Assembly: GCA_036679645.1 (NCBI GenBank)
Contig: JAZDCY010000014.1
Coordinates: forward strand, 258,601 to 322,600
Direction of reading: 5' to 3'
Length of the DNA: 64,000 nucleotides
From: Gemmatimonadota bacterium
GTDB lineage: Bacteria; Gemmatimonadota; Gemmatimonadetes; Gemmatimonadales; GWC2-71-9
The notes below the pieces were generated by a model. The model was not told where the DNA came from and did no database searches. It saw only the letters and a program-made list of their open reading frames with translations. Of this stretch, positions 1-64,000 are shown one piece after another. Within the stretch, counting starts at the first letter, position 1. Every line of letters begins with the position of its first letter. Both the position numbers and the translations under genes were made by a program.

Positions 1-2
1 AG

Positions 3-1288
3 CCGGCGGGCGCGAACCTCTACCCTGCAGACATCACGCGGGACGAATTCAATGCGTTCGTCACCGAGCACCCCGACCAGGCAGATGCACTTCGGTCGCT
101 CTACACGGTCGTCGTGCGGGGCGATGACGGTGGGTTGACGACCGTTCCCTACCACGAGGTGTTCGCCGAGCGGCACGAGGCGGCGGCCGCGCGATTGCGG
201 GAGGCAGCCGAACTGGCCGACGACCCCGGACTCCGCCGCTACCTCGAGCTCCGAGCCGACGCCCTCCTCTCGGATGACTACCAGGCGAGCGACATGGCTT
301 GGTTGGATATGAGGGATAACACGATCGACATCGTGATCGGACCCATCGAGACATACGAAGACCAGTTGATGGGCTACAAGACGGCACACGAGGCATACGT
401 GCTGATCAAAGATCGGGTGTGGAGCGAGCGGCTGTCCCGCTATGCCGCGCTCCTGCCCGGCCTGCAGGAAGGCTTGCCGGTGCCCGAACGCTATCGGCAG
501 GAGACACCGGGTACCGATGCGGAGCTGAACGCCTACGACGCAATCTATTACGCCGGGCAGGCAAACGCCGGTTCGAAAACGATCGCTATCAATCTTCCTA
601 ACGACGAAGAGGTGCAGCTCACGAAAGGCACGCGCCGCCTGCAGCTCAAGAACGTGGTGCGCGCCAAGTTCGACTCTATTCTGATACCGATTGGGCAAAT
701 GCTCATTGCGGAAGACCAACGGAGGTACGTCACTTTCGACGCGTTCTTCGGCAACACGATGTTCCACGAGGTCGCCCACGGGCTCGGGATCAAGAACACC
801 CTGAACGGCCGCGGGACGGTGCGGGAAGCACTGCGCGAGCACGCCTCGGCGTTGGAGGAGGGCAAGGCGGATGTTCTGGGGCTCTACATGGTCACCGCCC
901 TCAGGGACGAGGGCGAGATCACCGACGGCCGCATGGAAGACGACTACGTCACCTTCATTGCGAGCATCTTCCGCTCGGTCCGATTCGGCGCGTCGAGCGC
1001 GCATGGCCGCGCCAACATGGTGCGGTTCAACTTCTTCCAGGACCGCGCTGCGTTCAGCCGCGACGAGGCCACGGGCACATACCGAGTGGACTTCGAGAGA
1101 ATGCGCGAGGCAATGACCGAACTCTCCGAGTTGCTGCTGACGCTTCAGGCGCGGGCCGCTTGTTGTCGGAGATGGGCGTGATTCGGCCATCGCTCCAAGC
1201 TGACCTGGATCGCCTCGCCGACGCTGGCATCCCGGTCGACATCGCCTTCCATCAGGGCATGGCGGTCATCGAAGGGGCGGACGAGTAG
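3..1288 (+). CDS. Zn-dependent peptidase, M49/DPP-III-like; 5'-partial, frame disrupted near 1150
   Basis: Frame open from position 3 (PAGANLYPADIT); HEVAH zinc motif and EEGKAD; a plausible C-terminus (EMGVIRPSLQADLDRLADAGIPVDIAF...) continues in another frame to TAG at 1286-1288. Confidence 0.8.
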
Positions 1289-1354
1289 TCCGCTTCTCAA
1301 CAACCACACCACATCGTTCGTAGAACGTAGGAACGCTACGGCAGGAGAATCCGC

Positions 1355-3841
1355 ATGCGACGAATTCGTATTCTATTCACGACCCTTCTAACCGTGCTGG
1401 TGGTCGGCGCGTGCGCGCGCGCCCAGAGCCAGAGTCCGACACCGCGGGGTGGCCGCTCCCAGGCCGGCCGTGGCGGACGAGACGAGCAACAGGGGCCAAA
1501 ACCGTATGGTGAGGTCATCACCGAAGAGGCACAAACCGATTCGGGCCTGTTCCACGTGCACAAGGTCGAGGGCGACCTGTTCTATGAGATTCCTGTAGAT
1601 ATGCTCGACCGGGAGATGTTGCTGGTCACCCGGATCGCACGCACACAGTCGGGGATCGGATACGGGGGCGAGCAGGCGAACGAGCAGGTGGTCCGGTGGC
1701 AGCGCCAGGACGACAAGATCCTGCTTCGGATCGTGTCCTACACCAACGTTGCCGATACCAGTCTCCCAATCCACGACGCGGTCGTCAACGCCAATTTCGA
1801 GCCGATCATTCGCGCGTTCGACATCGCCGCGTTCAACGATGACAGCAGCAACATCGTCATCGAGGTCACGGACCTCTTCACTAAGGACGTTCCGGCGTTG
1901 GGGCTGCAACGTCGCAGACGGACTCAGTACAAGGTCCGCCGGCTGGACGAGAGCCGCTCGTACATCTCTCGATTCGCCAGCTACCCGCGCAACGTAGAGA
2001 TCCGTCACGTGTTGACCTACGACGCGACAGAGCCGCCGGCTAACGCGTCAACCGGCGCCATCTCGCTCGAGATGGCGCAGTCAATGCTCGTCCTGCCAGA
2101 AGTCCCCATGCGCCGACGCTGGCTCGATGAGCGGGTCGGGTTCTTTGGCATTCGACAGGTCGATTATGGTCTCGATGCACAGCGCGCAGAAACCAGGCGC
2201 TACATCGCCCGGTGGCGGTTGGAGCCAAGTGACACGGCGGCGTTCCGCCGCGGCGAGCTGGTCGAGCCCGTAAAGCCCATAGTGTATTACATCGATCCGG
2301 CAACGCCCGTGCAATGGCGCCAGTACATCAAGCAGGGCGTCGAGGATTGGAATGTGGCCTTCGAAGAGGCAGGGTTCCGCAACGCCATCCGCGCCATGGA
2401 CCCGCCTTCAGAGGAGGAAGATCCCGAGTTCAACCCCGAGGACGCGCGGTACTCGGTGATCCGCTACTTCCCGTCCGACGTGCAGAACGCGTACGGACCG
2501 CACGTGAGCGATCCGCGTACCGGCGAGATCCTCGAGAGTGACATCGGCTGGTTCCACAACGTGATGAATCTGCTGCGGAACTGGTTCTTCGTGCAGACGG
2601 CGGCGGCCAATCCCGCAGCACGGCGGATGCGTTTCGACGACGCGCTGATGGGCCAGCTGGTCCGGTTCGTCGCGGCCCACGAGGTGGGTCACACTCTTGG
2701 GCTGCCACACAACATGAAAGCGAGCGCCGCTTACCCGGTCGATTCCCTGCGCTCCGCCAGCTTCACGTGCAGCATGGGGACGGCACCGTCGATCATGGAC
2801 TACGCACGGTTCAACTATGTGGCGCAACCGGAGGATGAAGGCGTCTGTTTCATGCCGGGCATTGGCATCTATGACAAGTACGCCATCCGCTGGGGGTACC
2901 GACCGATCCTCGACGCCCCCACACCCGAGGCCGAGCGGACGACGCTGGACGCCTGGGTACGGGAGCACGAAGGCGATCCACTGTACATGTTCGGTAACCC
3001 CAGCTCCATCGATCCCACATCACAGACCGAAGCGCTCGGCCAGGACGGCGTGCGCGCGAGCGAGCTGGGTATAGCCAACCTGCGGCGAATCGTACCGAAT
3101 CTGATAGAATGGAGCCATCAGGATCTCAGCAACTACGACGACCTGGAGGAGTTGTACGGCCAGGTCATAGGCCAATGGAACCGGTACATGGGCCACGTCA
3201 CGACGGTGATCGGCGGTGTCACCGAGACGCGAAAAACCTCGGATCAAGATGGCCCCATCTATCAGATCGTGCCGGAAGCGAACCAGCGTGCCGCCATGCG
3301 GTTCCTGAGCGAGCAGGCGTTCGCGACCCCGATGTGGATGCTCGACCGTGACATTCTTTCGCGTGTCGAGCACGCCGGTGCGGTAGAGCGTATCCGGCAA
3401 CGGCAGGTGCAGGCCGTTAACCGCCTACTATCGTTTGATCGGCTGGCCCGGCTCATCGAGTCGGAGGCGGCGCTGGGGAACGAGGCCTACACGCTATCCG
3501 AGATGTTGGGCGACGTGCGGAACGCAATCTGGTCGGAACTCGCGCAAGGCAGCACAATCGACGTCTACCGACGCAACCTCCAGCGCGGTTACCTCGAGCG
3601 CATGAACTACCTGATGACCCAAGAGCAGCCGCCGGTTCCCACGCGGTTCCGCGCATTCATCACGCGCACGAACGTCGACGTGAGTCAGAGCGACATCCGG
3701 CCGTTCGCGCGTGGGGAGCTGGAAACGTTGAAAAGGGAGATCAACGCTGCCCTGCGGCGGACACGAAACCGCGCCACGGTTCTGCACCTGCGTGACGCAC
3801 TCGTGCGGATCGACGATATTCTGGACACGGACGACGACTAG
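1355..3841 (+). CDS. Secreted zinc-dependent metalloprotease (DUF5117/DUF5118/DUF4953, EcxA-like)
   Basis: 828-aa ORF, signal peptide, HEVGHTLGLPHN metzincin motif, SIMDY Met-turn, AGGAG RBS. Confidence 0.88.
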   Translation: MRRIRILFTTLLTVLVVGACARAQSQSPTPRGGRSQAGRGGRDEQQGPKPYGEVITEEAQTDSGLFHVHKVEGDLFYEIPVDMLDREMLLVTRIARTQSGIGYGGEQANEQVVRWQRQDDKILLRIVSYTNVADTSLPIHDAVVNANFEPIIRAFDIAAFNDDSSNIVIEVTDLFTKDVPALGLQRRRRTQYKVRRLDESRSYISRFASYPRNVEIRHVLTYDATEPPANASTGAISLEMAQSMLVLPEVPMRRRWLDERVGFFGIRQVDYGLDAQRAETRRYIARWRLEPSDTAAFRRGELVEPVKPIVYYIDPATPVQWRQYIKQGVEDWNVAFEEAGFRNAIRAMDPPSEEEDPEFNPEDARYSVIRYFPSDVQNAYGPHVSDPRTGEILESDIGWFHNVMNLLRNWFFVQTAAANPAARRMRFDDALMGQLVRFVAAHEVGHTLGLPHNMKASAAYPVDSLRSASFTCSMGTAPSIMDYARFNYVAQPEDEGVCFMPGIGIYDKYAIRWGYRPILDAPTPEAERTTLDAWVREHEGDPLYMFGNPSSIDPTSQTEALGQDGVRASELGIANLRRIVPNLIEWSHQDLSNYDDLEELYGQVIGQWNRYMGHVTTVIGGVTETRKTSDQDGPIYQIVPEANQRAAMRFLSEQAFATPMWMLDRDILSRVEHAGAVERIRQRQVQAVNRLLSFDRLARLIESEAALGNEAYTLSEMLGDVRNAIWSELAQGSTIDVYRRNLQRGYLERMNYLMTQEQPPVPTRFRAFITRTNVDVSQSDIRPFARGELETLKREINAALRRTRNRATVLHLRDALVRIDDILDTDDD

Positions 3842-3845
3842 GCGG

Positions 3846-3915
3846 GTGGGGGGCGCACGCCTTGCGCCCCCCACACCTTATTTGTAGGGGCGCACGCCGT
3901 GCGCCCCTACAAATA
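3846..3915. repeat. Pair of GTAG-type REP-like palindromes between convergent genes
   Basis: gtggggggcgca-cgcct-tgcgccccccac (3846-3874) and tatttgtaggggcgca-cgccg-tgcgcccctacaaata (3879-3915). Confidence 0.75.
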
Positions 3916-5358
3916 CGGTGCCGCCAACCGCACGATTCCATCCCGCAGTTTGACCGGTAAGGACCGCCCGTCCAGTTCTTCCCCGGTCACGATTCGACCT
4001 GCGTCCCGTTTGGCAGCAAACACCCGTTCCATCTCCGCGGCGAATTTGGCATCGTAACACTCGACGTTGAACTCGAAGTTCAGCCTCAGTGAGCGCGGAT
4101 CCCAGTTCCCCGAGCCGAAGAGAGTCCACGCCCCGTCGATCACGAGCAATTTCGTGTGATCGAACGGCGGCGGGGAGTAGTAGATCTCACAGCCCTGCTT
4201 GACGAGTTGCCACAGCATGGCACGAGAGGCCCAATGCACGGCGAGCAGGTTGTTTCGCCCGGGCAGCACGACCTGAACGGTAACCCCACGCAAAGCCGCG
4301 ACATTCAACGCCGTGATCAGCGTCGCGTCGGGTAGGAAGTACGGTGTGACGATGTGGATAGTGTGTCGCGCCGCCGCGATGGCCCCATGGATGGTCCAGC
4401 GGAGCTTCTCGAAGTCCTCGTCGGGCCCGTCCGTGATGCCGCGGGCGAGGACCTGGCCGGCTTCGTCGATCCTCTGGTACCACTCGGGTCCGAGATGCTC
4501 ACCCGTGGTGAAGGTCCAGTCCTCGCCAAACGTCTCCGCGAGATGGCGGACCACCGGTCCACGGATCTGAAAGTGCATGTCCTGTACCGGCCGTTTCGGG
4601 TGCAGCGCGTGCACATTTCCGCGGCGAATGTTCATCCCACCGGTGAACCCGACGGTGCCGTCCACTATCAGCAGCTTCCGGTGATTTCGCAGATTCCAGA
4701 ACGGCGCACGCCACGGTACGTAGGTAGGCATGAACCGCACGACCACCAGCCCCATGCGGCGCAGCTTGCGCACGATGGGCGGCCAGGAATAGCGCGATCC
4801 GAGCCCGTCGATCAGCACGCGTACATCCACCCCGCGCCGCCGGGCCGCGGCCAGCGCGTCGGCAAACTCCGATCCGGACGAGTCGTTGTCGAAGATATAC
4901 GTGGACAGCGCGACGGTGCGCGTTGCGCCGGCGATGGCGTTCAACATGCACGGGAATGCAGCATCCCCGTTGACGAGCGGCTCGATGGCGTTGCTCGCCG
5001 TCAACGGCCGGCGCGTCACCTGATCCACCAACGCACCGAGCCCCGACAGGTAGCCGAACTCCGCTGGAAGATGCTCGGAGAGCATCTCGCGGGCCGGGCG
5101 CATGGCCAACTGCGAGCCCGACAACCGAGGCCCTTCCGCACGGAGTTCGGCCGCGTGACGGCGAATCCGGTTGATACCGAACACGACATACAGCACCGAC
5201 CCGGCGATCGGGACCATCAGGATCAACCCGACCCACCCCACCGCCGCACGCGAGTCGCGCTTATAAAGAATAGCATGCCCGGTTGCGATGGCAGCCAGCA
5301 GCACCACCAGCGCACCAACAACGCGGAACTCACCAAGCATCTCGAAAACAGCACTCAC
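3907..5358 (-). CDS. cls: Cardiolipin synthase (phospholipase D family)
   Basis: Two HKD motifs (NHRKLLIVDG, DHTKLLVIDG), N-terminal TM helices, RSLRLNFE. Confidence 0.92.
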   Translation of the reverse strand: MSAVFEMLGEFRVVGALVVLLAAIATGHAILYKRDSRAAVGWVGLILMVPIAGSVLYVVFGINRIRRHAAELRAEGPRLSGSQLAMRPAREMLSEHLPAEFGYLSGLGALVDQVTRRPLTASNAIEPLVNGDAAFPCMLNAIAGATRTVALSTYIFDNDSSGSEFADALAAARRRGVDVRVLIDGLGSRYSWPPIVRKLRRMGLVVVRFMPTYVPWRAPFWNLRNHRKLLIVDGTVGFTGGMNIRRGNVHALHPKRPVQDMHFQIRGPVVRHLAETFGEDWTFTTGEHLGPEWYQRIDEAGQVLARGITDGPDEDFEKLRWTIHGAIAAARHTIHIVTPYFLPDATLITALNVAALRGVTVQVVLPGRNNLLAVHWASRAMLWQLVKQGCEIYYSPPPFDHTKLLVIDGAWTLFGSGNWDPRSLRLNFEFNVECYDAKFAAEMERVFAAKRDAGRIVTGEELDGRSLPVKLRDGIVRLAAPYL

Positions 5359-5456
5359 GATCGCAACTTACCGACCCCGGGCCTATTGACAAATTCTCCG
5401 TGATACAACACCTTACGCCGCGTCGAAAATGCGAAACACGATTTGTTAGCAGGCCG

Positions 5457-5496
5457 AGTACCGTAACCGGACACGCTTCCGGCCGGTGCTTTTTTT
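5457..5496 (+). promoter_or_regulatory. Terminator-like hairpin with U-tract in the csp upstream region
   Basis: agtaccg/cggtgct and ccgga/tccgg stems followed by a T-run; TTGACA at 5386-5391 upstream. Confidence 0.45.
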
Positions 5497-5567
5497 GTGT
5501 GACTTATCCGGCTACGGTGGCCGGTGCTGAACGGGCGGTACGCCCACATTGATGAGGAGTAGATAGC

Positions 5568-5774
5568 ATGACGCAGGGCACAGTGAAGTGGTTCAACGAC
5601 GCGAAGGGCTTCGGTTTCATCACTCCCGACGAGGGCAACGAAGACTGCTTCGTGCATCATTCGTCGATCACCATGGAAGGATTCCGCACGCTGGCCGAAG
5701 GTGAGCGCGTCGAATTCGAGATCAAGCAGGGACCGAAGGGACTGCAAGCCGCGAACGTTACCAAGGCAAGCTGA
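5568..5774 (+). CDS. csp: Cold-shock protein (CspA family)
   Basis: [15 protein letters not shown] (RNP1), FVHHS (RNP2), GAGGAG RBS. Confidence 0.97.
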
Positions 5775-5798
5775 CCACTTCGCTCATAGTGTAGCGAC

Positions 5799-5832
5799 AG
5801 AACGCCGGCTCGCGGGCCGGCGTTCTTTTTTT
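5799..5832 (+). terminator. Rho-independent terminator of csp
   Basis: agaacgccggc...gccggcgttct followed by a T-run. Confidence 0.9.
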
Positions 5833-5859
5833 GTGCCCACCAGAAGCGGGGAGCTGGGG

Positions 5860-5910
5860 TTGACACCTCAGCTACATGCTAATAATTTAGCAGTAAGCTA
5901 AATTTCTAGC
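5860..5910 (+). promoter_or_regulatory. Sigma70-type promoter with two candidate BlaI-family operators
   Basis: TTGACA (5860-5865), 17-bp spacer, TAATTT (5883-5888); GCTA-N6-TAGC at 5878-5891 and 5897-5910. Confidence 0.72.
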
Positions 5911-5969
5911 ACCTTGGGGCCCGTGACACGTTTCGCGGGCCCCACGCGTCTCACAAAGAGGGCACAATA

Positions 5970-6359
5970 ATGACCGGGACGGGCGGAGCAGGATTGAGCC
6001 GGCGTGAGCGTCAGATCATGGACGTGATATACCGGCTGGGTAGCGCCACCGCGCAAGACGTGCGGGATAACCTGCCCGACCCGCCGAGCTACTCTGCCGT
6101 GCGGGCGCTGCTGCGCGTGCTCGAGGAGAAGGGCCATGCGGTGCACCGCGCCGACGGACCGCGCTACGTCTTCCTCCCCACCGTGCCGCGCGAACAGGCG
6201 CGCGAGACAGCACTACGTCAGATCGTGCGGACGTTTTTTGACGGGTCGTCGCCCGAAGCCGTCGCGGCGCTGCTCGACCTTTCGTCCGACGATCTCTCGG
6301 ATGACGAACTGGACCGGTTGCAGACCCTGATCGACCGAGCCAGAAAGGAAGGACGCTGA
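5970..6359 (+). CDS. BlaI/MecI/CopY family transcriptional repressor
   Basis: LSRRERQIMDVIY...YSAVRALLRVLEEKG...FFDGS; translationally coupled to an M56 peptidase. Confidence 0.93.
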   Translation: MTGTGGAGLSRRERQIMDVIYRLGSATAQDVRDNLPDPPSYSAVRALLRVLEEKGHAVHRADGPRYVFLPTVPREQARETALRQIVRTFFDGSSPEAVAALLDLSSDDLSDDELDRLQTLIDRARKEGR

Positions 6360-9202
6360 TGTCAGACCTGCTAACTGGACTCGGTCTCGCGGGCAGCATG
6401 ATGCTGCCGGCTCTCCTCGGACTGGCGCTCAAAGCCACCGTTGTTCTGAGCCTGACGGCCGCGGTGGTGTACGCACTGCGTCGCCGTTCCGCCTCCGTGC
6501 GCCACCTGGTGTGGAGTGTCGGGACGGTCGCCGTGTTGGCGCTCCCCGTGCTCACGTACGCCGCGCCCGCGTGGGACACGCCGGGCACCGCCGCCTTGCG
6601 CCCGCTGGCCCCCGGCGGATTCGATATCTCGGCAACCGAAGCCCCCGCTTCACCTCCCACACCGGAACCCACCGTGACGGCCGCGTGGAGCGGCGTCGCG
6701 GCGGCACCGGCCCCAACCGTCGTCCCCGACGCCGCGCCTGCGGTCGCGTGGGGTGAGCGCGAGGCAGCACCGCTCGGGGAATCAGAAAGTGCGACGTTCC
6801 GGATAGACGTTCCTCCCACCGTGTGGCTGCTCGTCGTGTGGGCAATGGGAACGATCCTCGCGCTCTCGATCGTCGCGGACGGACTGGTGCGAAGCGCGCG
6901 GCTCGCCCGAGCCGCCCGTCCCATCCGGGACGCACAGCGGCGGGACCTGTTCCTGGATCTCTGCGCTGAAGTCGGCTATGAGCGGCACGTCCGCTTGCTC
7001 GAGGTCGATGGCGCGAGCATGCCGATGACGTGGGGTGCGCTCAGCCCCGTGATCCTGTTGCCCGCGGAATCGTCGTGCTGGTCGAACGCGCGTCTCCACG
7101 CTGTGTTATCACACGAGTTGGCACACATTCGCCGCCATGACTACATGACCCAACTGCTCGCGCAGGTGTCCTGCGCGATCCACTGGTTCAATCCACTGGC
7201 CTGGATCGCGGCGCGGCAGCTCCGCGAGGAACGGGAGCTGGCGTGTGACGACATGGTCCTGACACGCGGTGAGCGCGCGTCGGACTATGCCCGGCATCTG
7301 CTCGACGTCGCGCGGGAACTGCGCGCGAGTCCGCTGCCCGCCGCGGCGACCGTCTGCATGGTCCGTCGGTCATCGTTGCACGAACGACTGCTTGCTGTTC
7401 TGGACGCAACGCGTGTCCGAGCCGATGTCCGGCGTGAATTCGCCGTTCCCGCGGCGTTGGGCGCGTTGCTCGTTGCCCTGCCGCTCGCCGGAGCCGGAAT
7501 GGAGGACGCACGCGACGAGACGCCCGTCGTTCCAACGGCGGAAGCGTCGCTGCCTCGAAGGGCCACGAGCGAGTGGGCCGATGGTGAGGTCGCCGCCTCA
7601 TCCGTGGCGCCCGCACCGGATCGGCGCGGCGTGTTGGAGATCGTGAGCGGTCTCTTCGCCAAGGCCGCCGCGCCGCCGGCACCTGCCACACAGGGATGTG
7701 ATTGGTATACGCGTGGCCGGAACACCTCTTCTTCGCACGTTGCCGACGACAACCGCCACGAGATCCGCATCCGGCACGGCGACTGCCGTATGGAGATCGA
7801 GTACAAGGGTGACATCGAGTTCGCGGCGGACGATACCGACATCGTCCGCATCTCCCGCGGAGGATCGTTCGAGATCGAGCTTCGCGAGGGCCGTAACACG
7901 CGTCTTCTCCAAATCGAGCCCAGGGACGGCGGTCTGCAGCGCACCTGGACGGTGAACGGAGAGGAACGGGCATACGATGCGAATGCCAGCGCGTGGTTTG
8001 CGCGCATGCTCGTCGTGGTGTTCCGTCGGACGGGCGTCAACGCCGAGCAGCGCGCTACTCGCATTCTCGCAGAATCCGGTGTGGACGGGCTGTTGCAGGA
8101 GATCTCGTTCATCACGAGCGATTGGGCCGCGGTACGCTATTACACCGTGTTGCTGAGTCAACCCAATCTCGATGTCGAGACCATTCGGCGGGTCGTGCGG
8201 GAGGCGGGCCAACGGGTGGAGTCTGATTTTGAGTTGGCACGTCTGCTCATCGCCATCGCTGAGAACCAGCCGGTCGACGAGGCGGTGCAGGTCGCGTACG
8301 TCGCGGCTGCCGGCAGCATCGACTCCGACTACGAGCACCGCAGGGTTCTCTCCGCGATCCTCCGGCGCCAGGACTTAAGCGAGCCGGTGGCCAACGCGAT
8401 GTTGCAATCGGCACAGGACATCGATTCAGATTTCGAGCGTGCGCGTCTGCTGCTCGAAGTGCTCGAAGCGCACCCGCTCAACGAGGCGCTCACGCCTGCG
8501 TTCTTCGACGCGGTCCGCACCATCGGCTCCGATTTTGAGCAGCGACGCGTGCTCAGTACGGTGCTCGACCGCGGCGCCCCGAACGTCGCGGTGCTCGATC
8601 AGACGCTCACCGTTGCGAGGAACATCCAGTCGGATCACGAGCTGGCGCGGCTGCTCGTGCAGGTCGCCGATCAGTACCCTGTCGACGTCTCGCTCCCCGC
8701 ATCGTATCTCGACGCCGCGCGCTCGCTCGGCTCGGACCATGAGCGGAGCCGTGTGCTTCGGACGCTCCTCGGTCGGGAGACGTTGTCGCCTAGGGTTACC
8801 GCGTCGGTCCTCGCGGCAGCCGGTTCGATGACCTCGAACTTCGAGCTGTCGCGCATTCTCAAGGGTGTCGCAATGGGTGATCCGCTCACGGCACCGACGC
8901 GCGACGCGTTCTTCCGCGCGCTCGATGGCATGGAGTCCGATCATGAACTATCGACGGTGTTACAGACCGTGATCGAGCACCAGCCGTTGGATGACGATCT
9001 CGTGGGACGGGTGTTGCAGTCCGCGCTCCAGATCGGGAGCGATCACTCGCTCGCCCAATTGTTGATCAAGATCGCGAACGATTATACCCTGGGTGACGCC
9101 GTGCGGCCGGCGTTCATGCTAGCGGTCGATCGGATCGAATCGGAGCACACGCGGGGCCAGGTACTCGCGGCGCTCTACCCGCGCGGCCGGCCCGCCGAGT
9201 AG
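6359..9202 (+). CDS. BlaR1-like M56 peptidase with a C-terminal helical repeat domain
   Basis: HELAHIRRHD, HWFNPLAW, ERELACDD; about 11 repeats of ~35 aa containing SD(F/H/Y)E.xR(V/L)L. Confidence 0.9.
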   Translation: MSDLLTGLGLAGSMMLPALLGLALKATVVLSLTAAVVYALRRRSASVRHLVWSVGTVAVLALPVLTYAAPAWDTPGTAALRPLAPGGFDISATEAPASPPTPEPTVTAAWSGVAAAPAPTVVPDAAPAVAWGEREAAPLGESESATFRIDVPPTVWLLVVWAMGTILALSIVADGLVRSARLARAARPIRDAQRRDLFLDLCAEVGYERHVRLLEVDGASMPMTWGALSPVILLPAESSCWSNARLHAVLSHELAHIRRHDYMTQLLAQVSCAIHWFNPLAWIAARQLREERELACDDMVLTRGERASDYARHLLDVARELRASPLPAAATVCMVRRSSLHERLLAVLDATRVRADVRREFAVPAALGALLVALPLAGAGMEDARDETPVVPTAEASLPRRATSEWADGEVAASSVAPAPDRRGVLEIVSGLFAKAAAPPAPATQGCDWYTRGRNTSSSHVADDNRHEIRIRHGDCRMEIEYKGDIEFAADDTDIVRISRGGSFEIELREGRNTRLLQIEPRDGGLQRTWTVNGEERAYDANASAWFARMLVVVFRRTGVNAEQRATRILAESGVDGLLQEISFITSDWAAVRYYTVLLSQPNLDVETIRRVVREAGQRVESDFELARLLIAIAENQPVDEAVQVAYVAAAGSIDSDYEHRRVLSAILRRQDLSEPVANAMLQSAQDIDSDFERARLLLEVLEAHPLNEALTPAFFDAVRTIGSDFEQRRVLSTVLDRGAPNVAVLDQTLTVARNIQSDHELARLLVQVADQYPVDVSLPASYLDAARSLGSDHERSRVLRTLLGRETLSPRVTASVLAAAGSMTSNFELSRILKGVAMGDPLTAPTRDAFFRALDGMESDHELSTVLQTVIEHQPLDDDLVGRVLQSALQIGSDHSLAQLLIKIANDYTLGDAVRPAFMLAVDRIESEHTRGQVLAALYPRGRPAE

Positions 9203-9208
9203 GGGTCC

Positions 9209-11838
9209 GTGCTGACCACGATACTCGCTCTGGCGGCGCTCACCACCAGCATGCCGCAGGCTGCGTCCGTACAGGATATCGCCAGCATCGACCGCACCGC
9301 AAAGATCGCAACAGCAGTTCAGATCGATGGGCCGGCGCCCGTGCTCGACGGGAGGCTCGACGACGCTGTCTGGCGCGGTGCCCGTTTCATATCCGACTTC
9401 GTGCAGAAGGAACCCGTCGAGGGCGCCGAGCCCACCGAGCGCACCGAAATAGCGTTTCTGTACGATGGAGACGCGCTGTGGGTCGGGGCTCGCATGTACA
9501 GCGACGATCCCCGCTCGATTCAGGCACTCATGAGCCGGCGCGATCGCGGTTCCCAGTCACAACACATCTGGATCTCGCTCGACACGTATCGCGACGGCCG
9601 TACGGCTTACAGCTTCGGGATCACGGCGTCGGGTGTGCGCATGGATTGGTATCACCCGTCGGATAGCGAGTTTCACATCGATGCGTCGTGGGACCCGGTC
9701 TGGGAGGGTCGCGCACACATAGATTCGCTCGGCTGGACCGCGGAGATGCGTATTCCGTTTTCGCAACTGCGCTTCAACGACTTGCCCGAACAGGTGTGGG
9801 GTCTCAACATCGATCGCTGGTTCCCCGAGCGGTTCGAGGACGTCTTCTGGATCCCGGTACCGAAGAATGAGACCGGGTGGGCGTCGCGCATGGGGACGCT
9901 GGTCGGTATCAGCGGTATTCGCCCCTCGCGTCGTGTGGAGCTGGCGCCGTACATCGCGAGCGACGCGACCATCCGTTCGGATGTTGATCCGGCCAATCCC
10001 TTCTCCGACCGCTCGAGTCAGGCAGGACGCGTCGGCGCCGATCTCAAGCTGGGACTCGGACCCAACCTCACGTTGGATGTCACGGTCAATCCTGACTTTG
10101 GACAGGTCGAGGCCGATCCCGCGGTCGTTAACCTGTCGGCATTCGAGGTGTTCTTCAGCGAGCGGCGACCGTTCTTCACCGAAGGGCGCCAGCTCCTGAG
10201 CGGCGGCGGCTCCGGGTTCTTCTACTCGCGCAGGATCGGCCAGCCCCCGCGTGCCTTGGCAGATGGTGACTTTGTCGAACGTCCTCGCACGAGCACGATC
10301 CTCGGCGCCACCAAGATCACCGGACGCACGGCGGGCGGGCTGTCGATCGGCGCCCTGGCTGCCACGACCGCCGCGAGTACGCGCGCACCTATGACGCCAC
10401 CACACAGGCGTTCGGCAGCTCCGAGGTCGCGCCGCTCACCGGATACACCGTCGCCCGCATCCAGCAGGAGTTCGGTCCATCGGCGTCGACGGCCGGGTTG
10501 ATTCTCACGGGTGTCCGGCGTGATATGGCACCCGGCGACCCGCTCGCCGGCACGTACGCCCGCACGGCCGTGACGGGAGGCTCGGACTGGAATCTCCGAT
10601 TCGATGGCGGCGCATACGAGATGGGTGGCAGCCTGGGGTTCAGCTACGTCGAGGGAGATTCAGCCAGGATCCTGAGCCTCCAACAGTCCAGCGCGCGCTA
10701 TTTCCAGCGACCGGACCAGGATTATCTCCAGATCGATTCATCGCGCACCGCACTAACCGGATACCAGGGATCACTCTACGTGAGGAAGAACAGCGGCCGT
10801 CACTGGCTGTGGAATGCGTTCTTCTCGTTCGAGTCACCGGATTTCGAGCTGAACGACCTGGGACGACTCTCCACGACCGACGACGTGGCCGGATTTGCGA
10901 CCGTCGCCTATAGGGAGACGAAACCGGGCTCTCTCTTCCAGTCATGGGAGGTCTCGCTCTCGTCGGAGAACCTGTTCAATACCAATTTAGACCGGAAGTT
11001 CGGCGCCATCCGAACGGACGCGTCCCTAACGTGGCGCAACTTCTGGCGGACCAATCTCACGGCATGGGTAGACGTACGGGGCCAGAGCACCACGCTCACC
11101 CGCGGCGGCCCCTCGATGAAGACCGCTCTGTCGCGCGTCGTCATAGGGAGCCTGTCCAACAACTTCGGCGCATCGACGAGCTGGCGCGCGCGGGTGTACT
11201 ACGGAACCAACGAATTGGACGGGCTGACGTACCGGCTGAGTGGTAGCCTGACGTTCCGGCCGGCGCCACGCTGGGAGTTCTCGATTTCCCCCAATTACCT
11301 GCGCGACATCGAACCGCGGCAGTATGTCGCTACGCTCGCTGGCGCACCGACCGCGACCTTTGGACAACGCTACGTCTTCGCGCGTATCAATCGGAGCACG
11401 TGGCTCGCCCGGTTGCGCGTGAACTTCGCCGTCACGCCGGACCTCACCGTCGAACTCTATGCCGAACCGTTTGCGGCAAGTGGACGCTACGACAGCCACG
11501 GCGAGTTAGCCGCGGCGGGAGACTTCGCGCTCCGGTCGTATGGCCGGGACGGGACGACTATCGCACAGGAAACGGACAACAGCTACACGGTCACCGACGG
11601 GCCCGACTCGTTCACGCTTCCGTTCCTCGACTTCAACATACGATCGTTCCGCAGCAACATGGTGCTGCGATGGGAATGGCGCCCGGGCAGCACGTTGTTC
11701 CTGGTGTGGCAGCAGGACCGATCGTCCTTCGAGGAGCGAGGAGACATGGTGCGGCCGTTCTCGCTGTTCGACGCGGTAACATCGGGAGGCGACAACTTCT
11801 TTGCGGTGAAGCTGACGTACTGGTTGGCCGTGAATTAG
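9209..11838 (+). CDS. DUF5916-type protein (CBM9-like domain plus outer-membrane barrel), frameshift near 10370
   Basis: PVLDGRLDDAVW, NPDFGQVEADPAVVNLSAFEVFFSERRPFF; ORFs 9209-10501 and 10498-11838 join through REYARTYD...QQEFG; C-terminal KLTYW. Confidence 0.8.
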
Positions 11839-11863
11839 GTCCGAGTTGGTAGGCCAGAAGGGG

Positions 11864-11896
11864 ATTCACCGCAGAGATCGCGGAGAACGCAGAGAG
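11864..11896 (+). repeat. Short tandem 9-mer element (cgcagagat/cgcggagaa/cgcagagag)
   Basis: attcac followed by three imperfect 9-bp units, at the edge of the remnant-rich region. Confidence 0.5.
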
Positions 11897-11903
11897 AGTC
11901 CGC

Positions 11904-11990
11904 CACGATCCCGTGGTCATCGATCGCGCGCGGCGGCGGATCAAGCTGCTCGACGGCCGCACCGACCACGACGGTACAGCGGTGTCATGA
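11904..11990 (+). pseudogene. 3' remnant of a LolD/MacB-like ABC ATPase
   Basis: HDPVVIDRARRRIKLLDGRTDHDGTAVS* resembles the H-loop and C-terminus; its stop overlaps the next ATG (ATGA). Confidence 0.6.
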
Positions 11991-12900
11991 TCCCTGGGCG
12001 GTGCCTCGGTGCCGCACTGGCGTTGACCATCACCGCTTCGAGCAGCACGGCACAGTCTTCCACTCCGATCACACTCAGTGGCTATATCCGGTCGCTGACC
12101 GGCGTCCAGGATCTCGGCTACGACCCAATCTTCACCGATCGGCGCTCCGCGTTCAACGGTGAGGTAGTGCGGCTCAAGTCGCTGATCGAACTGGGCGACG
12201 TGGCGCGTGTGAGCGTCCACAACCGCGTGGGGGCCCTGTGGAGCTCGGCCGCATTCGACCAGAGCGTGCTGGGCTTCGGGGTAGGTGCTGTGCCCGACCG
12301 CACGGTGGACCTCGTTACGGACGTCATCGACGAGAATGACGTGCGCGTGTGGCACGATCTGGATCGGCTTGCGGTTACAGTGTTCACCGATGCCGTCGAT
12401 TCACCGTTGGCAGGCAGGCTATCACCTGGGGATCTCGAACATCTTTCCCATCGCCGATCTGTGGGCGCAGTTCAGCCCCTTCGAGCTGGATACCGAAGAG
12501 AAGCCCGGTGCCGATGCCGTACGGGCCTTGCACGACCCAGCCAGCGGGTTGGAGTGGGACATTGTTGTTGCAGATCGCGGAACAAACCGTATTGACCCGG
12601 AGCCGATCGCGGGCGTCACCGAGTTTCCCTTTTCGATCTGAACGCGCCACGAGTGGTCCGCGGGTGTTCGTGGGACGTTGGAGTTGCCGGTCGCTGACGT
12701 CTACATAGGCGGTGGGAAGTTCTGGAGTCAGGCGATTGCTCTTGGCGGCGTTTCGCTTGTCGTCGACTCTTGGAAGCTGCCCGCCGAGGTTGCCGCACCG
12801 TGGGATCTCGACACGGACAACCTACGCACGATCCGTCTCACGGCCGGCGTCGGCTGGATGGGTTCAGACACGCAGTTCTCCATCGAGTACCATCACACCT
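11987..12900 (+). pseudogene. Degraded outer-membrane beta-barrel protein gene
   Basis: Signal peptide, then segments in different frames: LDRL, TVGRQAITWG, FSPFELDTEEKPGADAVR, YIGGGKFW; 3' truncated. Confidence 0.65.
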
Positions 12901-12919
12901 GGCTTGGCCGCACGACGCG

Positions 12920-13221
12920 TCTCGAGGGTGCTATGTTTGGGTTCAGCGCACCGTCGCTAAGCCGTCGCATGAAATTGACGCGCAGTTCGTCTTCCAAGAT
13001 CGCGTGGTGCGTGAAGGTTGGGTCGATCAGTGCGGCACTCGTCCGCGTGTGATCATCGTGCAGCAGCGAGACAGCCGGCCCGGGGCGCCGCGAGCGTTCC
13101 ACCTTGACGGGCGCCGACCCGCCCCTAGCCATTCCGACTGGCCGGCGGCCGTCTGGGCCGACGACAACATCACCAGCGCGATACCGGCCGCGCGAGTCCG
13201 TGAACGGTTTCGAAACTCCAT
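12920..13221 (-). pseudogene. Truncated secreted or outer-membrane protein gene
   Basis: GGAGGG RBS, MEFRNRSRTRAAGIALVMLSSAQTAAG signal peptide, frameshift to HDDHT...DPTFTHHAILEDELRVNF, then abuts the opposite-strand pseudogene. Confidence 0.45.
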
Positions 13222-13287
13222 CGTCCCTCCATTGGCCTGCAACCACTCCATTCGGAGCGTCGCAGCCGGAATACGTTGCACCGTTGA

Positions 13288-13671
13288 TCACGATGACGTA
13301 CTCCGGTGTAGCGGAGGGGCACGGGGACGCGAAGCGGTCCGTCGCAAACGCGACCCCAGTTGCTCGCGGTCGGTGGTCGCCGCAAACGAGACGGTCGGCT
13401 GTGGCAGCGCAGACGTAACCGGCACAGCGGACGGACCGCCGGATGATATGGCGCCAGTAAGCACGCAGCGCGCGGGATGCCCATCGCAGCGCGCGTCTGG
13501 TTCGATGTGCTGTATGAACGCAGAAGCTGTCCCGGAAACGTGGAAGCGTGCGACGTGGTAGGCGGGCGCCGCCACCTGTCCCGCGAACGCGGCCAGAAGG
13601 AGGATTCCTGACGACGCTCGGTGCGCGATGGCACCACGGACCGGCCCGCGGGCCAGTCGGCTCAGAACCAC
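13288..13671 (-). CDS. DUF2946/CruR-like leader protein with C-terminal RAPP motif (start uncertain)
   Basis: Hydrophobic N-region, His residues, CDGHPARC, RAPP encoded at 13312-13323. Confidence 0.6.
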   Translation of the reverse strand: MVLSRLARGPVRGAIAHRASSGILLLAAFAGQVAAPAYHVARFHVSGTASAFIQHIEPDARCDGHPARCVLTGAISSGGPSAVPVTSALPQPTVSFAATTDREQLGSRLRRTASRPRAPPLHRSTSS

Positions 13672-14402
13672 ACCCGCACACCGCCGACAACGGCCACGTC
13701 GCTCACGGCCTCACCTCGTTGCCGGGCCAAGTCGGCGGTCCCGGCGAACCGCCGCAGCCATTCGGCACCGACGTAGGGTGCGTACTCCCGGCGTACCTCA
13801 TACCGAAGGCGGAGCCCGACGTTGACGTCGTTGAGCCCTTGACCTACACCGAAGTCCGAGACCTCTTGCACCGCAGCGTTGACCTCAACGCGCGGCTGTG
13901 CGATCAGCCGCTGAGTCACGAACATGTCGTATGTCGTGGTAAGCCGGGCCGAGACGTGACCATCCTGGCTCACGAACACCGCAGGCTCCAGCTCGAACCA
14001 ATAGGGTGCAAGGCCCTCGAGCCCGAGGACCGTGAGGACGCGGGCCCGTTCCGTTCCGCCGCCGTAGCGCACGTCGACGCGGGCCCCGATCTGCAGGTCC
14101 CAGTAGGGTGCCACCAGTCGGCCGTACAGTACCTGGACCTCGACCTCGCCGCCCCCGCCCACGGTGGCCTGGTCGCCTTCGCCCTTGAACCAGAGGCGGG
14201 TGAAGTCTCCCCCGACCCAGCCGAGCAAGTCCCATCCCACAGGATTCGCATCGCCCGTGCGGCGGTACTCGAATCGATCGAAGAGCACGAACGTGTAGAT
14301 CGCGTCATCCGCCACCTGCGCGCCCGCGGCCGCAGGTCGCATCAACGGGATCATCGAGGCAAGCACCATGGCGGAAACGACGGAGCTCACGCGTCGTGTC
14401 AC
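13662..14402 (-). CDS. copB: Copper resistance outer-membrane protein CopB
   Basis: GWVGGDFTRLWFKGEG, GLEGLAPYWFE, GLRLRYEVRREYAPYVG, terminal WF; GTG start overlaps the copA stop. Confidence 0.93.
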   Translation of the reverse strand: MTRRVSSVVSAMVLASMIPLMRPAAAGAQVADDAIYTFVLFDRFEYRRTGDANPVGWDLLGWVGGDFTRLWFKGEGDQATVGGGGEVEVQVLYGRLVAPYWDLQIGARVDVRYGGGTERARVLTVLGLEGLAPYWFELEPAVFVSQDGHVSARLTTTYDMFVTQRLIAQPRVEVNAAVQEVSDFGVGQGLNDVNVGLRLRYEVRREYAPYVGAEWLRRFAGTADLARQRGEAVSDVAVVGGVRVWF

Positions 14403-16150
14403 GCGTCGTCCTCCGTCACCACGTCGATCACCTCGACCACGCGAAACATCCCCGTGTCCATGTGATACAGGATGTGGCAGTGCAGCGCCCATTTCCCGGG
14501 CACATCAGGTGTAGCGAGGAACGACACCCGTTCGGCCGGCTTCACGTTGATCGTGTGCTTGCGCGGCCGGAGGTGTCCGGCCCCGTTCTCCAACTCCATC
14601 CACATGCCATGTAGATGGATTGGATGTTCCATCATGGTGTCGTTCACGAACGTCACGCGGATCCGCTCCCCCAGCCGCATCGGGATCGGCGCCGGCGCCT
14701 GCGAGAACTTCTTACCATCAAATGACCAGAGATATCGCTCCATATGGCCCGTGAGGTGGAGCTCCAGCTCACGAACGGGCTCGCGGTGATCGTGGCCCGG
14801 CACGAGACCGCGAAGATCCGAGTACAGCAGCACGCGCCGGCCGTCATCGCCGAGCCCCACGCCGGGCTCACTCAGACGGGACCGCGTCACCTCCGGGACG
14901 GCTTGGTTTCCGGCCCCGTGGTTGTCCGGACCGTGGGGCACGGGTTCGGGAGCCGACACCGCCGCGTGATCCCCCTGTTGCATACCGGGCATAGGCAAGT
15001 CCCCCTCACCGCCACCCATGTCCACCATCGCCATCCCCATGTCGGCCATGGAACGGACCGGCCGGGCGCGGCGCCGCGGAATCGGCCCGCTCATCCCGGG
15101 ACGCGGCGCGAGCGTTCCCCGGGCATACCCGCTCCGGTCCATGGACTCGGCGAAGATCGTGTAGGCCATGTCCTCGGTGGGCTGGACGATCACATCGTAT
15201 GTCTCGGCTATGGCGATGCGGAACTCGTCCACCGTGACCGGCTGCACATTCTGTCCGTCAGCCTGGACCACCGTCAGCGGTAGGCCAGGAATCCGGACAT
15301 CGAAGTAACTCCCGGCCCCCGCGTTGATGAACCGCAGACGGACGCGCTCCCCCGGACGGAACAGTCCCGTCCAGTTGGTCTGCGGAGCCATCCCGTTCAT
15401 GACGTACGTGTATGTGGCGCCGGTGACATCGGCGATGTCGGTTGCGTCCATCCGCATCCGGCCCCAACGCAAGCGGTCCGCGAGCCCGCCGTCATCGCCG
15501 CGGAAGAGATCAGCGACGGTACGACGTCGGAAGTTGTAGTAGCCGCCCATCTTCTTGAGGTGAGCGAGGACGTCGTGCGGATCCTCGAATGTCCAGTCGC
15601 CGAGCATTACCACGTAGTCGCGATCATACGCGAACGGCTCGGGCTCAGCCGGGTCGATGATCAGAGGTCCGTAGTGCCCCAGCTGTTCCTGGAGACCCGA
15701 GTGGCTGTGGTACCAATAGGTGCCGCTCTGTCGCAGCGGATACTCGTATACGAACGTTTCCCCTGCCGGGATGCCGGGGAACGTGACCTGCGGCACGCCG
15801 TCCATCCCGTTCGGCAGAATTATCCCGTGCCAGTGGATGGACGTATCCTCGTCCAGCGCGTTCGTGACCGGGATCGTCGCTGTGTCCCCCTCATGGAAGC
15901 GGAGAAGAGGACCCGGCACGGTGCTGTTGATGGCATCTGCCCACGTACGACGCCCGCCGATATCGATCGCCGTCCGTCCGATGGTGAGTCCGTACCTTAC
16001 GGTGGAGCCGGACCGGCGCCTCGCTATGCTCGGAAGACCCGTGCGCGCGTATGTTGGTATCAGGCGCTCGAAGCCGCCGAGCCCGACGAGCGCCGCACCG
16101 CCGGCGTGCAGGAAGTCCCGGCGCGTAACGAAACTGCAGTCGGAATTCAC
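14399..16150 (-). CDS. copA: CopA-family multicopper oxidase, Tat-exported
   Basis: TRRDFL Tat motif; HWHG, WYHSH, HPIHLHG, HCHILYHM; Met-rich insert. Confidence 0.96.
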   Translation of the reverse strand: MNSDCSFVTRRDFLHAGGAALVGLGGFERLIPTYARTGLPSIARRRSGSTVRYGLTIGRTAIDIGGRRTWADAINSTVPGPLLRFHEGDTATIPVTNALDEDTSIHWHGIILPNGMDGVPQVTFPGIPAGETFVYEYPLRQSGTYWYHSHSGLQEQLGHYGPLIIDPAEPEPFAYDRDYVVMLGDWTFEDPHDVLAHLKKMGGYYNFRRRTVADLFRGDDGGLADRLRWGRMRMDATDIADVTGATYTYVMNGMAPQTNWTGLFRPGERVRLRFINAGAGSYFDVRIPGLPLTVVQADGQNVQPVTVDEFRIAIAETYDVIVQPTEDMAYTIFAESMDRSGYARGTLAPRPGMSGPIPRRRARPVRSMADMGMAMVDMGGGEGDLPMPGMQQGDHAAVSAPEPVPHGPDNHGAGNQAVPEVTRSRLSEPGVGLGDDGRRVLLYSDLRGLVPGHDHREPVRELELHLTGHMERYLWSFDGKKFSQAPAPIPMRLGERIRVTFVNDTMMEHPIHLHGMWMELENGAGHLRPRKHTINVKPAERVSFLATPDVPGKWALHCHILYHMDTGMFRVVEVIDVVTEDDA

Positions 16151-16162
16151 GATTGGCCTAAG

Positions 16163-16657
16163 TCACCGTGCTCCGCCGCTTCCTTCCGGTCGTTTTCTCC
16201 GACCAGAAGTGTGCAGGTGCACGATCACCCACCGCCCGTCCCGCTTCTCGAGCACCGCGGTCCCGCGCCCCTCGATCTCCGCGTGTCCGCGTTCCGTGTC
16301 TGCACTCAGCTCGTAGCGGAACGGTGTCCACGCCGTTGCCCCGCGCACCTGCGGCTCGATGGCGAAGTAGCGATAACGAAAGTTCTCCATCTCACCGAGT
16401 TCCGGCACTAGGTGATGATCGCGGTAGTCGGCCCAGCCGTGATTGACGCCTGCGCCCTCGATGATGTGCACCCACTCGTCCGGGGCAAACAGCGTGTCCA
16501 TGCCGGCGACATTCTTTGCCTGGGAGAACGCGGCGAACGCGGTCAGCACCTGTTCGACGGCCTCGACGTCGGGGTCCTGAACGACCGCGTGAGACGGCAC
16601 TGCCATCCCCGTCAGCAACAATCCCATCGCACCGGTAGTGATCCGCAACTTTCGCAT
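16163..16657 (-). CDS. Secreted SnoaL/NTF2-like (DUF4440) protein
   Basis: Start MRKLRITTG; EGAGVNHGWADYRDHHL, WVIVHLHTS; lies directly upstream of copA. Confidence 0.75.
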   Translation of the reverse strand: MRKLRITTGAMGLLLTGMAVPSHAVVQDPDVEAVEQVLTAFAAFSQAKNVAGMDTLFAPDEWVHIIEGAGVNHGWADYRDHHLVPELGEMENFRYRYFAIEPQVRGATAWTPFRYELSADTERGHAEIEGRGTAVLEKRDGRWVIVHLHTSGRRKRPEGSGGAR

Positions 16658-16699
16658 TCTGTTGTCCCTTCCTGGAGGAGGCGTATTGGACACCGGACG

Positions 16700-17050
16700 G
16701 CAATCAAGACTCATCGTGCGTCGGCCGGAGGAGCGTACCGCCGACGGCAAGCGCCAAGATGATCCCGCCATATCATGGTCGCCCTCAGCGTCCCGATCGG
16801 CTACCACCGCCGCGGCACTCATCATCATATCGACCGAGGCGACTTCGTCACCGTCGCTGACCACCGCAACAAGTCGGTAGCTTCCGGCGGCGACCTCACG
16901 TGGGATAAGCACCCGACTAACGAAGGCCCCTACTGAATCGTTGTCGACCGAGCCCAGCTCAATGCGGCCGTTGATACCGGCTAGCGCCAGCATGAGACAC
17001 GAGCGAGTGCCAAACCTTTCTCCAGCGATCTGCAGGCTGTGACCAGCAGT
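16700..17050 (-). pseudogene. 5'-truncated remnant of a hypothetical exported protein
   Basis: AGHSLQIAGERFG...GSYRLVAVVSDGDEVASVD...DHDM; protein-like but lacks its own start. Confidence 0.45.
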
Positions 17051-17319
17051 GAGGTCACGCGTTGCGGGCCTTGAGCACCCCGTCTTCGCGCGCGGCGGCC
17101 GGGCACTGCCAAACAGGCAGCAGACCGAAGTCTCGCTCTTCCGTGTGATGATTGGCCCCACGATGGCCACCGTGCCGCCCGATTTCAGGACCTCGTCGTG
17201 CACGTGTGGAAAAGGGATGGGGAACACTCCGTTTCAGCCGTTAGTAGCCTCGAAGGCTCGTGCGTACCGCAGGATCCTCCGCTGGGATTGGGATGAGAAG
17301 ACCGATCGCGATTCCAATC

Positions 17320-17470
17320 TCACAGCCCGAGAACGGCTGTTGGTACTGAACGGTTGGTTCTCGTATCGTCGCCCAGTCTGTCCTCGGTTGTTCTTCCCCA
17401 ACACATCACGCCGCCGTCAGAGGATCGGGCACAATTGTGGTGACCACCCGCGACGAGCGCGCGGGACCAG
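17320..17470 (-). pseudogene. RCC1/BLIP-II repeat fragment
   Basis: LVAGGHHNCARSSDGGVMCWG...LGDDTRTNRSVPTAV is one typical terminal repeat. Confidence 0.65.
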
Positions 17471-17754
17471 CTCTTCAGCTGCCCCGAACTTTCGTCTGCG
17501 CCGAGATCGGAAGAGAACCGCCGCAATCAGCACCGTTGGCGGCGCGTTGAGCACGGAGTGTAAGCGTGGGATATCATACGGTGCGAGATACACAGCACCT
17601 CCTTTGGCAGTCCCCCACTCGCCCCTTCGTGTCAGCTTCGCCCCGGCCCGCCGGGTTGCGGGATTGCCACAGCACGGTCGTCAGCGTCACGGCGGACAGG
17701 GTGACGGTTGCTCGCTCGAGCGACATAGCCGCTGCCCGATCCCGTTCAGTGACA

Positions 17755-18147
17755 TTATGGGTAGCGGAACCGCAGATTGTGCCGGGTACCGGTGATTGGC
17801 AGACTCACCACAGCCCGGAACGTGGCGAACGTCCGAGGGTCGAACCGGGCGACCAGGCGCTGGCTCGCCGTGTCCGCCTGGAGGGGTATCGTTACCTGGC
17901 TTCCGCCGGCACCCATGAGAGTTATGCTGGCGCCCGACGGGGCCGGGAGCACCTGCTGCTGCTCGTCGAGCAGCCACACGGAGATCGAACCCGTCGAATC
18001 CGCCTTGAATTCCACGTGATGTTCGGCCACCTCGATGACTTCGCCCCCGTGGGGGGCGGTGTGGGTGTGCTGCGCCCGCAGGGTAGCGGTTAGCGCGACC
18101 GAGAGTACGCCGATCATAGCGCTAACCCGCGTCAAGATCTGTAGCAC
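17755..18147 (-). CDS. Small His-rich periplasmic protein, putative metal-binding accessory of the efflux operon
   Basis: Signal peptide, QHTHTAPHGG...HHVE; AGGAGG RBS; follows the RND pump gene. Confidence 0.72.
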   Translation of the reverse strand: MLQILTRVSAMIGVLSVALTATLRAQHTHTAPHGGEVIEVAEHHVEFKADSTGSISVWLLDEQQQVLPAPSGASITLMGAGGSQVTIPLQADTASQRLVARFDPRTFATFRAVVSLPITGTRHNLRFRYP

Positions 18148-18171
18148 GGTATGGCTCCCTCCTGTAGATGG

Positions 18172-21100
18172 TCAGTCACCGCGCGCCAGGGCCACGTCGC
18201 CCGGCACCGGCACGATAGTTTCTTCCCTCGCTTCCACCCTCTCCCGTCCCGCGACGAACTGTTTGTACAGCGCAGGAATGACGAGCAGGGTGAGGGGCGT
18301 GGCCGTGAACATGCCACCGAGAATCACGGTCGCGAGCGGGTACTGCAGCTCGGTCCCCGGAAGCCCGGCCCGCAACGCGAGCGGCACCAGCCCGATTGAC
18401 GCCACGAGGGCGGTCATCAGCACGGGATTCAGCCGCTCCATGGACCCCTGCCAGATCACGTCCTCCCACGATTTCCCTTCGGCTCGCAACTGCGTGTAGT
18501 GCGTCATCATCATGATGCCGTTTCGGGTGGCGATCCCGAACAGCGTGATGAAGCCCACGATCGATGCCACCGAGAGCGTTTTGTTGGTCAGGTAGACGGC
18601 GAAGACCCCGCCGATGACCGCGAGGGGAAGGTTGGTGAGTACCAGCAGCGGCGAGCGCACCGACCCGAACACGAGGAAGAGGAGCAGGAAGATAGCGACT
18701 ACCGACACGGCGCCGATGCCCAACAGCTGGCGCATCGCCCGCGCCTGCTGCTCGAATTGCCCCCCGTACTGCAGGAAGTACCCCTGCGGGAACTCCACCT
18801 GTCGCGCGATGCGCCCCCGCAGATCGTTGACGAAGCCCGTCAGATCCCGCCCCTGGACGTTGGACTGGATCACAATCTTCCGCATCACCGCCTCGCGGCT
18901 GATCTGGTTCGGGCCGTAGTCCAAACGGACCCGGGCGACCTGACCGATGGGCACCTTCGTGCCCGACGGGGTGTCGAGCAGCAGCGAGCGGATGACATTA
19001 AGATTGTTGCGGGACACGCTGTCGGTCCACACGACGAGATCGAACGTCGCTTGGCCATCGAGGATCTGGGAGGCGACTGTGCCGTTGAACGCTATCTGGA
19101 TCGTCTGGGAAATGTCCCCCGGCGTGAGGCCATAGCGGGCGGCTGCGACCCGGTCGATGACGATCGGGATCTGGGGCACGAGGGCCTGCTGTTCCACGAA
19201 GAGATCGGCCACGCCCGGCGTGCCGGCCGCCACTACGCGAATCTCCTCGGCCTTCTGCCGGAGGACTGAGAGGTCCGGCCCGAACAGGCTGATGGCGAGC
19301 TGGGCACGGGTGCCGGAAAGCATATGCTCGATGCGATGGGAGAGCGGCTGACCGATGTTCACGCTGACGCCCGGCACTTGCCCCAGGTCTTGGCGAACGG
19401 CCGCGACAACCTCAGCCTGCGTGCGCATGCCCTTCCCGCGCTTCAACTCCACTTCGATCTCATTGTACTGCACTCCCTCAGCGTGCTCGTCCAGTTCGGC
19501 GCGGCCGGTCTTCCTGGCCGTGAGAACGACTTCGGGATATTCGAGCAGTTTCTGTTCGACGATCCGACCGATCCGCGCGGATTCCCGGAGCGACGTCCCC
19601 GGCTCGAGCAGGACGTTGACAGTGAGGCTCCCCTCGATAAACGGGGGGAGGAACTCCCTGCCCAACCTCGGCAGGATGGCCAGGGCGGCGACGAACAGCG
19701 CCACCGAACCTCCCAGCATCCAGAACGGCCGCCCCAGGCTGAACCTGAGGAACGGCGCGTACATCGCCTTGAGCCACCGGTAGGTGAACGTCTCGTGGCT
19801 GTGCTTGCCCAGGAAGCGGTCACGCCCCAGCAGGAAGTAGCACAGCACCGGCGTTATGGTGAGCGCGACGAGCAGCGAGGCCATGATGGCAACGATGTAG
19901 GCCACCCCCAAAGGCGCGAACATCTTCCCCTCGATACCCGAGAGCGCAAAGAGCGGCGCGAACACCACCGCGATGATCAAGGTCGCGAAAACGATGGAGT
20001 TCCGGATCTCCGCCGAGGCCTCGTACACCACGGTGAGCACCGGCCTGCGCTCGCTCGGCGGGTGGGCGTGGTTTCCCTTCAGGCGCCGGAACACATTTTC
20101 CACATCGATGATCGCGTCGTCGACCAGGGCGCCGATGGCGATGGCTAGCCCCCCGAGGGTCATGGTGTTGATGTTGAGCCCGAACCAGCTCAGCACCAGG
20201 ATCGCCACGACCAGGGAGAACGGGATGGCCGTGAGACTGATGGCCGTCGTCCGGAAGTTGAGCAGGAAGAGGAATAGGATGATCGTGACCAGTATGCCGC
20301 CCTCGCGGATCGCGCCCGCCACGTTCTCTATGGCCCGCTCGATGAACCCCGCCTGGCGGTACACCGTGCGCTCGAGATGCACGTCGGGCGGGACGGTCCG
20401 CTGCAGCTCGTCCAGCGTGGCGTCGATTCGCCTGGTGAGCTCCAGGGTATTCGCCGAGGGCTGCCGCGAGATCGTGAGCAGCACCGCCGGACCCCCGCTG
20501 AGGCTGGCATCCCCCCGCTTGAGCTGGGCCCCCAGGCGGACATCAGCGACCTGTCGGATCAGCACGGGGGTCCCGCCCCGAACGTCGATCGCCGTGTTCC
20601 GCAGGTCGTCCAGCGACGTCACGCGCCCGATGCCCCGGATCAGGTACTCCTGGCCGGGCGTCTGCAGGAATCCGCCGGGAGCGTTGATGTTGGAGCCTTG
20701 GACGGCCTCGAAGACTTGCTGCAACGTGACATCGTAGGCACGCAGCCTGGCCGGATCGACCAGCACCTGGTATTGCTTTCGATCGCCTCCCATCACGATC
20801 ACCTGAGACACACCCGGCACCGAGAGGAGGCGCGTCCGGACCGTCCAGTCTGCCAGAGTCCGCAGCTCCATCGGTGTCGTCGTGGTGGACGCCATCGCGA
20901 CGATCATGATCTCGCCCATGCGGGAGGAGATAGGGCCCATCACCGGCGGATCCACGCCCGCCGGCAGCTGTCGCAGCGCCAGCTGGAGCTTCTCGGACAC
21001 CAGCTGGCGGGCCACGTAGATGTTGGTGCCGTAGGAGAACGTCACCGTCACGACCGAGAGACCGATCGCGCTGGACGAGCGCACCGAGGTGACGTTGGCC

Positions 21101-21327
21101 GCCCCATTGATCGACGACTCGATCGGGAAGGTGACGAGGGCCTCCACCTCCTGCGGCGACATCCCCGGCGCCTCGGTGAGGATCGTCACCTGGGGCGCCG
21201 TGATGTCGGGGAACACGTCGATCGGAAGCTCGGCGATCTTCCGGCCGCCGAGCACCAGGAGCAGCACGCTCGCCGCCAGCACCAGCCAGCGGTTCTTGAG
21301 CGACCAGGCGATGAACTTGTTCAGCAT
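18172..21327 (-). CDS. czcA: Heavy-metal efflux RND permease (CzcA/CusA family, probably divalent-cation type)
   Basis: IDVFPDITAPQV, GALVDDAIIDVEN, GIATRNGI, RLNPVLMTA; start MLNKFIAWS. Confidence 0.9.
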   Translation of the reverse strand: MLNKFIAWSLKNRWLVLAASVLLLVLGGRKIAELPIDVFPDITAPQVTILTEAPGMSPQEVEALVTFPIESSINGAANVTSVRSSSAIGLSVVTVTFSYGTNIYVARQLVSEKLQLALRQLPAGVDPPVMGPISSRMGEIMIVAMASTTTTPMELRTLADWTVRTRLLSVPGVSQVIVMGGDRKQYQVLVDPARLRAYDVTLQQVFEAVQGSNINAPGGFLQTPGQEYLIRGIGRVTSLDDLRNTAIDVRGGTPVLIRQVADVRLGAQLKRGDASLSGGPAVLLTISRQPSANTLELTRRIDATLDELQRTVPPDVHLERTVYRQAGFIERAIENVAGAIREGGILVTIILFLFLLNFRTTAISLTAIPFSLVVAILVLSWFGLNINTMTLGGLAIAIGALVDDAIIDVENVFRRLKGNHAHPPSERRPVLTVVYEASAEIRNSIVFATLIIAVVFAPLFALSGIEGKMFAPLGVAYIVAIMASLLVALTITPVLCYFLLGRDRFLGKHSHETFTYRWLKAMYAPFLRFSLGRPFWMLGGSVALFVAALAILPRLGREFLPPFIEGSLTVNVLLEPGTSLRESARIGRIVEQKLLEYPEVVLTARKTGRAELDEHAEGVQYNEIEVELKRGKGMRTQAEVVAAVRQDLGQVPGVSVNIGQPLSHRIEHMLSGTRAQLAISLFGPDLSVLRQKAEEIRVVAAGTPGVADLFVEQQALVPQIPIVIDRVAAARYGLTPGDISQTIQIAFNGTVASQILDGQATFDLVVWTDSVSRNNLNVIRSLLLDTPSGTKVPIGQVARVRLDYGPNQISREAVMRKIVIQSNVQGRDLTGFVNDLRGRIARQVEFPQGYFLQYGGQFEQQARAMRQLLGIGAVSVVAIFLLLFLVFGSVRSPLLVLTNLPLAVIGGVFAVYLTNKTLSVASIVGFITLFGIATRNGIMMMTHYTQLRAEGKSWEDVIWQGSMERLNPVLMTALVASIGLVPLALRAGLPGTELQYPLATVILGGMFTATPLTLLVIPALYKQFVAGRERVEAREETIVPVPGDVALARGD

Positions 21328-21334
21328 CCGGGCC

Positions 21335-22330
21335 TCAGTGGGTGTGGGGTTTGCTCTCGTCCACGACACCCCCACCCGCTGGCCGGAGCGCGACGGTCTT
21401 GAGCTCCCACGCGCCCTGCCTGACTACGAGGTCCCCGGGAAACACGCCCCTCGTGATGGCGGTGTAGCGGTCGTCCCGTTCCCCGACCACCACGTCCTGG
21501 CGCACGAAGTCCTCCCCATTCTGCACGAACACGAAGCGGTTGGGTCCGTCGGTCTGCACCGCCTCGTTGGGGACCGTGACAACCTGACCGGTCGTCGCCA
21601 CAACGAGATTGAGTTGCGCGAACATGCCCGGCTTGAGCTGGCGGTCCGGAGTATTGGCCACATTGATCCAGATGCGGAGGGTGCGCCGCACCGGCTCGAT
21701 CTCGTCCGCCAACCGCACGACCCGGCCGGTGAACACCCGGTCGGGATACGGCACCACACGCAACCGGGCCACCTCGCCGGAGCGCACGTCAGCGAGATCA
21801 GCCTCGTAGACCTCCGCCGCCGCCAACAGGTGCGACAGGTCGCCGACGTGGAACAGGACCCTGGTGGGGTCCACGGTCTCGCCAACCGTAACTGATCGTT
21901 GAAGAACGACCCCGTCCAACGGTGAGTCGACCTCGACAGTGGGTGGCGTTTCCGCAATCTGGAGACTCTGGAGGGCGACGAGCGGCTGGCCACGGGCGAC
22001 CATGTCACCGACGTTGGCGTAAACCGCGGTCACCTTGCCCTGGACCCGGGACGAGACGAACGCCTCGTTATCGGGATCCACCTCTAGCGTCGCGTTGAGC
22101 AGCAGCGTGCGCTGGATTTCTCGTTCTTCCGCAAGCTCGACCGTGAGGCCGATGTTGGCCCGGGCCTCGGGGCTGATCGTAATGGTTCCGGGCTCTGTCG
22201 CCTCCTCGTGGCTCTGTTCGTCCGGATCGCCGGGAACGGTCTCGCTCTGGGTCCGACTACAGGCCCATCCGCCGAGGGCGCTCAGCGCCAGCACGCCAGC
22301 GAAGATCAATCGTGTACGCATCGACCTCAT
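21335..22330 (-). CDS. czcB: RND periplasmic adaptor (CzcB-like)
   Basis: SPLDGVV, LKPGMFA, His-containing termini; sits between the TolC-family and RND genes. Confidence 0.87.
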   Translation of the reverse strand: MRSMRTRLIFAGVLALSALGGWACSRTQSETVPGDPDEQSHEEATEPGTITISPEARANIGLTVELAEEREIQRTLLLNATLEVDPDNEAFVSSRVQGKVTAVYANVGDMVARGQPLVALQSLQIAETPPTVEVDSPLDGVVLQRSVTVGETVDPTRVLFHVGDLSHLLAAAEVYEADLADVRSGEVARLRVVPYPDRVFTGRVVRLADEIEPVRRTLRIWINVANTPDRQLKPGMFAQLNLVVATTGQVVTVPNEAVQTDGPNRFVFVQNGEDFVRQDVVVGERDDRYTAITRGVFPGDLVVRQGAWELKTVALRPAGGGVVDESKPHTH

Positions 22331-22352
22331 TCCTGGATTGTCAATGTTCGAC

Positions 22353-23753
22353 TCACTGGACCGTACCGCCGACCGACGCCTCTAGCTCGGCCAGCGCCGC
22401 GCCGTACTGTCGCATGGCTTCGAGCAGGCCGGTGGTGCTCTCGACGTACGCCCGCTGCACCTGGAGAACCTGGAAGATGTTGGCCTGTCCGCGGCCGAAC
22501 GCGGCTGCCACGATCCGCAGGCCACTCTCGTTCGCCGGTAAGATGTTCCGCCGCAGGGTCTCCACCTGCGTCGCCGCCAGCGCGACACGCTGGACGGCGA
22601 CGCGCACGTCGCGCTCAACGGCCTGCCGGGTGTTGGCCAGCCGCAGCTCAGCCGCTACGCCGGCGAACTCGGCGCGCGCCACTTCGCCCTGATTGCGGTT
22701 GAACAGCGGGAGCCCGACGATCAGCCCCAGGCCGAACGCGTTGGACATATCCTGGCCTTCCTGGGTTCCGATCGTGAAGTTGTCTCGGGAGTTGCTGTAG
22801 AGCGCGCCGATCGTGACGGGGGGCTTGCCGGCGCCCCGCGCAGCGGCGAGCGACGCTTGCTGCGCGGCCCGGTCGTATTCCGCCGCGCGCACATCGGGAC
22901 GCCGGACCAGGGCCACCTGGATCAGGCTGTCGACGGCCGCCTCGTCGGGGTCGTACCGCGTTCCTTCAGCCGCGGTTCGGACGGTGAGGAAGCGAAGGTC
23001 GCCGACGGGCAACGAATCGGTAAGACGATATGTCGTGGCCAACGGATCGCCCAGGAGCCTGGCGAACTCGACCAGCGTGATGTGGTATTCCTGGACCGCC
23101 ACATCGTGATCCAGCAGCGACTGCTGCCGCGCGGCATCGCTCAGCCGCGCATCCAGTTCGGACCCTAGTCCCTGCTGAAAGGCGAGCTGCGCCGAGCGGC
23201 TAATCCGTTCGCTCAGCCGCGCGAGGGAATCCAGTAGCGCCAGCCGCTGCCACTGGAACAGGAGTTCTCGGTACGACGCGACCACCTCCCGCTGCAGACG
23301 GCGCGCAGCGTCCAGCGCGCTGTATCGCATCCGCTCGGCCTCCAGGCTCGCCACACGGATCCGATTGCGGCGCACTCCCCAGAGTTGGAGATCCTGGGTC
23401 AGCGAGACGCTCAGGTCGCCCTCCAGCCCCCCCGCACTCCGCTCCCCGGTGGTTTGGTACTCCACCGCCAGGGCGGGGTTCGGTCGCAACCGGGAGCCGA
23501 TGAGTTGAGCGCGGCTGAGGCCCGTGTCAGCGCGCGTCGCCCGGAGCCCGAAATTGTTGGTGAGCGCGCGTTCTGTCGCCTCGGCAAGCGATAGGGACTG
23601 TTCCTCCCCCGCGCGAACCGGCGTCGGCAACTGGGCCCCCAGCGGGCGGCCCACAAGTAGCAGGCCGGCGACCGTGGCCACCAAAGCTCCGACTCGGGCA
23701 GGGACTGTCACCGCTCGCTGGAGGGTGATGCCGGCGAGCGAGGTGATTGTCAT
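22353..23753 (-). CDS. czcC: TolC-family outer-membrane factor (CzcC-like)
   Basis: LSLAEATERAL, RPNP, LPLFNRNQGEVARA; GGAGG RBS before MTITSL. Confidence 0.87.
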   Translation of the reverse strand: MTITSLAGITLQRAVTVPARVGALVATVAGLLLVGRPLGAQLPTPVRAGEEQSLSLAEATERALTNNFGLRATRADTGLSRAQLIGSRLRPNPALAVEYQTTGERSAGGLEGDLSVSLTQDLQLWGVRRNRIRVASLEAERMRYSALDAARRLQREVVASYRELLFQWQRLALLDSLARLSERISRSAQLAFQQGLGSELDARLSDAARQQSLLDHDVAVQEYHITLVEFARLLGDPLATTYRLTDSLPVGDLRFLTVRTAAEGTRYDPDEAAVDSLIQVALVRRPDVRAAEYDRAAQQASLAAARGAGKPPVTIGALYSNSRDNFTIGTQEGQDMSNAFGLGLIVGLPLFNRNQGEVARAEFAGVAAELRLANTRQAVERDVRVAVQRVALAATQVETLRRNILPANESGLRIVAAAFGRGQANIFQVLQVQRAYVESTTGLLEAMRQYGAALAELEASVGGTVQ

Positions 23754-23799
23754 CGCGTCCTCCGTCACGAGATAGGCGTCGCGCGCGGGCCAAGCATGA

Positions 23800-24032
23800 C
23801 GCCACCCAGCTTGCACTGTGCGGAAACCCTTCTCCAGTAACCGGGATGGTGCTCCCGGAAACGAGCGAACGGCTTCCAAGCTTCAGAACACCTGTGGGAC
23901 GAACTGCCGTAGGTGCCGCAGCCACCATCGCTCCGGCCCGGGCAGGGACGGTCATCCCTATCTGCACGGCGATGACGCCGAGTGCAGCACCGCTCGCGTG
24001 CAGGAAGTAGCGTCGGTTGAACCGGTCGTATC
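23800..24032 (-). pseudogene. N-terminal remnant of a Tat-signal exported protein
   Basis: AGGAG plus GTG, apparent 1-nt frameshift, then FNRRYFL...TGVLKLGSRSLVSGSTIPVTGEGF. Confidence 0.4.
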
Positions 24033-24158
24033 GCGAGCCACGCTCGGTTTTCTCCTCGTCACCTGGTGCTTCGTTCGTCCGGCTCTCCAGCCCGCTTTCA
24101 ACGGTCGCGGGGTCGGCGCAGTAAACTTCTCAATGTACGAGCCGGCCCTTCTGGATTG

Positions 24159-24186
24159 CCTAAGCCCGCCCTAAGATTCCTTAAGG
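24159..24186. promoter_or_regulatory. Candidate OmpR-family direct-repeat binding site
   Basis: (c/t)TAAG three times, TAAG at 24161, 24172 and 24182, in the divergent intergenic region. Confidence 0.55.
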
Positions 24187-24274
24187 CCTGCCAGGATCAC
24201 TTGCCTGTCCGGGCAGGAATGTCTGTATGCCTTTTTGAGTAGCGCACCTGCGTCGGATCGGAGCTCGGAGGCCC

Positions 24275-24955
24275 ATGAAGATCCTGCTTGCGGAGGACGA
24301 ACCCCGTGTCGCCACGTTCATCAAGAAGGGACTGCTTGAGGAAAGACATCTGGTCGACGTGGCAACCGACGGCGTGGAGGCGCTATCACTTGCGCACGTC
24401 GGACCGTACGACGTCATCGTACTGGACGTCATGCTTCCGGGAAAGAACGGGTTCCAGGTCACCGCGGAACTCCGCGCAGCCGGCCACTCCACACCGATCC
24501 TCATGCTGACGGCCAAGGACTCACGCGAAGACATCCTGCGCGGGCTGGACGTCGGCGCCGACGACTACCTGACGAAGCCCTTTGATTTTGCCGAACTGTT
24601 AGCGCGTGTTCGTGCGGTCGGTAGACGAGTGCAGCCGGTCCAACCGCACGTCCTACGGTTTGGCGACATCGAGGTAGATCGGATGCAACACGAGGTGCGC
24701 CGCGCCGGCGAATCTGTCGAGTTAACCCCTACCGAGTTCCGGTTGCTTGAAGCCCTTATGCGTACGCCAGGTCAGGTGATCAAGCGGACGGATCTGCTCG
24801 ACCGCGTGTGGGGAATGCACTTCGACCCCGGTACGAGTCTGATCGATGTGCACATTGCAAACCTGCGAAAGAAGTTGGAGACAGGCGGGAAAGCACGGGC
24901 GATCGTTGCGGTCAAGGGTGTGGGCTTCAAGCTGGCACATCCGGAGCGGCGATGA
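24275..24955 (+). CDS. OmpR-family response regulator (CusR/CzcR-like)
   Basis: ILLAEDE, LDVMLP, GADDYLTKPF, winged-helix C-terminus. Confidence 0.95.
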   Translation: MKILLAEDEPRVATFIKKGLLEERHLVDVATDGVEALSLAHVGPYDVIVLDVMLPGKNGFQVTAELRAAGHSTPILMLTAKDSREDILRGLDVGADDYLTKPFDFAELLARVRAVGRRVQPVQPHVLRFGDIEVDRMQHEVRRAGESVELTPTEFRLLEALMRTPGQVIKRTDLLDRVWGMHFDPGTSLIDVHIANLRKKLETGGKARAIVAVKGVGFKLAHPERR

Positions 24956-26373
24956 TCCCCCCTCGTTCGTTTCGTGGGCGGCTTGCGCTCCGCATCAGCG
25001 GGGCCATCATGGCGCTCACCCTGGTGGGCTCGGCGGCCGGCTATCTCGCGATCCGTCGGATCCTCCTCCAACGACTGGATGCCACGCTGCTCCGACTTGC
25101 GGAAATCGAGGCAGCGGCAGCAGCAGATTCGCCCGACGCGAGTGTCCACTTCCACGACGAAGTCTTGTGGGCTGTCGGACCGGGTCACGAGACGGTTCTC
25201 TCGCGCTACGCCGAAGTCTGGACATTGGATGGAGGGCAGGTCGTACGCACCCGCAACCTCGAGGGTCGGGATCTCCCGCTGTCAGTCGCGGTACGCGAAC
25301 GTGTCGTTCAATCGGGCGAGCCGGCACTGTTCCATATCGACTGGGAAGGCAGTCTGTACCGGGCCGTGCTCTTTCCGCTAGGCCTCATCGGTCCGCAGCA
25401 TCGGCTTCACCTGTTGCAGGTCGCCGTTTCAACAACACAAACGGAAGGAGTGCTCCGGCGTGTGCTCGCATTGCTCGGCACGCTCGTCGTCATCGGCTCG
25501 GCGGCTAGCGGCTGGCTCGGCTGGTGGCTTGCAGGTTACGCGGTCCGCCCGGTGCTCGAGATCATTCATCAGGCCGAGGAACTCGAGGCGAACCGTGCGG
25601 GCCATCACATCACCGCGCACGCGGAAACCGAGGAGCTGAACAGTCTCGTGTCCGTGCTCAACGCGATGCTCGCACGTATTGACACGGCGCTGGACAGTCA
25701 GCGCCGCTTCCTAGCGGACGCCGGCCATGCGATAAAGACCCCGCTCACGATCTTGCGGGGTGACATCGACGTCACCCTGCAACGGGACCGAACGCGCGAC
25801 GAGTACCACCGCGTATTGACACAAACCCTCGAAGACCTCCGTGACGCTTCTACATTGGCTGAGGATCTCATCACGCTCGCACGATCTGACGGTGGGGCCC
25901 TCACCGCAGATCACGCCACGATTCCCGTTGACGAGGTGTTGCGGAGAGTAGCCCGGCGGTTCGGTCCCACCGCCGAACGGACAGGGGTGCACCTCGCCGT
26001 CGAGGCTGGAGCCGGCATCACCCTGCGCGCCGACGTGGTCCTTCTCGAACGCGCACTGGACAACCTGGCCGACAACGCCATCAAGTACGGACGCGAGAGC
26101 GGAGGCGGGACCGTGACACTCGCCGCCGTACGGCGAGATGACGGGTCGCACGAGATCTACGTCCAGGATCACGGCCCTGGAATCGACCCGGCGGACAGGC
26201 CGCGTGTCTTCGAGCGCTTCTACCGTGGGGCCCAGGGGTTATCTGCGACCCCGGGCAGCGGACTGGGGTTGGCGACCGTGCAGGCCGTTACCGAGGCAAT
26301 GGGGGGGACGGTAGAGCTGGACACCGCCCTCCATCGCGGAACGACCGTGCGCCTCGTGTTTCCGAACCCGTAG
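24952..26373 (+). CDS. Sensor histidine kinase (CusS/CzcS-like)
   Basis: Two TMs, HFH in the periplasmic part, H-box AGHAIKTPLT, NLADNAIKY, DHGPGI, GSGLGL. Confidence 0.92.
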   Translation: MIPPRSFRGRLALRISGAIMALTLVGSAAGYLAIRRILLQRLDATLLRLAEIEAAAAADSPDASVHFHDEVLWAVGPGHETVLSRYAEVWTLDGGQVVRTRNLEGRDLPLSVAVRERVVQSGEPALFHIDWEGSLYRAVLFPLGLIGPQHRLHLLQVAVSTTQTEGVLRRVLALLGTLVVIGSAASGWLGWWLAGYAVRPVLEIIHQAEELEANRAGHHITAHAETEELNSLVSVLNAMLARIDTALDSQRRFLADAGHAIKTPLTILRGDIDVTLQRDRTRDEYHRVLTQTLEDLRDASTLAEDLITLARSDGGALTADHATIPVDEVLRRVARRFGPTAERTGVHLAVEAGAGITLRADVVLLERALDNLADNAIKYGRESGGGTVTLAAVRRDDGSHEIYVQDHGPGIDPADRPRVFERFYRGAQGLSATPGSGLGLATVQAVTEAMGGTVELDTALHRGTTVRLVFPNP

Positions 26374-26467
26374 TCAGCAACACCCATGCCGAGACCACGG
26401 CGCATTATGAAAAGGGCTTCATCTCCAATTGACGCTCTGCTCATGCCCTGTTAGGTAGCTCAAGACT

Positions 26468-26794
26468 ATGAATACCCCGCAGCTTGCCCGCGGATTGCTC
26501 TCACTCCTCACGATTGGCGTTGTGGCACTGCCATACGGCCGCCCCGTCGTCTGTGAACGAGTGCACAACGAGCAGCACGTGCCTGCCCGCCATGCGCAGC
26601 ACACCTGGTCTCCTACCACTCAAGTAGACGGATGTCACGGGTTGATGTACTGCGACATGGTAAACGTGGCTCCCGCACGGGAGCAAGCAGATGGGGTGAC
26701 GCCCTACCCCCCGGTTCGCGAGAGCGCCTTGGGAGCGGTCTATCGACTCGCGGTCAATCCTACCCCACCGCTACCCCCACCTCCCAAGATCTGA
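26468..26794 (+). CDS. CutF/DUF2946-like leader protein with proline-rich C-terminus
   Basis: Signal-like N-terminus, His-rich middle, CHGLMYC, ends PTPPLPPPPKI; first ORF before the Cus-like operon. Confidence 0.68.
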   Translation: MNTPQLARGLLSLLTIGVVALPYGRPVVCERVHNEQHVPARHAQHTWSPTTQVDGCHGLMYCDMVNVAPAREQADGVTPYPPVRESALGAVYRLAVNPTPPLPPPPKI

Positions 26795-26876
26795 CCTCTC
26801 CGTAGCAGTTGTGCGCCCGTCGGTCACCGTGAGCGATGGGCGGCACCGAGTAGTCGATACATAAACACCGGAGAGG
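26795..26876 (+). promoter_or_regulatory. Anti-SD/SD structure upstream of the TolC-family gene
   Basis: cctctccg (26795-26802) is the exact complement of cggagagg (26869-26876, RBS); inner hairpin at 26811-26846. Confidence 0.6.
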
Positions 26877-26883
26877 ATGCTTC

Positions 26884-28152
26884 ATGCACAGATGGTTGAT
26901 GTGTGTGGTCGCGTTGCTCGCGATTGCACCCATCGAGATGCGGTCGCTGGCAGCACAGGCACCGGCAGATACGCTCACGTTGCGTGAGGTCACCGCAACC
27001 GCGCGGGAAGCGAACCCATCGCTCACCGCGGTTCGCCTCCGCGCCGACGCGGCCGCGGAGCGTATCCCACAGGCGGGCGCCTGGTCGGATCCCCAACTGT
27101 CGTTCGGTCTCGTGAACCGGCCGATCGATGACTTCGGGACAAACCAGGCGATGACGATGAACATCGTGCAGCTCACGCAGCGTATTCCCTGGCCCGGAAC
27201 ACTCGGGTTCGCGCGGACCCGCGCGCGTCATCTCGCCGCCGCGAGTCGCCTCGAAGCCGACGAGAGCGAGGTCGCCCTCATCGCGCGGCTGCGCGCGGTC
27301 TACTACAGCATCGCCTTCATGGATCGCGCCATCAGCATCATGAACCGGACGCGCAATCTATTGCGGGACTTCTTCCAGGTCTCACAGGCCCGCTACGCGG
27401 TCGGCGAAGGATTGCAGCAGGATGTGCTGCAAGCACAAGTGGCGATCGCCGGTATGACCGAGGACATCACGGTCGTGGAGCAGGATCGCATAGCCATGGC
27501 CGCGCGCCTGAACGCGCTCATGGGTCGGGACGCGACCACTCCGGTCGGGGTGCTCGAGCTTCCTACTACCGTGGAGACCCTTCCCGCCGTGTCAGTGCTG
27601 ATGTACACCGCTGCCGACCGACGTCCGGCCCTCCGTGCCGCGGCGGAACGGGTGCGCGCGGCGGAGGCCGGGTACCGCGCGGCACGGCGGCGGCTCTATC
27701 CCGACCTGATGGTGACGCTCGGCTACGCGGCGCGCCCGCAGTTCGACAACTTCGTGACCCTCATGGTGGGGTTCAGTATCCCGCTCTGGGCAGGATCCCG
27801 TCAGCTTCCGCTCCGTCGCGAGATGCGGGCAACGAAGGCAATGGAAGAGGCCCGCGCACTGGATCTCTACAACGAGACCTACGCGCGACTGTCCGAACTG
27901 CGCGCCCAGGCGGAGCGGGCGCGCAATCTCACAACACTGTACGCCACCGCCGTCCTGCCCCAGGCGCGTGCGGCCGTCGAGGCCGCTCTGTCCGCCTATC
28001 GTGTGGGGCGTCTCGAATACACCACCCTCGTCCAGAACGAGATGACCGTGAACAGATACGAAATCGAAGTCGTGCGCCTCGCGGCAGAATATCAGGGAGC
28101 ACGCGCGGGAATCGATGCGCTGCTCGGCAGCAGCCCCGGAGGTGAGGAATGA
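26884..28152 (+). CDS. TolC-family outer-membrane factor of a Cu/Ag efflux system
   Basis: QAGAWSDPQL, QRIPWPG, QQDVLQAQ; overlaps the adaptor gene. Confidence 0.88.
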   Translation: MHRWLMCVVALLAIAPIEMRSLAAQAPADTLTLREVTATAREANPSLTAVRLRADAAAERIPQAGAWSDPQLSFGLVNRPIDDFGTNQAMTMNIVQLTQRIPWPGTLGFARTRARHLAAASRLEADESEVALIARLRAVYYSIAFMDRAISIMNRTRNLLRDFFQVSQARYAVGEGLQQDVLQAQVAIAGMTEDITVVEQDRIAMAARLNALMGRDATTPVGVLELPTTVETLPAVSVLMYTAADRRPALRAAAERVRAAEAGYRAARRRLYPDLMVTLGYAARPQFDNFVTLMVGFSIPLWAGSRQLPLRREMRATKAMEEARALDLYNETYARLSELRAQAERARNLTTLYATAVLPQARAAVEAALSAYRVGRLEYTTLVQNEMTVNRYEIEVVRLAAEYQGARAGIDALLGSSPGGEE

Positions 28153-29384
28153 GAGTAACGGCCGGATTACCCGTATTCGGAGTGGTGATCGCGCTGGCCT
28201 GTGGCGGCGAGACCGCCGAAGAGTCGCCCATGACCGGCATGACCGCCGAGGAGCATGCGCGCATGCAGGCCGGTGGCACCCAAGGCGCGTTCGACAGCAC
28301 CGGATCAGCGCTGCGCCAACCGGTGCACCTCACACCTGCGCAGGAACGTGCGCTCGGTGTCGTCTACACCACACCGCGGCGCGAGACCCTCACGCGCACA
28401 ATTCGCACGGTCGGCGAGATCATCGCGGCGGAACCGAGCGTCGCCGACGTGACCCCCAAGATCGATGGATTCGTGGAGACCCTGTACGTCAGCACCACAG
28501 GTGAGAGCGTGCGTCGTGGGCAGCCCCTCCTCTCTCTCTACAGCCCGGCGCTCGTTGCCGCGCAAGAGGAGCTGCTCACGGCGCGCCGCTTGCTTTCCCA
28601 AGTCGATCCCTCCGCCGAAGAGGCCTGGCGCTATGCGCAGGCTACACTCGACGCCGCCCGACGACGTCTCGTCTACTGGGACATCACGGAAGACCAGATC
28701 GCACAGCTCGAGCAATCCGGAGAGGTCTCCAAGACCCTCACACTCGTCTCGCCGGTCAACGGCGTCGTCCTGGACAAGAGCGTGCTCGAGGGGCAACGCA
28801 TCACGCCCGGCATGCGACTCTACCAGATCGCCGATCTCTCGAGCGTGTGGGTGGAAGGAGAAGTCTTCGAGCAGGATATCCAGTTCGTTCGGGTCGGTGC
28901 CCAGGGACACATCGAGGTCGCCGCGTATCCCGGAGAGCATCTCATGGGACGGGTCAGCTTCGTCTATCCCACGGTGGACATGCGCAGTCGCACGAACCGA
29001 GTGCGCATGACGGTGCGGAACCCCGGTCTGCGCCTCAAGCCGGGTATGTTCGCCACCATCTTCTTTGACGCGGACCTCGGCGAAGCCGTGCTCACCGTCC
29101 CTTTGGAGGCGGTCGTGATCACGGGCGAGCGCAACCTCGTGTTCGTCCGCGACGCCGATGGCATGCTCGGCCCGCGCGAGGTCGTCCTGGGCGCCCGTGC
29201 CGGCGACCGCGTGCAAGTCCTGCAAGGACTGGCCGAGAGCGAAACGATCGTGGCGTCCGCGAACTTCCTCATCGACGCCGAGTCACGTCTGGGCACGACG
29301 GGTGGTGCAATGCCAGGCATGCAGCACGGGGCCGCCGCCGAGCCGGAGCCAGCACAAGCCGACTCGGGGCAAAACCATGATTAA
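28149..29384 (+). CDS. cusB: CusB-like periplasmic adaptor
   Basis: YSPALVAAQEE, LYQIADLSSVWV, LKPGMFA, ANFLIDAES; Met/His-rich ends. Confidence 0.9.
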   Translation: MRVTAGLPVFGVVIALACGGETAEESPMTGMTAEEHARMQAGGTQGAFDSTGSALRQPVHLTPAQERALGVVYTTPRRETLTRTIRTVGEIIAAEPSVADVTPKIDGFVETLYVSTTGESVRRGQPLLSLYSPALVAAQEELLTARRLLSQVDPSAEEAWRYAQATLDAARRRLVYWDITEDQIAQLEQSGEVSKTLTLVSPVNGVVLDKSVLEGQRITPGMRLYQIADLSSVWVEGEVFEQDIQFVRVGAQGHIEVAAYPGEHLMGRVSFVYPTVDMRSRTNRVRMTVRNPGLRLKPGMFATIFFDADLGEAVLTVPLEAVVITGERNLVFVRDADGMLGPREVVLGARAGDRVQVLQGLAESETIVASANFLIDAESRLGTTGGAMPGMQHGAAAEPEPAQADSGQNHD

Positions 29385-32300
29385 CGCGGTCATTGCATGG
29401 TCGCTGCGCAATCGCGGCCTCGTGCTCCTTGCCACCGCCGCGTTGATCGGTGGCGGCGTGTGGGCCATCCGCACGACACCGCTAGACGCCATCCCCGATC
29501 TGTCAGACGTGCAGGTCATTGTGCAGACGGATTTCCGGGAGCAGGCACCACAGATCGTTGAGGACCAGATCACCTTCCCGATTGCCTCGGAGATGCTCAA
29601 GGTCCCGGGCGCAAGCGTGGTGCGCGGCTATTCGTTCTTCGGTCTCAGCCTCGTTTACGTGATCTTCGAAGACGGCACCGATATCTACTGGGCCCGTTCG
29701 CGCGTGCTGGAGTACATGAACGGCATTCGGCGACAACTCCCCGCAGGCGTAGAGCCGGTGCTGGGCCCCGACGCCACGGGCGTCGGCTGGGTCTTCGAGT
29801 ACACGCTGGAATCGGATAGCCTCGATCTCGCCGAACTGCGGACGCTGCAGGATTGGTATATCCGCTACCAACTCACGGCCGTCCCCGGCGTCTCGGAAGT
29901 CGCTAGCTTCGGCGGATTCGTGAAGCAGTATCAAGTCGAGGTCATCCCGGAACGACTGCGCGCATTCGGGATACCGGTGACTCGCGTAGCGGAGGCGATC
30001 GGCGCGCACAACATCGACATCGGCGCGCGCGTGCTGGAGATGGGTGGACGGGAGTACATGATCCGAGGGCTGGGATACCTCGATGGTATCGGCGACATTG
30101 AGAACGTCACGGTCGGCGCCACACCCAACGGCACGCCGATCCGCGTTGCCGATGTGGCCACCGTGCAGATCGGTCCCGCACCCCGGAGAGGCGCCGCCGA
30201 TCTCGACGGGAAGGGTGAGGTCGTGGCCGGCATCGTGATCATGCGCTTCGGGGCCGACGCGCTCCGAACCATCGAAGCCGTCAAGCGCCGGCTTGCGGAG
30301 GTCGAGGCCGGCCTGCCCGCCGGCGTGCGGCTGCGCACCGCGTACGACCGCTCGGACCTGATTCACCGCGCCATCGATACGCTGAAGGAAAAGCTGGTCG
30401 AGGAATCGATCATCGTGGCCGCGGTCGCGGTCCTGTTCCTGCTGCACGCGCGCTCCGCGCTCGTCGCCATCATCACGCTGCCGCTCGGCATTCTGATCTC
30501 GTTCATCGTGATGCGGTTCATTGGCGTCAGTGCGAACATCATGAGCCTCGGTGGCATCGCCATCGCGATCGGAGCCATGGTCGACGGGGCCATCGTGATG
30601 ATCGAGAACATGCACAAGCACCTCGAGCGCGCGCAGGGCACCGAGTCCCGCTGGGAGATCGTGCTCGAGAGCGCGAAGCAAGTGGGGCCGCCGCTTTTCT
30701 TCTCGCTCCTGATCATCACGTTCAGCTTCCTACCGGTCTTCGCGCTAGAACAACAGGAAGGCCGGCTCTTCAAACCCCTCGCGTTCACCAAGACCTTCGC
30801 GATGGCAGGATCGGCACTGCTCTCCATTACGCTCGTTCCCGTTCTAATGGGCTACCTCGTGAGGGGGAAGATCCGGAGCGAGTCACAAAACCCGCTGAAT
30901 AGAGCGCTCCGCTGGCTCTACCGACCGGTCATCGGCTTCGCCATGCGCCGGCCGTGGATGGTCTTGGCGGGAGCGGCCGTCCTGCTGGGTGTCACGGTCC
31001 TGCCCTGGCAGCGTCTCGGTAGCGAGTTCATGCCGCCGTTGCTCGAGGGGTCTGTGCTGTTCATGCCCACGACCGTTCCGGGCGTCTCCATTGCTCAGGC
31101 GCGCGAGATCATGCGCTATCAAGACTCGGCGCTCGCGGCGTTTCCCGAAGTCGAACGTGTCCTCGGCAAGGCCGGGCGGGCGACGACCGCCACCGACCCG
31201 GCGCCACTCGACATGTTCGAGACAACGATCACTCTGAAACCAAACGACGAATGGCGCCCCGGGATGACGTACGCACGACTGATCGCCGAGATGGACGAAG
31301 CCGTGCAGATGCCGGGTGTCACCAACGCATGGACGATGCCCATCAAGGGACGCATCGACATGCTCGCGACCGGTGTGCGCACGCCGGTCGGGATCAAGAT
31401 CTTCGGCCCCGATCTCGACACCCTGCAGATGTTGGGAGAGCGCGTGGAGCGCATCATGCAGGGCATGCCGGGCACCCGTAGCGCGTTCGCCGAGCGCGGC
31501 GTATCGGGCTACTACGTCGACATCCAAATCGATCGGGAGGAGGCGGCGCGCTACGGCCTCAACGTGGGCGACATCCACCGCGCCATCATGGGGACCGTAG
31601 GCGGGATCAACGCCGCGATCACCGTGGAGGGCCGCGAACGCTACGCGGTTAACGTAAGATACCCGCGCGAGCTGCGCGACGACGTCCAAGAAATCCGCGA
31701 CGTCGTCATTCCCGCAGCGGGCGGCGCTCAGATCCCACTGGGACAGGTCGCACGGGTGGAGGTCCTACAAGGGCCAATGGCGGTGAAGACGGAGAACGCG
31801 TTTCCCGTAACGACGATCTTCGTCGATATCGGCGAGCGGGACGTCGGCAGTTACGTCAAGGAAGCGCAACAGATCGTCGCCCGTGACCTGTCCCTCCCCG
31901 CGGGGTACACGCTCACCTGGAGCGGCCAGTACGAGTTCATGCAGCGCGTGTCTGAGAAGTTGCGTGTAGTGGTCCCGGTCACGCTCGGGATCATCTTCTT
32001 GCTCTTGTACCTCAACTTCAACGGTGTGGCGGAATCGCTCATCGTGATGCTCGCGCTGCCGTTCTCCCTCGTCGGGGGCATCTGGTTTCTCTGGCTATTG
32101 GGATACAACACAAGTGTCGCCGTGTGGGTCGGGTTCATCGCGCTCGCCGGCGTGGCCGCGGAAACGGGCGTGGTGATGCTCATCTACCTCGACGAGGCGT
32201 TCCACCGACGCAGCCTCGAGGATCGGATGCGCACCGCGGCCGACGTGGCGGAGGCCGTACACGAGGGGGCTCTCGAGCGGTTGCGCCCGGTGGTTATGAC

Positions 32301-32517
32301 CGTGACGGCAATCATCGCCGGGCTCATGCCCATCCTGTGGAGTGCTGGGACCGGCGCCGACGTCATGAAGCGGATCGCATCGCCGATGATCGGTGGGATG
32401 GTCACGGCCACGCTGCTGACGCTCGTGGTCATCCCCGCCATTTACCTCATCTGGCGGCGCTGGCAGGTCCGGCGTCGGCGCGAGGAGGGGGTGCGCGGCG
32501 CTGCAGCTTCGGCGTAG
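29377..32517 (+). CDS. cusA: CusA Cu(I)/Ag(I) RND permease
   Basis: LDAIPDLSDVQV, YWARSRVLEY, TDPAPLDM, WTMPIKGRIDML, AGVAAETG. Confidence 0.95.
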   Translation: MINAVIAWSLRNRGLVLLATAALIGGGVWAIRTTPLDAIPDLSDVQVIVQTDFREQAPQIVEDQITFPIASEMLKVPGASVVRGYSFFGLSLVYVIFEDGTDIYWARSRVLEYMNGIRRQLPAGVEPVLGPDATGVGWVFEYTLESDSLDLAELRTLQDWYIRYQLTAVPGVSEVASFGGFVKQYQVEVIPERLRAFGIPVTRVAEAIGAHNIDIGARVLEMGGREYMIRGLGYLDGIGDIENVTVGATPNGTPIRVADVATVQIGPAPRRGAADLDGKGEVVAGIVIMRFGADALRTIEAVKRRLAEVEAGLPAGVRLRTAYDRSDLIHRAIDTLKEKLVEESIIVAAVAVLFLLHARSALVAIITLPLGILISFIVMRFIGVSANIMSLGGIAIAIGAMVDGAIVMIENMHKHLERAQGTESRWEIVLESAKQVGPPLFFSLLIITFSFLPVFALEQQEGRLFKPLAFTKTFAMAGSALLSITLVPVLMGYLVRGKIRSESQNPLNRALRWLYRPVIGFAMRRPWMVLAGAAVLLGVTVLPWQRLGSEFMPPLLEGSVLFMPTTVPGVSIAQAREIMRYQDSALAAFPEVERVLGKAGRATTATDPAPLDMFETTITLKPNDEWRPGMTYARLIAEMDEAVQMPGVTNAWTMPIKGRIDMLATGVRTPVGIKIFGPDLDTLQMLGERVERIMQGMPGTRSAFAERGVSGYYVDIQIDREEAARYGLNVGDIHRAIMGTVGGINAAITVEGRERYAVNVRYPRELRDDVQEIRDVVIPAAGGAQIPLGQVARVEVLQGPMAVKTENAFPVTTIFVDIGERDVGSYVKEAQQIVARDLSLPAGYTLTWSGQYEFMQRVSEKLRVVVPVTLGIIFLLLYLNFNGVAESLIVMLALPFSLVGGIWFLWLLGYNTSVAVWVGFIALAGVAAETGVVMLIYLDEAFHRRSLEDRMRTAADVAEAVHEGALERLRPVVMTVTAIIAGLMPILWSAGTGADVMKRIASPMIGGMVTATLLTLVVIPAIYLIWRRWQVRRRREEGVRGAAASA

Positions 32518-32846
32518 GCCGCGTGTACGCTGCCGCGCAGAACAGCGTGAAGAAATGTTCACGGTCTCTTCGCGACCGCATTACGAGCCATGCCGAGCTT
32601 TAGAGTCAGAGATGCGAACACATCGCCCGTCAATCCGGTTCTTCGCGGCACTCGCCGCCGTCGCACTCGCCTTTCCGGGCGGGCTCCCGACGGGTGGCGA
32701 AGCGCTGCACCGCCGGGCAGTCGCGGCGGCGGCCGCCCACGGGCACCTTGCCATGGAATCGGCCGTAGACGTGATCGCACAAACCACCTCTGACGTCATA
32801 CATGCGGACCGTCACGCGACAGCCGACGATCCGCCAAGGAGAGAAC

Positions 32847-33632
32847 ATGAATACGCATCCACTCGCCGCGGGTCTCGCGGCGGCCCTCACGATACTGGCG
32901 CTCGAGGCATGCGCCGGCGCTGACAATCCCACGGCCCTCGCCGACCTCAACACGGAGGTCGAGGTAGAACTGGCCGTGGCCGAGATTCAAACGCTGGAGG
33001 AAGTGGAGTTCCATCTTCATATCGCCGAGAGCGGCATGCATCTCCAGCTCGAGCGCGGCGAGATCGAAGTGCGACATCACGACGCAGGAACATCCCAGAC
33101 GGTCACGCTGGAGTCCGACGGCGATGAATACCACGCGCGTGTCACGTTCTTCGAGCCTGGCGAACATCACATTCACGTCATGGGAATGCCGCGTGGAAAT
33201 ACCATCATGGGTGAGCTCTACGAATTCGAGGTCGAGGTCGAGCGCCGTCATGAGACCATCGGACCGTATCTCGTGGAGATCGCGACGGATCCGGCGGGCC
33301 CCATGCTCGAGGGTGAGACGGCCCACATCCACCTGAACATCTACGACTTCTTGCCCGACGGTACGAAAGGCGCCCCGGCGACCGGGCTGCCGATCGCGGT
33401 GGAGGTACACGCCCCAGACGGAACCGAAGTGGCCCCGAGCGTCATCGAGGAAGACGCGGGCGAGTATGAGCTTGAAGTGACGTTCGGCGAGCACGGGGTT
33501 TACGAACTACACGTCGAGATGGCACTCGCCAGCGGAGACGTGAGCGGGGAGTTTGATATTCCCATCTTCAGCCCCGATCCGACGGAAGAAGACGAGCAAG
33601 ACGAGGCCGGAGGACACGGTCATGACCACTGA
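32847..33632 (+). CDS. Acidic His-rich lipoprotein with two YtkA/FixH-like domains (putative metal chaperone)
   Basis: Lipobox ALEAC; Y...VTF.E.G.(H/Y) occurs twice; GGHGHDH tail; AGGAG RBS. Confidence 0.65.
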   Translation: MNTHPLAAGLAAALTILALEACAGADNPTALADLNTEVEVELAVAEIQTLEEVEFHLHIAESGMHLQLERGEIEVRHHDAGTSQTVTLESDGDEYHARVTFFEPGEHHIHVMGMPRGNTIMGELYEFEVEVERRHETIGPYLVEIATDPAGPMLEGETAHIHLNIYDFLPDGTKGAPATGLPIAVEVHAPDGTEVAPSVIEEDAGEYELEVTFGEHGVYELHVEMALASGDVSGEFDIPIFSPDPTEEDEQDEAGGHGHDH

Positions 33633-34707
33633 CTATCGGCGGACGACATGGGCCGCCATCGGCATTGCTCTGCTCACCGCCACGTCCTTGCGGGCGCAGG
33701 AGCCACGCGTCGTCCCGACCAACCAGACGACTATCACGGGGTACGGAACCGTTGGCTACGGGCTCCAGGTCCAGGGAGACCATGAGAACGCCTTCACGTC
33801 GGCGTTCAACCCAATATTTCTGTTCCAGTTCCAGGATCGCATTCTCTTTGAGGCCGAGTTCGAGTTCGAACTCGAGGGAGGCGTAACAGAGACGGGGCTC
33901 GAGTACGCCCAACTGGACTACCTGCTCAGCGACAACATCACGCTCGTTGCCGGGAAGTTCCTGCTTCCGTTCGGTGTGTTCGGTGAACGACTGCACCCAA
34001 CGTGGATCAACAAGTTCCCGACGGCTCCACCAATCTACGGGCACCACGTGGCTGCCTTCGGTGTAGACCCGGTCCTCCCGATCTTGGCCGACATTGGCTT
34101 CATGGCCCGTGGTACGATCACACCTGGACCGTGGAACCTGTCATTGAATGCCTATGTGACCCAAGGACCCGATGTTGAACCGGGCGGCGATCCCGCCGAA
34201 CCCGAGCTCGGATTTCCAGCTTCTTCGGAAGACAACAATACCAATAAGATGTTCGGCGGTCGGCTCGATATCTTGCTTCCGCCGTGGTTTGAGGTCAACG
34301 CATCACTAATCAACGGCGACTACGATGCGAACAACGTCCTCGACTTCACCGGATACAATGTGGCGGCGGAGTTTCGTTACCGTTCCTTGGAACTGCGTGG
34401 CGAATACGTGCAAACGCGCACGGAGATCGAGCTTCCTTCGGGGTTCCCGACGATTCGTCGCCACGGATTCTATGCGCAGGCCGCGTACCGGGTGGGCCTC
34501 ATCGAACCCGTTGTGCGCTGGACACAAGTGCTCGACGCGACCCAAGACGGTGTGATGCTCGAGGATGGAGCCTGGCAGCTAGGCTTGGGATTCGACTACT
34601 GGTTCAACCCCTCGATCGCGCTCATGGCGGGCTATGAACTTAACCGCGAGGACGGGCCGGAGATCGACAACGATCGGCTCATCGCTCACATCGCCTTCGG
34701 GTTCTAG
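33622..34707 (+). CDS. Outer-membrane porin (beta-barrel)
   Basis: Signal peptide, LEYAQLDY, AGKFLLPFG.F.ERLHPTWINK, DNNTNK..GGR, terminal AFGF. Confidence 0.82.
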   Translation: MTTDYRRTTWAAIGIALLTATSLRAQEPRVVPTNQTTITGYGTVGYGLQVQGDHENAFTSAFNPIFLFQFQDRILFEAEFEFELEGGVTETGLEYAQLDYLLSDNITLVAGKFLLPFGVFGERLHPTWINKFPTAPPIYGHHVAAFGVDPVLPILADIGFMARGTITPGPWNLSLNAYVTQGPDVEPGGDPAEPELGFPASSEDNNTNKMFGGRLDILLPPWFEVNASLINGDYDANNVLDFTGYNVAAEFRYRSLELRGEYVQTRTEIELPSGFPTIRRHGFYAQAAYRVGLIEPVVRWTQVLDATQDGVMLEDGAWQLGLGFDYWFNPSIALMAGYELNREDGPEIDNDRLIAHIAFGF

Positions 34708-34716
34708 GAGAACGTG

Positions 34717-35337
34717 ATGATGACTACCCAACGACTTGCCATCGCGGCCTCCGCAGTGAGCCTTGCGCTCGCGCTCGCCGCGCCCGCAGTACATGCGCAG
34801 GAGACAGCCGCCGACATCTCGCGCGGCGCGAAGGTGTATGGCGCCATGTGTGGCCGGTGCCATACCGCCCGCTCCCCCCTCGAGCGCGGAGATCGTGAGT
34901 GGATCACGATCGCCAACCACATGCGTGTCCGCGGGAACCTCACCGGGCAGCAGATGCGTGCGGTGGTCGCGTTTCTCCACGCAACCAACACCGATCCGAG
35001 TCAAGCCGTTTCCGTCAGCGGGGAAGCCCGCGAGTTGGGCATTGCCGGGATGGAGTTCGGTGGACCGGTGTCCTCGGATCAACGTCTCATCGAGGAGGGA
35101 CGCCAACTCCTGGAACAGAATGCGTGCCTCGGCTGCCATGCCCTTGGAAACGCCGGCGGGAACGTCGGTCCATCGTTGAACCGCGTGGTGCAGCGCAAAG
35201 GCGCACCGCACGTGCGCCAGAAAATTGCGAGCCCCACATACGACAACGCGACGTCCATGATGCCGAACTTCGGGCTGACACGCGAACAGATCGAGGCGAT
35301 CACTGCCTATCTCGCGACGTTCGGCGGGTCCAACTGA
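34717..35337 (+). CDS. Periplasmic diheme cytochrome c
   Basis: CGRCH and CLGCH, each with a downstream Met (HMRVR, MMPNF); signal peptide. Confidence 0.88.
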   Translation: MMTTQRLAIAASAVSLALALAAPAVHAQETAADISRGAKVYGAMCGRCHTARSPLERGDREWITIANHMRVRGNLTGQQMRAVVAFLHATNTDPSQAVSVSGEARELGIAGMEFGGPVSSDQRLIEEGRQLLEQNACLGCHALGNAGGNVGPSLNRVVQRKGAPHVRQKIASPTYDNATSMMPNFGLTREQIEAITAYLATFGGSN

Positions 35338-35347
35338 CACGTCTGCC

Positions 35348-35374
35348 GGTCCCGGTGAGCTTCTCACCGGGGCC
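35348..35374. terminator. GC-rich hairpin between convergent genes
   Basis: ggtcccggtgag-ctt-ctcaccggggcc; no U-tract. Confidence 0.5.
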
Positions 35375-35396
35375 GCCCTGGCTCGTGCGTCGTCCC

Positions 35397-35852
35397 CTAG
35401 TCGCCCTGGGGACGTACGCGTCGTGACGACCAGTGGATATGCACGATCTTCCACCCGTCGTCGCGTCGTACAAGCACCATCGTCTCTACGCCCCGGAGGT
35501 TGATCTCGCGTTCACGGAAGGTCCCGGTCGTGCGCGTCCGCGCCATAACGACTGCGAGATCACCCTCGATCTCAGACCAGGTGTCCACGACCTCCCGCTC
35601 GGTCGCCCGCGAAAAGGCGATGTCTGCCGGCAGGTGATGCGATCGGTACTCATCGCGCGACGCCTCGACCCCGCCACTCTCGAAGATCAAGACCTCCGGG
35701 TCGAGCAACCTGAGCACGCCGACGCTGTCACCGTCTTCCATCGCCTGATGAAAGGCCCTCACCACCTCAGCCGCCGCGACGGCCTGCTGTGCAGTACTCG
35801 ACTCCGAAATGCCACACAGGAGCACGATGGCTGCAGTAAACCAGATTCTCAT
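35397..35852 (-). CDS. Secreted SnoaL/NTF2-like (DUF4440) protein
   Basis: GGAGG RBS, MRIWF signal peptide, FESGGVEASRDEYRSHHL, WKIVHIHWSSR. Confidence 0.82.
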   Translation of the reverse strand: MRIWFTAAIVLLCGISESSTAQQAVAAAEVVRAFHQAMEDGDSVGVLRLLDPEVLIFESGGVEASRDEYRSHHLPADIAFSRATEREVVDTWSEIEGDLAVVMARTRTTGTFREREINLRGVETMVLVRRDDGWKIVHIHWSSRRVRPQGD

Positions 35853-36033
35853 CACACCTCCCCGAACGAGAGACGGCAGGGCCAAGCCATGCCCAGACCC
35901 CGCCCTAAACGTACCTTCCCTCCATGCAGCATCGCATCCTCCAGGTAGATGCCGACGCCTTCTACGTGCAGGTCGCACGCCTCACCGACCCCGAGGTCGC
36001 CGGACGGGCCGAGTGCCTGCTCGTCGGCCGCAC
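35632..36033 (+). repeat. Diverged direct repeat, copy 1 (matches 39692-40094)
   Basis: Colinear ~400-bp match covering the 5' half of the SnoaL gene, the intergenic region and the 5' end of dinB. Confidence 0.92.
35924..36033 (+). pseudogene. Truncated 5' fragment of dinB
   Basis: MQHRILQVDADAFYVQVARLTDPEVAGRAECLLVG, nearly identical to the start of the ORF at 39985, then similarity stops. Confidence 0.88.
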
Positions 36034-36217
36034 CCAAAACTCCCGTTCGCCCTGCCGGGTCGATCGGGGCAGATGGATGTTGGTGAACGACCGTGGATGA
36101 CGCGGACATTTCCGGGTCGGGGTAACGCACCCCGAGTGCATGGGTTGGGCTTGTGAGCAACCGGGAGAGCGTCGGGAGGGCCGTTGGAGGGGCGTTCGTC
36201 TCCTTTCCCGACTACGA

Positions 36218-37585
36218 TTAGAACGCCAGGTGGAGCGACACCCGTGAGAAGTTCTCGAATAGGGGCAGATCAGGGGCGGACTCTCCTGACCACGTCGTGC
36301 CGATCATCAGCATGATGTTGGAGCCGAGGAGCATGAGGAGATCCGCCGAATAGCGCTGGAAGTTCGCTGGGAATCCCGGCGGAAACCCATCCACGTCAAC
36401 CCGCTCGTAGCGAGCGCCCGGTACGAGCCAAGGGTAGAGATACGCTTGCACCTCCGCCATCGTTACGATCGCGGACGGATTGCTGAGCTGCGGCCGGTCG
36501 AGGTTGTCGTTGAACAACTGCACCGATCCCAGGATGCTGATGTAGCCGTTCTCCTGGTCCCAACGCACGTCGGCACCCAGGCGGCTGAAGTGGTTTCCGG
36601 CAGGGAGGAATGACGCAGGATCGTCGGGATCCTCCAGGAAACCGGACGTACCTCGGTAGTAGAATCCCCCCACCGAAACTGCGCCTCGCAGCCACGTACT
36701 GTAGTTCAGGCGCGCGTAGTAGTCCTTCTGATTATTGAGATCGAAATCGCTCCCGGATTCGTCGTACGCCTGTTCGAGTCCCTCGACCAACTCGCCCGCG
36801 GGTCCCTCGGCGCCTTCGAGAGCCTCGAACGCGCCTCCGGGTTCGCCGTTGACCAACCCGAGGGCATATTCGAATTCTCCGAGGCCACCTGGGCCGGGAA
36901 CGCGACCAAAGGCTTCGATCCCTTTCTGATTCGGGGAGAAGCCGAAGAAATTCTGCGCCGGTATGATTGGGAGAACGCCGTTCAGGTAAGGCGTGATCCG
37001 CAATAACCGACGGTGGTTCGAGAAGGCGATGGCACGTGGCTCGAACTGGCCGACCCGGACGTTCAGGGCGAGCGACCGGTTGTATTGCACGAAGAGTCGG
37101 TCAATGCCCTCGAATTGGCCCTCTTCCACCAGGGCTACGTTGCCGAAGAACGAGAAATAATCCCCCATGGCTCCGCCAAACACCAACCCAACTCCGCTGA
37201 TTCCGGTGAACTCCGTCTCGATATCTTGGTCGGGCCGGTAACGGAAATCCGCCAGTATCTGGAACGACGCAACGGATGTCGCTGGCATATCGATAAACGG
37301 GATTCCGCTTCCGCTCCTGCCCTCGGGCGTTTCCACAGGCGACCCGAGGGGAAGCGGCTGCTCGCCCTGCTCCAAACCGGCACCAGGCAGGCGGTACCCC
37401 TTAGCGCGGAAAAGTCGCCCGTATTCCGTCAGGGCGGGAAACACGGTGTGGCATGCGCTGCAGCTCAGCCCATAGCGCCGCGCGAAGCTCGGGACGGATT
37501 TCTCGGATCGGGATGCCATCCCGAAAGGAAGAGCGACGACCACGAGTCCAAGTGTCGCGGTGCACGTCCTCCAAGAGTTCATCAT
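36218..37585 (-). CDS. cyc2: Cyc2-like fused monoheme cytochrome c-porin
   Basis: After the signal peptide: VPSFARRYGLSCSACHTVFPALTEYGRLFRAKGY; barrel-like remainder ending in LHLAF. Confidence 0.8.
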   Translation of the reverse strand: MMNSWRTCTATLGLVVVALPFGMASRSEKSVPSFARRYGLSCSACHTVFPALTEYGRLFRAKGYRLPGAGLEQGEQPLPLGSPVETPEGRSGSGIPFIDMPATSVASFQILADFRYRPDQDIETEFTGISGVGLVFGGAMGDYFSFFGNVALVEEGQFEGIDRLFVQYNRSLALNVRVGQFEPRAIAFSNHRRLLRITPYLNGVLPIIPAQNFFGFSPNQKGIEAFGRVPGPGGLGEFEYALGLVNGEPGGAFEALEGAEGPAGELVEGLEQAYDESGSDFDLNNQKDYYARLNYSTWLRGAVSVGGFYYRGTSGFLEDPDDPASFLPAGNHFSRLGADVRWDQENGYISILGSVQLFNDNLDRPQLSNPSAIVTMAEVQAYLYPWLVPGARYERVDVDGFPPGFPANFQRYSADLLMLLGSNIMLMIGTTWSGESAPDLPLFENFSRVSLHLAF

Positions 37586-37656
37586 TGCTGATCTCCCCTT
37601 TGGCCCAGAGTCGGGCGGCTCACACGGCTGGCCAGCTTCTCCAGCCCAGCCGCCAG

Positions 37657-38454
37657 TTACTGCTGGATGATCGAGAGCAGGTAGTTCGTGAGATCCCATA
37701 TCTGGTCGGGCGTGAGCGCGTCCTCCCAGCTGGGCATGGGCGTCCCGCCGATTCCCACCGCGATGCTACGGTATACGTCCTGCGGTCGGTTGCCTCCGCG
37801 CCAGTTCCGCGACATCCGCAGGTCGGCGGGCACGATCGGGAAATCCCAGTCGTCTAGGAGTGTCGCTGCGGATGGCCCGTCACCTTTCCCGAGCATGCCG
37901 TGACACTTCCAGCACTCTGCTTCGATGAAGAGGCGGCGTCCAGCCGTGACACTCTCTGGAAGCGGGGGCTTCGGCCGGCCGATCGCGATCGGCTCCTCCC
38001 GCTCGTCCGTCCGGAACCGGTCTGAGAACGTCTGGATGTACGCCACCAGCGCCCAGCGCTCCTGCTCGGAAAAATTGGACCAGCCCGGCATCGTCGTCCC
38101 CGGCATCCCACGAGTCACCGTGTTGAACAAGTCCTCATCGGTCGGGAGCTGCCCCGTTGTCGTGGAGCTGATCTTGTAGATGCCGCGCGTAAAATCACGT
38201 GGGTGGGGAAAGACGTATCGGGATACGGACCCGTCACCGCGGCCGTTGGTGCCGTGACAGAAGACGCACCGGCGTCGGTAGAGCCGTTTCCCCCTCCGCA
38301 CGACGTCCCTCTGATCGACCTGGCCTCCGTCAGGCGCGGTCTGCGCGGCGGCCCCGGCTGGCAGAAGTAACACCGCTGCCGCGATCAGCAGCGTGATGTT
38401 GGTACGTGCTCGCTTGGGAACCCGTTGCCCCGTCATGCCGGTCTCACGTAACAC
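37657..38454 (-). CDS. Diheme cytochrome c (PRDFT...LPTDEDL type)
   Basis: CVFCH and CWKCH, GTTMP and GTPMP axial Met motifs; exact start uncertain. Confidence 0.9.
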   Translation of the reverse strand: MLRETGMTGQRVPKRARTNITLLIAAAVLLLPAGAAAQTAPDGGQVDQRDVVRRGKRLYRRRCVFCHGTNGRGDGSVSRYVFPHPRDFTRGIYKISSTTTGQLPTDEDLFNTVTRGMPGTTMPGWSNFSEQERWALVAYIQTFSDRFRTDEREEPIAIGRPKPPLPESVTAGRRLFIEAECWKCHGMLGKGDGPSAATLLDDWDFPIVPADLRMSRNWRGGNRPQDVYRSIAVGIGGTPMPSWEDALTPDQIWDLTNYLLSIIQQ

Positions 38455-38469
38455 GAGATAGCCTCCCAG

Positions 38470-39237
38470 TTAGTTCGACGCGAATCGCGCCTGAACTCGC
38501 GTGTCACTTCCGGTGGTAACCGTCACCTGCTGCGTCTGGCTCCCGAGCTGCTCGTGCCACAACTCGAGCGTGTAACTGCCCGGTGGCACGTTGTCGAGTT
38601 GGAAGTTCCCGTTTCCGTCCGTGATCGCATAGTAGGGATGCGCCGCAACCGTGATCCACCCGCTCATCCAGTCATGGGCGTCACACCGGACGTGGACGAT
38701 CTCCGGAAGAGGCAAGCGTACGCGCACAGACGTCAAGAACCCTGGCTGCGCCTTGTTTACCGGCCGGTTCTCCGTCCCGCGGGTGTGGACGTTGTGAAGG
38801 ATCCCGTCACTGTTGCGGACCTCGAATGTCTCACCCGCCTGCACGATCAGGACGTGAGGCGTGAAGCGGCAACCCCGTTGGTCGAGAGCGGGCGGCGAGG
38901 TCGTATCCCATGGCTTGCCTTCCCGAACGTCGCTGAGCCATACAACGACGTTCAGCAGACCCCCGTCCTCGCCGACGACCAGGTCCTCTGCGAATTTCGG
39001 CTCCTGATCGCACACCTCGCCATCTTGGGTGATCTCGAGCCGCCTGGGTGCCGGCACCGGATCTGAAAAGGTGACTTGTCCGACGATTACCCCACCGTCC
39101 GAAACGGTTCGCGGCCGGTAGGAGCCGGCCTGTTGCCCCAAGCTCGGCACCGTGTCCCCCACGAGCAAGACCATGATGGCAATACTGATGACGCTCCACA
39201 TGACGCGAGCGTTCTCTGATCCGGTTCCAGTTGTCAT
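38470..39237 (-). CDS. Cupredoxin-like plus carboxypeptidase-regulatory-like domain protein
   Basis: LDQRGCRFTPHV, NSDGILHNVH, CDAHDWM, VPPGSYTLELWHE. Confidence 0.82.
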   Translation of the reverse strand: MTTGTGSENARVMWSVISIAIMVLLVGDTVPSLGQQAGSYRPRTVSDGGVIVGQVTFSDPVPAPRRLEITQDGEVCDQEPKFAEDLVVGEDGGLLNVVVWLSDVREGKPWDTTSPPALDQRGCRFTPHVLIVQAGETFEVRNSDGILHNVHTRGTENRPVNKAQPGFLTSVRVRLPLPEIVHVRCDAHDWMSGWITVAAHPYYAITDGNGNFQLDNVPPGSYTLELWHEQLGSQTQQVTVTTGSDTRVQARFASN

Positions 39238-39689
39238 GAGCGAGATGGGCCTCCAAGTAGGCAGTCAGACCCGGAGTGCGCAGTGACTCCTTTGCGGTTT
39301 CCGCAACCGCCCAGTTATTGAAGCTCAGCAATGAAATCTGTCTGATTTCTCTGTGAAGCTCCCTTCTGATTCGGCTCTCGGCGAGCGAGCACGATACCCG
39401 AGTAGTTCGGGTGGTCATCGTCCTTGTGGCGAATGTCCCCGCATTGGCTTCTCCCGCACGCCCGCCATAGTGCGGTGAAAACAGCGGTGGGGACCTGAGG
39501 TGTCGATCGGACCTCAGCCCGACATGGGGCTTCGAATTTGCGATCCGTGTCCTTTGCCGCGACGCACAGCGCACGGGCGCGTCGGCGCAGGCGATCGTGA
39601 TGAAGAACATGACGGAAGATGTGCAACCAGTCACCGAGTTGCGGAAATCGTTGTCGCCCCACATCGCACCCGCTACTGCACAGGCGCTC

Positions 39690-39912
39690 GAAGGTGATGC
39701 GATTGGTATTCGTCCCGCGACACCTCGACACTCCCGCTCTCGAAGATCACGACCTCCGGGTCGAGCAACTCGAGCGCAGCAACACTGTCACCGTCTTCCA
39801 TCGCCTGGTGAAAGGCGCTCACGACCTCAGCAGCCGCCGCGGCTTGCTGTGCAGTACTCGACTCCGTAACACCGCACAAGAGTATGACGGCCACGGGAAA
39901 CCAGATTCTCAT
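39690..39912 (-). pseudogene. 3'-truncated copy of the SnoaL-like gene
   Basis: MRIWFPVAV...EYQSHHL, after which similarity to 35397-35852 ends. Confidence 0.85.
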
Positions 39913-40094
39913 CACACCTCCCCAACGAGAAATGAAAGGGATCAGGCCATGCCCCAGACCCTGCCCTAAACGTACCTTCCCTCCATGCAGCATCGCATCC
40001 TCCAGGTCGATGCCGACGCCTTCTACGTGCAGGTCGCGCGCCTCACCGATCCCGAGGTCGCCGGACGAGCCAAATGCCTGCTCGTCGGCGGCAC
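39692..40094 (+). repeat. Diverged direct repeat, copy 2 (matches 35632-36033)
   Basis: Colinear with copy 1; many differences fall at third codon positions. Confidence 0.92.
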
Positions 40095-41187
40095 ACCCGA
40101 GGGCCGAGGGGTCGTTACGTCAGCATCATACGAGGCGCGCGCGTTCGGCGTCCGGTCGGCCATGCCGACGGCACAGGCGCTGCGCCTCTGCCCACACGCG
40201 ACCGTCGTGGGCGTCCCGCACAAGGTGTGCTCGCAGCGCAGCCGTGCCATCGTCGACGTGTTGCAGCAATTCACGCCGGTCGTGGAACCCGCATCGATAG
40301 ACGAGATGTACCTCGACCTCACCGGCACGGAGGGGTTGTATCACCACGAGCCGCTCGTCGAGACCGCGCGCCGCATTCGAGACACGGTGCTGCACGAGAC
40401 AGACATCCGCGTCTCGATCGGCGGCGGCACCAACCGGTTGATCGCCAAGCTCGCGGCAAACCGCGCCAAACCGCATCGTACGCCAGACGCCGGCGGCGTG
40501 TTGATCGTGCCACCGGGAGAAGAGTCCACCTTCCTGGGCACCTTTCAGTTGGCCGACATCCCCGGTGTGGGCCCGCGCTTCCAGGAGCGGCTCGCGCGGC
40601 TCAACCTCGTGTCGGTGCGAGACGCGCTCGCGCACGATCAGCAGGTGCTCGAGCGCTGGTTCGGAGCCCGCGCCGGCCGCTGGCTCTACGACCGGATTCG
40701 CGGCCGTGCAGCAGCACACATCGAGCATCACGCGCGCGCAAAGTCGCTGAGCCGCGACGAGACCTTCAGCCGGGACATCGACGACGACGACGAGTTACGA
40801 CGGGAGCTTTTGCGACTATCGGATCGCGCCGCGGGCGACCTGCGCAGGCACGGCTACGTCGCCCGGACCGTGAGCGTGCGCATTCGCGATCACGATTTCC
40901 GCGACCGGCAAAAGAGCAAGACGATCCCCCGGCCGATCAGCGCTGACCGCGCCATCTTCGAATTGGCACGCCAGCTCTTTGCCAAGCTGCGCCGGGCCCG
41001 TCCCGTACCCGCTCGACTGCTCGGCGTCGCCCTGTCGCAGCTCTCGACCGCGGAGACGGAGGAACAACTGCAGCTATTCGGCGATGAAGATGACCCGCTC
41101 GAGACCGATCGCGACCGGCGCCTTTCCCAGGCGCTCGACGAGCTGCGGGCGAAATATGGACGGGATGTGGTGGAGCGTGGGGGGTGA
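39985..41187 (+). CDS. dinB: DNA polymerase IV
   Basis: VDADAFY, SASYEARAFGVRSAMP, SIDEMYLD, IPGVG. Confidence 0.95.
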   Translation: MQHRILQVDADAFYVQVARLTDPEVAGRAKCLLVGGTPEGRGVVTSASYEARAFGVRSAMPTAQALRLCPHATVVGVPHKVCSQRSRAIVDVLQQFTPVVEPASIDEMYLDLTGTEGLYHHEPLVETARRIRDTVLHETDIRVSIGGGTNRLIAKLAANRAKPHRTPDAGGVLIVPPGEESTFLGTFQLADIPGVGPRFQERLARLNLVSVRDALAHDQQVLERWFGARAGRWLYDRIRGRAAAHIEHHARAKSLSRDETFSRDIDDDDELRRELLRLSDRAAGDLRRHGYVARTVSVRIRDHDFRDRQKSKTIPRPISADRAIFELARQLFAKLRRARPVPARLLGVALSQLSTAETEEQLQLFGDEDDPLETDRDRRLSQALDELRAKYGRDVVERGG

Positions 41188-41270
41188 AGGGCGATGGAAG
41201 CCCCTTAGCCGTATTCAAGCCGTCTCGGTACCTTTCAGACCCCAAAACACCTATCCCCACGGAGTGCAAG

Positions 41271-44200
41271 ATGAAACGTGTCCTGTCGGTAGTTGTCGTC
41301 GCGTCGTTGGCCCTGAGCGCGGTCCCCGCGTCAGCTCAGATCGACGCGCGCATGTTCCGATACCCGGACGTCTCCCAGACTCAGATCACCTTTGTCTATG
41401 CCGGCGACATCTGGGTCGCCCCAAAGACGGGTGGCACCGCCCAGCGCCTCAGCTCGCCGCGCGGTGAGGAGACGTTCCCACGGTTCTCGCCTGACGGGTC
41501 GCAAATTGCCTACAGCGCGAACTACGACGGGAACACCGATGTCTACGTCGTACCGGCAATGGGCGGCGAGCCCGTGCGGGTGACGTATCACCCCATGGGT
41601 GATCGGTTGGTCGATTGGAATCCCGACGGCACCAGCGTGCTGTTCGCCTCGAGTCGCGAGAGCGGTCGCCAGCGCTTCAATCAGTTCTATCGGGTTGCCG
41701 CCACCGGCGGTCTCCCGGAGAAGATGCCCATCCCCTACGGCGAGTTCGGGGCGATCTCTCCCGACGGATCACTGCTCGCGTACATGCCAAAGGCGCGCGA
41801 CTTCCGCACGTGGAAGCGTTACCGCGGCGGCTGGGCGCCCGACATCTTTCTGTTCAATCTGCGCGATTCGTCGGCGACGAACATGACCGACAACGACGCC
41901 AACGACGCACACCCGATGTTTGCCGGCAATCTCATCTACTTCCTCTCCGATCGCGGCCTCGCCGAGCGGCACAACATCTGGGTGTACGACCGGCAGACCG
42001 GCGCGTCACGGCAGGTCACGACGTTCGAGGACTACGACGTAACGTTTCCGGCGATCGGTCCCACGGACATCGTCTTCCAGGCTGGCGGCCGTCTCTACCT
42101 GATGGATCTGGCCGGCGAGCAATTGAGCGAGGTACAGATCGACGTCGTGACAGACCAGGTGACGCTCAAGCCGCATATGGAGAACGTCGCCAACCTCATC
42201 CAAGCGGGTGGCATCTCACCTACCGGACAGCGCGCGATCTTCCAGGCACGGGGCGAGATCTTCACCGTCCCCGCCGAACACGGCCCGGTAATCAATCTCA
42301 CCCACACAACGGGCACTGCGGAACGGTATCCGGTGTGGTCGCCAGACGGGTCACAGATCGCGTATTGGAGCGACGCGTCCGGCGAATACGAGCTGGTGGT
42401 GCGCGCGGCGGACGGTTCGGGTGAAGAACGTACGGTGACGTCACTCGGCGAAGGTTACCGCTACGAGCCGTCGTGGTCTCCGGACGGTACGAAGATGGCG
42501 TTCATGAACCAGCACATGCAGCTCAACCTGCTCGACGTAGAGTCGGGTCGCATGCGGCAGATCGACGAGAGCCCCATCTGGATGGCACATGGCCAGCTCC
42601 AGGGATTCGACATGGACTGGTCGTCGGACAGCCGCTGGCTCACCTTCGCTCGCGGCGTCGAGACCGCGAACTCCGCGATCTTCCTTTATGACACCGAGGA
42701 GAACGAGCTGCATCAGGTCACGGCGGGGTATTACAACGACTTTCAGCCCGTGTTCGATCCCGACGGCAAATACCTCTACTATTTTACCAACCGCACGTTC
42801 TCTCCGGTATACGGCGACTTCGACAACAGCTGGACGTACCCCAACGCGACCAACATCGCAGCCGCAGCGTTGCGCTCGGACGTACACTCCCCGCTGGAGC
42901 CGCGCAACGACGAAGAGGAAGTAAAGGCCGAAGAGGAAGATGACGGGGAGGACGAAGAGGACGATAGCAAAGACGAAACGGTCGCGATCGAGTTGGAGGG
43001 CTTCGAGGAACGCGCGGTCATGTTGTCACCGGATCCCGGGAACTACGCCGGACTGGCGGCGGTGTCGGGTAAGGTCGTCTATCGCCGGCTCCCGCGGACG
43101 GGATCGGGTGATGACGAGAGTCCCATCGTGTTCTTCGATCTGGAGGAGCGCGAAGAGAAGACGATCATGGATGACGCCGACGGCTTCGCGATTTCCAACG
43201 ACGGAAAGAAGATGCTCGTCGTGGCCAATGACCAGTTCGCGATCGTGAGCGTGGCGCCGGACCAGAAGATGGACACGCCCCTGCGCACGCGCGAGATGGA
43301 GACGACGATCGATCCACGCGCGGAGTGGCGTCAGCTCTTTGCCGACACATGGCGCTTCCAACGCGATTTCTTCTACGACGAGAATATGCACGGCGTGGAT
43401 TGGCCCGCCATGCGGGAGCGGTACGGCCGTCTAATCGAGGACGCCGTGACGCGCTGGGACGTGAACTTCGTGCTCGGCGAGTTGATCGGCGAGCTGAACT
43501 CGTCGCACACATATCGTGGCGGTGGCGACGCCGAGACGGCCGAGTTCCGTGGTGTTGGCCTGTTGGGCGTCGATTGGGCGGTAGAGAGCGGGGCGTACCG
43601 CATCGCGCACATCATCGAGGGTGCGAACTGGGATGTCGACGCACGCTCGCCGCTGCGCCAGCCCGGGGTCGACGTGCACGAAGGCGACTATGTATTGGCG
43701 GTCAACGGGAACCCTCTCGATACGTCGCGGGACCCGTGGGCGGCATTCCAGGGATTGGTCGGTCGGCCCGTTCTGCTCACCGTGAACGACCGTCCGACGA
43801 TGGACGGCGCCCGCCAGGTGTTAGTGGATCCCCTCCGATCCGAGACGCGCATTCGTCACCTCGAGTGGATCGAAGCGAACCGCCGCCGTGTCGAAGAGGC
43901 GACCGACGGGCGCGTCGGGTATATCTACGTGCGCAGCACGGGCCTCGACGCGCAGAACGAGTTGGTCCGGCAGTTCATGGCACAGTACCGCAAGGAAGGC
44001 CTGGTCATTGATGAGCGATTCAACAGCGGCGGGCAGATTCCCGACCGGTTCATCGAGCTACTGAACCGGTCCGCATTGAGTTACTGGGCGGTTCGCGACG
44101 GCCAGGACTGGCAGTGGCCGCCCGTCGCGCACTTCGGTCCCAAGGTCATGCTGACCAACGGCTGGTCCGGATCGGGCGGCGACGCCTTCCCCTTCTACTT

Positions 44201-44531
44201 CCGTGAGGCGGGACTCGGTCCGCTGATCGGGACACGCACATGGGGCGGCTTGATCGGGATCTCGGGTGCACCGCCCCTCGTTGACGGCGGTAGGCTCACG
44301 GTGCCGACCTTCCGCATGTACGACGTGCGCGGCAACTGGTTCGACGAGGGCGTCGGCGTGGCGCCGGACATTCCAGTGCCGGAGGATCCTTCGCAGCTCG
44401 CGCGTGGCGTCGATCCGCAGTTGGAACGCGCCATTCAGGAGGTCATGCGGCTGATCGAGGAGAACCCTCCGACGCCACCGGATCGGCCGCAACCGGAGCG
44501 GAGGACGGCGAGGCCGCGGCGCAGGACGTAG
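41271..44531 (+). CDS. Tricorn protease homolog (S41, with beta-propellers and PDZ)
   Basis: PD40 repeats, GELNSSH, DERFNSGG, WSGSGGD, GTRTWGG; start MKRVLS. Confidence 0.93.
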   Translation: MKRVLSVVVVASLALSAVPASAQIDARMFRYPDVSQTQITFVYAGDIWVAPKTGGTAQRLSSPRGEETFPRFSPDGSQIAYSANYDGNTDVYVVPAMGGEPVRVTYHPMGDRLVDWNPDGTSVLFASSRESGRQRFNQFYRVAATGGLPEKMPIPYGEFGAISPDGSLLAYMPKARDFRTWKRYRGGWAPDIFLFNLRDSSATNMTDNDANDAHPMFAGNLIYFLSDRGLAERHNIWVYDRQTGASRQVTTFEDYDVTFPAIGPTDIVFQAGGRLYLMDLAGEQLSEVQIDVVTDQVTLKPHMENVANLIQAGGISPTGQRAIFQARGEIFTVPAEHGPVINLTHTTGTAERYPVWSPDGSQIAYWSDASGEYELVVRAADGSGEERTVTSLGEGYRYEPSWSPDGTKMAFMNQHMQLNLLDVESGRMRQIDESPIWMAHGQLQGFDMDWSSDSRWLTFARGVETANSAIFLYDTEENELHQVTAGYYNDFQPVFDPDGKYLYYFTNRTFSPVYGDFDNSWTYPNATNIAAAALRSDVHSPLEPRNDEEEVKAEEEDDGEDEEDDSKDETVAIELEGFEERAVMLSPDPGNYAGLAAVSGKVVYRRLPRTGSGDDESPIVFFDLEEREEKTIMDDADGFAISNDGKKMLVVANDQFAIVSVAPDQKMDTPLRTREMETTIDPRAEWRQLFADTWRFQRDFFYDENMHGVDWPAMRERYGRLIEDAVTRWDVNFVLGELIGELNSSHTYRGGGDAETAEFRGVGLLGVDWAVESGAYRIAHIIEGANWDVDARSPLRQPGVDVHEGDYVLAVNGNPLDTSRDPWAAFQGLVGRPVLLTVNDRPTMDGARQVLVDPLRSETRIRHLEWIEANRRRVEEATDGRVGYIYVRSTGLDAQNELVRQFMAQYRKEGLVIDERFNSGGQIPDRFIELLNRSALSYWAVRDGQDWQWPPVAHFGPKVMLTNGWSGSGGDAFPFYFREAGLGPLIGTRTWGGLIGISGAPPLVDGGRLTVPTFRMYDVRGNWFDEGVGVAPDIPVPEDPSQLARGVDPQLERAIQEVMRLIEENPPTPPDRPQPERRTARPRRRT

Positions 44532-44533
44532 AC

Positions 44534-44616
44534 GCTCAGGTGCTCAGGTGCTCAGAGGCTCCGGGACTCGCCGGTGCTGTTGCTGAGCACCTGAGACGAC
44601 TGAGACAACTGAGAAG
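44534..44616. repeat. Inverted arrays of short tandem units
   Basis: gctcaggt-like 8-mers (44534-44565) facing ctgag-cac/acga/acaa/aag units (44583-44616). Confidence 0.6.
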
Positions 44617-44695
44617 CCATCCGCCTAGGTGCCTTGCCACCCCCCTCTGACACAGCTAAGCTGGCAGCCCGTTGTCCACCTCCAGGAGCACAACC

Positions 44696-46753
44696 ATGCG
44701 CATCACGTTCGTCTTCGCCCTGATCTCGTTCACGTTTGGCGGCGTCGCCCCTGCACAGGAGACCGCTTCCGACACCCTGCTCACGGTCGAGCATTTTCTC
44801 GACCTCGAGCGGGTTGGAGGACCACAGCTCTCGCCCGACGGATCCCAGATCATCTTCACGCGCGGTCACGTAGACCAGATGGAAGACCGTTGGGACTCCG
44901 AGCTGTGGATCATGAATGCCGACGGCTCGCGCACACGGTTTCTCGCCGAGGGATCGAGCCCACAGTGGTCGCCCGACGGGACGCGGATCGCGTACGTGGC
45001 GCCCGGTGAACCCAAGGGAGCACAGATCTACGTCCGCTGGATGGATGCCGAAGGGGCCACGTCGCAGGTTACGCGCGTGACGGAATCACCGGGGAGCATC
45101 CAGTGGTCGCCGGACGGTCGGAGCATCTCGTTCGTCATGTTGGTACCGCATAGCGAATCGTGGCACATCGACATGCCCTCCGCACCGCGCGGCGCGAGTT
45201 GGACCGAGCCGCCGCGCATGATCTCGCGCACGCACTATCGGCAGGACCGGCGGGGCTTCATGGAAGATGGCTTCACGCATCTCTTCGTCGTCCCGGCAGA
45301 TGGCGGCACGCCACGCGCTCTCACGCACGGTGAGTGGAACGTCGGGGCGCGCTTCAGCGGTCTTTCGTTCGGAGCCGGCTACGACTGGACACCAGATGGA
45401 AGCCAGATCGTGTTCGACGGCATGGTCGTGGACAGCGGTGAGGCACCCTTTGCCGAGACATATCTCTACGCGGTAGATGTCGCTGGGGGAGACGTTCGGC
45501 GCATTGTCGAAGAGCGCGGCAACTGGAGCGGACCGGTGGTATCACCTGACGGTCGGCGTGTGGCGTTCAGCGGATATCCGTTCACGCTCCAGACCTATAC
45601 GACCTCGGAGCTGTACACCATCGGTCTGGACGGTACGGACATGACCAAGGCGTCGGGCGACTTCGATCGGGACATCGGCTCGCGGTTCTGGGCGCCCGAC
45701 GGTCGTGGCATCTACTTCACAGCGGGTAGCGAGGGGTCGCAGAACGTATTCCTGGCACGCGACGGGAACGTGGAGCAGGTCACCGAAGGGGTGCACATGC
45801 TGTCTCTGAACGCGATGACCGACCGGCGCCTCGCGGTGGGCACCCGCACGTCGTTCCACCGGGCCGGCGACATCGTCACCGTCGATTTGCGACGTGGCGG
45901 CCGCATCGCGCAGCTCACACACGTGAACGACGACATCCTCAGCGACATGCGCCTGGGTGACGTGGAGGAGATCTGGTACACGTCCACCGACAACACGCGC
46001 GTGCAGGGATGGATCGTCAAGCCGCCGTCGTTCGATCCCTCGCAGGAATATCCACTGATCCTGCATATCCACGGCGGCCCGCACGGGATGTACAACGTCG
46101 GGTTCAACTACTCGTTCCAGAATTATGCCGCCAATGGGTTTGTCGTGTTGTACACGAACCCGCGGGGAAGTACTGGCTACGGGACAGCATTTGGTAACGC
46201 CATCGACAACGGGTATCCGAGCGTAGATCACGACGACCTGATGGTAGGTGTCGACAGCGTCGTGGATCGTGGGTACATCGATATCGACAGGATGTACGTC
46301 ACCGGGTGCAGTGGCGGGGGCGTGCTCTCGAGCTGGGCTATCGGTCATACAGACCGGTTTGCCGCGGCGGCGGTGCGCTGTCCCGTCGTGAACTGGATCA
46401 GCTTTGCCGGCACAGCCGATGTCGTGCAGTGGGCATACAATCGCTTTCGCGGCTACTACTGGGATGATCCCACCAACTGGCTCGAGCATTCGCCGCTCAT
46501 GCACGTCGGGAATGTGACAACCCCGACACTGCTGATGACCGGTGTGCTGGACCTGCGAACGCCCATGTCGCAGACCGAAGAGTTCTACGCCGCGTTGAAG
46601 GTGCGCGGGGTACCGGCCGTATTGCTTCGGTTCAACGAGGAGTACCACGGCACCGGGTCCAAACCGTCCAACTTCATGCGCACGCAACTCTACATCATGG
46701 ACTGGTTCCTGAAATGGCCGGAACGGTCCAACACCGTGTCCGACGGCGAGTAG
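44696..46753 (+). CDS. S9-family acylaminoacyl/dipeptidyl peptidase
   Basis: IHGGPH, NPRGSTGYG, GCSGGG nucleophile, DLRTP, EYHG. Confidence 0.93.
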   Translation: MRITFVFALISFTFGGVAPAQETASDTLLTVEHFLDLERVGGPQLSPDGSQIIFTRGHVDQMEDRWDSELWIMNADGSRTRFLAEGSSPQWSPDGTRIAYVAPGEPKGAQIYVRWMDAEGATSQVTRVTESPGSIQWSPDGRSISFVMLVPHSESWHIDMPSAPRGASWTEPPRMISRTHYRQDRRGFMEDGFTHLFVVPADGGTPRALTHGEWNVGARFSGLSFGAGYDWTPDGSQIVFDGMVVDSGEAPFAETYLYAVDVAGGDVRRIVEERGNWSGPVVSPDGRRVAFSGYPFTLQTYTTSELYTIGLDGTDMTKASGDFDRDIGSRFWAPDGRGIYFTAGSEGSQNVFLARDGNVEQVTEGVHMLSLNAMTDRRLAVGTRTSFHRAGDIVTVDLRRGGRIAQLTHVNDDILSDMRLGDVEEIWYTSTDNTRVQGWIVKPPSFDPSQEYPLILHIHGGPHGMYNVGFNYSFQNYAANGFVVLYTNPRGSTGYGTAFGNAIDNGYPSVDHDDLMVGVDSVVDRGYIDIDRMYVTGCSGGGVLSSWAIGHTDRFAAAAVRCPVVNWISFAGTADVVQWAYNRFRGYYWDDPTNWLEHSPLMHVGNVTTPTLLMTGVLDLRTPMSQTEEFYAALKVRGVPAVLLRFNEEYHGTGSKPSNFMRTQLYIMDWFLKWPERSNTVSDGE

Positions 46754-47647
46754 GTGGAAACCCGAACACTCGGCCCTGGCGCTCCCGCGGTCAGCGTCAT
46801 TGGCTTCGGGGGCATGCCGCTGTCGACTACGGATCGTCCCGATGAAGCGGACGCCGTCCGCGTCATCCACGCGGTGCTCGATGCCGGCGTCACGTTGCTC
46901 GATACGGCTGACGTTTACTGTCTCGACGACGACGACATAGGGCACAACGAGCGGCTCTTTACCAAAGCACTCTCTTCTTGGGGTGGCAACCGCGACGAGG
47001 TGCTGCTCGCCACCAAGGCGGGGCTCACCCGTCCCGATGGCCGCTGGGGACGAAACGGTAGGCCCGAGCACATCCGGCAGGCGTGCGACCGTTCGCTCTT
47101 GGCACTCGCCACGGACTGCATCGACCTCTATCAGTTCCATGCACCGGACGCCGAGGTCCCGTTCGCAGATAGCGTCGGCACCTTTGCCCAACTGCGGCAG
47201 GAGGGGAAAGTGCGCCACGTGGGGCTCTCGAACGTCTCGGTGGAGGAGATCGAGACCGCGCGCGCATTGGTTCCCGTGGTCACCGTGCAGAATCGGTTGA
47301 ACCCGTTCTTCCGCGAGGCCGTGGCAGAGGGGGTGGTCGCCCACTGCGCGACGGAAGGGATTGGGTTTCTCGCCTACAGTCCGGTGGGTGGCGGGCGGCT
47401 CAACCTGAAGCTGCCCGGTCATCAGGTGCTCACGCCTATCGCGCAGCGACTTGGGCTCTCTCCACACGCGGTCGTCGTCGCGTGGGTCATGGCGCAGGGA
47501 TCTACGGTATTCCCCATTCCCGCGGGCCGGACCGCAATGCACGCGCTCGATTCGCTGACGGCGGCCGAGGCCGGCCTCACGGCAGACGATCTCCTGGCGA
47601 TTGACGAAGCGGAGTTCTCGCGCGCCCAGTCGTCGTCCCAGGAATAG
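46754..47647 (+). CDS. Aldo/keto reductase
   Basis: IGFGGM, LDTADVY, IDLYQFH, VGLSN, AYSP. Confidence 0.92.
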   Translation: METRTLGPGAPAVSVIGFGGMPLSTTDRPDEADAVRVIHAVLDAGVTLLDTADVYCLDDDDIGHNERLFTKALSSWGGNRDEVLLATKAGLTRPDGRWGRNGRPEHIRQACDRSLLALATDCIDLYQFHAPDAEVPFADSVGTFAQLRQEGKVRHVGLSNVSVEEIETARALVPVVTVQNRLNPFFREAVAEGVVAHCATEGIGFLAYSPVGGGRLNLKLPGHQVLTPIAQRLGLSPHAVVVAWVMAQGSTVFPIPAGRTAMHALDSLTAAEAGLTADDLLAIDEAEFSRAQSSSQE

Positions 47648-47726
47648 GCTAACCAGTCGGCGAGGAGGAACCGCTCACCGAGCGGGTGGTTAACGTGTTT
47701 TCGGATGCCGGACAACGAGGTGAACG

Positions 47727-48374
47727 GTGGCGTCGCAGGAAGATACAGCATTGGTCGTCGTGGATATGCAACCCGACTTCATGCCAGGGGGAGCGCTTCC
47801 GGTAGCGGAGGGGGACGCGATCATCCCGGGCGTACGCGATCTCATGGTTTCCGATCGGTTCGGTCTCGTCGCGGCGACGCAGGATTGGCATCCGGCGGGT
47901 CACGTTTCGTTCGCCTCGGCGCACGAAGGTCGCAATCCGTACGATACGCTCGAGCTGTACGGCCACAGCCAGGTCTTATGGCCCGACCACTGTGTACAGG
48001 GCACTGCTGGCGCGGCGTTGCATCGCGACCTCCCATGGGATCGCGCGTCGATCATCATCCGCAAGGGAACGGATCCGGCGGTCGATTCCTACAGCGGCAT
48101 CCGCAACAACTGGGATGCGCGTGGGACCCGTACTTCGACGGGCCTGGCGGGTTATCTCCGAGACCGCGGGATCACGGACGTCGTCGTGTGCGGATTGGCA
48201 CGGGACTACTGTGTGAAGTGGACGGCCGAGGACGCCGCGCGCGAGGGGTTTGCGGTCACATTTGCGTGGGACCTCACACGGGCGGTTGATCCCTCCTTTG
48301 ACGGACAAGTGCGGCACGACCTCGAGGCATCGGGGGTCACGTTGGCGGAGTCCGCCGTCTTCCGAGCGGGGTAG
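47727..48374 (+). CDS. pncA: Nicotinamidase/pyrazinamidase
   Basis: VDMQPDFMPGGAL, QDWHP, WPDHCVQG, KG...DSYS, GLARDYCV. Confidence 0.93.
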   Translation: MASQEDTALVVVDMQPDFMPGGALPVAEGDAIIPGVRDLMVSDRFGLVAATQDWHPAGHVSFASAHEGRNPYDTLELYGHSQVLWPDHCVQGTAGAALHRDLPWDRASIIIRKGTDPAVDSYSGIRNNWDARGTRTSTGLAGYLRDRGITDVVVCGLARDYCVKWTAEDAAREGFAVTFAWDLTRAVDPSFDGQVRHDLEASGVTLAESAVFRAG

Positions 48375-48399
48375 TGCCCGCAGTCGGTCATCCGCCGCA

Positions 48400-48700
48400 C
48401 AGAACCGTCATGCAGCCAACCGATCGCACGACATGAGGGGCGAACTACGCCTGCTGCTCTCGTATGCCTTTGCCGAGTTCAAGCTCCACAGAGTAGCAGC
48501 GAATGCTCAGCTAGATAACGTGGCGTCGGTGCGGCTTCTCCGGCGACTCGGGTTTCGCTCGCGAGGGCTTCTCATGCCACCACCTGACAATTGGCGGGCG
48601 CTGGCGCGACCATGGACGCTGGGCAATACTTGCCGAATACTGGCGTGCGTCGCACGGAGTCCCGTGAAGCAAGTCGCCCGCAGCCGAAGCCCAAGGCGTA
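48400..48700 (+). pseudogene. RimJ-like GNAT acetyltransferase remnant
   Basis: AFAEFKLHRVAAN...NVASVRLLRRLGF, frameshift near 48560, then EGFS..LTIGGRWRDHGRWAIL; 5' end missing. Confidence 0.72.
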
Positions 48701-48720
48701 GCGCGTGGAGGGCCGGGGAG

Positions 48721-49950
48721 ATGGCGTCGAGATATGACATCGTAATCGTGGGGGCCGGCATCGCCGGCTCGTCCAGTGCGATCGCTCTTGCACCCGAGGG
48801 CTATCGTATCTTGCTCCTGGACCGGGCGCTGTTCCCTCGCGACAAGCCCTGCGGCGAAGGCATCATGCCACAGGGCACGCAAATCCTGGCGGAGCTTGGG
48901 CTCTTGCCGGAGATCCTCGCCCGTGGTGGGACGAGGGTTCGCGGAATGCGGTATTGGAACCGCCAAAGTGTCCTGGCACAGGCAGACTTCCCGCCCAGCG
49001 GGGGCGGGGGCGGGGGCGGCATCTCCTTCGGCCTCGTCATGCGGCGCTATCACCTGGACAACCTGCTGCTGGAAAGAGCTGCGTCCTTCACGAACGTCTC
49101 GGTGCGCCAGGGATTCTGCGTAACCGACGTCGTACAAGAAGATGGGGGCGTTAAAGGGGTCGGCGGACATGCGGTAGACTCCCCGAACCAGCGCGAAGTT
49201 TTTCATGCTCCCCTGACCATTGGGACCGATGGGCGCCATTCCGTGTTCCATGCAGCTTGTGGGCTCACCAAGACCGTCCTTCGGCGCAAGCGCTTCGGCG
49301 TGACGGGCCACTTGCGAGGGGTTGAAGGCACCGGCCCCTATGTCGAGGTACTGCTTTGTCCCGGTGGCGAGATCTATGTCGCCCCCTGCGCGGAAGAGAC
49401 AACGCTCGTCGCCATCCTGCTCGAAGCAAAAGCCATGCGGTTCTTCAAGGGCGATCTCGCTGCTCGGTACGCCGACTTCCTACACGGCGTCAAGGGTTTC
49501 AGGGAGCGCATCACGAAGAGCGAGTTGGTACCCCCTGTGGCAGCCGTCGGGCCGCTGGGCTTTACGATCGAGCCCTGCTACCGACCGGGTCTCCTTCTTA
49601 TAGGCGACAGCGCGGGGTTTCTGGACCCGATCACCGGAGAGGGGATGGCACTCGCGTTGAAGAGTGTGAAAGCCGCCCTGCCTCTCATCAAAGAGTCCTT
49701 TGCCGTCGGCAGTTTTGACGTGGCACTCGGACAGCGATATGCGCGGGCCCGCTTCCAAGTCATAGCGGATGTCTTCCGATTCACCCAACTGCTCTTGAAT
49801 CTTTCCCAGTACAGATTCATCGCGGACCGCGCCATTCGGCGGCTCAGCCGGGATCAGTGGCTGTTTCAGAAGCTTCTCGGCGTCGTCACCGGGAGCCAGA
49901 CGTATCGGGACATTTCGTTGCGTGACAAAGCTGCCCTCCTGATGGGATGA
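48721..49950 (+). CDS. FAD/NAD(P)-dependent oxidoreductase (geranylgeranyl-reductase-like)
   Basis: GAGIAG, FPRDKPCGEG, GDSAGFLDPITGEGM. Confidence 0.88.
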   Translation: MASRYDIVIVGAGIAGSSSAIALAPEGYRILLLDRALFPRDKPCGEGIMPQGTQILAELGLLPEILARGGTRVRGMRYWNRQSVLAQADFPPSGGGGGGGISFGLVMRRYHLDNLLLERAASFTNVSVRQGFCVTDVVQEDGGVKGVGGHAVDSPNQREVFHAPLTIGTDGRHSVFHAACGLTKTVLRRKRFGVTGHLRGVEGTGPYVEVLLCPGGEIYVAPCAEETTLVAILLEAKAMRFFKGDLAARYADFLHGVKGFRERITKSELVPPVAAVGPLGFTIEPCYRPGLLLIGDSAGFLDPITGEGMALALKSVKAALPLIKESFAVGSFDVALGQRYARARFQVIADVFRFTQLLLNLSQYRFIADRAIRRLSRDQWLFQKLLGVVTGSQTYRDISLRDKAALLMG

Positions 49951-50115
49951 GCAAGAGCGCTTCGCTTCGCGCGGCTATCTACGCGTTCGCCATGCTCAGC
50001 GGGAGCACCAACGGATTGGAGGCCCAGGGGACAGTCACAGACGACAGCCTCTTTTCGCTAGCGCTGGGGACTCAGAAGCGCGTCAAGATCTACCTTCCGC
50101 CATCCTATCATCGGA
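49947..50115 (+). pseudogene. N-terminal fragment of a secreted esterase (alpha/beta hydrolase)
   Basis: Signal peptide plus DSLFSLALGTQKRVKIYLPPSY, cut off by the convergent gene. Confidence 0.65.
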
Positions 50116-51403
50116 CACGCACCCGTCCCTTGTGGCCGTTGTGGAGCGTGCACTCGTAGTCGTAGTCGCCGGCCGCAACGAACGTGCGAGAGATTGCCGA
50201 TCCCGGGGAAGTATCCGGGATGTTCCCGCCCGGCGGAGCAGAACCGTCGAATGTCACATTGTGCGTGATCCCCGAGAAGATCCACGTCACCATCCCGCCA
50301 ACCGGAATCTCGACTCGTTCGGGGATAAACTGATCGGCGGTCATCGTCACCGTATCCACGCTCGTGGGCGGTGGCGGTGGAGGCGGCGCCGAGTCGACCC
50401 TAATTAAACCAGCCATCCCCTGCCCACCCGCGTCACCGTGGAACTGGCAGTAGTACGGCAGCGTCGTGCCCAGTGGGGTTGATGCCGGCACGATCCAACT
50501 CCACCGCTGACCCGCATCGACGGTACCCGAATCCCACGTACCGTCATCCGCCGTGCTCGTGTGCGGCCGGTTGCCGGTGTTGTCCCACACGATCTTCGTC
50601 CCCGGCATTACGGTGATCGTAGCGTCCGTGAAGAAGTTGTCCTGCATCTGGACGACAACGGAATCGGTTGATGACGCGTGCGTCCCTACGCGGATAGTGC
50701 CCGACATCCCAATTCCACCCGTGTCGCCATGGAACACGCAGTAGTACGGCAGCGTTGAATCTGGTTGCGCATCGATTGGTACGGTCCAGCTCCAACTTTC
50801 TCCCGGCTGCTTGGTGCCGGAGTCCCAAAGCCCGTCATCACTAGTCGCGGTGTGCGGGCGACTCCCGGTGTTACGCCAGATGATGCGCGTGCCGGGCTCG
50901 GCAGTGACATCCGCCGAGAGGAAGAAGTTATCATCCATCAACACGACGACCGAATCAGATGAGGCCGTCTGACCGGATGTAACCGTGACGCTTGTGGTGG
51001 CGCTTATCGACCCACCCGCATACTCGAGTGTGACCTTAGGCGTATACGTCCCGGTGTCCGCATACGTACAGGCGTCGGCAGCGGAATACGGATTCACGTC
51101 GGTGCGTACCTCGACTTCGAACTCTCCGTCGTTCGTACAGTCAAAGCGGTACGTCAGCGGCGGTACTGGTGGAGCGACTACCGCCGCCGTGAGCCCAATG
51201 ATCAACGGTGCGACACCGCCGCTCGGGCTAGCGGCAAGCGATACCGACATTGTCCCGGGCTCGGTCGTGAACTCTTCGCCGCGATCACACGAGATGCCGT
51301 ACGCAGCGATCAGGATACACGCATACCCCCAGGCGATCGTCTTGGGGAAGAATACCCGAACACAATGATCGTATTTTGCTCTGCGCCGTACGCGCCACTT
51401 CAT
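50108..51403 (-). CDS. Probable lipoprotein with a PKD-like domain and three plastocyanin-like cupredoxin domains
   Basis: PHTAT...YYCVFHG...GM; PHTST...YYCQFHG...GM; HNVTF...YECTLHNGH; GISC lipobox candidate; start uncertain. Confidence 0.8.
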   Translation of the reverse strand: MKWRVRRRAKYDHCVRVFFPKTIAWGYACILIAAYGISCDRGEEFTTEPGTMSVSLAASPSGGVAPLIIGLTAAVVAPPVPPLTYRFDCTNDGEFEVEVRTDVNPYSAADACTYADTGTYTPKVTLEYAGGSISATTSVTVTSGQTASSDSVVVLMDDNFFLSADVTAEPGTRIIWRNTGSRPHTATSDDGLWDSGTKQPGESWSWTVPIDAQPDSTLPYYCVFHGDTGGIGMSGTIRVGTHASSTDSVVVQMQDNFFTDATITVMPGTKIVWDNTGNRPHTSTADDGTWDSGTVDAGQRWSWIVPASTPLGTTLPYYCQFHGDAGGQGMAGLIRVDSAPPPPPPPTSVDTVTMTADQFIPERVEIPVGGMVTWIFSGITHNVTFDGSAPPGGNIPDTSPGSAISRTFVAAGDYDYECTLHNGHKGRVRVR

Positions 51404-51600
51404 ACACACCTCCCGAAGCAACTCAACGGACAAATCTCATTCCCGCCAAACATCGCACACCAGAGACGACGGGCAGCGACGGATCGTCCATATGGGAGTG
51501 ATGAACTCTCACTTACTGTCCATCACTACTGTACTGGGGGTTAAGCGTTCGTGGGCTGAGTATGAAGCTTTCGTGAGCGGCTCGCCCTATCCCGACAGAT

Positions 51601-53280
51601 CTATGATGGGCGCCCTGCGTGGCCGGGATCCGCGGTGATACCGAAACGGTTTAGCAACCCGGATTCCCGCTGCCGGCGGAGCCATACGATCAGCCCGTAC
51701 TCCGCGCCAACGGCACCGAGGACGACGAGCAACACGACCAGGTAACTCGTCCCGGGAGGCGATTCGCGCAGGTGGAGGAAATACCACGAGGAGACCGCCA
51801 TCTTCAGGCCCGTCTCGCCATTGGCACCTTCCCACACGTGGAAGGCAATCGGGACAATTCGACCCGGTTCCAACTGAACCTCTCGCGCGCCGTCCTCTGT
51901 AGCGAGCGGCCTGCGAATAACCACGGTCCACTGGCCGTCCGCCCACGTGGCGTTCGCGGACGCGCGCTGGCTCTCGGCGTCATGAGGCTCGGGCGGCTGG
52001 GCCGCACCCCGGCCGCGGAGTTCGACCGCTGTCGGATCGCCGGCGCGATCCGCCTGCCAGCGCCAGAGGTCGACCGGCTGCCCGGCGCTGCCGTATACGA
52101 AATGCGGAAGCGCCGGTCCCCCGCCGTAGCGCAGCGGGAACATCACTTCTATACCATCAGGGTACGTGGCCCGTGTCCGAGCGCCATCGGGGAAAAACCG
52201 CGGAAACGTATCGTCGGCTTCCCACCCGTCGCGATGCGTGAGCGCAGAATCGACCGATATCGTGTCCATGAAGCGGTCGTTCCACCGCAGACGAAACGCG
52301 ACATCAGAGGCGTCATAGAGCACTTGCACCGCGAGATCGGACACGGCTGGGACCTGCCAGCGTGGTGGAAACGTGGCCTGACCGGAGAGGGTGAGCCACG
52401 CCTCGGGGGCGTCCGCCCACGCTGGGTCATTGGGCGCGGTCGGCAGTGAATCGTCGACACGCACTGCGGTGATCACCACATTGGTCGCCGGCGTGCCAGC
52501 AAGCGGTGCAGCAAGCGATGAGACGTAGTACGCGAGACGCCAGCGGTCGTCCTCGCTTAGCGTCTCCGAGTATGACGGCATTGGCGTGCCATCGAGCCCC
52601 GTGCTGAGACGTAGGTACATCTCGCGAGGTGTGCTGCCCCCCTTGATCTTCCATCCGGTCTGCAGGTCGGCCGGCAGCACCGGAAAGTCCCAGTCGTCGG
52701 TGAGTTCGGCCGCGCGCTCGCCGTCACCACGCCCCACCTGCCCGTGGCACTCCCAGCAGTCGGCATCTTCGAAGACGGTTACGCCTGCGTCCCGCAGTTC
52801 TGCAGACGAGCCATCTGGCGGTGACCCTATAGCTACGACAAACTGGTATGGGTCGAACTCTTCGTCCTCGAACAGCCCTTCCGCGAATGTCTTGATGTAC
52901 GCAATCACCTGCCATCGCTCGGCTGCGCTCAGCACAGACTGCCACTCGGGCATCGCCGTGCCCGGGATGCCAAGCGAAATGGTCCGGAACAGATCCTCGT
53001 CAGTCGGGAGTTCGCCGCTCTCTGTCGTGCGCAACTTGAAACTGGCGAGTGTGAAGTCTCTCGGCCGGGGCCAGAGATATTCGGCCACCGGACCAGTTCC
53101 GTCACCGTCTTCACCATGACAGAACCAACAACGTTCCTCGTAAAGACGCCGACCCGCTTCCGTGCTCGCAGCATCCGCAACGGGCCGCCCGGGAACGGAC
53201 AAGTCAATCCATTGCGCCGACGCAGCATGGGGAACAATGGCAATCGCGATCCAGACGAGGGCTGCGTGGAGCAACTTCAC
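51601..53280 (-). CDS. Membrane-anchored diheme cytochrome c with an ethylbenzene-dehydrogenase-gamma-like (EB_dh/DOMON) domain
   Basis: CWFCH, CWECH, PRDFT...LPTDEDL; RLRWND, WTVVIRRPL, AFHVWEGANGE; C-terminal TM. Confidence 0.85.
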   Translation of the reverse strand: MKLLHAALVWIAIAIVPHAASAQWIDLSVPGRPVADAASTEAGRRLYEERCWFCHGEDGDGTGPVAEYLWPRPRDFTLASFKLRTTESGELPTDEDLFRTISLGIPGTAMPEWQSVLSAAERWQVIAYIKTFAEGLFEDEEFDPYQFVVAIGSPPDGSSAELRDAGVTVFEDADCWECHGQVGRGDGERAAELTDDWDFPVLPADLQTGWKIKGGSTPREMYLRLSTGLDGTPMPSYSETLSEDDRWRLAYYVSSLAAPLAGTPATNVVITAVRVDDSLPTAPNDPAWADAPEAWLTLSGQATFPPRWQVPAVSDLAVQVLYDASDVAFRLRWNDRFMDTISVDSALTHRDGWEADDTFPRFFPDGARTRATYPDGIEVMFPLRYGGGPALPHFVYGSAGQPVDLWRWQADRAGDPTAVELRGRGAAQPPEPHDAESQRASANATWADGQWTVVIRRPLATEDGAREVQLEPGRIVPIAFHVWEGANGETGLKMAVSSWYFLHLRESPPGTSYLVVLLVVLGAVGAEYGLIVWLRRQRESGLLNRFGITADPGHAGRPS

Positions 53281-54062
53281 CGCTCGCCCCCCTCCGGTAT
53301 CCGCGGCTCTCTACCACTGATCCGGTACTCGGCGAGAATGATGCGCCAGATCTCGTCCGACGTGAGTTGGTCCTTCCACGACGGCATGGCCGAGTTCCAC
53401 GGGGTCGCAATGACGGGGAGCCCGGGCGCACCCTCTTCGATGCGCCAGAACGGATACGACTCCACGACTGTGGCGATAGTGCCGGGGTCGGTGAAGTCGA
53501 CGGGCCTGAGTCGCAGGCCCCGCGCGAGCGGGCCGCCGCCGTCAGCCTTGGTGCCGTGACACGGCCGGCAATTCGTTTGGAACAGCACCACTCCTTCACG
53601 TTCGGCCTCTTCGCGGTCGGCTGCTGACAGTGCGCGAAACGGGTTTGTGAGTTCGGCGTACCGATCCGGCATTGTCGGATGCTGCACGCGCAGCGCCGCC
53701 GGTGGGGTCGTCCGGGGCATCACTCGCCCCCATGTGAACCACCCCATGGCCAACGGGAGCAGGGCGAGCACCGCGAGCTGCATACGCGGGATCGCTACGC
53801 GAGGCACGACGAACAGGCGCACGATCGGCCCCATGAATGCGTGCCACCGCTGGTCATCGCTGCTCAGGTACACTGCCGCACCGACGAACGCGCACGCCAT
53901 GTAGATCGCAAGCGCGAACGCCGGTACCGGCGCCGGATTGGGGCTCGCGCCCGTGAGCACCGCAACCCACGGAATCAAGAAGCGAATGCCAAGATAGACC
54001 GCAGCGAGTATGGCGACGGTCCACACAAAGACCCGCGGATTCCGCCCTATCGGATTCGTCAC
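53277..54062 (-). CDS. Membrane-bound monoheme cytochrome c
   Basis: About three N-terminal TMs, CRPCH, FWRIEEGAPGLP...PWNSAMP. Confidence 0.85.
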   Translation of the reverse strand: MTNPIGRNPRVFVWTVAILAAVYLGIRFLIPWVAVLTGASPNPAPVPAFALAIYMACAFVGAAVYLSSDDQRWHAFMGPIVRLFVVPRVAIPRMQLAVLALLPLAMGWFTWGRVMPRTTPPAALRVQHPTMPDRYAELTNPFRALSAADREEAEREGVVLFQTNCRPCHGTKADGGGPLARGLRLRPVDFTDPGTIATVVESYPFWRIEEGAPGLPVIATPWNSAMPSWKDQLTSDEIWRIILAEYRISGREPRIPEGGER

Positions 54063-54070
54063 CGCTCCTC

Positions 54071-55051
54071 CTACTGCAGCGTCAGCAAGAAGGCCAACAG
54101 ATCGTGCAACGCTCCCACTGTCAGCACCTCGGCAAAATTGTCTGGCATTAGTGAGAGCTCTTGCACGCGTTGTCGCGCTATGTCGGACTTCGCGACTGGG
54201 AGCTCCTCACCGTCAGAGGTCGCGAGCCAAAGAGAATCTTCAGTTTCCCGGCGCACGATGCCATCGAGTATGCGGCCGTCAGTGGTTTGGATGAGCGAGG
54301 CTTCGTAACCACTGGCAATCTCGGCACTCGGCCGGAGGATAGCCTCGATGATGAACTGCGCGGTCCGCGTACCGGCGACCGTGGTGAGTTCGGGTCCGAT
54401 TTCTCCGCCGCGATCGCCTACGCGGTGACACTTCGCGCACGGCGCCGGCCCATCGACGTCGAAGAACAGGGCCCGCCCATTCAGTGAGTCGCCGACTATG
54501 TAGGGCTCCCACGGTGCCGCGCTACCCGCCCGTCGACTGGCTTGCCGTATGGATGCTGGTAGAACGATTGCGCCCGGATCCGGGGCACCGCCGACCGACT
54601 GCAAGTACAGGATGACCGACGCGATCGCATCAGGACCGAGGCTTATAGGTGGCTCGTACACCTTCGGCATCTCGTCCTTGAAGCCCTCGACCACGTACGC
54701 GCTGGGATCCGCAATGGATTCGATCAGGTATTCGGTGGCGGTCATGTCATGACCAAGTGCCGCGGCACGCTCGCTCGCTCGCCCGACGGCGCGGATCGCG
54801 ATCTCGGACCCGGCTGCAGACTGTCCCAGGTTAGGGCAGCGAACGGAACTGCCGATCGTGCCGATAGCGTGACACGTGTGACACTTGCCCGGACCCCAGA
54901 ACACCTGCTCGCCGATCTCGACGCTGACCCCTTCTCCAACCGCCCCGCCGCCGCCGCCACCGGACGCTCGTGTGACGATCTCGCCAGCCCATACGAACAT
55001 GCCTACGAGCGCGACGGTAAACAGCGGCGTCTTGATCCAATTACTGCCCAC
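54071..55051 (-). CDS. Membrane-anchored diheme cytochrome c
   Basis: CHTCH...EYLIESI.DP..YVV.G...MP; CAKCH...IGPELT...SLMP. Confidence 0.87.
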   Translation of the reverse strand: MGSNWIKTPLFTVALVGMFVWAGEIVTRASGGGGGGAVGEGVSVEIGEQVFWGPGKCHTCHAIGTIGSSVRCPNLGQSAAGSEIAIRAVGRASERAAALGHDMTATEYLIESIADPSAYVVEGFKDEMPKVYEPPISLGPDAIASVILYLQSVGGAPDPGAIVLPASIRQASRRAGSAAPWEPYIVGDSLNGRALFFDVDGPAPCAKCHRVGDRGGEIGPELTTVAGTRTAQFIIEAILRPSAEIASGYEASLIQTTDGRILDGIVRRETEDSLWLATSDGEELPVAKSDIARQRVQELSLMPDNFAEVLTVGALHDLLAFLLTLQ

Positions 55052-55084
55052 GCGCGTCGCTCCTCGCCCAAGCCCGAGTCGTTG

Positions 55085-57091
55085 TCATGTGACCTCGGTC
55101 GGGACAGATGCCGCGTCGGCCTGCGCGGGCCCGTTCTTCTTGCCCGTGAGCCCCGCCAGCCAGAACAGGAACGCCACCGCGGCCAAGAACACCAGCGTGA
55201 TGGCGCCGACCATGCGAGCCATCTCGGCGTTGCTGGGCGTGTACGCCCACTGCGACGTATCCTGAAGCACGCCGTAGATGTGCCAGTTCTCCCGCAGCCC
55301 CGACCGGACGAAACCCATGAGCCCCATCGTGAGCACGATCGTGACGCACAAGGCGATGAGGGCGTACTGCGCTCGCTCGGGTACATCACCCCAACGAATC
55401 CGCCCGATGCTCTGCGCACCCCGAAGGAGCGGGATATCGATCGCGGTCACGAGCAGGAGAGCCGTCATGAGAATCAGCCACTGCGTGACCGCGATCTGGC
55501 GGAGGAACGGATTCGCCTGGGTCATCACGACAAACCCGTAGACACCCAGCACCCCGACCGATTCGATGGCCACGACCGCTACGTAGAGTACCTGAGCCAC
55601 GTGTCCCCGGTCGCGCAACGTGAGCACCACGCTGGCAACCACCGCAGCCATCGTCACGACCAAGAGCACAGCGGGTAGGCGGAAGTACACGGCCTTTTCG
55701 GGACCGAGGTCAAGGGCTTCCGGGTCAAGCGTGAACAGGGCGTGTGCGTACCATCCGAGCAGGAGCAGGCACAGCACCCCTCCTCCCATGAGCGTCGCTT
55801 TGGCGCCGATACCCTGTGTTGAAACCGGAACCAGGCTCGTCTTGTTGGCCCTGCGGTACAGCAGGAAGCTCGCAAACGTCGCCAGGATGATGAAGTTGAT
55901 GACCGCGTTCTTAGCGGCCATCAAGCCAAAATAGCCCAGGATCGGGTGAATCTGCCCGCCCAATGCGAGCTGCTCTTCGCCGGTCAGCGGGAGGTTGCGG
56001 GGCGTGAGCCAGATTGCGACACAGACTATGAGAATGGCATTGAAGTACTTGATATACTTCTGATATCGCTCCGCACCCGGGATCCGTCGCATTCCGGACC
56101 ACAAGTAATAGTTGCCGAGAATGAACAACATGCCGACGAGCATTGCCTGCATGATGAATGTCCAGGAAAACGCGCCGCCCATCATGTTGTTGCCCATGAT
56201 GGGGCTCGTGCTGTAGATCTCTCGGCCCAGGTAGTAGCCGGCAAATGGGAGAGGAATGAGCGCCGCCAGGCCAATGAAGTTCCCGACGTATCCCATCCAA
56301 TCATAATGCGCGCGTTCCTCGGTTGTGCGCGCCGAGAGGAACTTCACCGCCGCATACGCTCCGACCACGAAGCCGCCAAACACGATGTTCCCGAGCAGTC
56401 GATGGATGTTCAGCGGCATCCAGAGGGGATTGGTGACCGCCTCCATGGTCGTTCCCACAAAAGTGCCACTTTCGTCGAAGCCTACGGGACTCATCATGTA
56501 CGATGCCCATGCGTTCCCGATGAACACGAGCGCCGTACCCGAGACATTGAGCAGGACACCCAACGTGATATGGAGTCCCTTCCGCCCCTGCAGACGGCTC
56601 CACGAGTTGTAATACAGGTAGAGGAGCGCGGTTTCCACGAAGAAGAATCCGGCGTACACGTACATCGACGGAGCGAAGATGCGCACGAAGTACGTGGAGA
56701 ATTGCGGGTACAGACCGAAGAGCGTGAACGCTAGGAGCCCGCCCAGCGCAGCCGTCATGGCAAAGGCCGCGGCCAGCAGACGCGTGAACTCATGAGCGAG
56801 TTTATCGTAGCGGTGGTCCCCCGTGCGCCATCCAATAAACTCGACGATGACCGCGAATAGGGGAACGCCGAGCACGAACGCGGCGAACAGCAGGTGCATC
56901 TGTGCAACGAACCAGACGACGTTGCGCGGGTTGAGACCGAAGAAAGTGCGAACCGTGTCGGGCGCGTCTTGCGCCGCCAGGAGTACATCCGGGCCGACGA
57001 GCGTCAGCGCAACGAGGGTCAAGGCGATACGCGCTACGCCCCACGCGCGGACACTCACTCGCGCCGCACGCTGTGTGATGAGCTTGGACAC
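55085..57091 (-). CDS. Cytochrome bd-like oxidase subunit I (non-canonical, Nitrospira/OR-N-like)
   Basis: QMHLLFAAFVLGVP and NIHRLLGN heme-ligand His equivalents; GFVRSGLRENWHIYG in place of GRQPW; no cydB adjacent. Confidence 0.82.
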   Translation of the reverse strand: MSKLITQRAARVSVRAWGVARIALTLVALTLVGPDVLLAAQDAPDTVRTFFGLNPRNVVWFVAQMHLLFAAFVLGVPLFAVIVEFIGWRTGDHRYDKLAHEFTRLLAAAFAMTAALGGLLAFTLFGLYPQFSTYFVRIFAPSMYVYAGFFFVETALLYLYYNSWSRLQGRKGLHITLGVLLNVSGTALVFIGNAWASYMMSPVGFDESGTFVGTTMEAVTNPLWMPLNIHRLLGNIVFGGFVVGAYAAVKFLSARTTEERAHYDWMGYVGNFIGLAALIPLPFAGYYLGREIYSTSPIMGNNMMGGAFSWTFIMQAMLVGMLFILGNYYLWSGMRRIPGAERYQKYIKYFNAILIVCVAIWLTPRNLPLTGEEQLALGGQIHPILGYFGLMAAKNAVINFIILATFASFLLYRRANKTSLVPVSTQGIGAKATLMGGGVLCLLLLGWYAHALFTLDPEALDLGPEKAVYFRLPAVLLVVTMAAVVASVVLTLRDRGHVAQVLYVAVVAIESVGVLGVYGFVVMTQANPFLRQIAVTQWLILMTALLLVTAIDIPLLRGAQSIGRIRWGDVPERAQYALIALCVTIVLTMGLMGFVRSGLRENWHIYGVLQDTSQWAYTPSNAEMARMVGAITLVFLAAVAFLFWLAGLTGKKNGPAQADAASVPTEVT

Positions 57092-57094
57092 GCC

Positions 57095-57895
57095 CTAAGT
57101 TTGTGGGCTCAGCTCAGCATTGACAACTGTTGACTGATTAGCGCTTACCGTGACGTCCTGCGTAGTCGTGCCGAGCGTCTCGTGCCAGATCTCGACCGTG
57201 TACGTGCCCGGCGGCACGTTCTCGATGACGAACTCCCCATCCGCTCCGGTCAGCGCGTGGTACGGATGGTCGATGACGATCACCCACGCGTTCATCCACT
57301 CATGGATGTCGCACTTCACCTTTACCTTGTCGGCGTAGGCAAACGTCGTCTCGATCTCGCGCATCGCGGCGGGCTGCGCGCGATTCAAAGGCCGGTTCTC
57401 AAAGGTGACCGTGTGCACGTTGTGCGTGATTGGGTCGCTGTTCAGAATCTTTATTGTTGAGCCCACCGATACGAGCAGGATATGCGGTGCAAACTGGCAC
57501 CCGTCTTGATCCAATGAGGCTGCGGCGGCAGGCGTCTCGAGCGCAGCTCCTTGCGAGATGTTGGTGATGGAAACGACTGCGTTCGCGAGGCCGTCGCCGG
57601 CGCCCGTCTGGACGGTCTGAATCACCTTGGACGCCCCGCACGTTCCCACATCTTCTCCGATGGTCACCGTTCGAGGTGCCGGGGCCGCGCCGGCCAGACG
57701 AATAGTCCCGCGAATCGACCCAGCGTTCGACACGGCCACCACCGAGTAGCCCGAGCCGCTGGCCGCCGCCGGCTGCGCCGCGGGCAAGGTATCGGAGGCC
57801 GCGCTGTCGCCGGCGTTATCACCTCCGCCACCACAGGCTACCAGACCCGCGGACAATGTTGCAAGGAACAGTCCTGTCGTCTTGGTCATCACCAT
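57095..57895 (-). CDS. Lipoprotein, cupredoxin-like plus carboxypeptidase-regulatory-like domain
   Basis: LVAC lipobox, LDQDGCQFAPH, NSDPITHNVH, CDIHEWM. Confidence 0.82.
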   Translation of the reverse strand: MVMTKTTGLFLATLSAGLVACGGGGDNAGDSAASDTLPAAQPAAASGSGYSVVAVSNAGSIRGTIRLAGAAPAPRTVTIGEDVGTCGASKVIQTVQTGAGDGLANAVVSITNISQGAALETPAAAASLDQDGCQFAPHILLVSVGSTIKILNSDPITHNVHTVTFENRPLNRAQPAAMREIETTFAYADKVKVKCDIHEWMNAWVIVIDHPYHALTGADGEFVIENVPPGTYTVEIWHETLGTTTQDVTVSANQSTVVNAELSPQT

Positions 57896-57973
57896 GTCTT
57901 CATCCCCACGATTGGGTTCGAGTAGTGGGCGGCAACGGCTACAAGCCATCGCCGGTTTGATCCAACCGGCGAC

Positions 57974-58678
57974 CTAGGGAGAGAACGTGAAGGTGACAGT
58001 GGCTGCAGTGCCCTCCTCAACGGTGACAGATTGCTCCAACTCCCCGAACACCTCGTGCCAGATTTTCACGGTGTGCGTTCCCACCGGTACGTCGCTTATC
58101 TCGAAGGCACCATCCGCGCCCGAGACCGCGAAATAGGGATGGTCGAAAATGACGATCTGTGCGTGCATCCACGAGTGTGCGTCGCATTCAACCTCGATCC
58201 TGCCCGCCCGGCGCAGTGGCCGATCGGCTGTGATTTCAGCACCCTTGCGGGACAATGCCCAATTGCCAACGGTCCGAGTGCGCGTTCCACGCACCATGTT
58301 GAGATGGGTGTTGTGCAGGACGTCGTCCTGATTGGTTACGAGGAGCGTGCCACCCGCCGTCGTCGCGAGCACCGGCGGATCGAACATGCAGCCCTCGTTG
58401 GCGAGTGTGTACTCACGCTCCCCGGGATCCCCTGCAACCCCTTCGACCGAGGCAACGGCGTATGCGACGTTTCCGCCGCTGACCATGACGTCCCTGGCGT
58501 TGAGACTCTCGCCGCAAACCTCCGGGTTCTTATCGACCGTGATAACGCGAGGCGCAGGTGCGGATCCTGACAGACGGACCGTTCCCCTGATCGTTCCGGT
58601 TTGCGACCACAATGACGCCGGCATAACCAACAGTGCGGCTGCGATGGTTCGCGTCAGTGCAGCAGACAAGGTGTTCAC
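57974..58678 (-). CDS. Cupredoxin-like plus carboxypeptidase-regulatory-like domain protein
   Basis: NEGCMFDP, NQDDVLHNTH, CDAHSWM; GGAGGA RBS. Confidence 0.82.
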   Translation of the reverse strand: MNTLSAALTRTIAAALLVMPASLWSQTGTIRGTVRLSGSAPAPRVITVDKNPEVCGESLNARDVMVSGGNVAYAVASVEGVAGDPGEREYTLANEGCMFDPPVLATTAGGTLLVTNQDDVLHNTHLNMVRGTRTRTVGNWALSRKGAEITADRPLRRAGRIEVECDAHSWMHAQIVIFDHPYFAVSGADGAFEISDVPVGTHTVKIWHEVFGELEQSVTVEEGTAATVTFTFSP

Positions 58679-58735
58679 AAAGATTCCTCCTCCGAAATCA
58701 GTTCCAGTACGCCGGCCTTCCAGCGGGTTGTTACG

Positions 58736-59818
58736 TCAGAAAAAGGCGTGGAATTCTATGCTCAGCCGATCGAGATCGTCTGTCGCCTGGGGGATGTTCT
58801 GATCGAGCGTGTAGAACGTCGAGACCTGCAGAAACGGCATGGGAAATAGTTCCAACCCGAACCGCGCGCGCGTGCGCGCATTCTCGCCGATGTCCGAGTC
58901 TGGATCCAGAAACCCGTAGGTCACCTTCGTATTGACGCCTCGAACGAGTAGGAAGTTCCCTTCCAGGTATGCTGCGAGCTGTTCGGTGGCCGTGCCCGTC
59001 TCGGGCGTGTCCCGGATCACATCGACTTCGCCCAATACGGTAAACCGCCCGAGGTTGAAGCCCGCGAAACCGCCGTACACGTCTCGTCGGCTACCGGGGC
59101 CCTCATTCCTCGACGCGGAAACACCAATGCGTCCCGGACGGAAGATCAGCGCGGCGGATCCGGTGACCTGCTTGCCGTTGTTGTTCTCGTCCGCGCCCTG
59201 CGTGCCGTTGGTGACCGCGACGAACAGCGAGAGCGGAGCGGGCTCGATGCCGAACTCGACACCCTGGTCGGGCGTGGCATAGTTGAAGCCCGTGCGTCCG
59301 CGGATGAACTCCGTATCATCGACGAGCCGCAGACCGTAGGGGAGAAGAAACTTCCCCACCTTGAGATACGCGTCCAAGGTACGTGCCTCGAGCATCGCGA
59401 AGGCTTCCCGTGTGCTCGCGGAATTGGGCCCGACGATTTCGTCTACGTACACGGAGAGAACATCGGGCACGAGTCGCGCTTCGATCTGGACGTTCGCTTC
59501 GGGTATCGCCAGTGCGGTACGAGGTGTCGACTGGCGTGGCGTTCCGCTCGCCAGCAGCCGCAGGTTGCCCCCTATAGCCAGCCAATCGTTGAGCGAGCGG
59601 CCGCGAAATCCTCGTCGCCCAATGGGCAGGCGCGTCTGTGCAAAGACCGACCCAAACGCGGTGCGTCCGCCGCCACCGGTCCGGTTCGTGTGGCACTGCG
59701 AGCACCGCAGGCCCGTGCGCACCGAGAGGTACGGCTCGCGATCGGGGCTGGCGGCCGACACGCTTGGGACAAACAAGAAGAGCGCGACGACCACGGGCAG
59801 GATCCAGGGCTGTTTCAC
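58736..59818 (-). CDS. Fused monoheme cytochrome c-porin (divergent Cyc2-like architecture)
   Basis: EPYLSVRTGLRCSQCHTNRTGGGGRTAFG after the signal peptide; VGKFLLPYG, DENNNGK, terminal HAFF. Confidence 0.75.
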   Translation of the reverse strand: MKQPWILPVVVALFLFVPSVSAASPDREPYLSVRTGLRCSQCHTNRTGGGGRTAFGSVFAQTRLPIGRRGFRGRSLNDWLAIGGNLRLLASGTPRQSTPRTALAIPEANVQIEARLVPDVLSVYVDEIVGPNSASTREAFAMLEARTLDAYLKVGKFLLPYGLRLVDDTEFIRGRTGFNYATPDQGVEFGIEPAPLSLFVAVTNGTQGADENNNGKQVTGSAALIFRPGRIGVSASRNEGPGSRRDVYGGFAGFNLGRFTVLGEVDVIRDTPETGTATEQLAAYLEGNFLLVRGVNTKVTYGFLDPDSDIGENARTRARFGLELFPMPFLQVSTFYTLDQNIPQATDDLDRLSIEFHAFF

Positions 59819-59827
59819 TGCACCTCC

Positions 59828-60265
59828 CTAGTTGGCTTCAGCGCCGTTCGCGATCCACTCGCGGATAGCGGTGATTTGGTCGGCCTGGAGTGGAGGCAGG
59901 TTGCGCGGCATCCGGAGTCCGACGATGCCGTCTCTTCCCTCGATTTTCCAGACGATGTAACTCGAATCTGGCTTGCCCGGGTTCACGCGTAGGAGTTCCG
60001 AGATTTCCTCGCTGCCGACACCTAGCAGGTTCTGACGCGCTACGCCGGCGTCGAGCGCCAACCCCAATGGTGCGGCTGATCCCGTGTGGCACTGCGTGCA
60101 TATGGGCGTGAAGATGTTCGCCTGAATCCCGGACAGCGTGGGACCCAATGGCACGGCATCGGTGAGCGGTTTCCCGAAGGGGTCCAGGCCGGTGCCCTCA
60201 CCGGGACAGCCGACCCCGACCACGAGAAGGACCGCAACCGCGGCAACTCCACGCGCGCCCATCAC
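59828..60265 (-). CDS. Monoheme cytochrome c lipoprotein
   Basis: VGVGC lipobox, IFTPICTQCH, PGKPDSSY, RMP...IREWI.NGA. Confidence 0.85.
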   Translation of the reverse strand: MMGARGVAAVAVLLVVGVGCPGEGTGLDPFGKPLTDAVPLGPTLSGIQANIFTPICTQCHTGSAAPLGLALDAGVARQNLLGVGSEEISELLRVNPGKPDSSYIVWKIEGRDGIVGLRMPRNLPPLQADQITAIREWIANGAEAN

Positions 60266-61212
60266 CGTTTCTCCTGAAAGTCCGGGTTTTCCCTGAACAA
60301 GCGGTAGAACAGACCGCGTCCTCGATCCAGGGAACGCAGATAATAGACGAGCGCCCAGAGCCGATCGTGTACGAGCCGTTCGACGTCCGGGTCGGGCATC
60401 GCGTCAAGAGCCGCCTGCGTCGGTTGCCCGGCTAGGTACGCCTGGAGCGCGAGAATGGCCTCGTCATCGTAGATGTCGCGGGCGGTCTCAACGTCCCCGT
60501 CCGCTCCGCCCGGGTACGCAACCATGCCACGCTCGAAGGCCGGCATGGGCGAGCCGGAGAGACCGGTCACTAGCGTGCGATAGATGTCGGTGGGATCGGA
60601 CCCGTTCTTGTAATTGCCACGCGTGAAGTCGTAGGGCCTGATCTGCCGGCCCCAATCATCTTCGAGATCCGAGGCCGAGGGACCGTCTCCCCGCCCTACC
60701 GTCCCGTGGCACTGCGCGCAACCGAGCATGGCGTAGACGAAACGCCCCTCCCCCACAAGTGCCGGCGACCCGCCGGGTGCGGGCGGGATTTCCACCGGCG
60801 GATCGGGCTCTTCCTCGCCGAAATACTCGGAGAACTCCTTGATGTATGCGACGAGGGCCCACCGCTGCGCGGGAGTGAGCAATCCCTCCCATGCCGGCAT
60901 CCACGTGCCCGGGACCCCGCGCGAGATACTGCGGAACAGATCTTCGTCGGTTGGTAGGGAGCCGGTAGGCGTACTGCGGAACTTGAACACTCCCGCCGTG
61001 AAGTCACGTGGCTGTGGACTGCCCAGGCGCGGAGCGCCCGGTCCATTGCCGTCGCCGAGGTTCCCGTGACATGGGGAACACGCATCGCCGAACAACCGTC
61101 CCGCATCGACCGAGCTGACGTGCGCAGGCGCCTGCGCGGATGCAAGGCTGACCGACGCAGCGGCGAGCATGCCACCGAGAATGAAGCGACAGATCGAATA
61201 CCTGGTTTTCAT
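60262..61212 (-). CDS. Diheme cytochrome c (PRDFT...LPTDEDL type)
   Basis: CSPCH, CAQCH, GTWMP, GSPMP; signal peptide. Confidence 0.9.
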   Translation of the reverse strand: MKTRYSICRFILGGMLAAASVSLASAQAPAHVSSVDAGRLFGDACSPCHGNLGDGNGPGAPRLGSPQPRDFTAGVFKFRSTPTGSLPTDEDLFRSISRGVPGTWMPAWEGLLTPAQRWALVAYIKEFSEYFGEEEPDPPVEIPPAPGGSPALVGEGRFVYAMLGCAQCHGTVGRGDGPSASDLEDDWGRQIRPYDFTRGNYKNGSDPTDIYRTLVTGLSGSPMPAFERGMVAYPGGADGDVETARDIYDDEAILALQAYLAGQPTQAALDAMPDPDVERLVHDRLWALVYYLRSLDRGRGLFYRLFRENPDFQEKR

Positions 61213-61387
61213 GATCGGATCAAGATCGCGCCGTGTCCAAGGACGACAAACCGCACGTCTGGACGACGGCCCTCGGTAAGGGGTTCATGAAACCGGCCGC
61301 TCCGAGAAGCTCACCTGTTCTTAGCCCGGGGTGGTGAACGCAGGCTTGAGTCCGGGTGAACGTTTCTTCATAAACGCTCGCCAGCAA

Positions 61388-61414
61388 GGAGGCGCCGCTT
61401 CTGGCGGCGCCTCC
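61388..61414 (-). terminator. Hairpin downstream of the tetra-cupredoxin gene
   Basis: ggaggcgccgc-ttctg-gcggcgcctcc, 11-bp perfect stem, only a weak U-tract. Confidence 0.5.
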
Positions 61415-61457
61415 GCTGATCCGTCGGCCGTGGCAGGGGTTCGCACCGACCCTTCGT

Positions 61458-63302
61458 TCACGGGCTCACGACGATGGTTCCGGTCATTCCAGCGGCAGCG
61501 TGTCCGGTGATGGTGCACAGGACATCATATGTTCCCGCCGCGGTGGGTACAAGGAAGAGGGTCGTACTCCCTCCGACCAGAAGCTCGATTGCCCTCAAGT
61601 ACGGTGCCTTGATCTCCGCCTGCGAGTCCTCCGCTTTCCGCAGCACCACCGATTCATAGAACCCCGCGGCCGTGTAGTAGTGCTTGGACGCGTGGCCAGC
61701 CGGATTCGAGATTGCGAAGCGGTATCCCGCACCCACCGTGAGCGCCACGTCCGGCGGCACGAAGCCCAGGACGTCGAGGTTGGGATTGCTCTCGAACATG
61801 GCTACCGCGGTGTCCACGGCGGTGGTCCACACCGCATGAGACCCGGACCGCCGTGCATCTGTCATCAGGGTCGGGTCGAAGCCGGTGGACACCCCCAGAT
61901 CGAGTTGGTAACCCGTACCTCCAACAATGGTCGCCGTTGCCGTCATGCCACGATCTTTGTGCCCGGTAATCGTACAGATGATATCGTACGTCCCCCCCAC
62001 CACCGGGACGAAGTAGATCTCCACGGTGCCGCCGATCAGGAGTTCAACGGCATCGAAGTATGGCGCTTTGTACTCCGCATCCGCGGTCTGCATCTTTCGC
62101 GTGGCGATGGCCTGATAGAAGCTGGTGCCTTCAGGCGACCAATAGTGCTTGCTGGTGTTGGAGGCCGCGTTCGTGATACGCAGGACATACGGCCGTCCCG
62201 CTTCGAGAACCAGGTTGTTGGGAGCGAACGAAAGGGCGTTGCCGGCTCCCTCCACCATCTGGACGTCAATAACAGATCGCTCATCCCAGTTCACAGCGCC
62301 CACCCAGTCGGACGCGTTGACCGGTGGCGATGACACCGGCGGTGCCCGGACCTCGATCGTCCCCGTCATCCCTGCTGCGGCGTGTCCGGTAATCGTACAC
62401 AGAACTTCATACGCGCCCGCCTCCGCCGGCACGACAAAGAGCGTGGCTTCCCCCCCGATCTGCAGCTCAACGGCGTTGAGATACGGCGCCTTGATTTCGG
62501 CGTGGGAGTCCTCGACCTTCCTCATCACGACCGTTCGGTAAAACTCTGCGGCCGTGTAGTAGTGCTTCGACGCGTGACCCGATGGGTTCTCCAGGCGAAT
62601 CCGATACCCCAGACCCTGGGTGAGTTGTAACGCGCTTGGCGAGAAGCCGAGGCTATCCAGCGATGCCCCACTCTCGAACATGGAAACCACCGAATCGACC
62701 GCGCCTGTCCACACCGCGTGCGAGCCGGATCGACGGGCATCGGTCATCAGACTCCGGTCGAAGTCGGCCGCCACCTCGAGGTCGAGTTGGTACCCTTCGC
62801 CTCCGGTGATCGTCGCAGTGGCGGTCATGCCGGCTGCTTTGTGCCCGGTGATCGTACAGATGATGTCATACGTCCCCGCCAGGACGGGCACGAAGTAGAT
62901 CTCGAGCGTACCGCCAATCTGCAGCTCGACAGCGTCGAAGTACGGGGCCTTGTATTCGGCCTCCCCGGTCTCGATCTTTCTCGCAGCGATGGCTTGGTAC
63001 CAACTCGTACCCTCGGGTGACCAGTAGTGCTTGCTGCTGTTCGACGCAGGGTTGGTAATGCGCAGAACATACGGCTTCCCCGCCTCGAACGTCAGATCGT
63101 TCGGCGAGAAGGAGAGCGCTCCCCCCGGTCCCTCTACCATCCGTACGTCGATGACGGTTTTCTCGTCCCAGTTGACGAAGCCGACCCAGTCAGAAGCCGC
63201 AATGGGCGTGACTCCCGGTCCGACGGGGTCCCCCTCGTCACAGGCGACAGCGGCGGCGACTACGAAGACGAGCGCCCCACACGCGAATTTTTGGAAACTC
63301 AT
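61458..63302 (-). CDS. Lipoprotein with four tandem cupredoxin domains (A-B-A-B)
   Basis: AGGAGG RBS, AVAC lipobox; four copies of SKHY...KAPY...CTITGHxxxGM. Confidence 0.87.
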   Translation of the reverse strand: MSFQKFACGALVFVVAAAVACDEGDPVGPGVTPIAASDWVGFVNWDEKTVIDVRMVEGPGGALSFSPNDLTFEAGKPYVLRITNPASNSSKHYWSPEGTSWYQAIAARKIETGEAEYKAPYFDAVELQIGGTLEIYFVPVLAGTYDIICTITGHKAAGMTATATITGGEGYQLDLEVAADFDRSLMTDARRSGSHAVWTGAVDSVVSMFESGASLDSLGFSPSALQLTQGLGYRIRLENPSGHASKHYYTAAEFYRTVVMRKVEDSHAEIKAPYLNAVELQIGGEATLFVVPAEAGAYEVLCTITGHAAAGMTGTIEVRAPPVSSPPVNASDWVGAVNWDERSVIDVQMVEGAGNALSFAPNNLVLEAGRPYVLRITNAASNTSKHYWSPEGTSFYQAIATRKMQTADAEYKAPYFDAVELLIGGTVEIYFVPVVGGTYDIICTITGHKDRGMTATATIVGGTGYQLDLGVSTGFDPTLMTDARRSGSHAVWTTAVDTAVAMFESNPNLDVLGFVPPDVALTVGAGYRFAISNPAGHASKHYYTAAGFYESVVLRKAEDSQAEIKAPYLRAIELLVGGSTTLFLVPTAAGTYDVLCTITGHAAAGMTGTIVVSP

Positions 63303-64000
63303 GATAGACCTCCTAGGCAGAATCGAAGAAACCCGACAGGTCATTTGGCATAAAACAGACCCCGCACACATTCCTATCGGGACTCATCGGCTACCTCGTT
63401 GCGCCACTAGTAGATACATCGTTTTGGCCATTCCGTAGGCGCACCACTGTCGGCGGGAGAATGAGACGCTCACGGTCACACCTACTCTTGCCATTGTCCC
63501 ACTTCTGCGAGTTGTTTCGTCGGAGTTGGCTTCGGGTTGTCGCCTCGTCTCGCGACGCGCGTTGCTCCGGCGAGAACGCGGTCCACAGGCGTGTGAGCGC
63601 GGCTCTGAACCGGCCCTCGGGTGTAGTATTTGTCGGCGGTTAGCGCAGTCTCGATCCGCAAACCGGGTAACGGTTCGCTGGGACTACCACAAGTGGGTCA
63701 GGAGAGTCGATGAGGTCCGGTCATCTCGTTTTCGCGGCGCTTGCGATCGCTCCGGCAGTCGCCCTCGCCACACCGTCGTTTCGTGACGCGCCTGGTGCTT
63801 ACCACGATGCGGAACGTGTTTCATATGCCGACGTGCAGCGTGTCCTGGACGCGCACTGCGCGGGCTGCCACACGGGACCGGAGGCTGCTGCCGGCCTGCA
63901 TCTGGGGGCATGGGAGGAGGTCGTTGCCGGCTCGCGGTACGGTGCTGCGGTGATTCCGTTCGACGCGGCGCGGAGCCTCATGATCGGAATGACGACGAGG

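What the first reader, a model, noticed from the sequence alone, without database searches (positions are those of the whole stretch)
50108..63302. Candidate outer-membrane-to-bd-like-oxidase electron-uptake chain (rus-operon analogue)
Seen: 11 co-oriented, mostly abutting genes. In order: 4x cupredoxin lipoprotein, diheme cyt c, monoheme lipoprotein, monoheme cytochrome-porin, two cupredoxin-like proteins, CydA-like subunit, three membrane-anchored cytochromes c (one with an EB_dh-like domain), 3x cupredoxin protein. Together they carry 9 CxxCH motifs and about 9 candidate Cu sites. No soluble-substrate dehydrogenase or molybdoenzyme is present. Established: the Acidithiobacillus rus operon links Cyc2, a diheme cytochrome, rusticyanin and an aa3 oxidase for Fe(II) oxidation; bd-like oxidases with cytochrome c partners occur in Nitrospirota, including Mn-oxidising Ca. 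Manganitrophus. Inference: this cluster wires an extracellular donor such as Fe(II) or Mn(II) to a bd-like terminal reductase, in a genome that otherwise looks like a proteolytic heterotroph. I do not recall this combination being described.
Basis: partly seen in the sequence, partly recalled or inferred. Interest (0 to 1): 0.9.

Follow-up and report, generated by a model that had tools for sequence, protein, structure and literature searches.

The report
Haem-porin wired to bd-like module
An uncultured Gemmatimonadota bacterium carries one 11-gene row encoding a predicted haem-plugged outer-membrane pore, nine haem and nine copper sites and a "bd-like" membrane protein, which likely forms a wire for drawing electrons from outside the cell (such as dissolved iron), although no step has been tested and the final hand-off to oxygen is doubtful.

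Summary
The anatomy is real: 11 minus-strand genes, 9 CxxCH motifs (0.012 expected by shuffling) and 9 candidate type-1 Cu sites. g4 (58736) models as a 16-strand porin with one N-terminal haem. g7 (55085) has the CydA fold. The row joins two modules. Module B (g6-g10) is the described but uncharacterised bd-like/alt-NxrC/cupredoxin set of Nitrospina, Nitrospira, anammox bacteria and Manganitrophus (TO_1, OR-N type). Module A (g1-g5, g11) is a cupredoxin/cytochrome/haem-porin block that travels with a Cyc2-motif gene in Gemmatimonadota. They are joined in five other genomes, but each also occurs without the other. The same join recurs with other porins: a Cyc2-type one in four Nitrospirota genomes and an MtrAB-type one on a metagenome contig. 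That supports real wiring. g4 fails the published Cyc2 motif and length rules, so it belongs to a separate cytochrome-porin family. I found no paper describing the joined operon. Verdict: new variant of known kinds.

The parts
61458..63302 (-). g1: lipoprotein (lipobox AVAC) with four cupredoxin domains, each with His..Cys-x4-His-x4-Met; weak sulfocyanin/rusticyanin/auracyanin likeness, below NCBIfam cut-offs
60262..61212 (-). g2: periplasmic dihaem cytochrome c, related to the N-terminal half of g10
59828..60265 (-). g3: monohaem lipoprotein (CxxCH, invariant Met119); sits directly upstream of the porin in 39 of 41 distinct loci
58736..59818 (-). g4: signal peptide, one N-terminal CxxCH, predicted 16-strand beta-barrel, C-terminal Phe; Cyc2-like architecture in a separate family
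57974..58678 (-). g5: secreted cupredoxin-like plus CarboxypepD_reg protein, with H122/C165/H168/M171
57095..57949 (-). g6: lipoprotein paralogue of g5 (H176/C213/H216/M219); first gene of the bd-like module
55085..57091 (-). g7: CydA-fold membrane protein, about 15 helices, no haem c motif; H19/E107/H186/R448/W451 equivalents kept; E99, E445, W441 and quinol-site equivalents absent (OR-N-like)
54071..55051 (-). g8: membrane-anchored dihaem cytochrome c (TIGR02603 domain over cut-off)
53277..54062 (-). g9: three-helix membrane-anchored monohaem cytochrome c
51601..53280 (-). g10: dihaem c plus EB_dh (DMSO-reductase-type haem b) domain plus C-terminal helix, i.e. alt-NxrC architecture; dihaem part close to PDB 6h5l_B (E 1.6e-60)
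50108..51433 (-). g11: PKD-like plus three cupredoxin domains; in relatives it travels with the porin module, not after g10
63710..64000 (+). Divergent gene cut by the contig end: monohaem c plus beta-propeller, continued on contig C76 (114-bp overlap) and followed there by another g6-like gene; the same gene lies beside the bd module in 7 related loci

Best explanation
The eleven genes encode a predicted haem-plugged outer-membrane porin, haem c and copper carriers and a CydA-fold membrane protein, and they likely act as an inward wire: a dissolved reductant such as Fe(II) would reduce the porin haem, and the carriers would pass the electron to the bd-like module, which is predicted to reduce O2. 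Steps: (1) shown by sequence or model: the barrel, the conserved haem and Cu ligands, the CydA fold and the gene order; (2) inferred from repeated gene joining: g4 > g3/g2 > g1/g5/g6/g11 > g10/g9/g8 > g7; (3) inferred from carrier type: inward direction; (4) inferred only by analogy to Cyc2: Fe(II) as donor; (5) weakest, about even odds: O2 is reduced at g7 itself. The host would gain extra energy at low O2 as a lithoheterotroph, since no RuBisCO or NiFe hydrogenase was found.
For: Barrel and haem; CxxCH kept in 118 of 120 close and 112 of 114 full-length distant relatives. The whole g1-g10 order is kept in 5 other Gemmatimonadota genomes. A Cyc2-motif gene lies within 9 kb of the porin in 7 of the 14 distinct g1-g2-g3-g4 loci, several of the others being cut short upstream. 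All 8 surveyed genomes with a strong Cyc2 match also carry a g4 porin and this bd clade. The join recurs independently: cupredoxin-Cyc2-CydA-like-g8-g9-g10 in 4 Nitrospirota genomes, and g1 homologue-multihaem c-MtrB porin-g6-CydA-like-MrpD on contig L100. Three porin types and two CydA clades make the same join. The carriers are His/Met class I cytochromes and type-1 Cu, with no multihaem protein; established knowledge puts these at high potential, as in uptake chains. OR-N enzymes are proposed cytochrome c-oxidising O2 reductases, and TO_1 was highly expressed in a Mn(II) oxidiser (passages).
Against: The halves are separable. g7 follows in 5 of 10 distinct g2-g3-g4 loci with at least 4 kb downstream (3 of 8 when only porin- or g1-anchored retrievals count), and in 0 of 27 other porins of the family. 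15 of 24 genomes with this bd clade have no g4 porin. g7 has Tyr at E99 (70 of 70 rows) and Ser/Asn at E445 (70 of 70), and no CydB was found. The same clade sits directly before coxBA in 5 Anaerolineae loci, next to AioA/IdrA-like genes in 6 loci, and in Scalinduaceae, so it is neither O2- nor metal-specific. g4 lacks the Cyc2 motif (0 of 114), and Keffer et al. call even cluster 3 Cyc2 function uncertain. The genome already has two A-type haem-copper oxidases. There are no expression or biochemical data.
Confidence: 0.38

Rival explanations
1. The conduit is real, but g6-g10 is not an oxidase. It is a membrane hub that couples periplasmic carriers to the quinone pool (complex-III-like). Electrons enter and go on to quinone, the aa3/caa3 oxidases or denitrification enzymes, or they leave from quinol to a high-potential outside acceptor.
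For: E99 and E445 equivalents are lost while H19, H186 and E107 stay. The module precedes a full aa3 oxidase in 5 loci and, in its second clade, in this genome (C61), much as a complex III does. It lies beside 2xCCP-Rieske-AioA-like blocks, which I recall as the iodate reductase IdrABP1P2, a quinol-fed reductase. It occurs in anammox Scalinduaceae. Lucker 2013 proposed an alternative-complex-III role. The next fold matches are ActC and PsrC (Z 15-20).
Against: The canonical quinol ligands K252 and E257 are absent. Papers seen treat OR-N as cytochrome c-oxidising. This genome already has ACIII. The ActC likeness may be shared by all CydA proteins (recalled).
Confidence: 0.32
2. Two independent units lie side by side. 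The porin-cupredoxin block handles copper or senses outside redox under a two-component system, and the bd-like module does its usual unrelated job.
For: Each half often occurs alone. g1 has a weak CopI match (E 1e-8, far below cut-off). HK/RR genes precede module A in relatives. CopAB and two RND metal exporters lie 18-36 kb away in the window. One relative has CusCBA-like genes after g1 (L145).
Against: g5 to g6 is a 24-bp gap. The same join occurs in five other genomes and recurs with different porins in Nitrospirota and on L100. Copper resistance does not explain four c-type haems in module A. The copper island is separated from the cluster by unrelated genes.
Confidence: 0.18
3. The chain ends in nitrogen-oxide respiration: outside electrons support nitrate/nitrite/NO reduction by the host's Nar, NirK-like and cNor enzymes, or g7 handles NO.
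For: narGHJI+narK, a NirK-like gene and norCB are in the genome. The module is tied to NXR in nitrifiers and anammox bacteria. Gemmatimonadota 'sulfocyanin' was suggested to link Fe oxidation to nitrate or N2O reduction (passage).
Against: No N-oxide reductase gene lies in the cluster, and none matched the narG or norB queries in the 63 CydA-anchored loci. No NosZ was found over its cut-off.
Confidence: 0.12

Closest known systems
NXR-associated bd-like / alt-NxrC / cupredoxin gene set of Nitrospina, Nitrospira and Kuenenia (Lucker 2013, PMC3578206); TO_1 of Ca. Manganitrophus (10.1101/2021.11.15.468770); OR-N1/N2 (Murali, 10.1101/2021.01.16.426971)
   Same: g6-g10 has the same make-up: a long CydA-like protein without a quinol site, a mono- and a dihaem cytochrome c, a haem c plus haem b alt-NxrC, and cupredoxin-like proteins. 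Kin occur in Scalinduaceae, Nitrospirae and Nitrospinota.
   Different: There is no NXR here. An outer-membrane haem-porin, a 4x cupredoxin lipoprotein and two more cytochromes lie upstream instead. In the Manganitrophus passages seen, Cyc2 and TO_1 are not described as one operon.
Cyc2 fused cytochrome-porin Fe(II) oxidases (Keffer et al., 10.1101/228056)
   Same: Signal peptide, single N-terminal CxxCH and predicted 16-strand OprP-like barrel. The Pro and the CxxCH are in the same register as in Cyc2. There is a weak profile match to Cyc2-motif proteins (hhalign probability 87, 114 columns).
   Different: No AxPxFAR[Q/K][T/Y] or PxL motif; the family motif is EPY[LIF]AxRxG..CxxCH.NxTGGGxR. 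At 360 aa it is under FeGenie's 365-aa cut-off. It has a dedicated monohaem lipoprotein partner.
Acidithiobacillus ferrooxidans rus operon (cyc2-cyc1-acoP-coxBACD-rus; composition recalled, parts listed in PMC10654088)
   Same: Same logic: outer-membrane haem-porin, dihaem cytochrome, cupredoxins and a membrane redox complex in one row.
   Different: No aa3 oxidase in the row; g1 and g11 fall below the rusticyanin model cut-off; g4 is not a motif-defined Cyc2. It is an analogue, not an orthologue.
Canonical quinol-oxidising cytochrome bd (E. coli CydAB)
   Same: CydA fold (Z 31-35, about 350 aligned residues); H19, E107, H186, R448 and W451 equivalents kept.
   Different: No K252/E257 quinol ligands; E99>Y, E445>S, W441>G; extra helices; no CydB found in the genome.

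Membership tests
Cyc2 | signal peptide and one N-terminal CxxCH | tested here: met
   hydrophobic 6-24; CSQCH at 39
Cyc2 | 16-strand beta-barrel | tested here: met
   AF2 model, 16 long strands, pLDDT 86; porin matches
Cyc2 | AxPxFAR[Q/K][T/Y] upstream and PxL downstream of CxxCH | tested here: not met
   absent in g4; PxFAR[QK][TY] in 0 of 114 full-length relatives
Cyc2 | at least 365 aa (FeGenie rule) | tested here: not met
   360 aa
Cyc2 | FeGenie HMM cluster score; Fe(II) oxidase activity | not testable with these tools
   HMMs not held; needs assay
qOR cytochrome bd | CydA fold with H19 and H186 | tested here: met
qOR cytochrome bd | quinol ligands K252/E257 | tested here: not met
   region replaced by a Met-rich segment
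qOR cytochrome bd | E99 and E445 | tested here: not met
   Tyr in 70 of 70, Ser/Asn in 70 of 70 rows; the E445 mapping rests on the R448/W451 register in a weak global alignment
qOR cytochrome bd | CydB subunit | tested here: not met
   no PF02322 match in G000, 92.7% complete
OR-N1/N2 bd-like | about 14 helices, no quinol site, no haem c in CydA | tested here: met
   about 15 long helices in the model, 13 hydropathy peaks, 0 CxxCH
OR-N1/N2 bd-like | assignment by Murali's HMMs or reference tree | not testable with these tools
OR-N1/N2 bd-like | O2 reductase activity | not testable with these tools
   stated as unconfirmed for the family
TO_1 / NXR-associated set | bd-like + mono- and dihaem c + alt-NxrC + cupredoxin-like genes | tested here: met
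   g8-g10 follow g7 in 43 of 44 loci; g5/g6 precede it in 41 of 45
TO_1 / NXR-associated set | EbdC-type Met/Lys haem b ligands in g10 | tested here: inconclusive
   Tyr and Met align there; H393/M494 only partly conserved; ligand identities recalled
TO_1 / NXR-associated set | adjacent NXR genes | tested here: not met
   no molybdoenzyme on this contig
rus operon | rusticyanin | tested here: not met
   TIGR03095 54 bits against cut-off 147
rus operon | aa3 oxidase in the operon | tested here: not met
   COX1 genes lie elsewhere

The most novel reading that the evidence does not exclude
A cytochrome-porin family that current iron-gene screens miss feeds outside Fe(II) or Mn(II) electrons through up to nine blue-copper centres into an OR-N bd-like enzyme. 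That would be a new envelope-spanning respiratory chain, assembled at least three times with different porins, which lets sediment heterotrophs gain energy from metals and reveals what OR-N enzymes do.
Probability: 0.33. Interest if true: 0.85.

Novelty: new variant of a known kind. Interest (0 to 1): 0.6.

Why it matters
OR-N 'bd-like' proteins are widespread, and their function is stated as unconfirmed. A compact operon linking one to an outer-membrane haem gives a defined donor side and a direct test of oxidase against quinone hub. The g4 family is large (321 clusters at 50% identity with E up to 1e-30). It matches no Pfam or NCBIfam model and falls outside the Cyc2 motif and length rules, so iron-gene surveys would likely miss it. 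If it oxidises metals, lithoheterotrophy in Gemmatimonadota is under-counted.

Tried and rejected
Complex prediction of g4 with g3 (alignments A1, A5): no answer, score 0.03 against a mark of 0.32; not evidence either way. The wide structural search for the porin was not obtained. PDB sequence search with the porin profile: 0 hits at E up to 1. ESM Atlas with homologue P0019: nearest clusters unnamed, and the nearest named one is 20% Porin_O_P. Promoter/terminator scan: at chance level (2 against 2.8, and 7 against 8.9). Rejected: filing g4 as Cyc2; filing g7 as qOR or OR-C; calling the row a rus orthologue; an obligate porin-bd link. The Lol '+2 Asp' sorting idea for g1 was looked at (Asp in 12 of 35 lipobox-pattern matches) and not used. 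Earlier-findings look-ups by place and by sequence were empty. rTCA and other carbon-fixation routes were not tested.
Full report
Observation. The window is G000:C7:258601-322600, and the contig ends at base 64000. Homologue names and contig titles place the host in Gemmatimonadota; the genome is 92.7% complete. Eleven minus-strand ORFs (g1-g11) lie as described, with gaps of -4 to 245 bp and nine CxxCH motifs, against 0.012 expected from shuffles. The Cu ligand sets are complete and conserved in g1 (four domains), g5 and g6; g11 has three domains, one with His for the axial Met. No molybdoenzyme is on this contig.

The porin. g4 has no Pfam or NCBIfam match. AlphaFold2 with 116 homologues gives 16 long strands (pLDDT 86), and Foldseek's best hits are 16-strand porins including OprP/OprO. 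The haem motif is kept in 118 of 120 close relatives (the query is one; both misses are cut at the N-terminus) and in 112 of 114 full-length distant ones out of 149 stored. The family is large: 1694, 910 and 321 clusters at E up to 1e-3, 1e-10 and 1e-30. It has a strong match in 29 of 401 phylum genomes (34 at E up to 1e-3). Keffer et al. (passages seen) define Cyc2 by AxPxFAR[Q/K][T/Y], PxL and at least 365 aa. g4 meets none of these, and 0 of 114 relatives carry the first motif. The register of Pro and CxxCH agrees with Cyc2, and there is a weak profile match (probability 87). g4 is therefore built like Cyc2 but is not filed as one.

The CydA-like protein. The model (pLDDT 87) has about 15 long helices and matches bd oxidases at Z 31-35, then ActC and PsrC at Z 15-20. 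Against E. coli CydA, H19, E107, H186, R448 and W451 are kept in 70 of 70 rows (one row duplicates another). E99 is Tyr in all rows, E445 is Ser or Asn in all, W441 is Gly in the window protein, and K252/E257 are absent. The C-terminal mapping rests on local register in a weak alignment, and M393 could not be placed. No CydB was found. This fits Murali's OR-N1/N2 description (passages; the supplement with the residue table was not seen and may bear on this). A tree of 69 rows gives two clades; the window's clade has kin in Scalinduaceae, Nitrospirae, Nitrospinota, NC10, Rokubacteria and Anaerolineae. In a phylum sample, 114 of 401 genomes have a CydA-like match and 5 have the window's clade (the 114 includes the unpublished G181).

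Two modules. Module B is fixed: g8-g10 follow g7 in 43 of 44 loci with enough flank, and a g5/g6-like gene precedes it in 41 of 45. Lucker 2013 (passages) describes this set beside NXR in Nitrospina, Nitrospira and Kuenenia, calls the bd-like protein enigmatic and suggests an alternative-complex-III role. The Manganitrophaceae paper (passages) calls it TO_1 and treats it as an oxidase. Kop 2024 (passages) says function is unconfirmed. Module A in relatives is HK-RR-cupredoxin-Cyc2-g1-g2-g3-g4-g5, sometimes with g11; g1 occurs in 16 of 401 class genomes. Of 41 distinct family porins, 39 have g3 upstream and 14 have g1-g2-g3. Of the 10 of those with at least 4 kb downstream, 5 run into g7 (3 of 8 if loci found only through the CydA scan are dropped), and 0 of the other 27 do. 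Of 24 genomes with this bd clade, 9 have a g4 porin and 8 a strong Cyc2 match. The link is recurrent but optional.

Independent recurrence. Earlier AI notes reported a similar operon in Nitrospirota, which I treated as a lead. In 201 genomes of that phylum, 65 had a CydA-like and 67 a Cyc2-motif match. Comparing the listed coordinates, I found four with both adjacent, and all four read cupredoxin(s)-Cyc2-type-CydA-like-g8-g9-g10. Contig L100 joins a g1 homologue, an MtrAB-type porin-cytochrome pair (TIGR03509 and TIGR03508 over cut-off), g6, a CydA-like protein and an MrpD-like subunit. Three porin types and both CydA clades thus make the same join, which is the best argument for real wiring.

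Against a simple Fe-to-O2 reading. Module B sits directly before coxBA in five Anaerolineae loci and, in its other clade, in this genome. It lies beside AioA/IdrA-like blocks in six loci and occurs in anammox bacteria. The host has caa3, aa3, ACIII, Nar, NirK-like and cNor genes. It has no RuBisCO, NiFe hydrogenase or NosZ by the searches run. A copper island lies in the same window, and g1 faintly resembles CopI.

Mechanism. I commit to an inward wire ending in O2 reduction at the bd-like module (0.38). Rivals are a conduit into a quinone-coupled hub, in either direction (0.32); unrelated neighbours or copper handling (0.18); and N-oxide coupling (0.12). The weaker claim, that the porin haem is electrically linked to module B, stands at roughly 0.75-0.8. 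Gene order, ligands and folds are shown or predicted; partner order, direction, donor and acceptor are inferred.

Novelty. Both halves have precedent. Gemmatimonadota MAGs were already noted to carry 'sulfocyanin' and Cyc2 (PMC11316326, passage; supplements not readable, and they may list these loci), and Cyc2-like genes were reported in vent heterotrophs (PMC9769843, passages). Searches for the joined operon returned only the Manganitrophaceae and Nitrospina papers or nothing. Three broader searches showed no such description in listings; of those I read passages of four papers besides Keffer et al.. The library lacks most subscription papers. Within this scan the theme has been reported several times, so it is not unique here. 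Verdict: new variant of a known kind, interest 0.6.

Noticed in passing
window 36218-39237 (-): A second, three-gene block: g6-like cupredoxin, dihaem cytochrome c and a 493-aa protein with the Cyc2 motif (PSFARRY..CxxCH).
   Followed up: partly
window 13662-35948: Metal-handling island: CopB/CopA, two RND exporters, a two-component system, a YtkA-like lipoprotein, a porin and a cytochrome c.
   Followed up: partly
G000:C61:51486-63595 (L094): Second bd-like module (other clade; found in most of the 114 of 401 phylum genomes with a match) between Usp-like genes and a coxBAC aa3 oxidase.
   Followed up: partly
G000:C4:113907-127087 (L095): HK/RR, cupredoxin, a Cyc2-motif gene and a plastocyanin-like gene; 10 kb away lies a g4 paralogue (53%).
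   Followed up: partly
L012, L019, L023, L048, L057, L059: The bd-like module lies directly beside an AioA-like molybdoenzyme block, with Rieske and two CCP-like genes in L012, L048 and L057 (IdrABP1P2-like, name recalled).
   Followed up: partly
L100:263-11780: g1 homologue, tetrahaem c, DmsE-type multihaem c, MtrB/PioB porin, dihaem lipoprotein, g6, CydA-like fused to cytochrome c, MrpD-like; resembles the PCC plus TO_2 theme of Manganitrophus.
   Followed up: partly
L067-L091: A second g3-g4 lineage without g1/g2, whose g3 has CxxxxCH instead of CxxCH, mostly just upstream of a conserved 542-aa gene that I recall as P5C dehydrogenase (not scanned).
   Followed up: partly
L006:4356-8409; L011: A two-gene insert between g5 and a second g5: a 499-aa secreted protein with no family and an 849-aa monohaem protein.
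   Followed up: no
G000:C11, C7:115261-117461, C54:29433-30458, C14, C6:44433-45674, C73:9224-11194: narGHJI+narK, norCB, NirK-like, ACIII and two octahaem cytochromes; no NosZ over its cut-off.
   Followed up: partly
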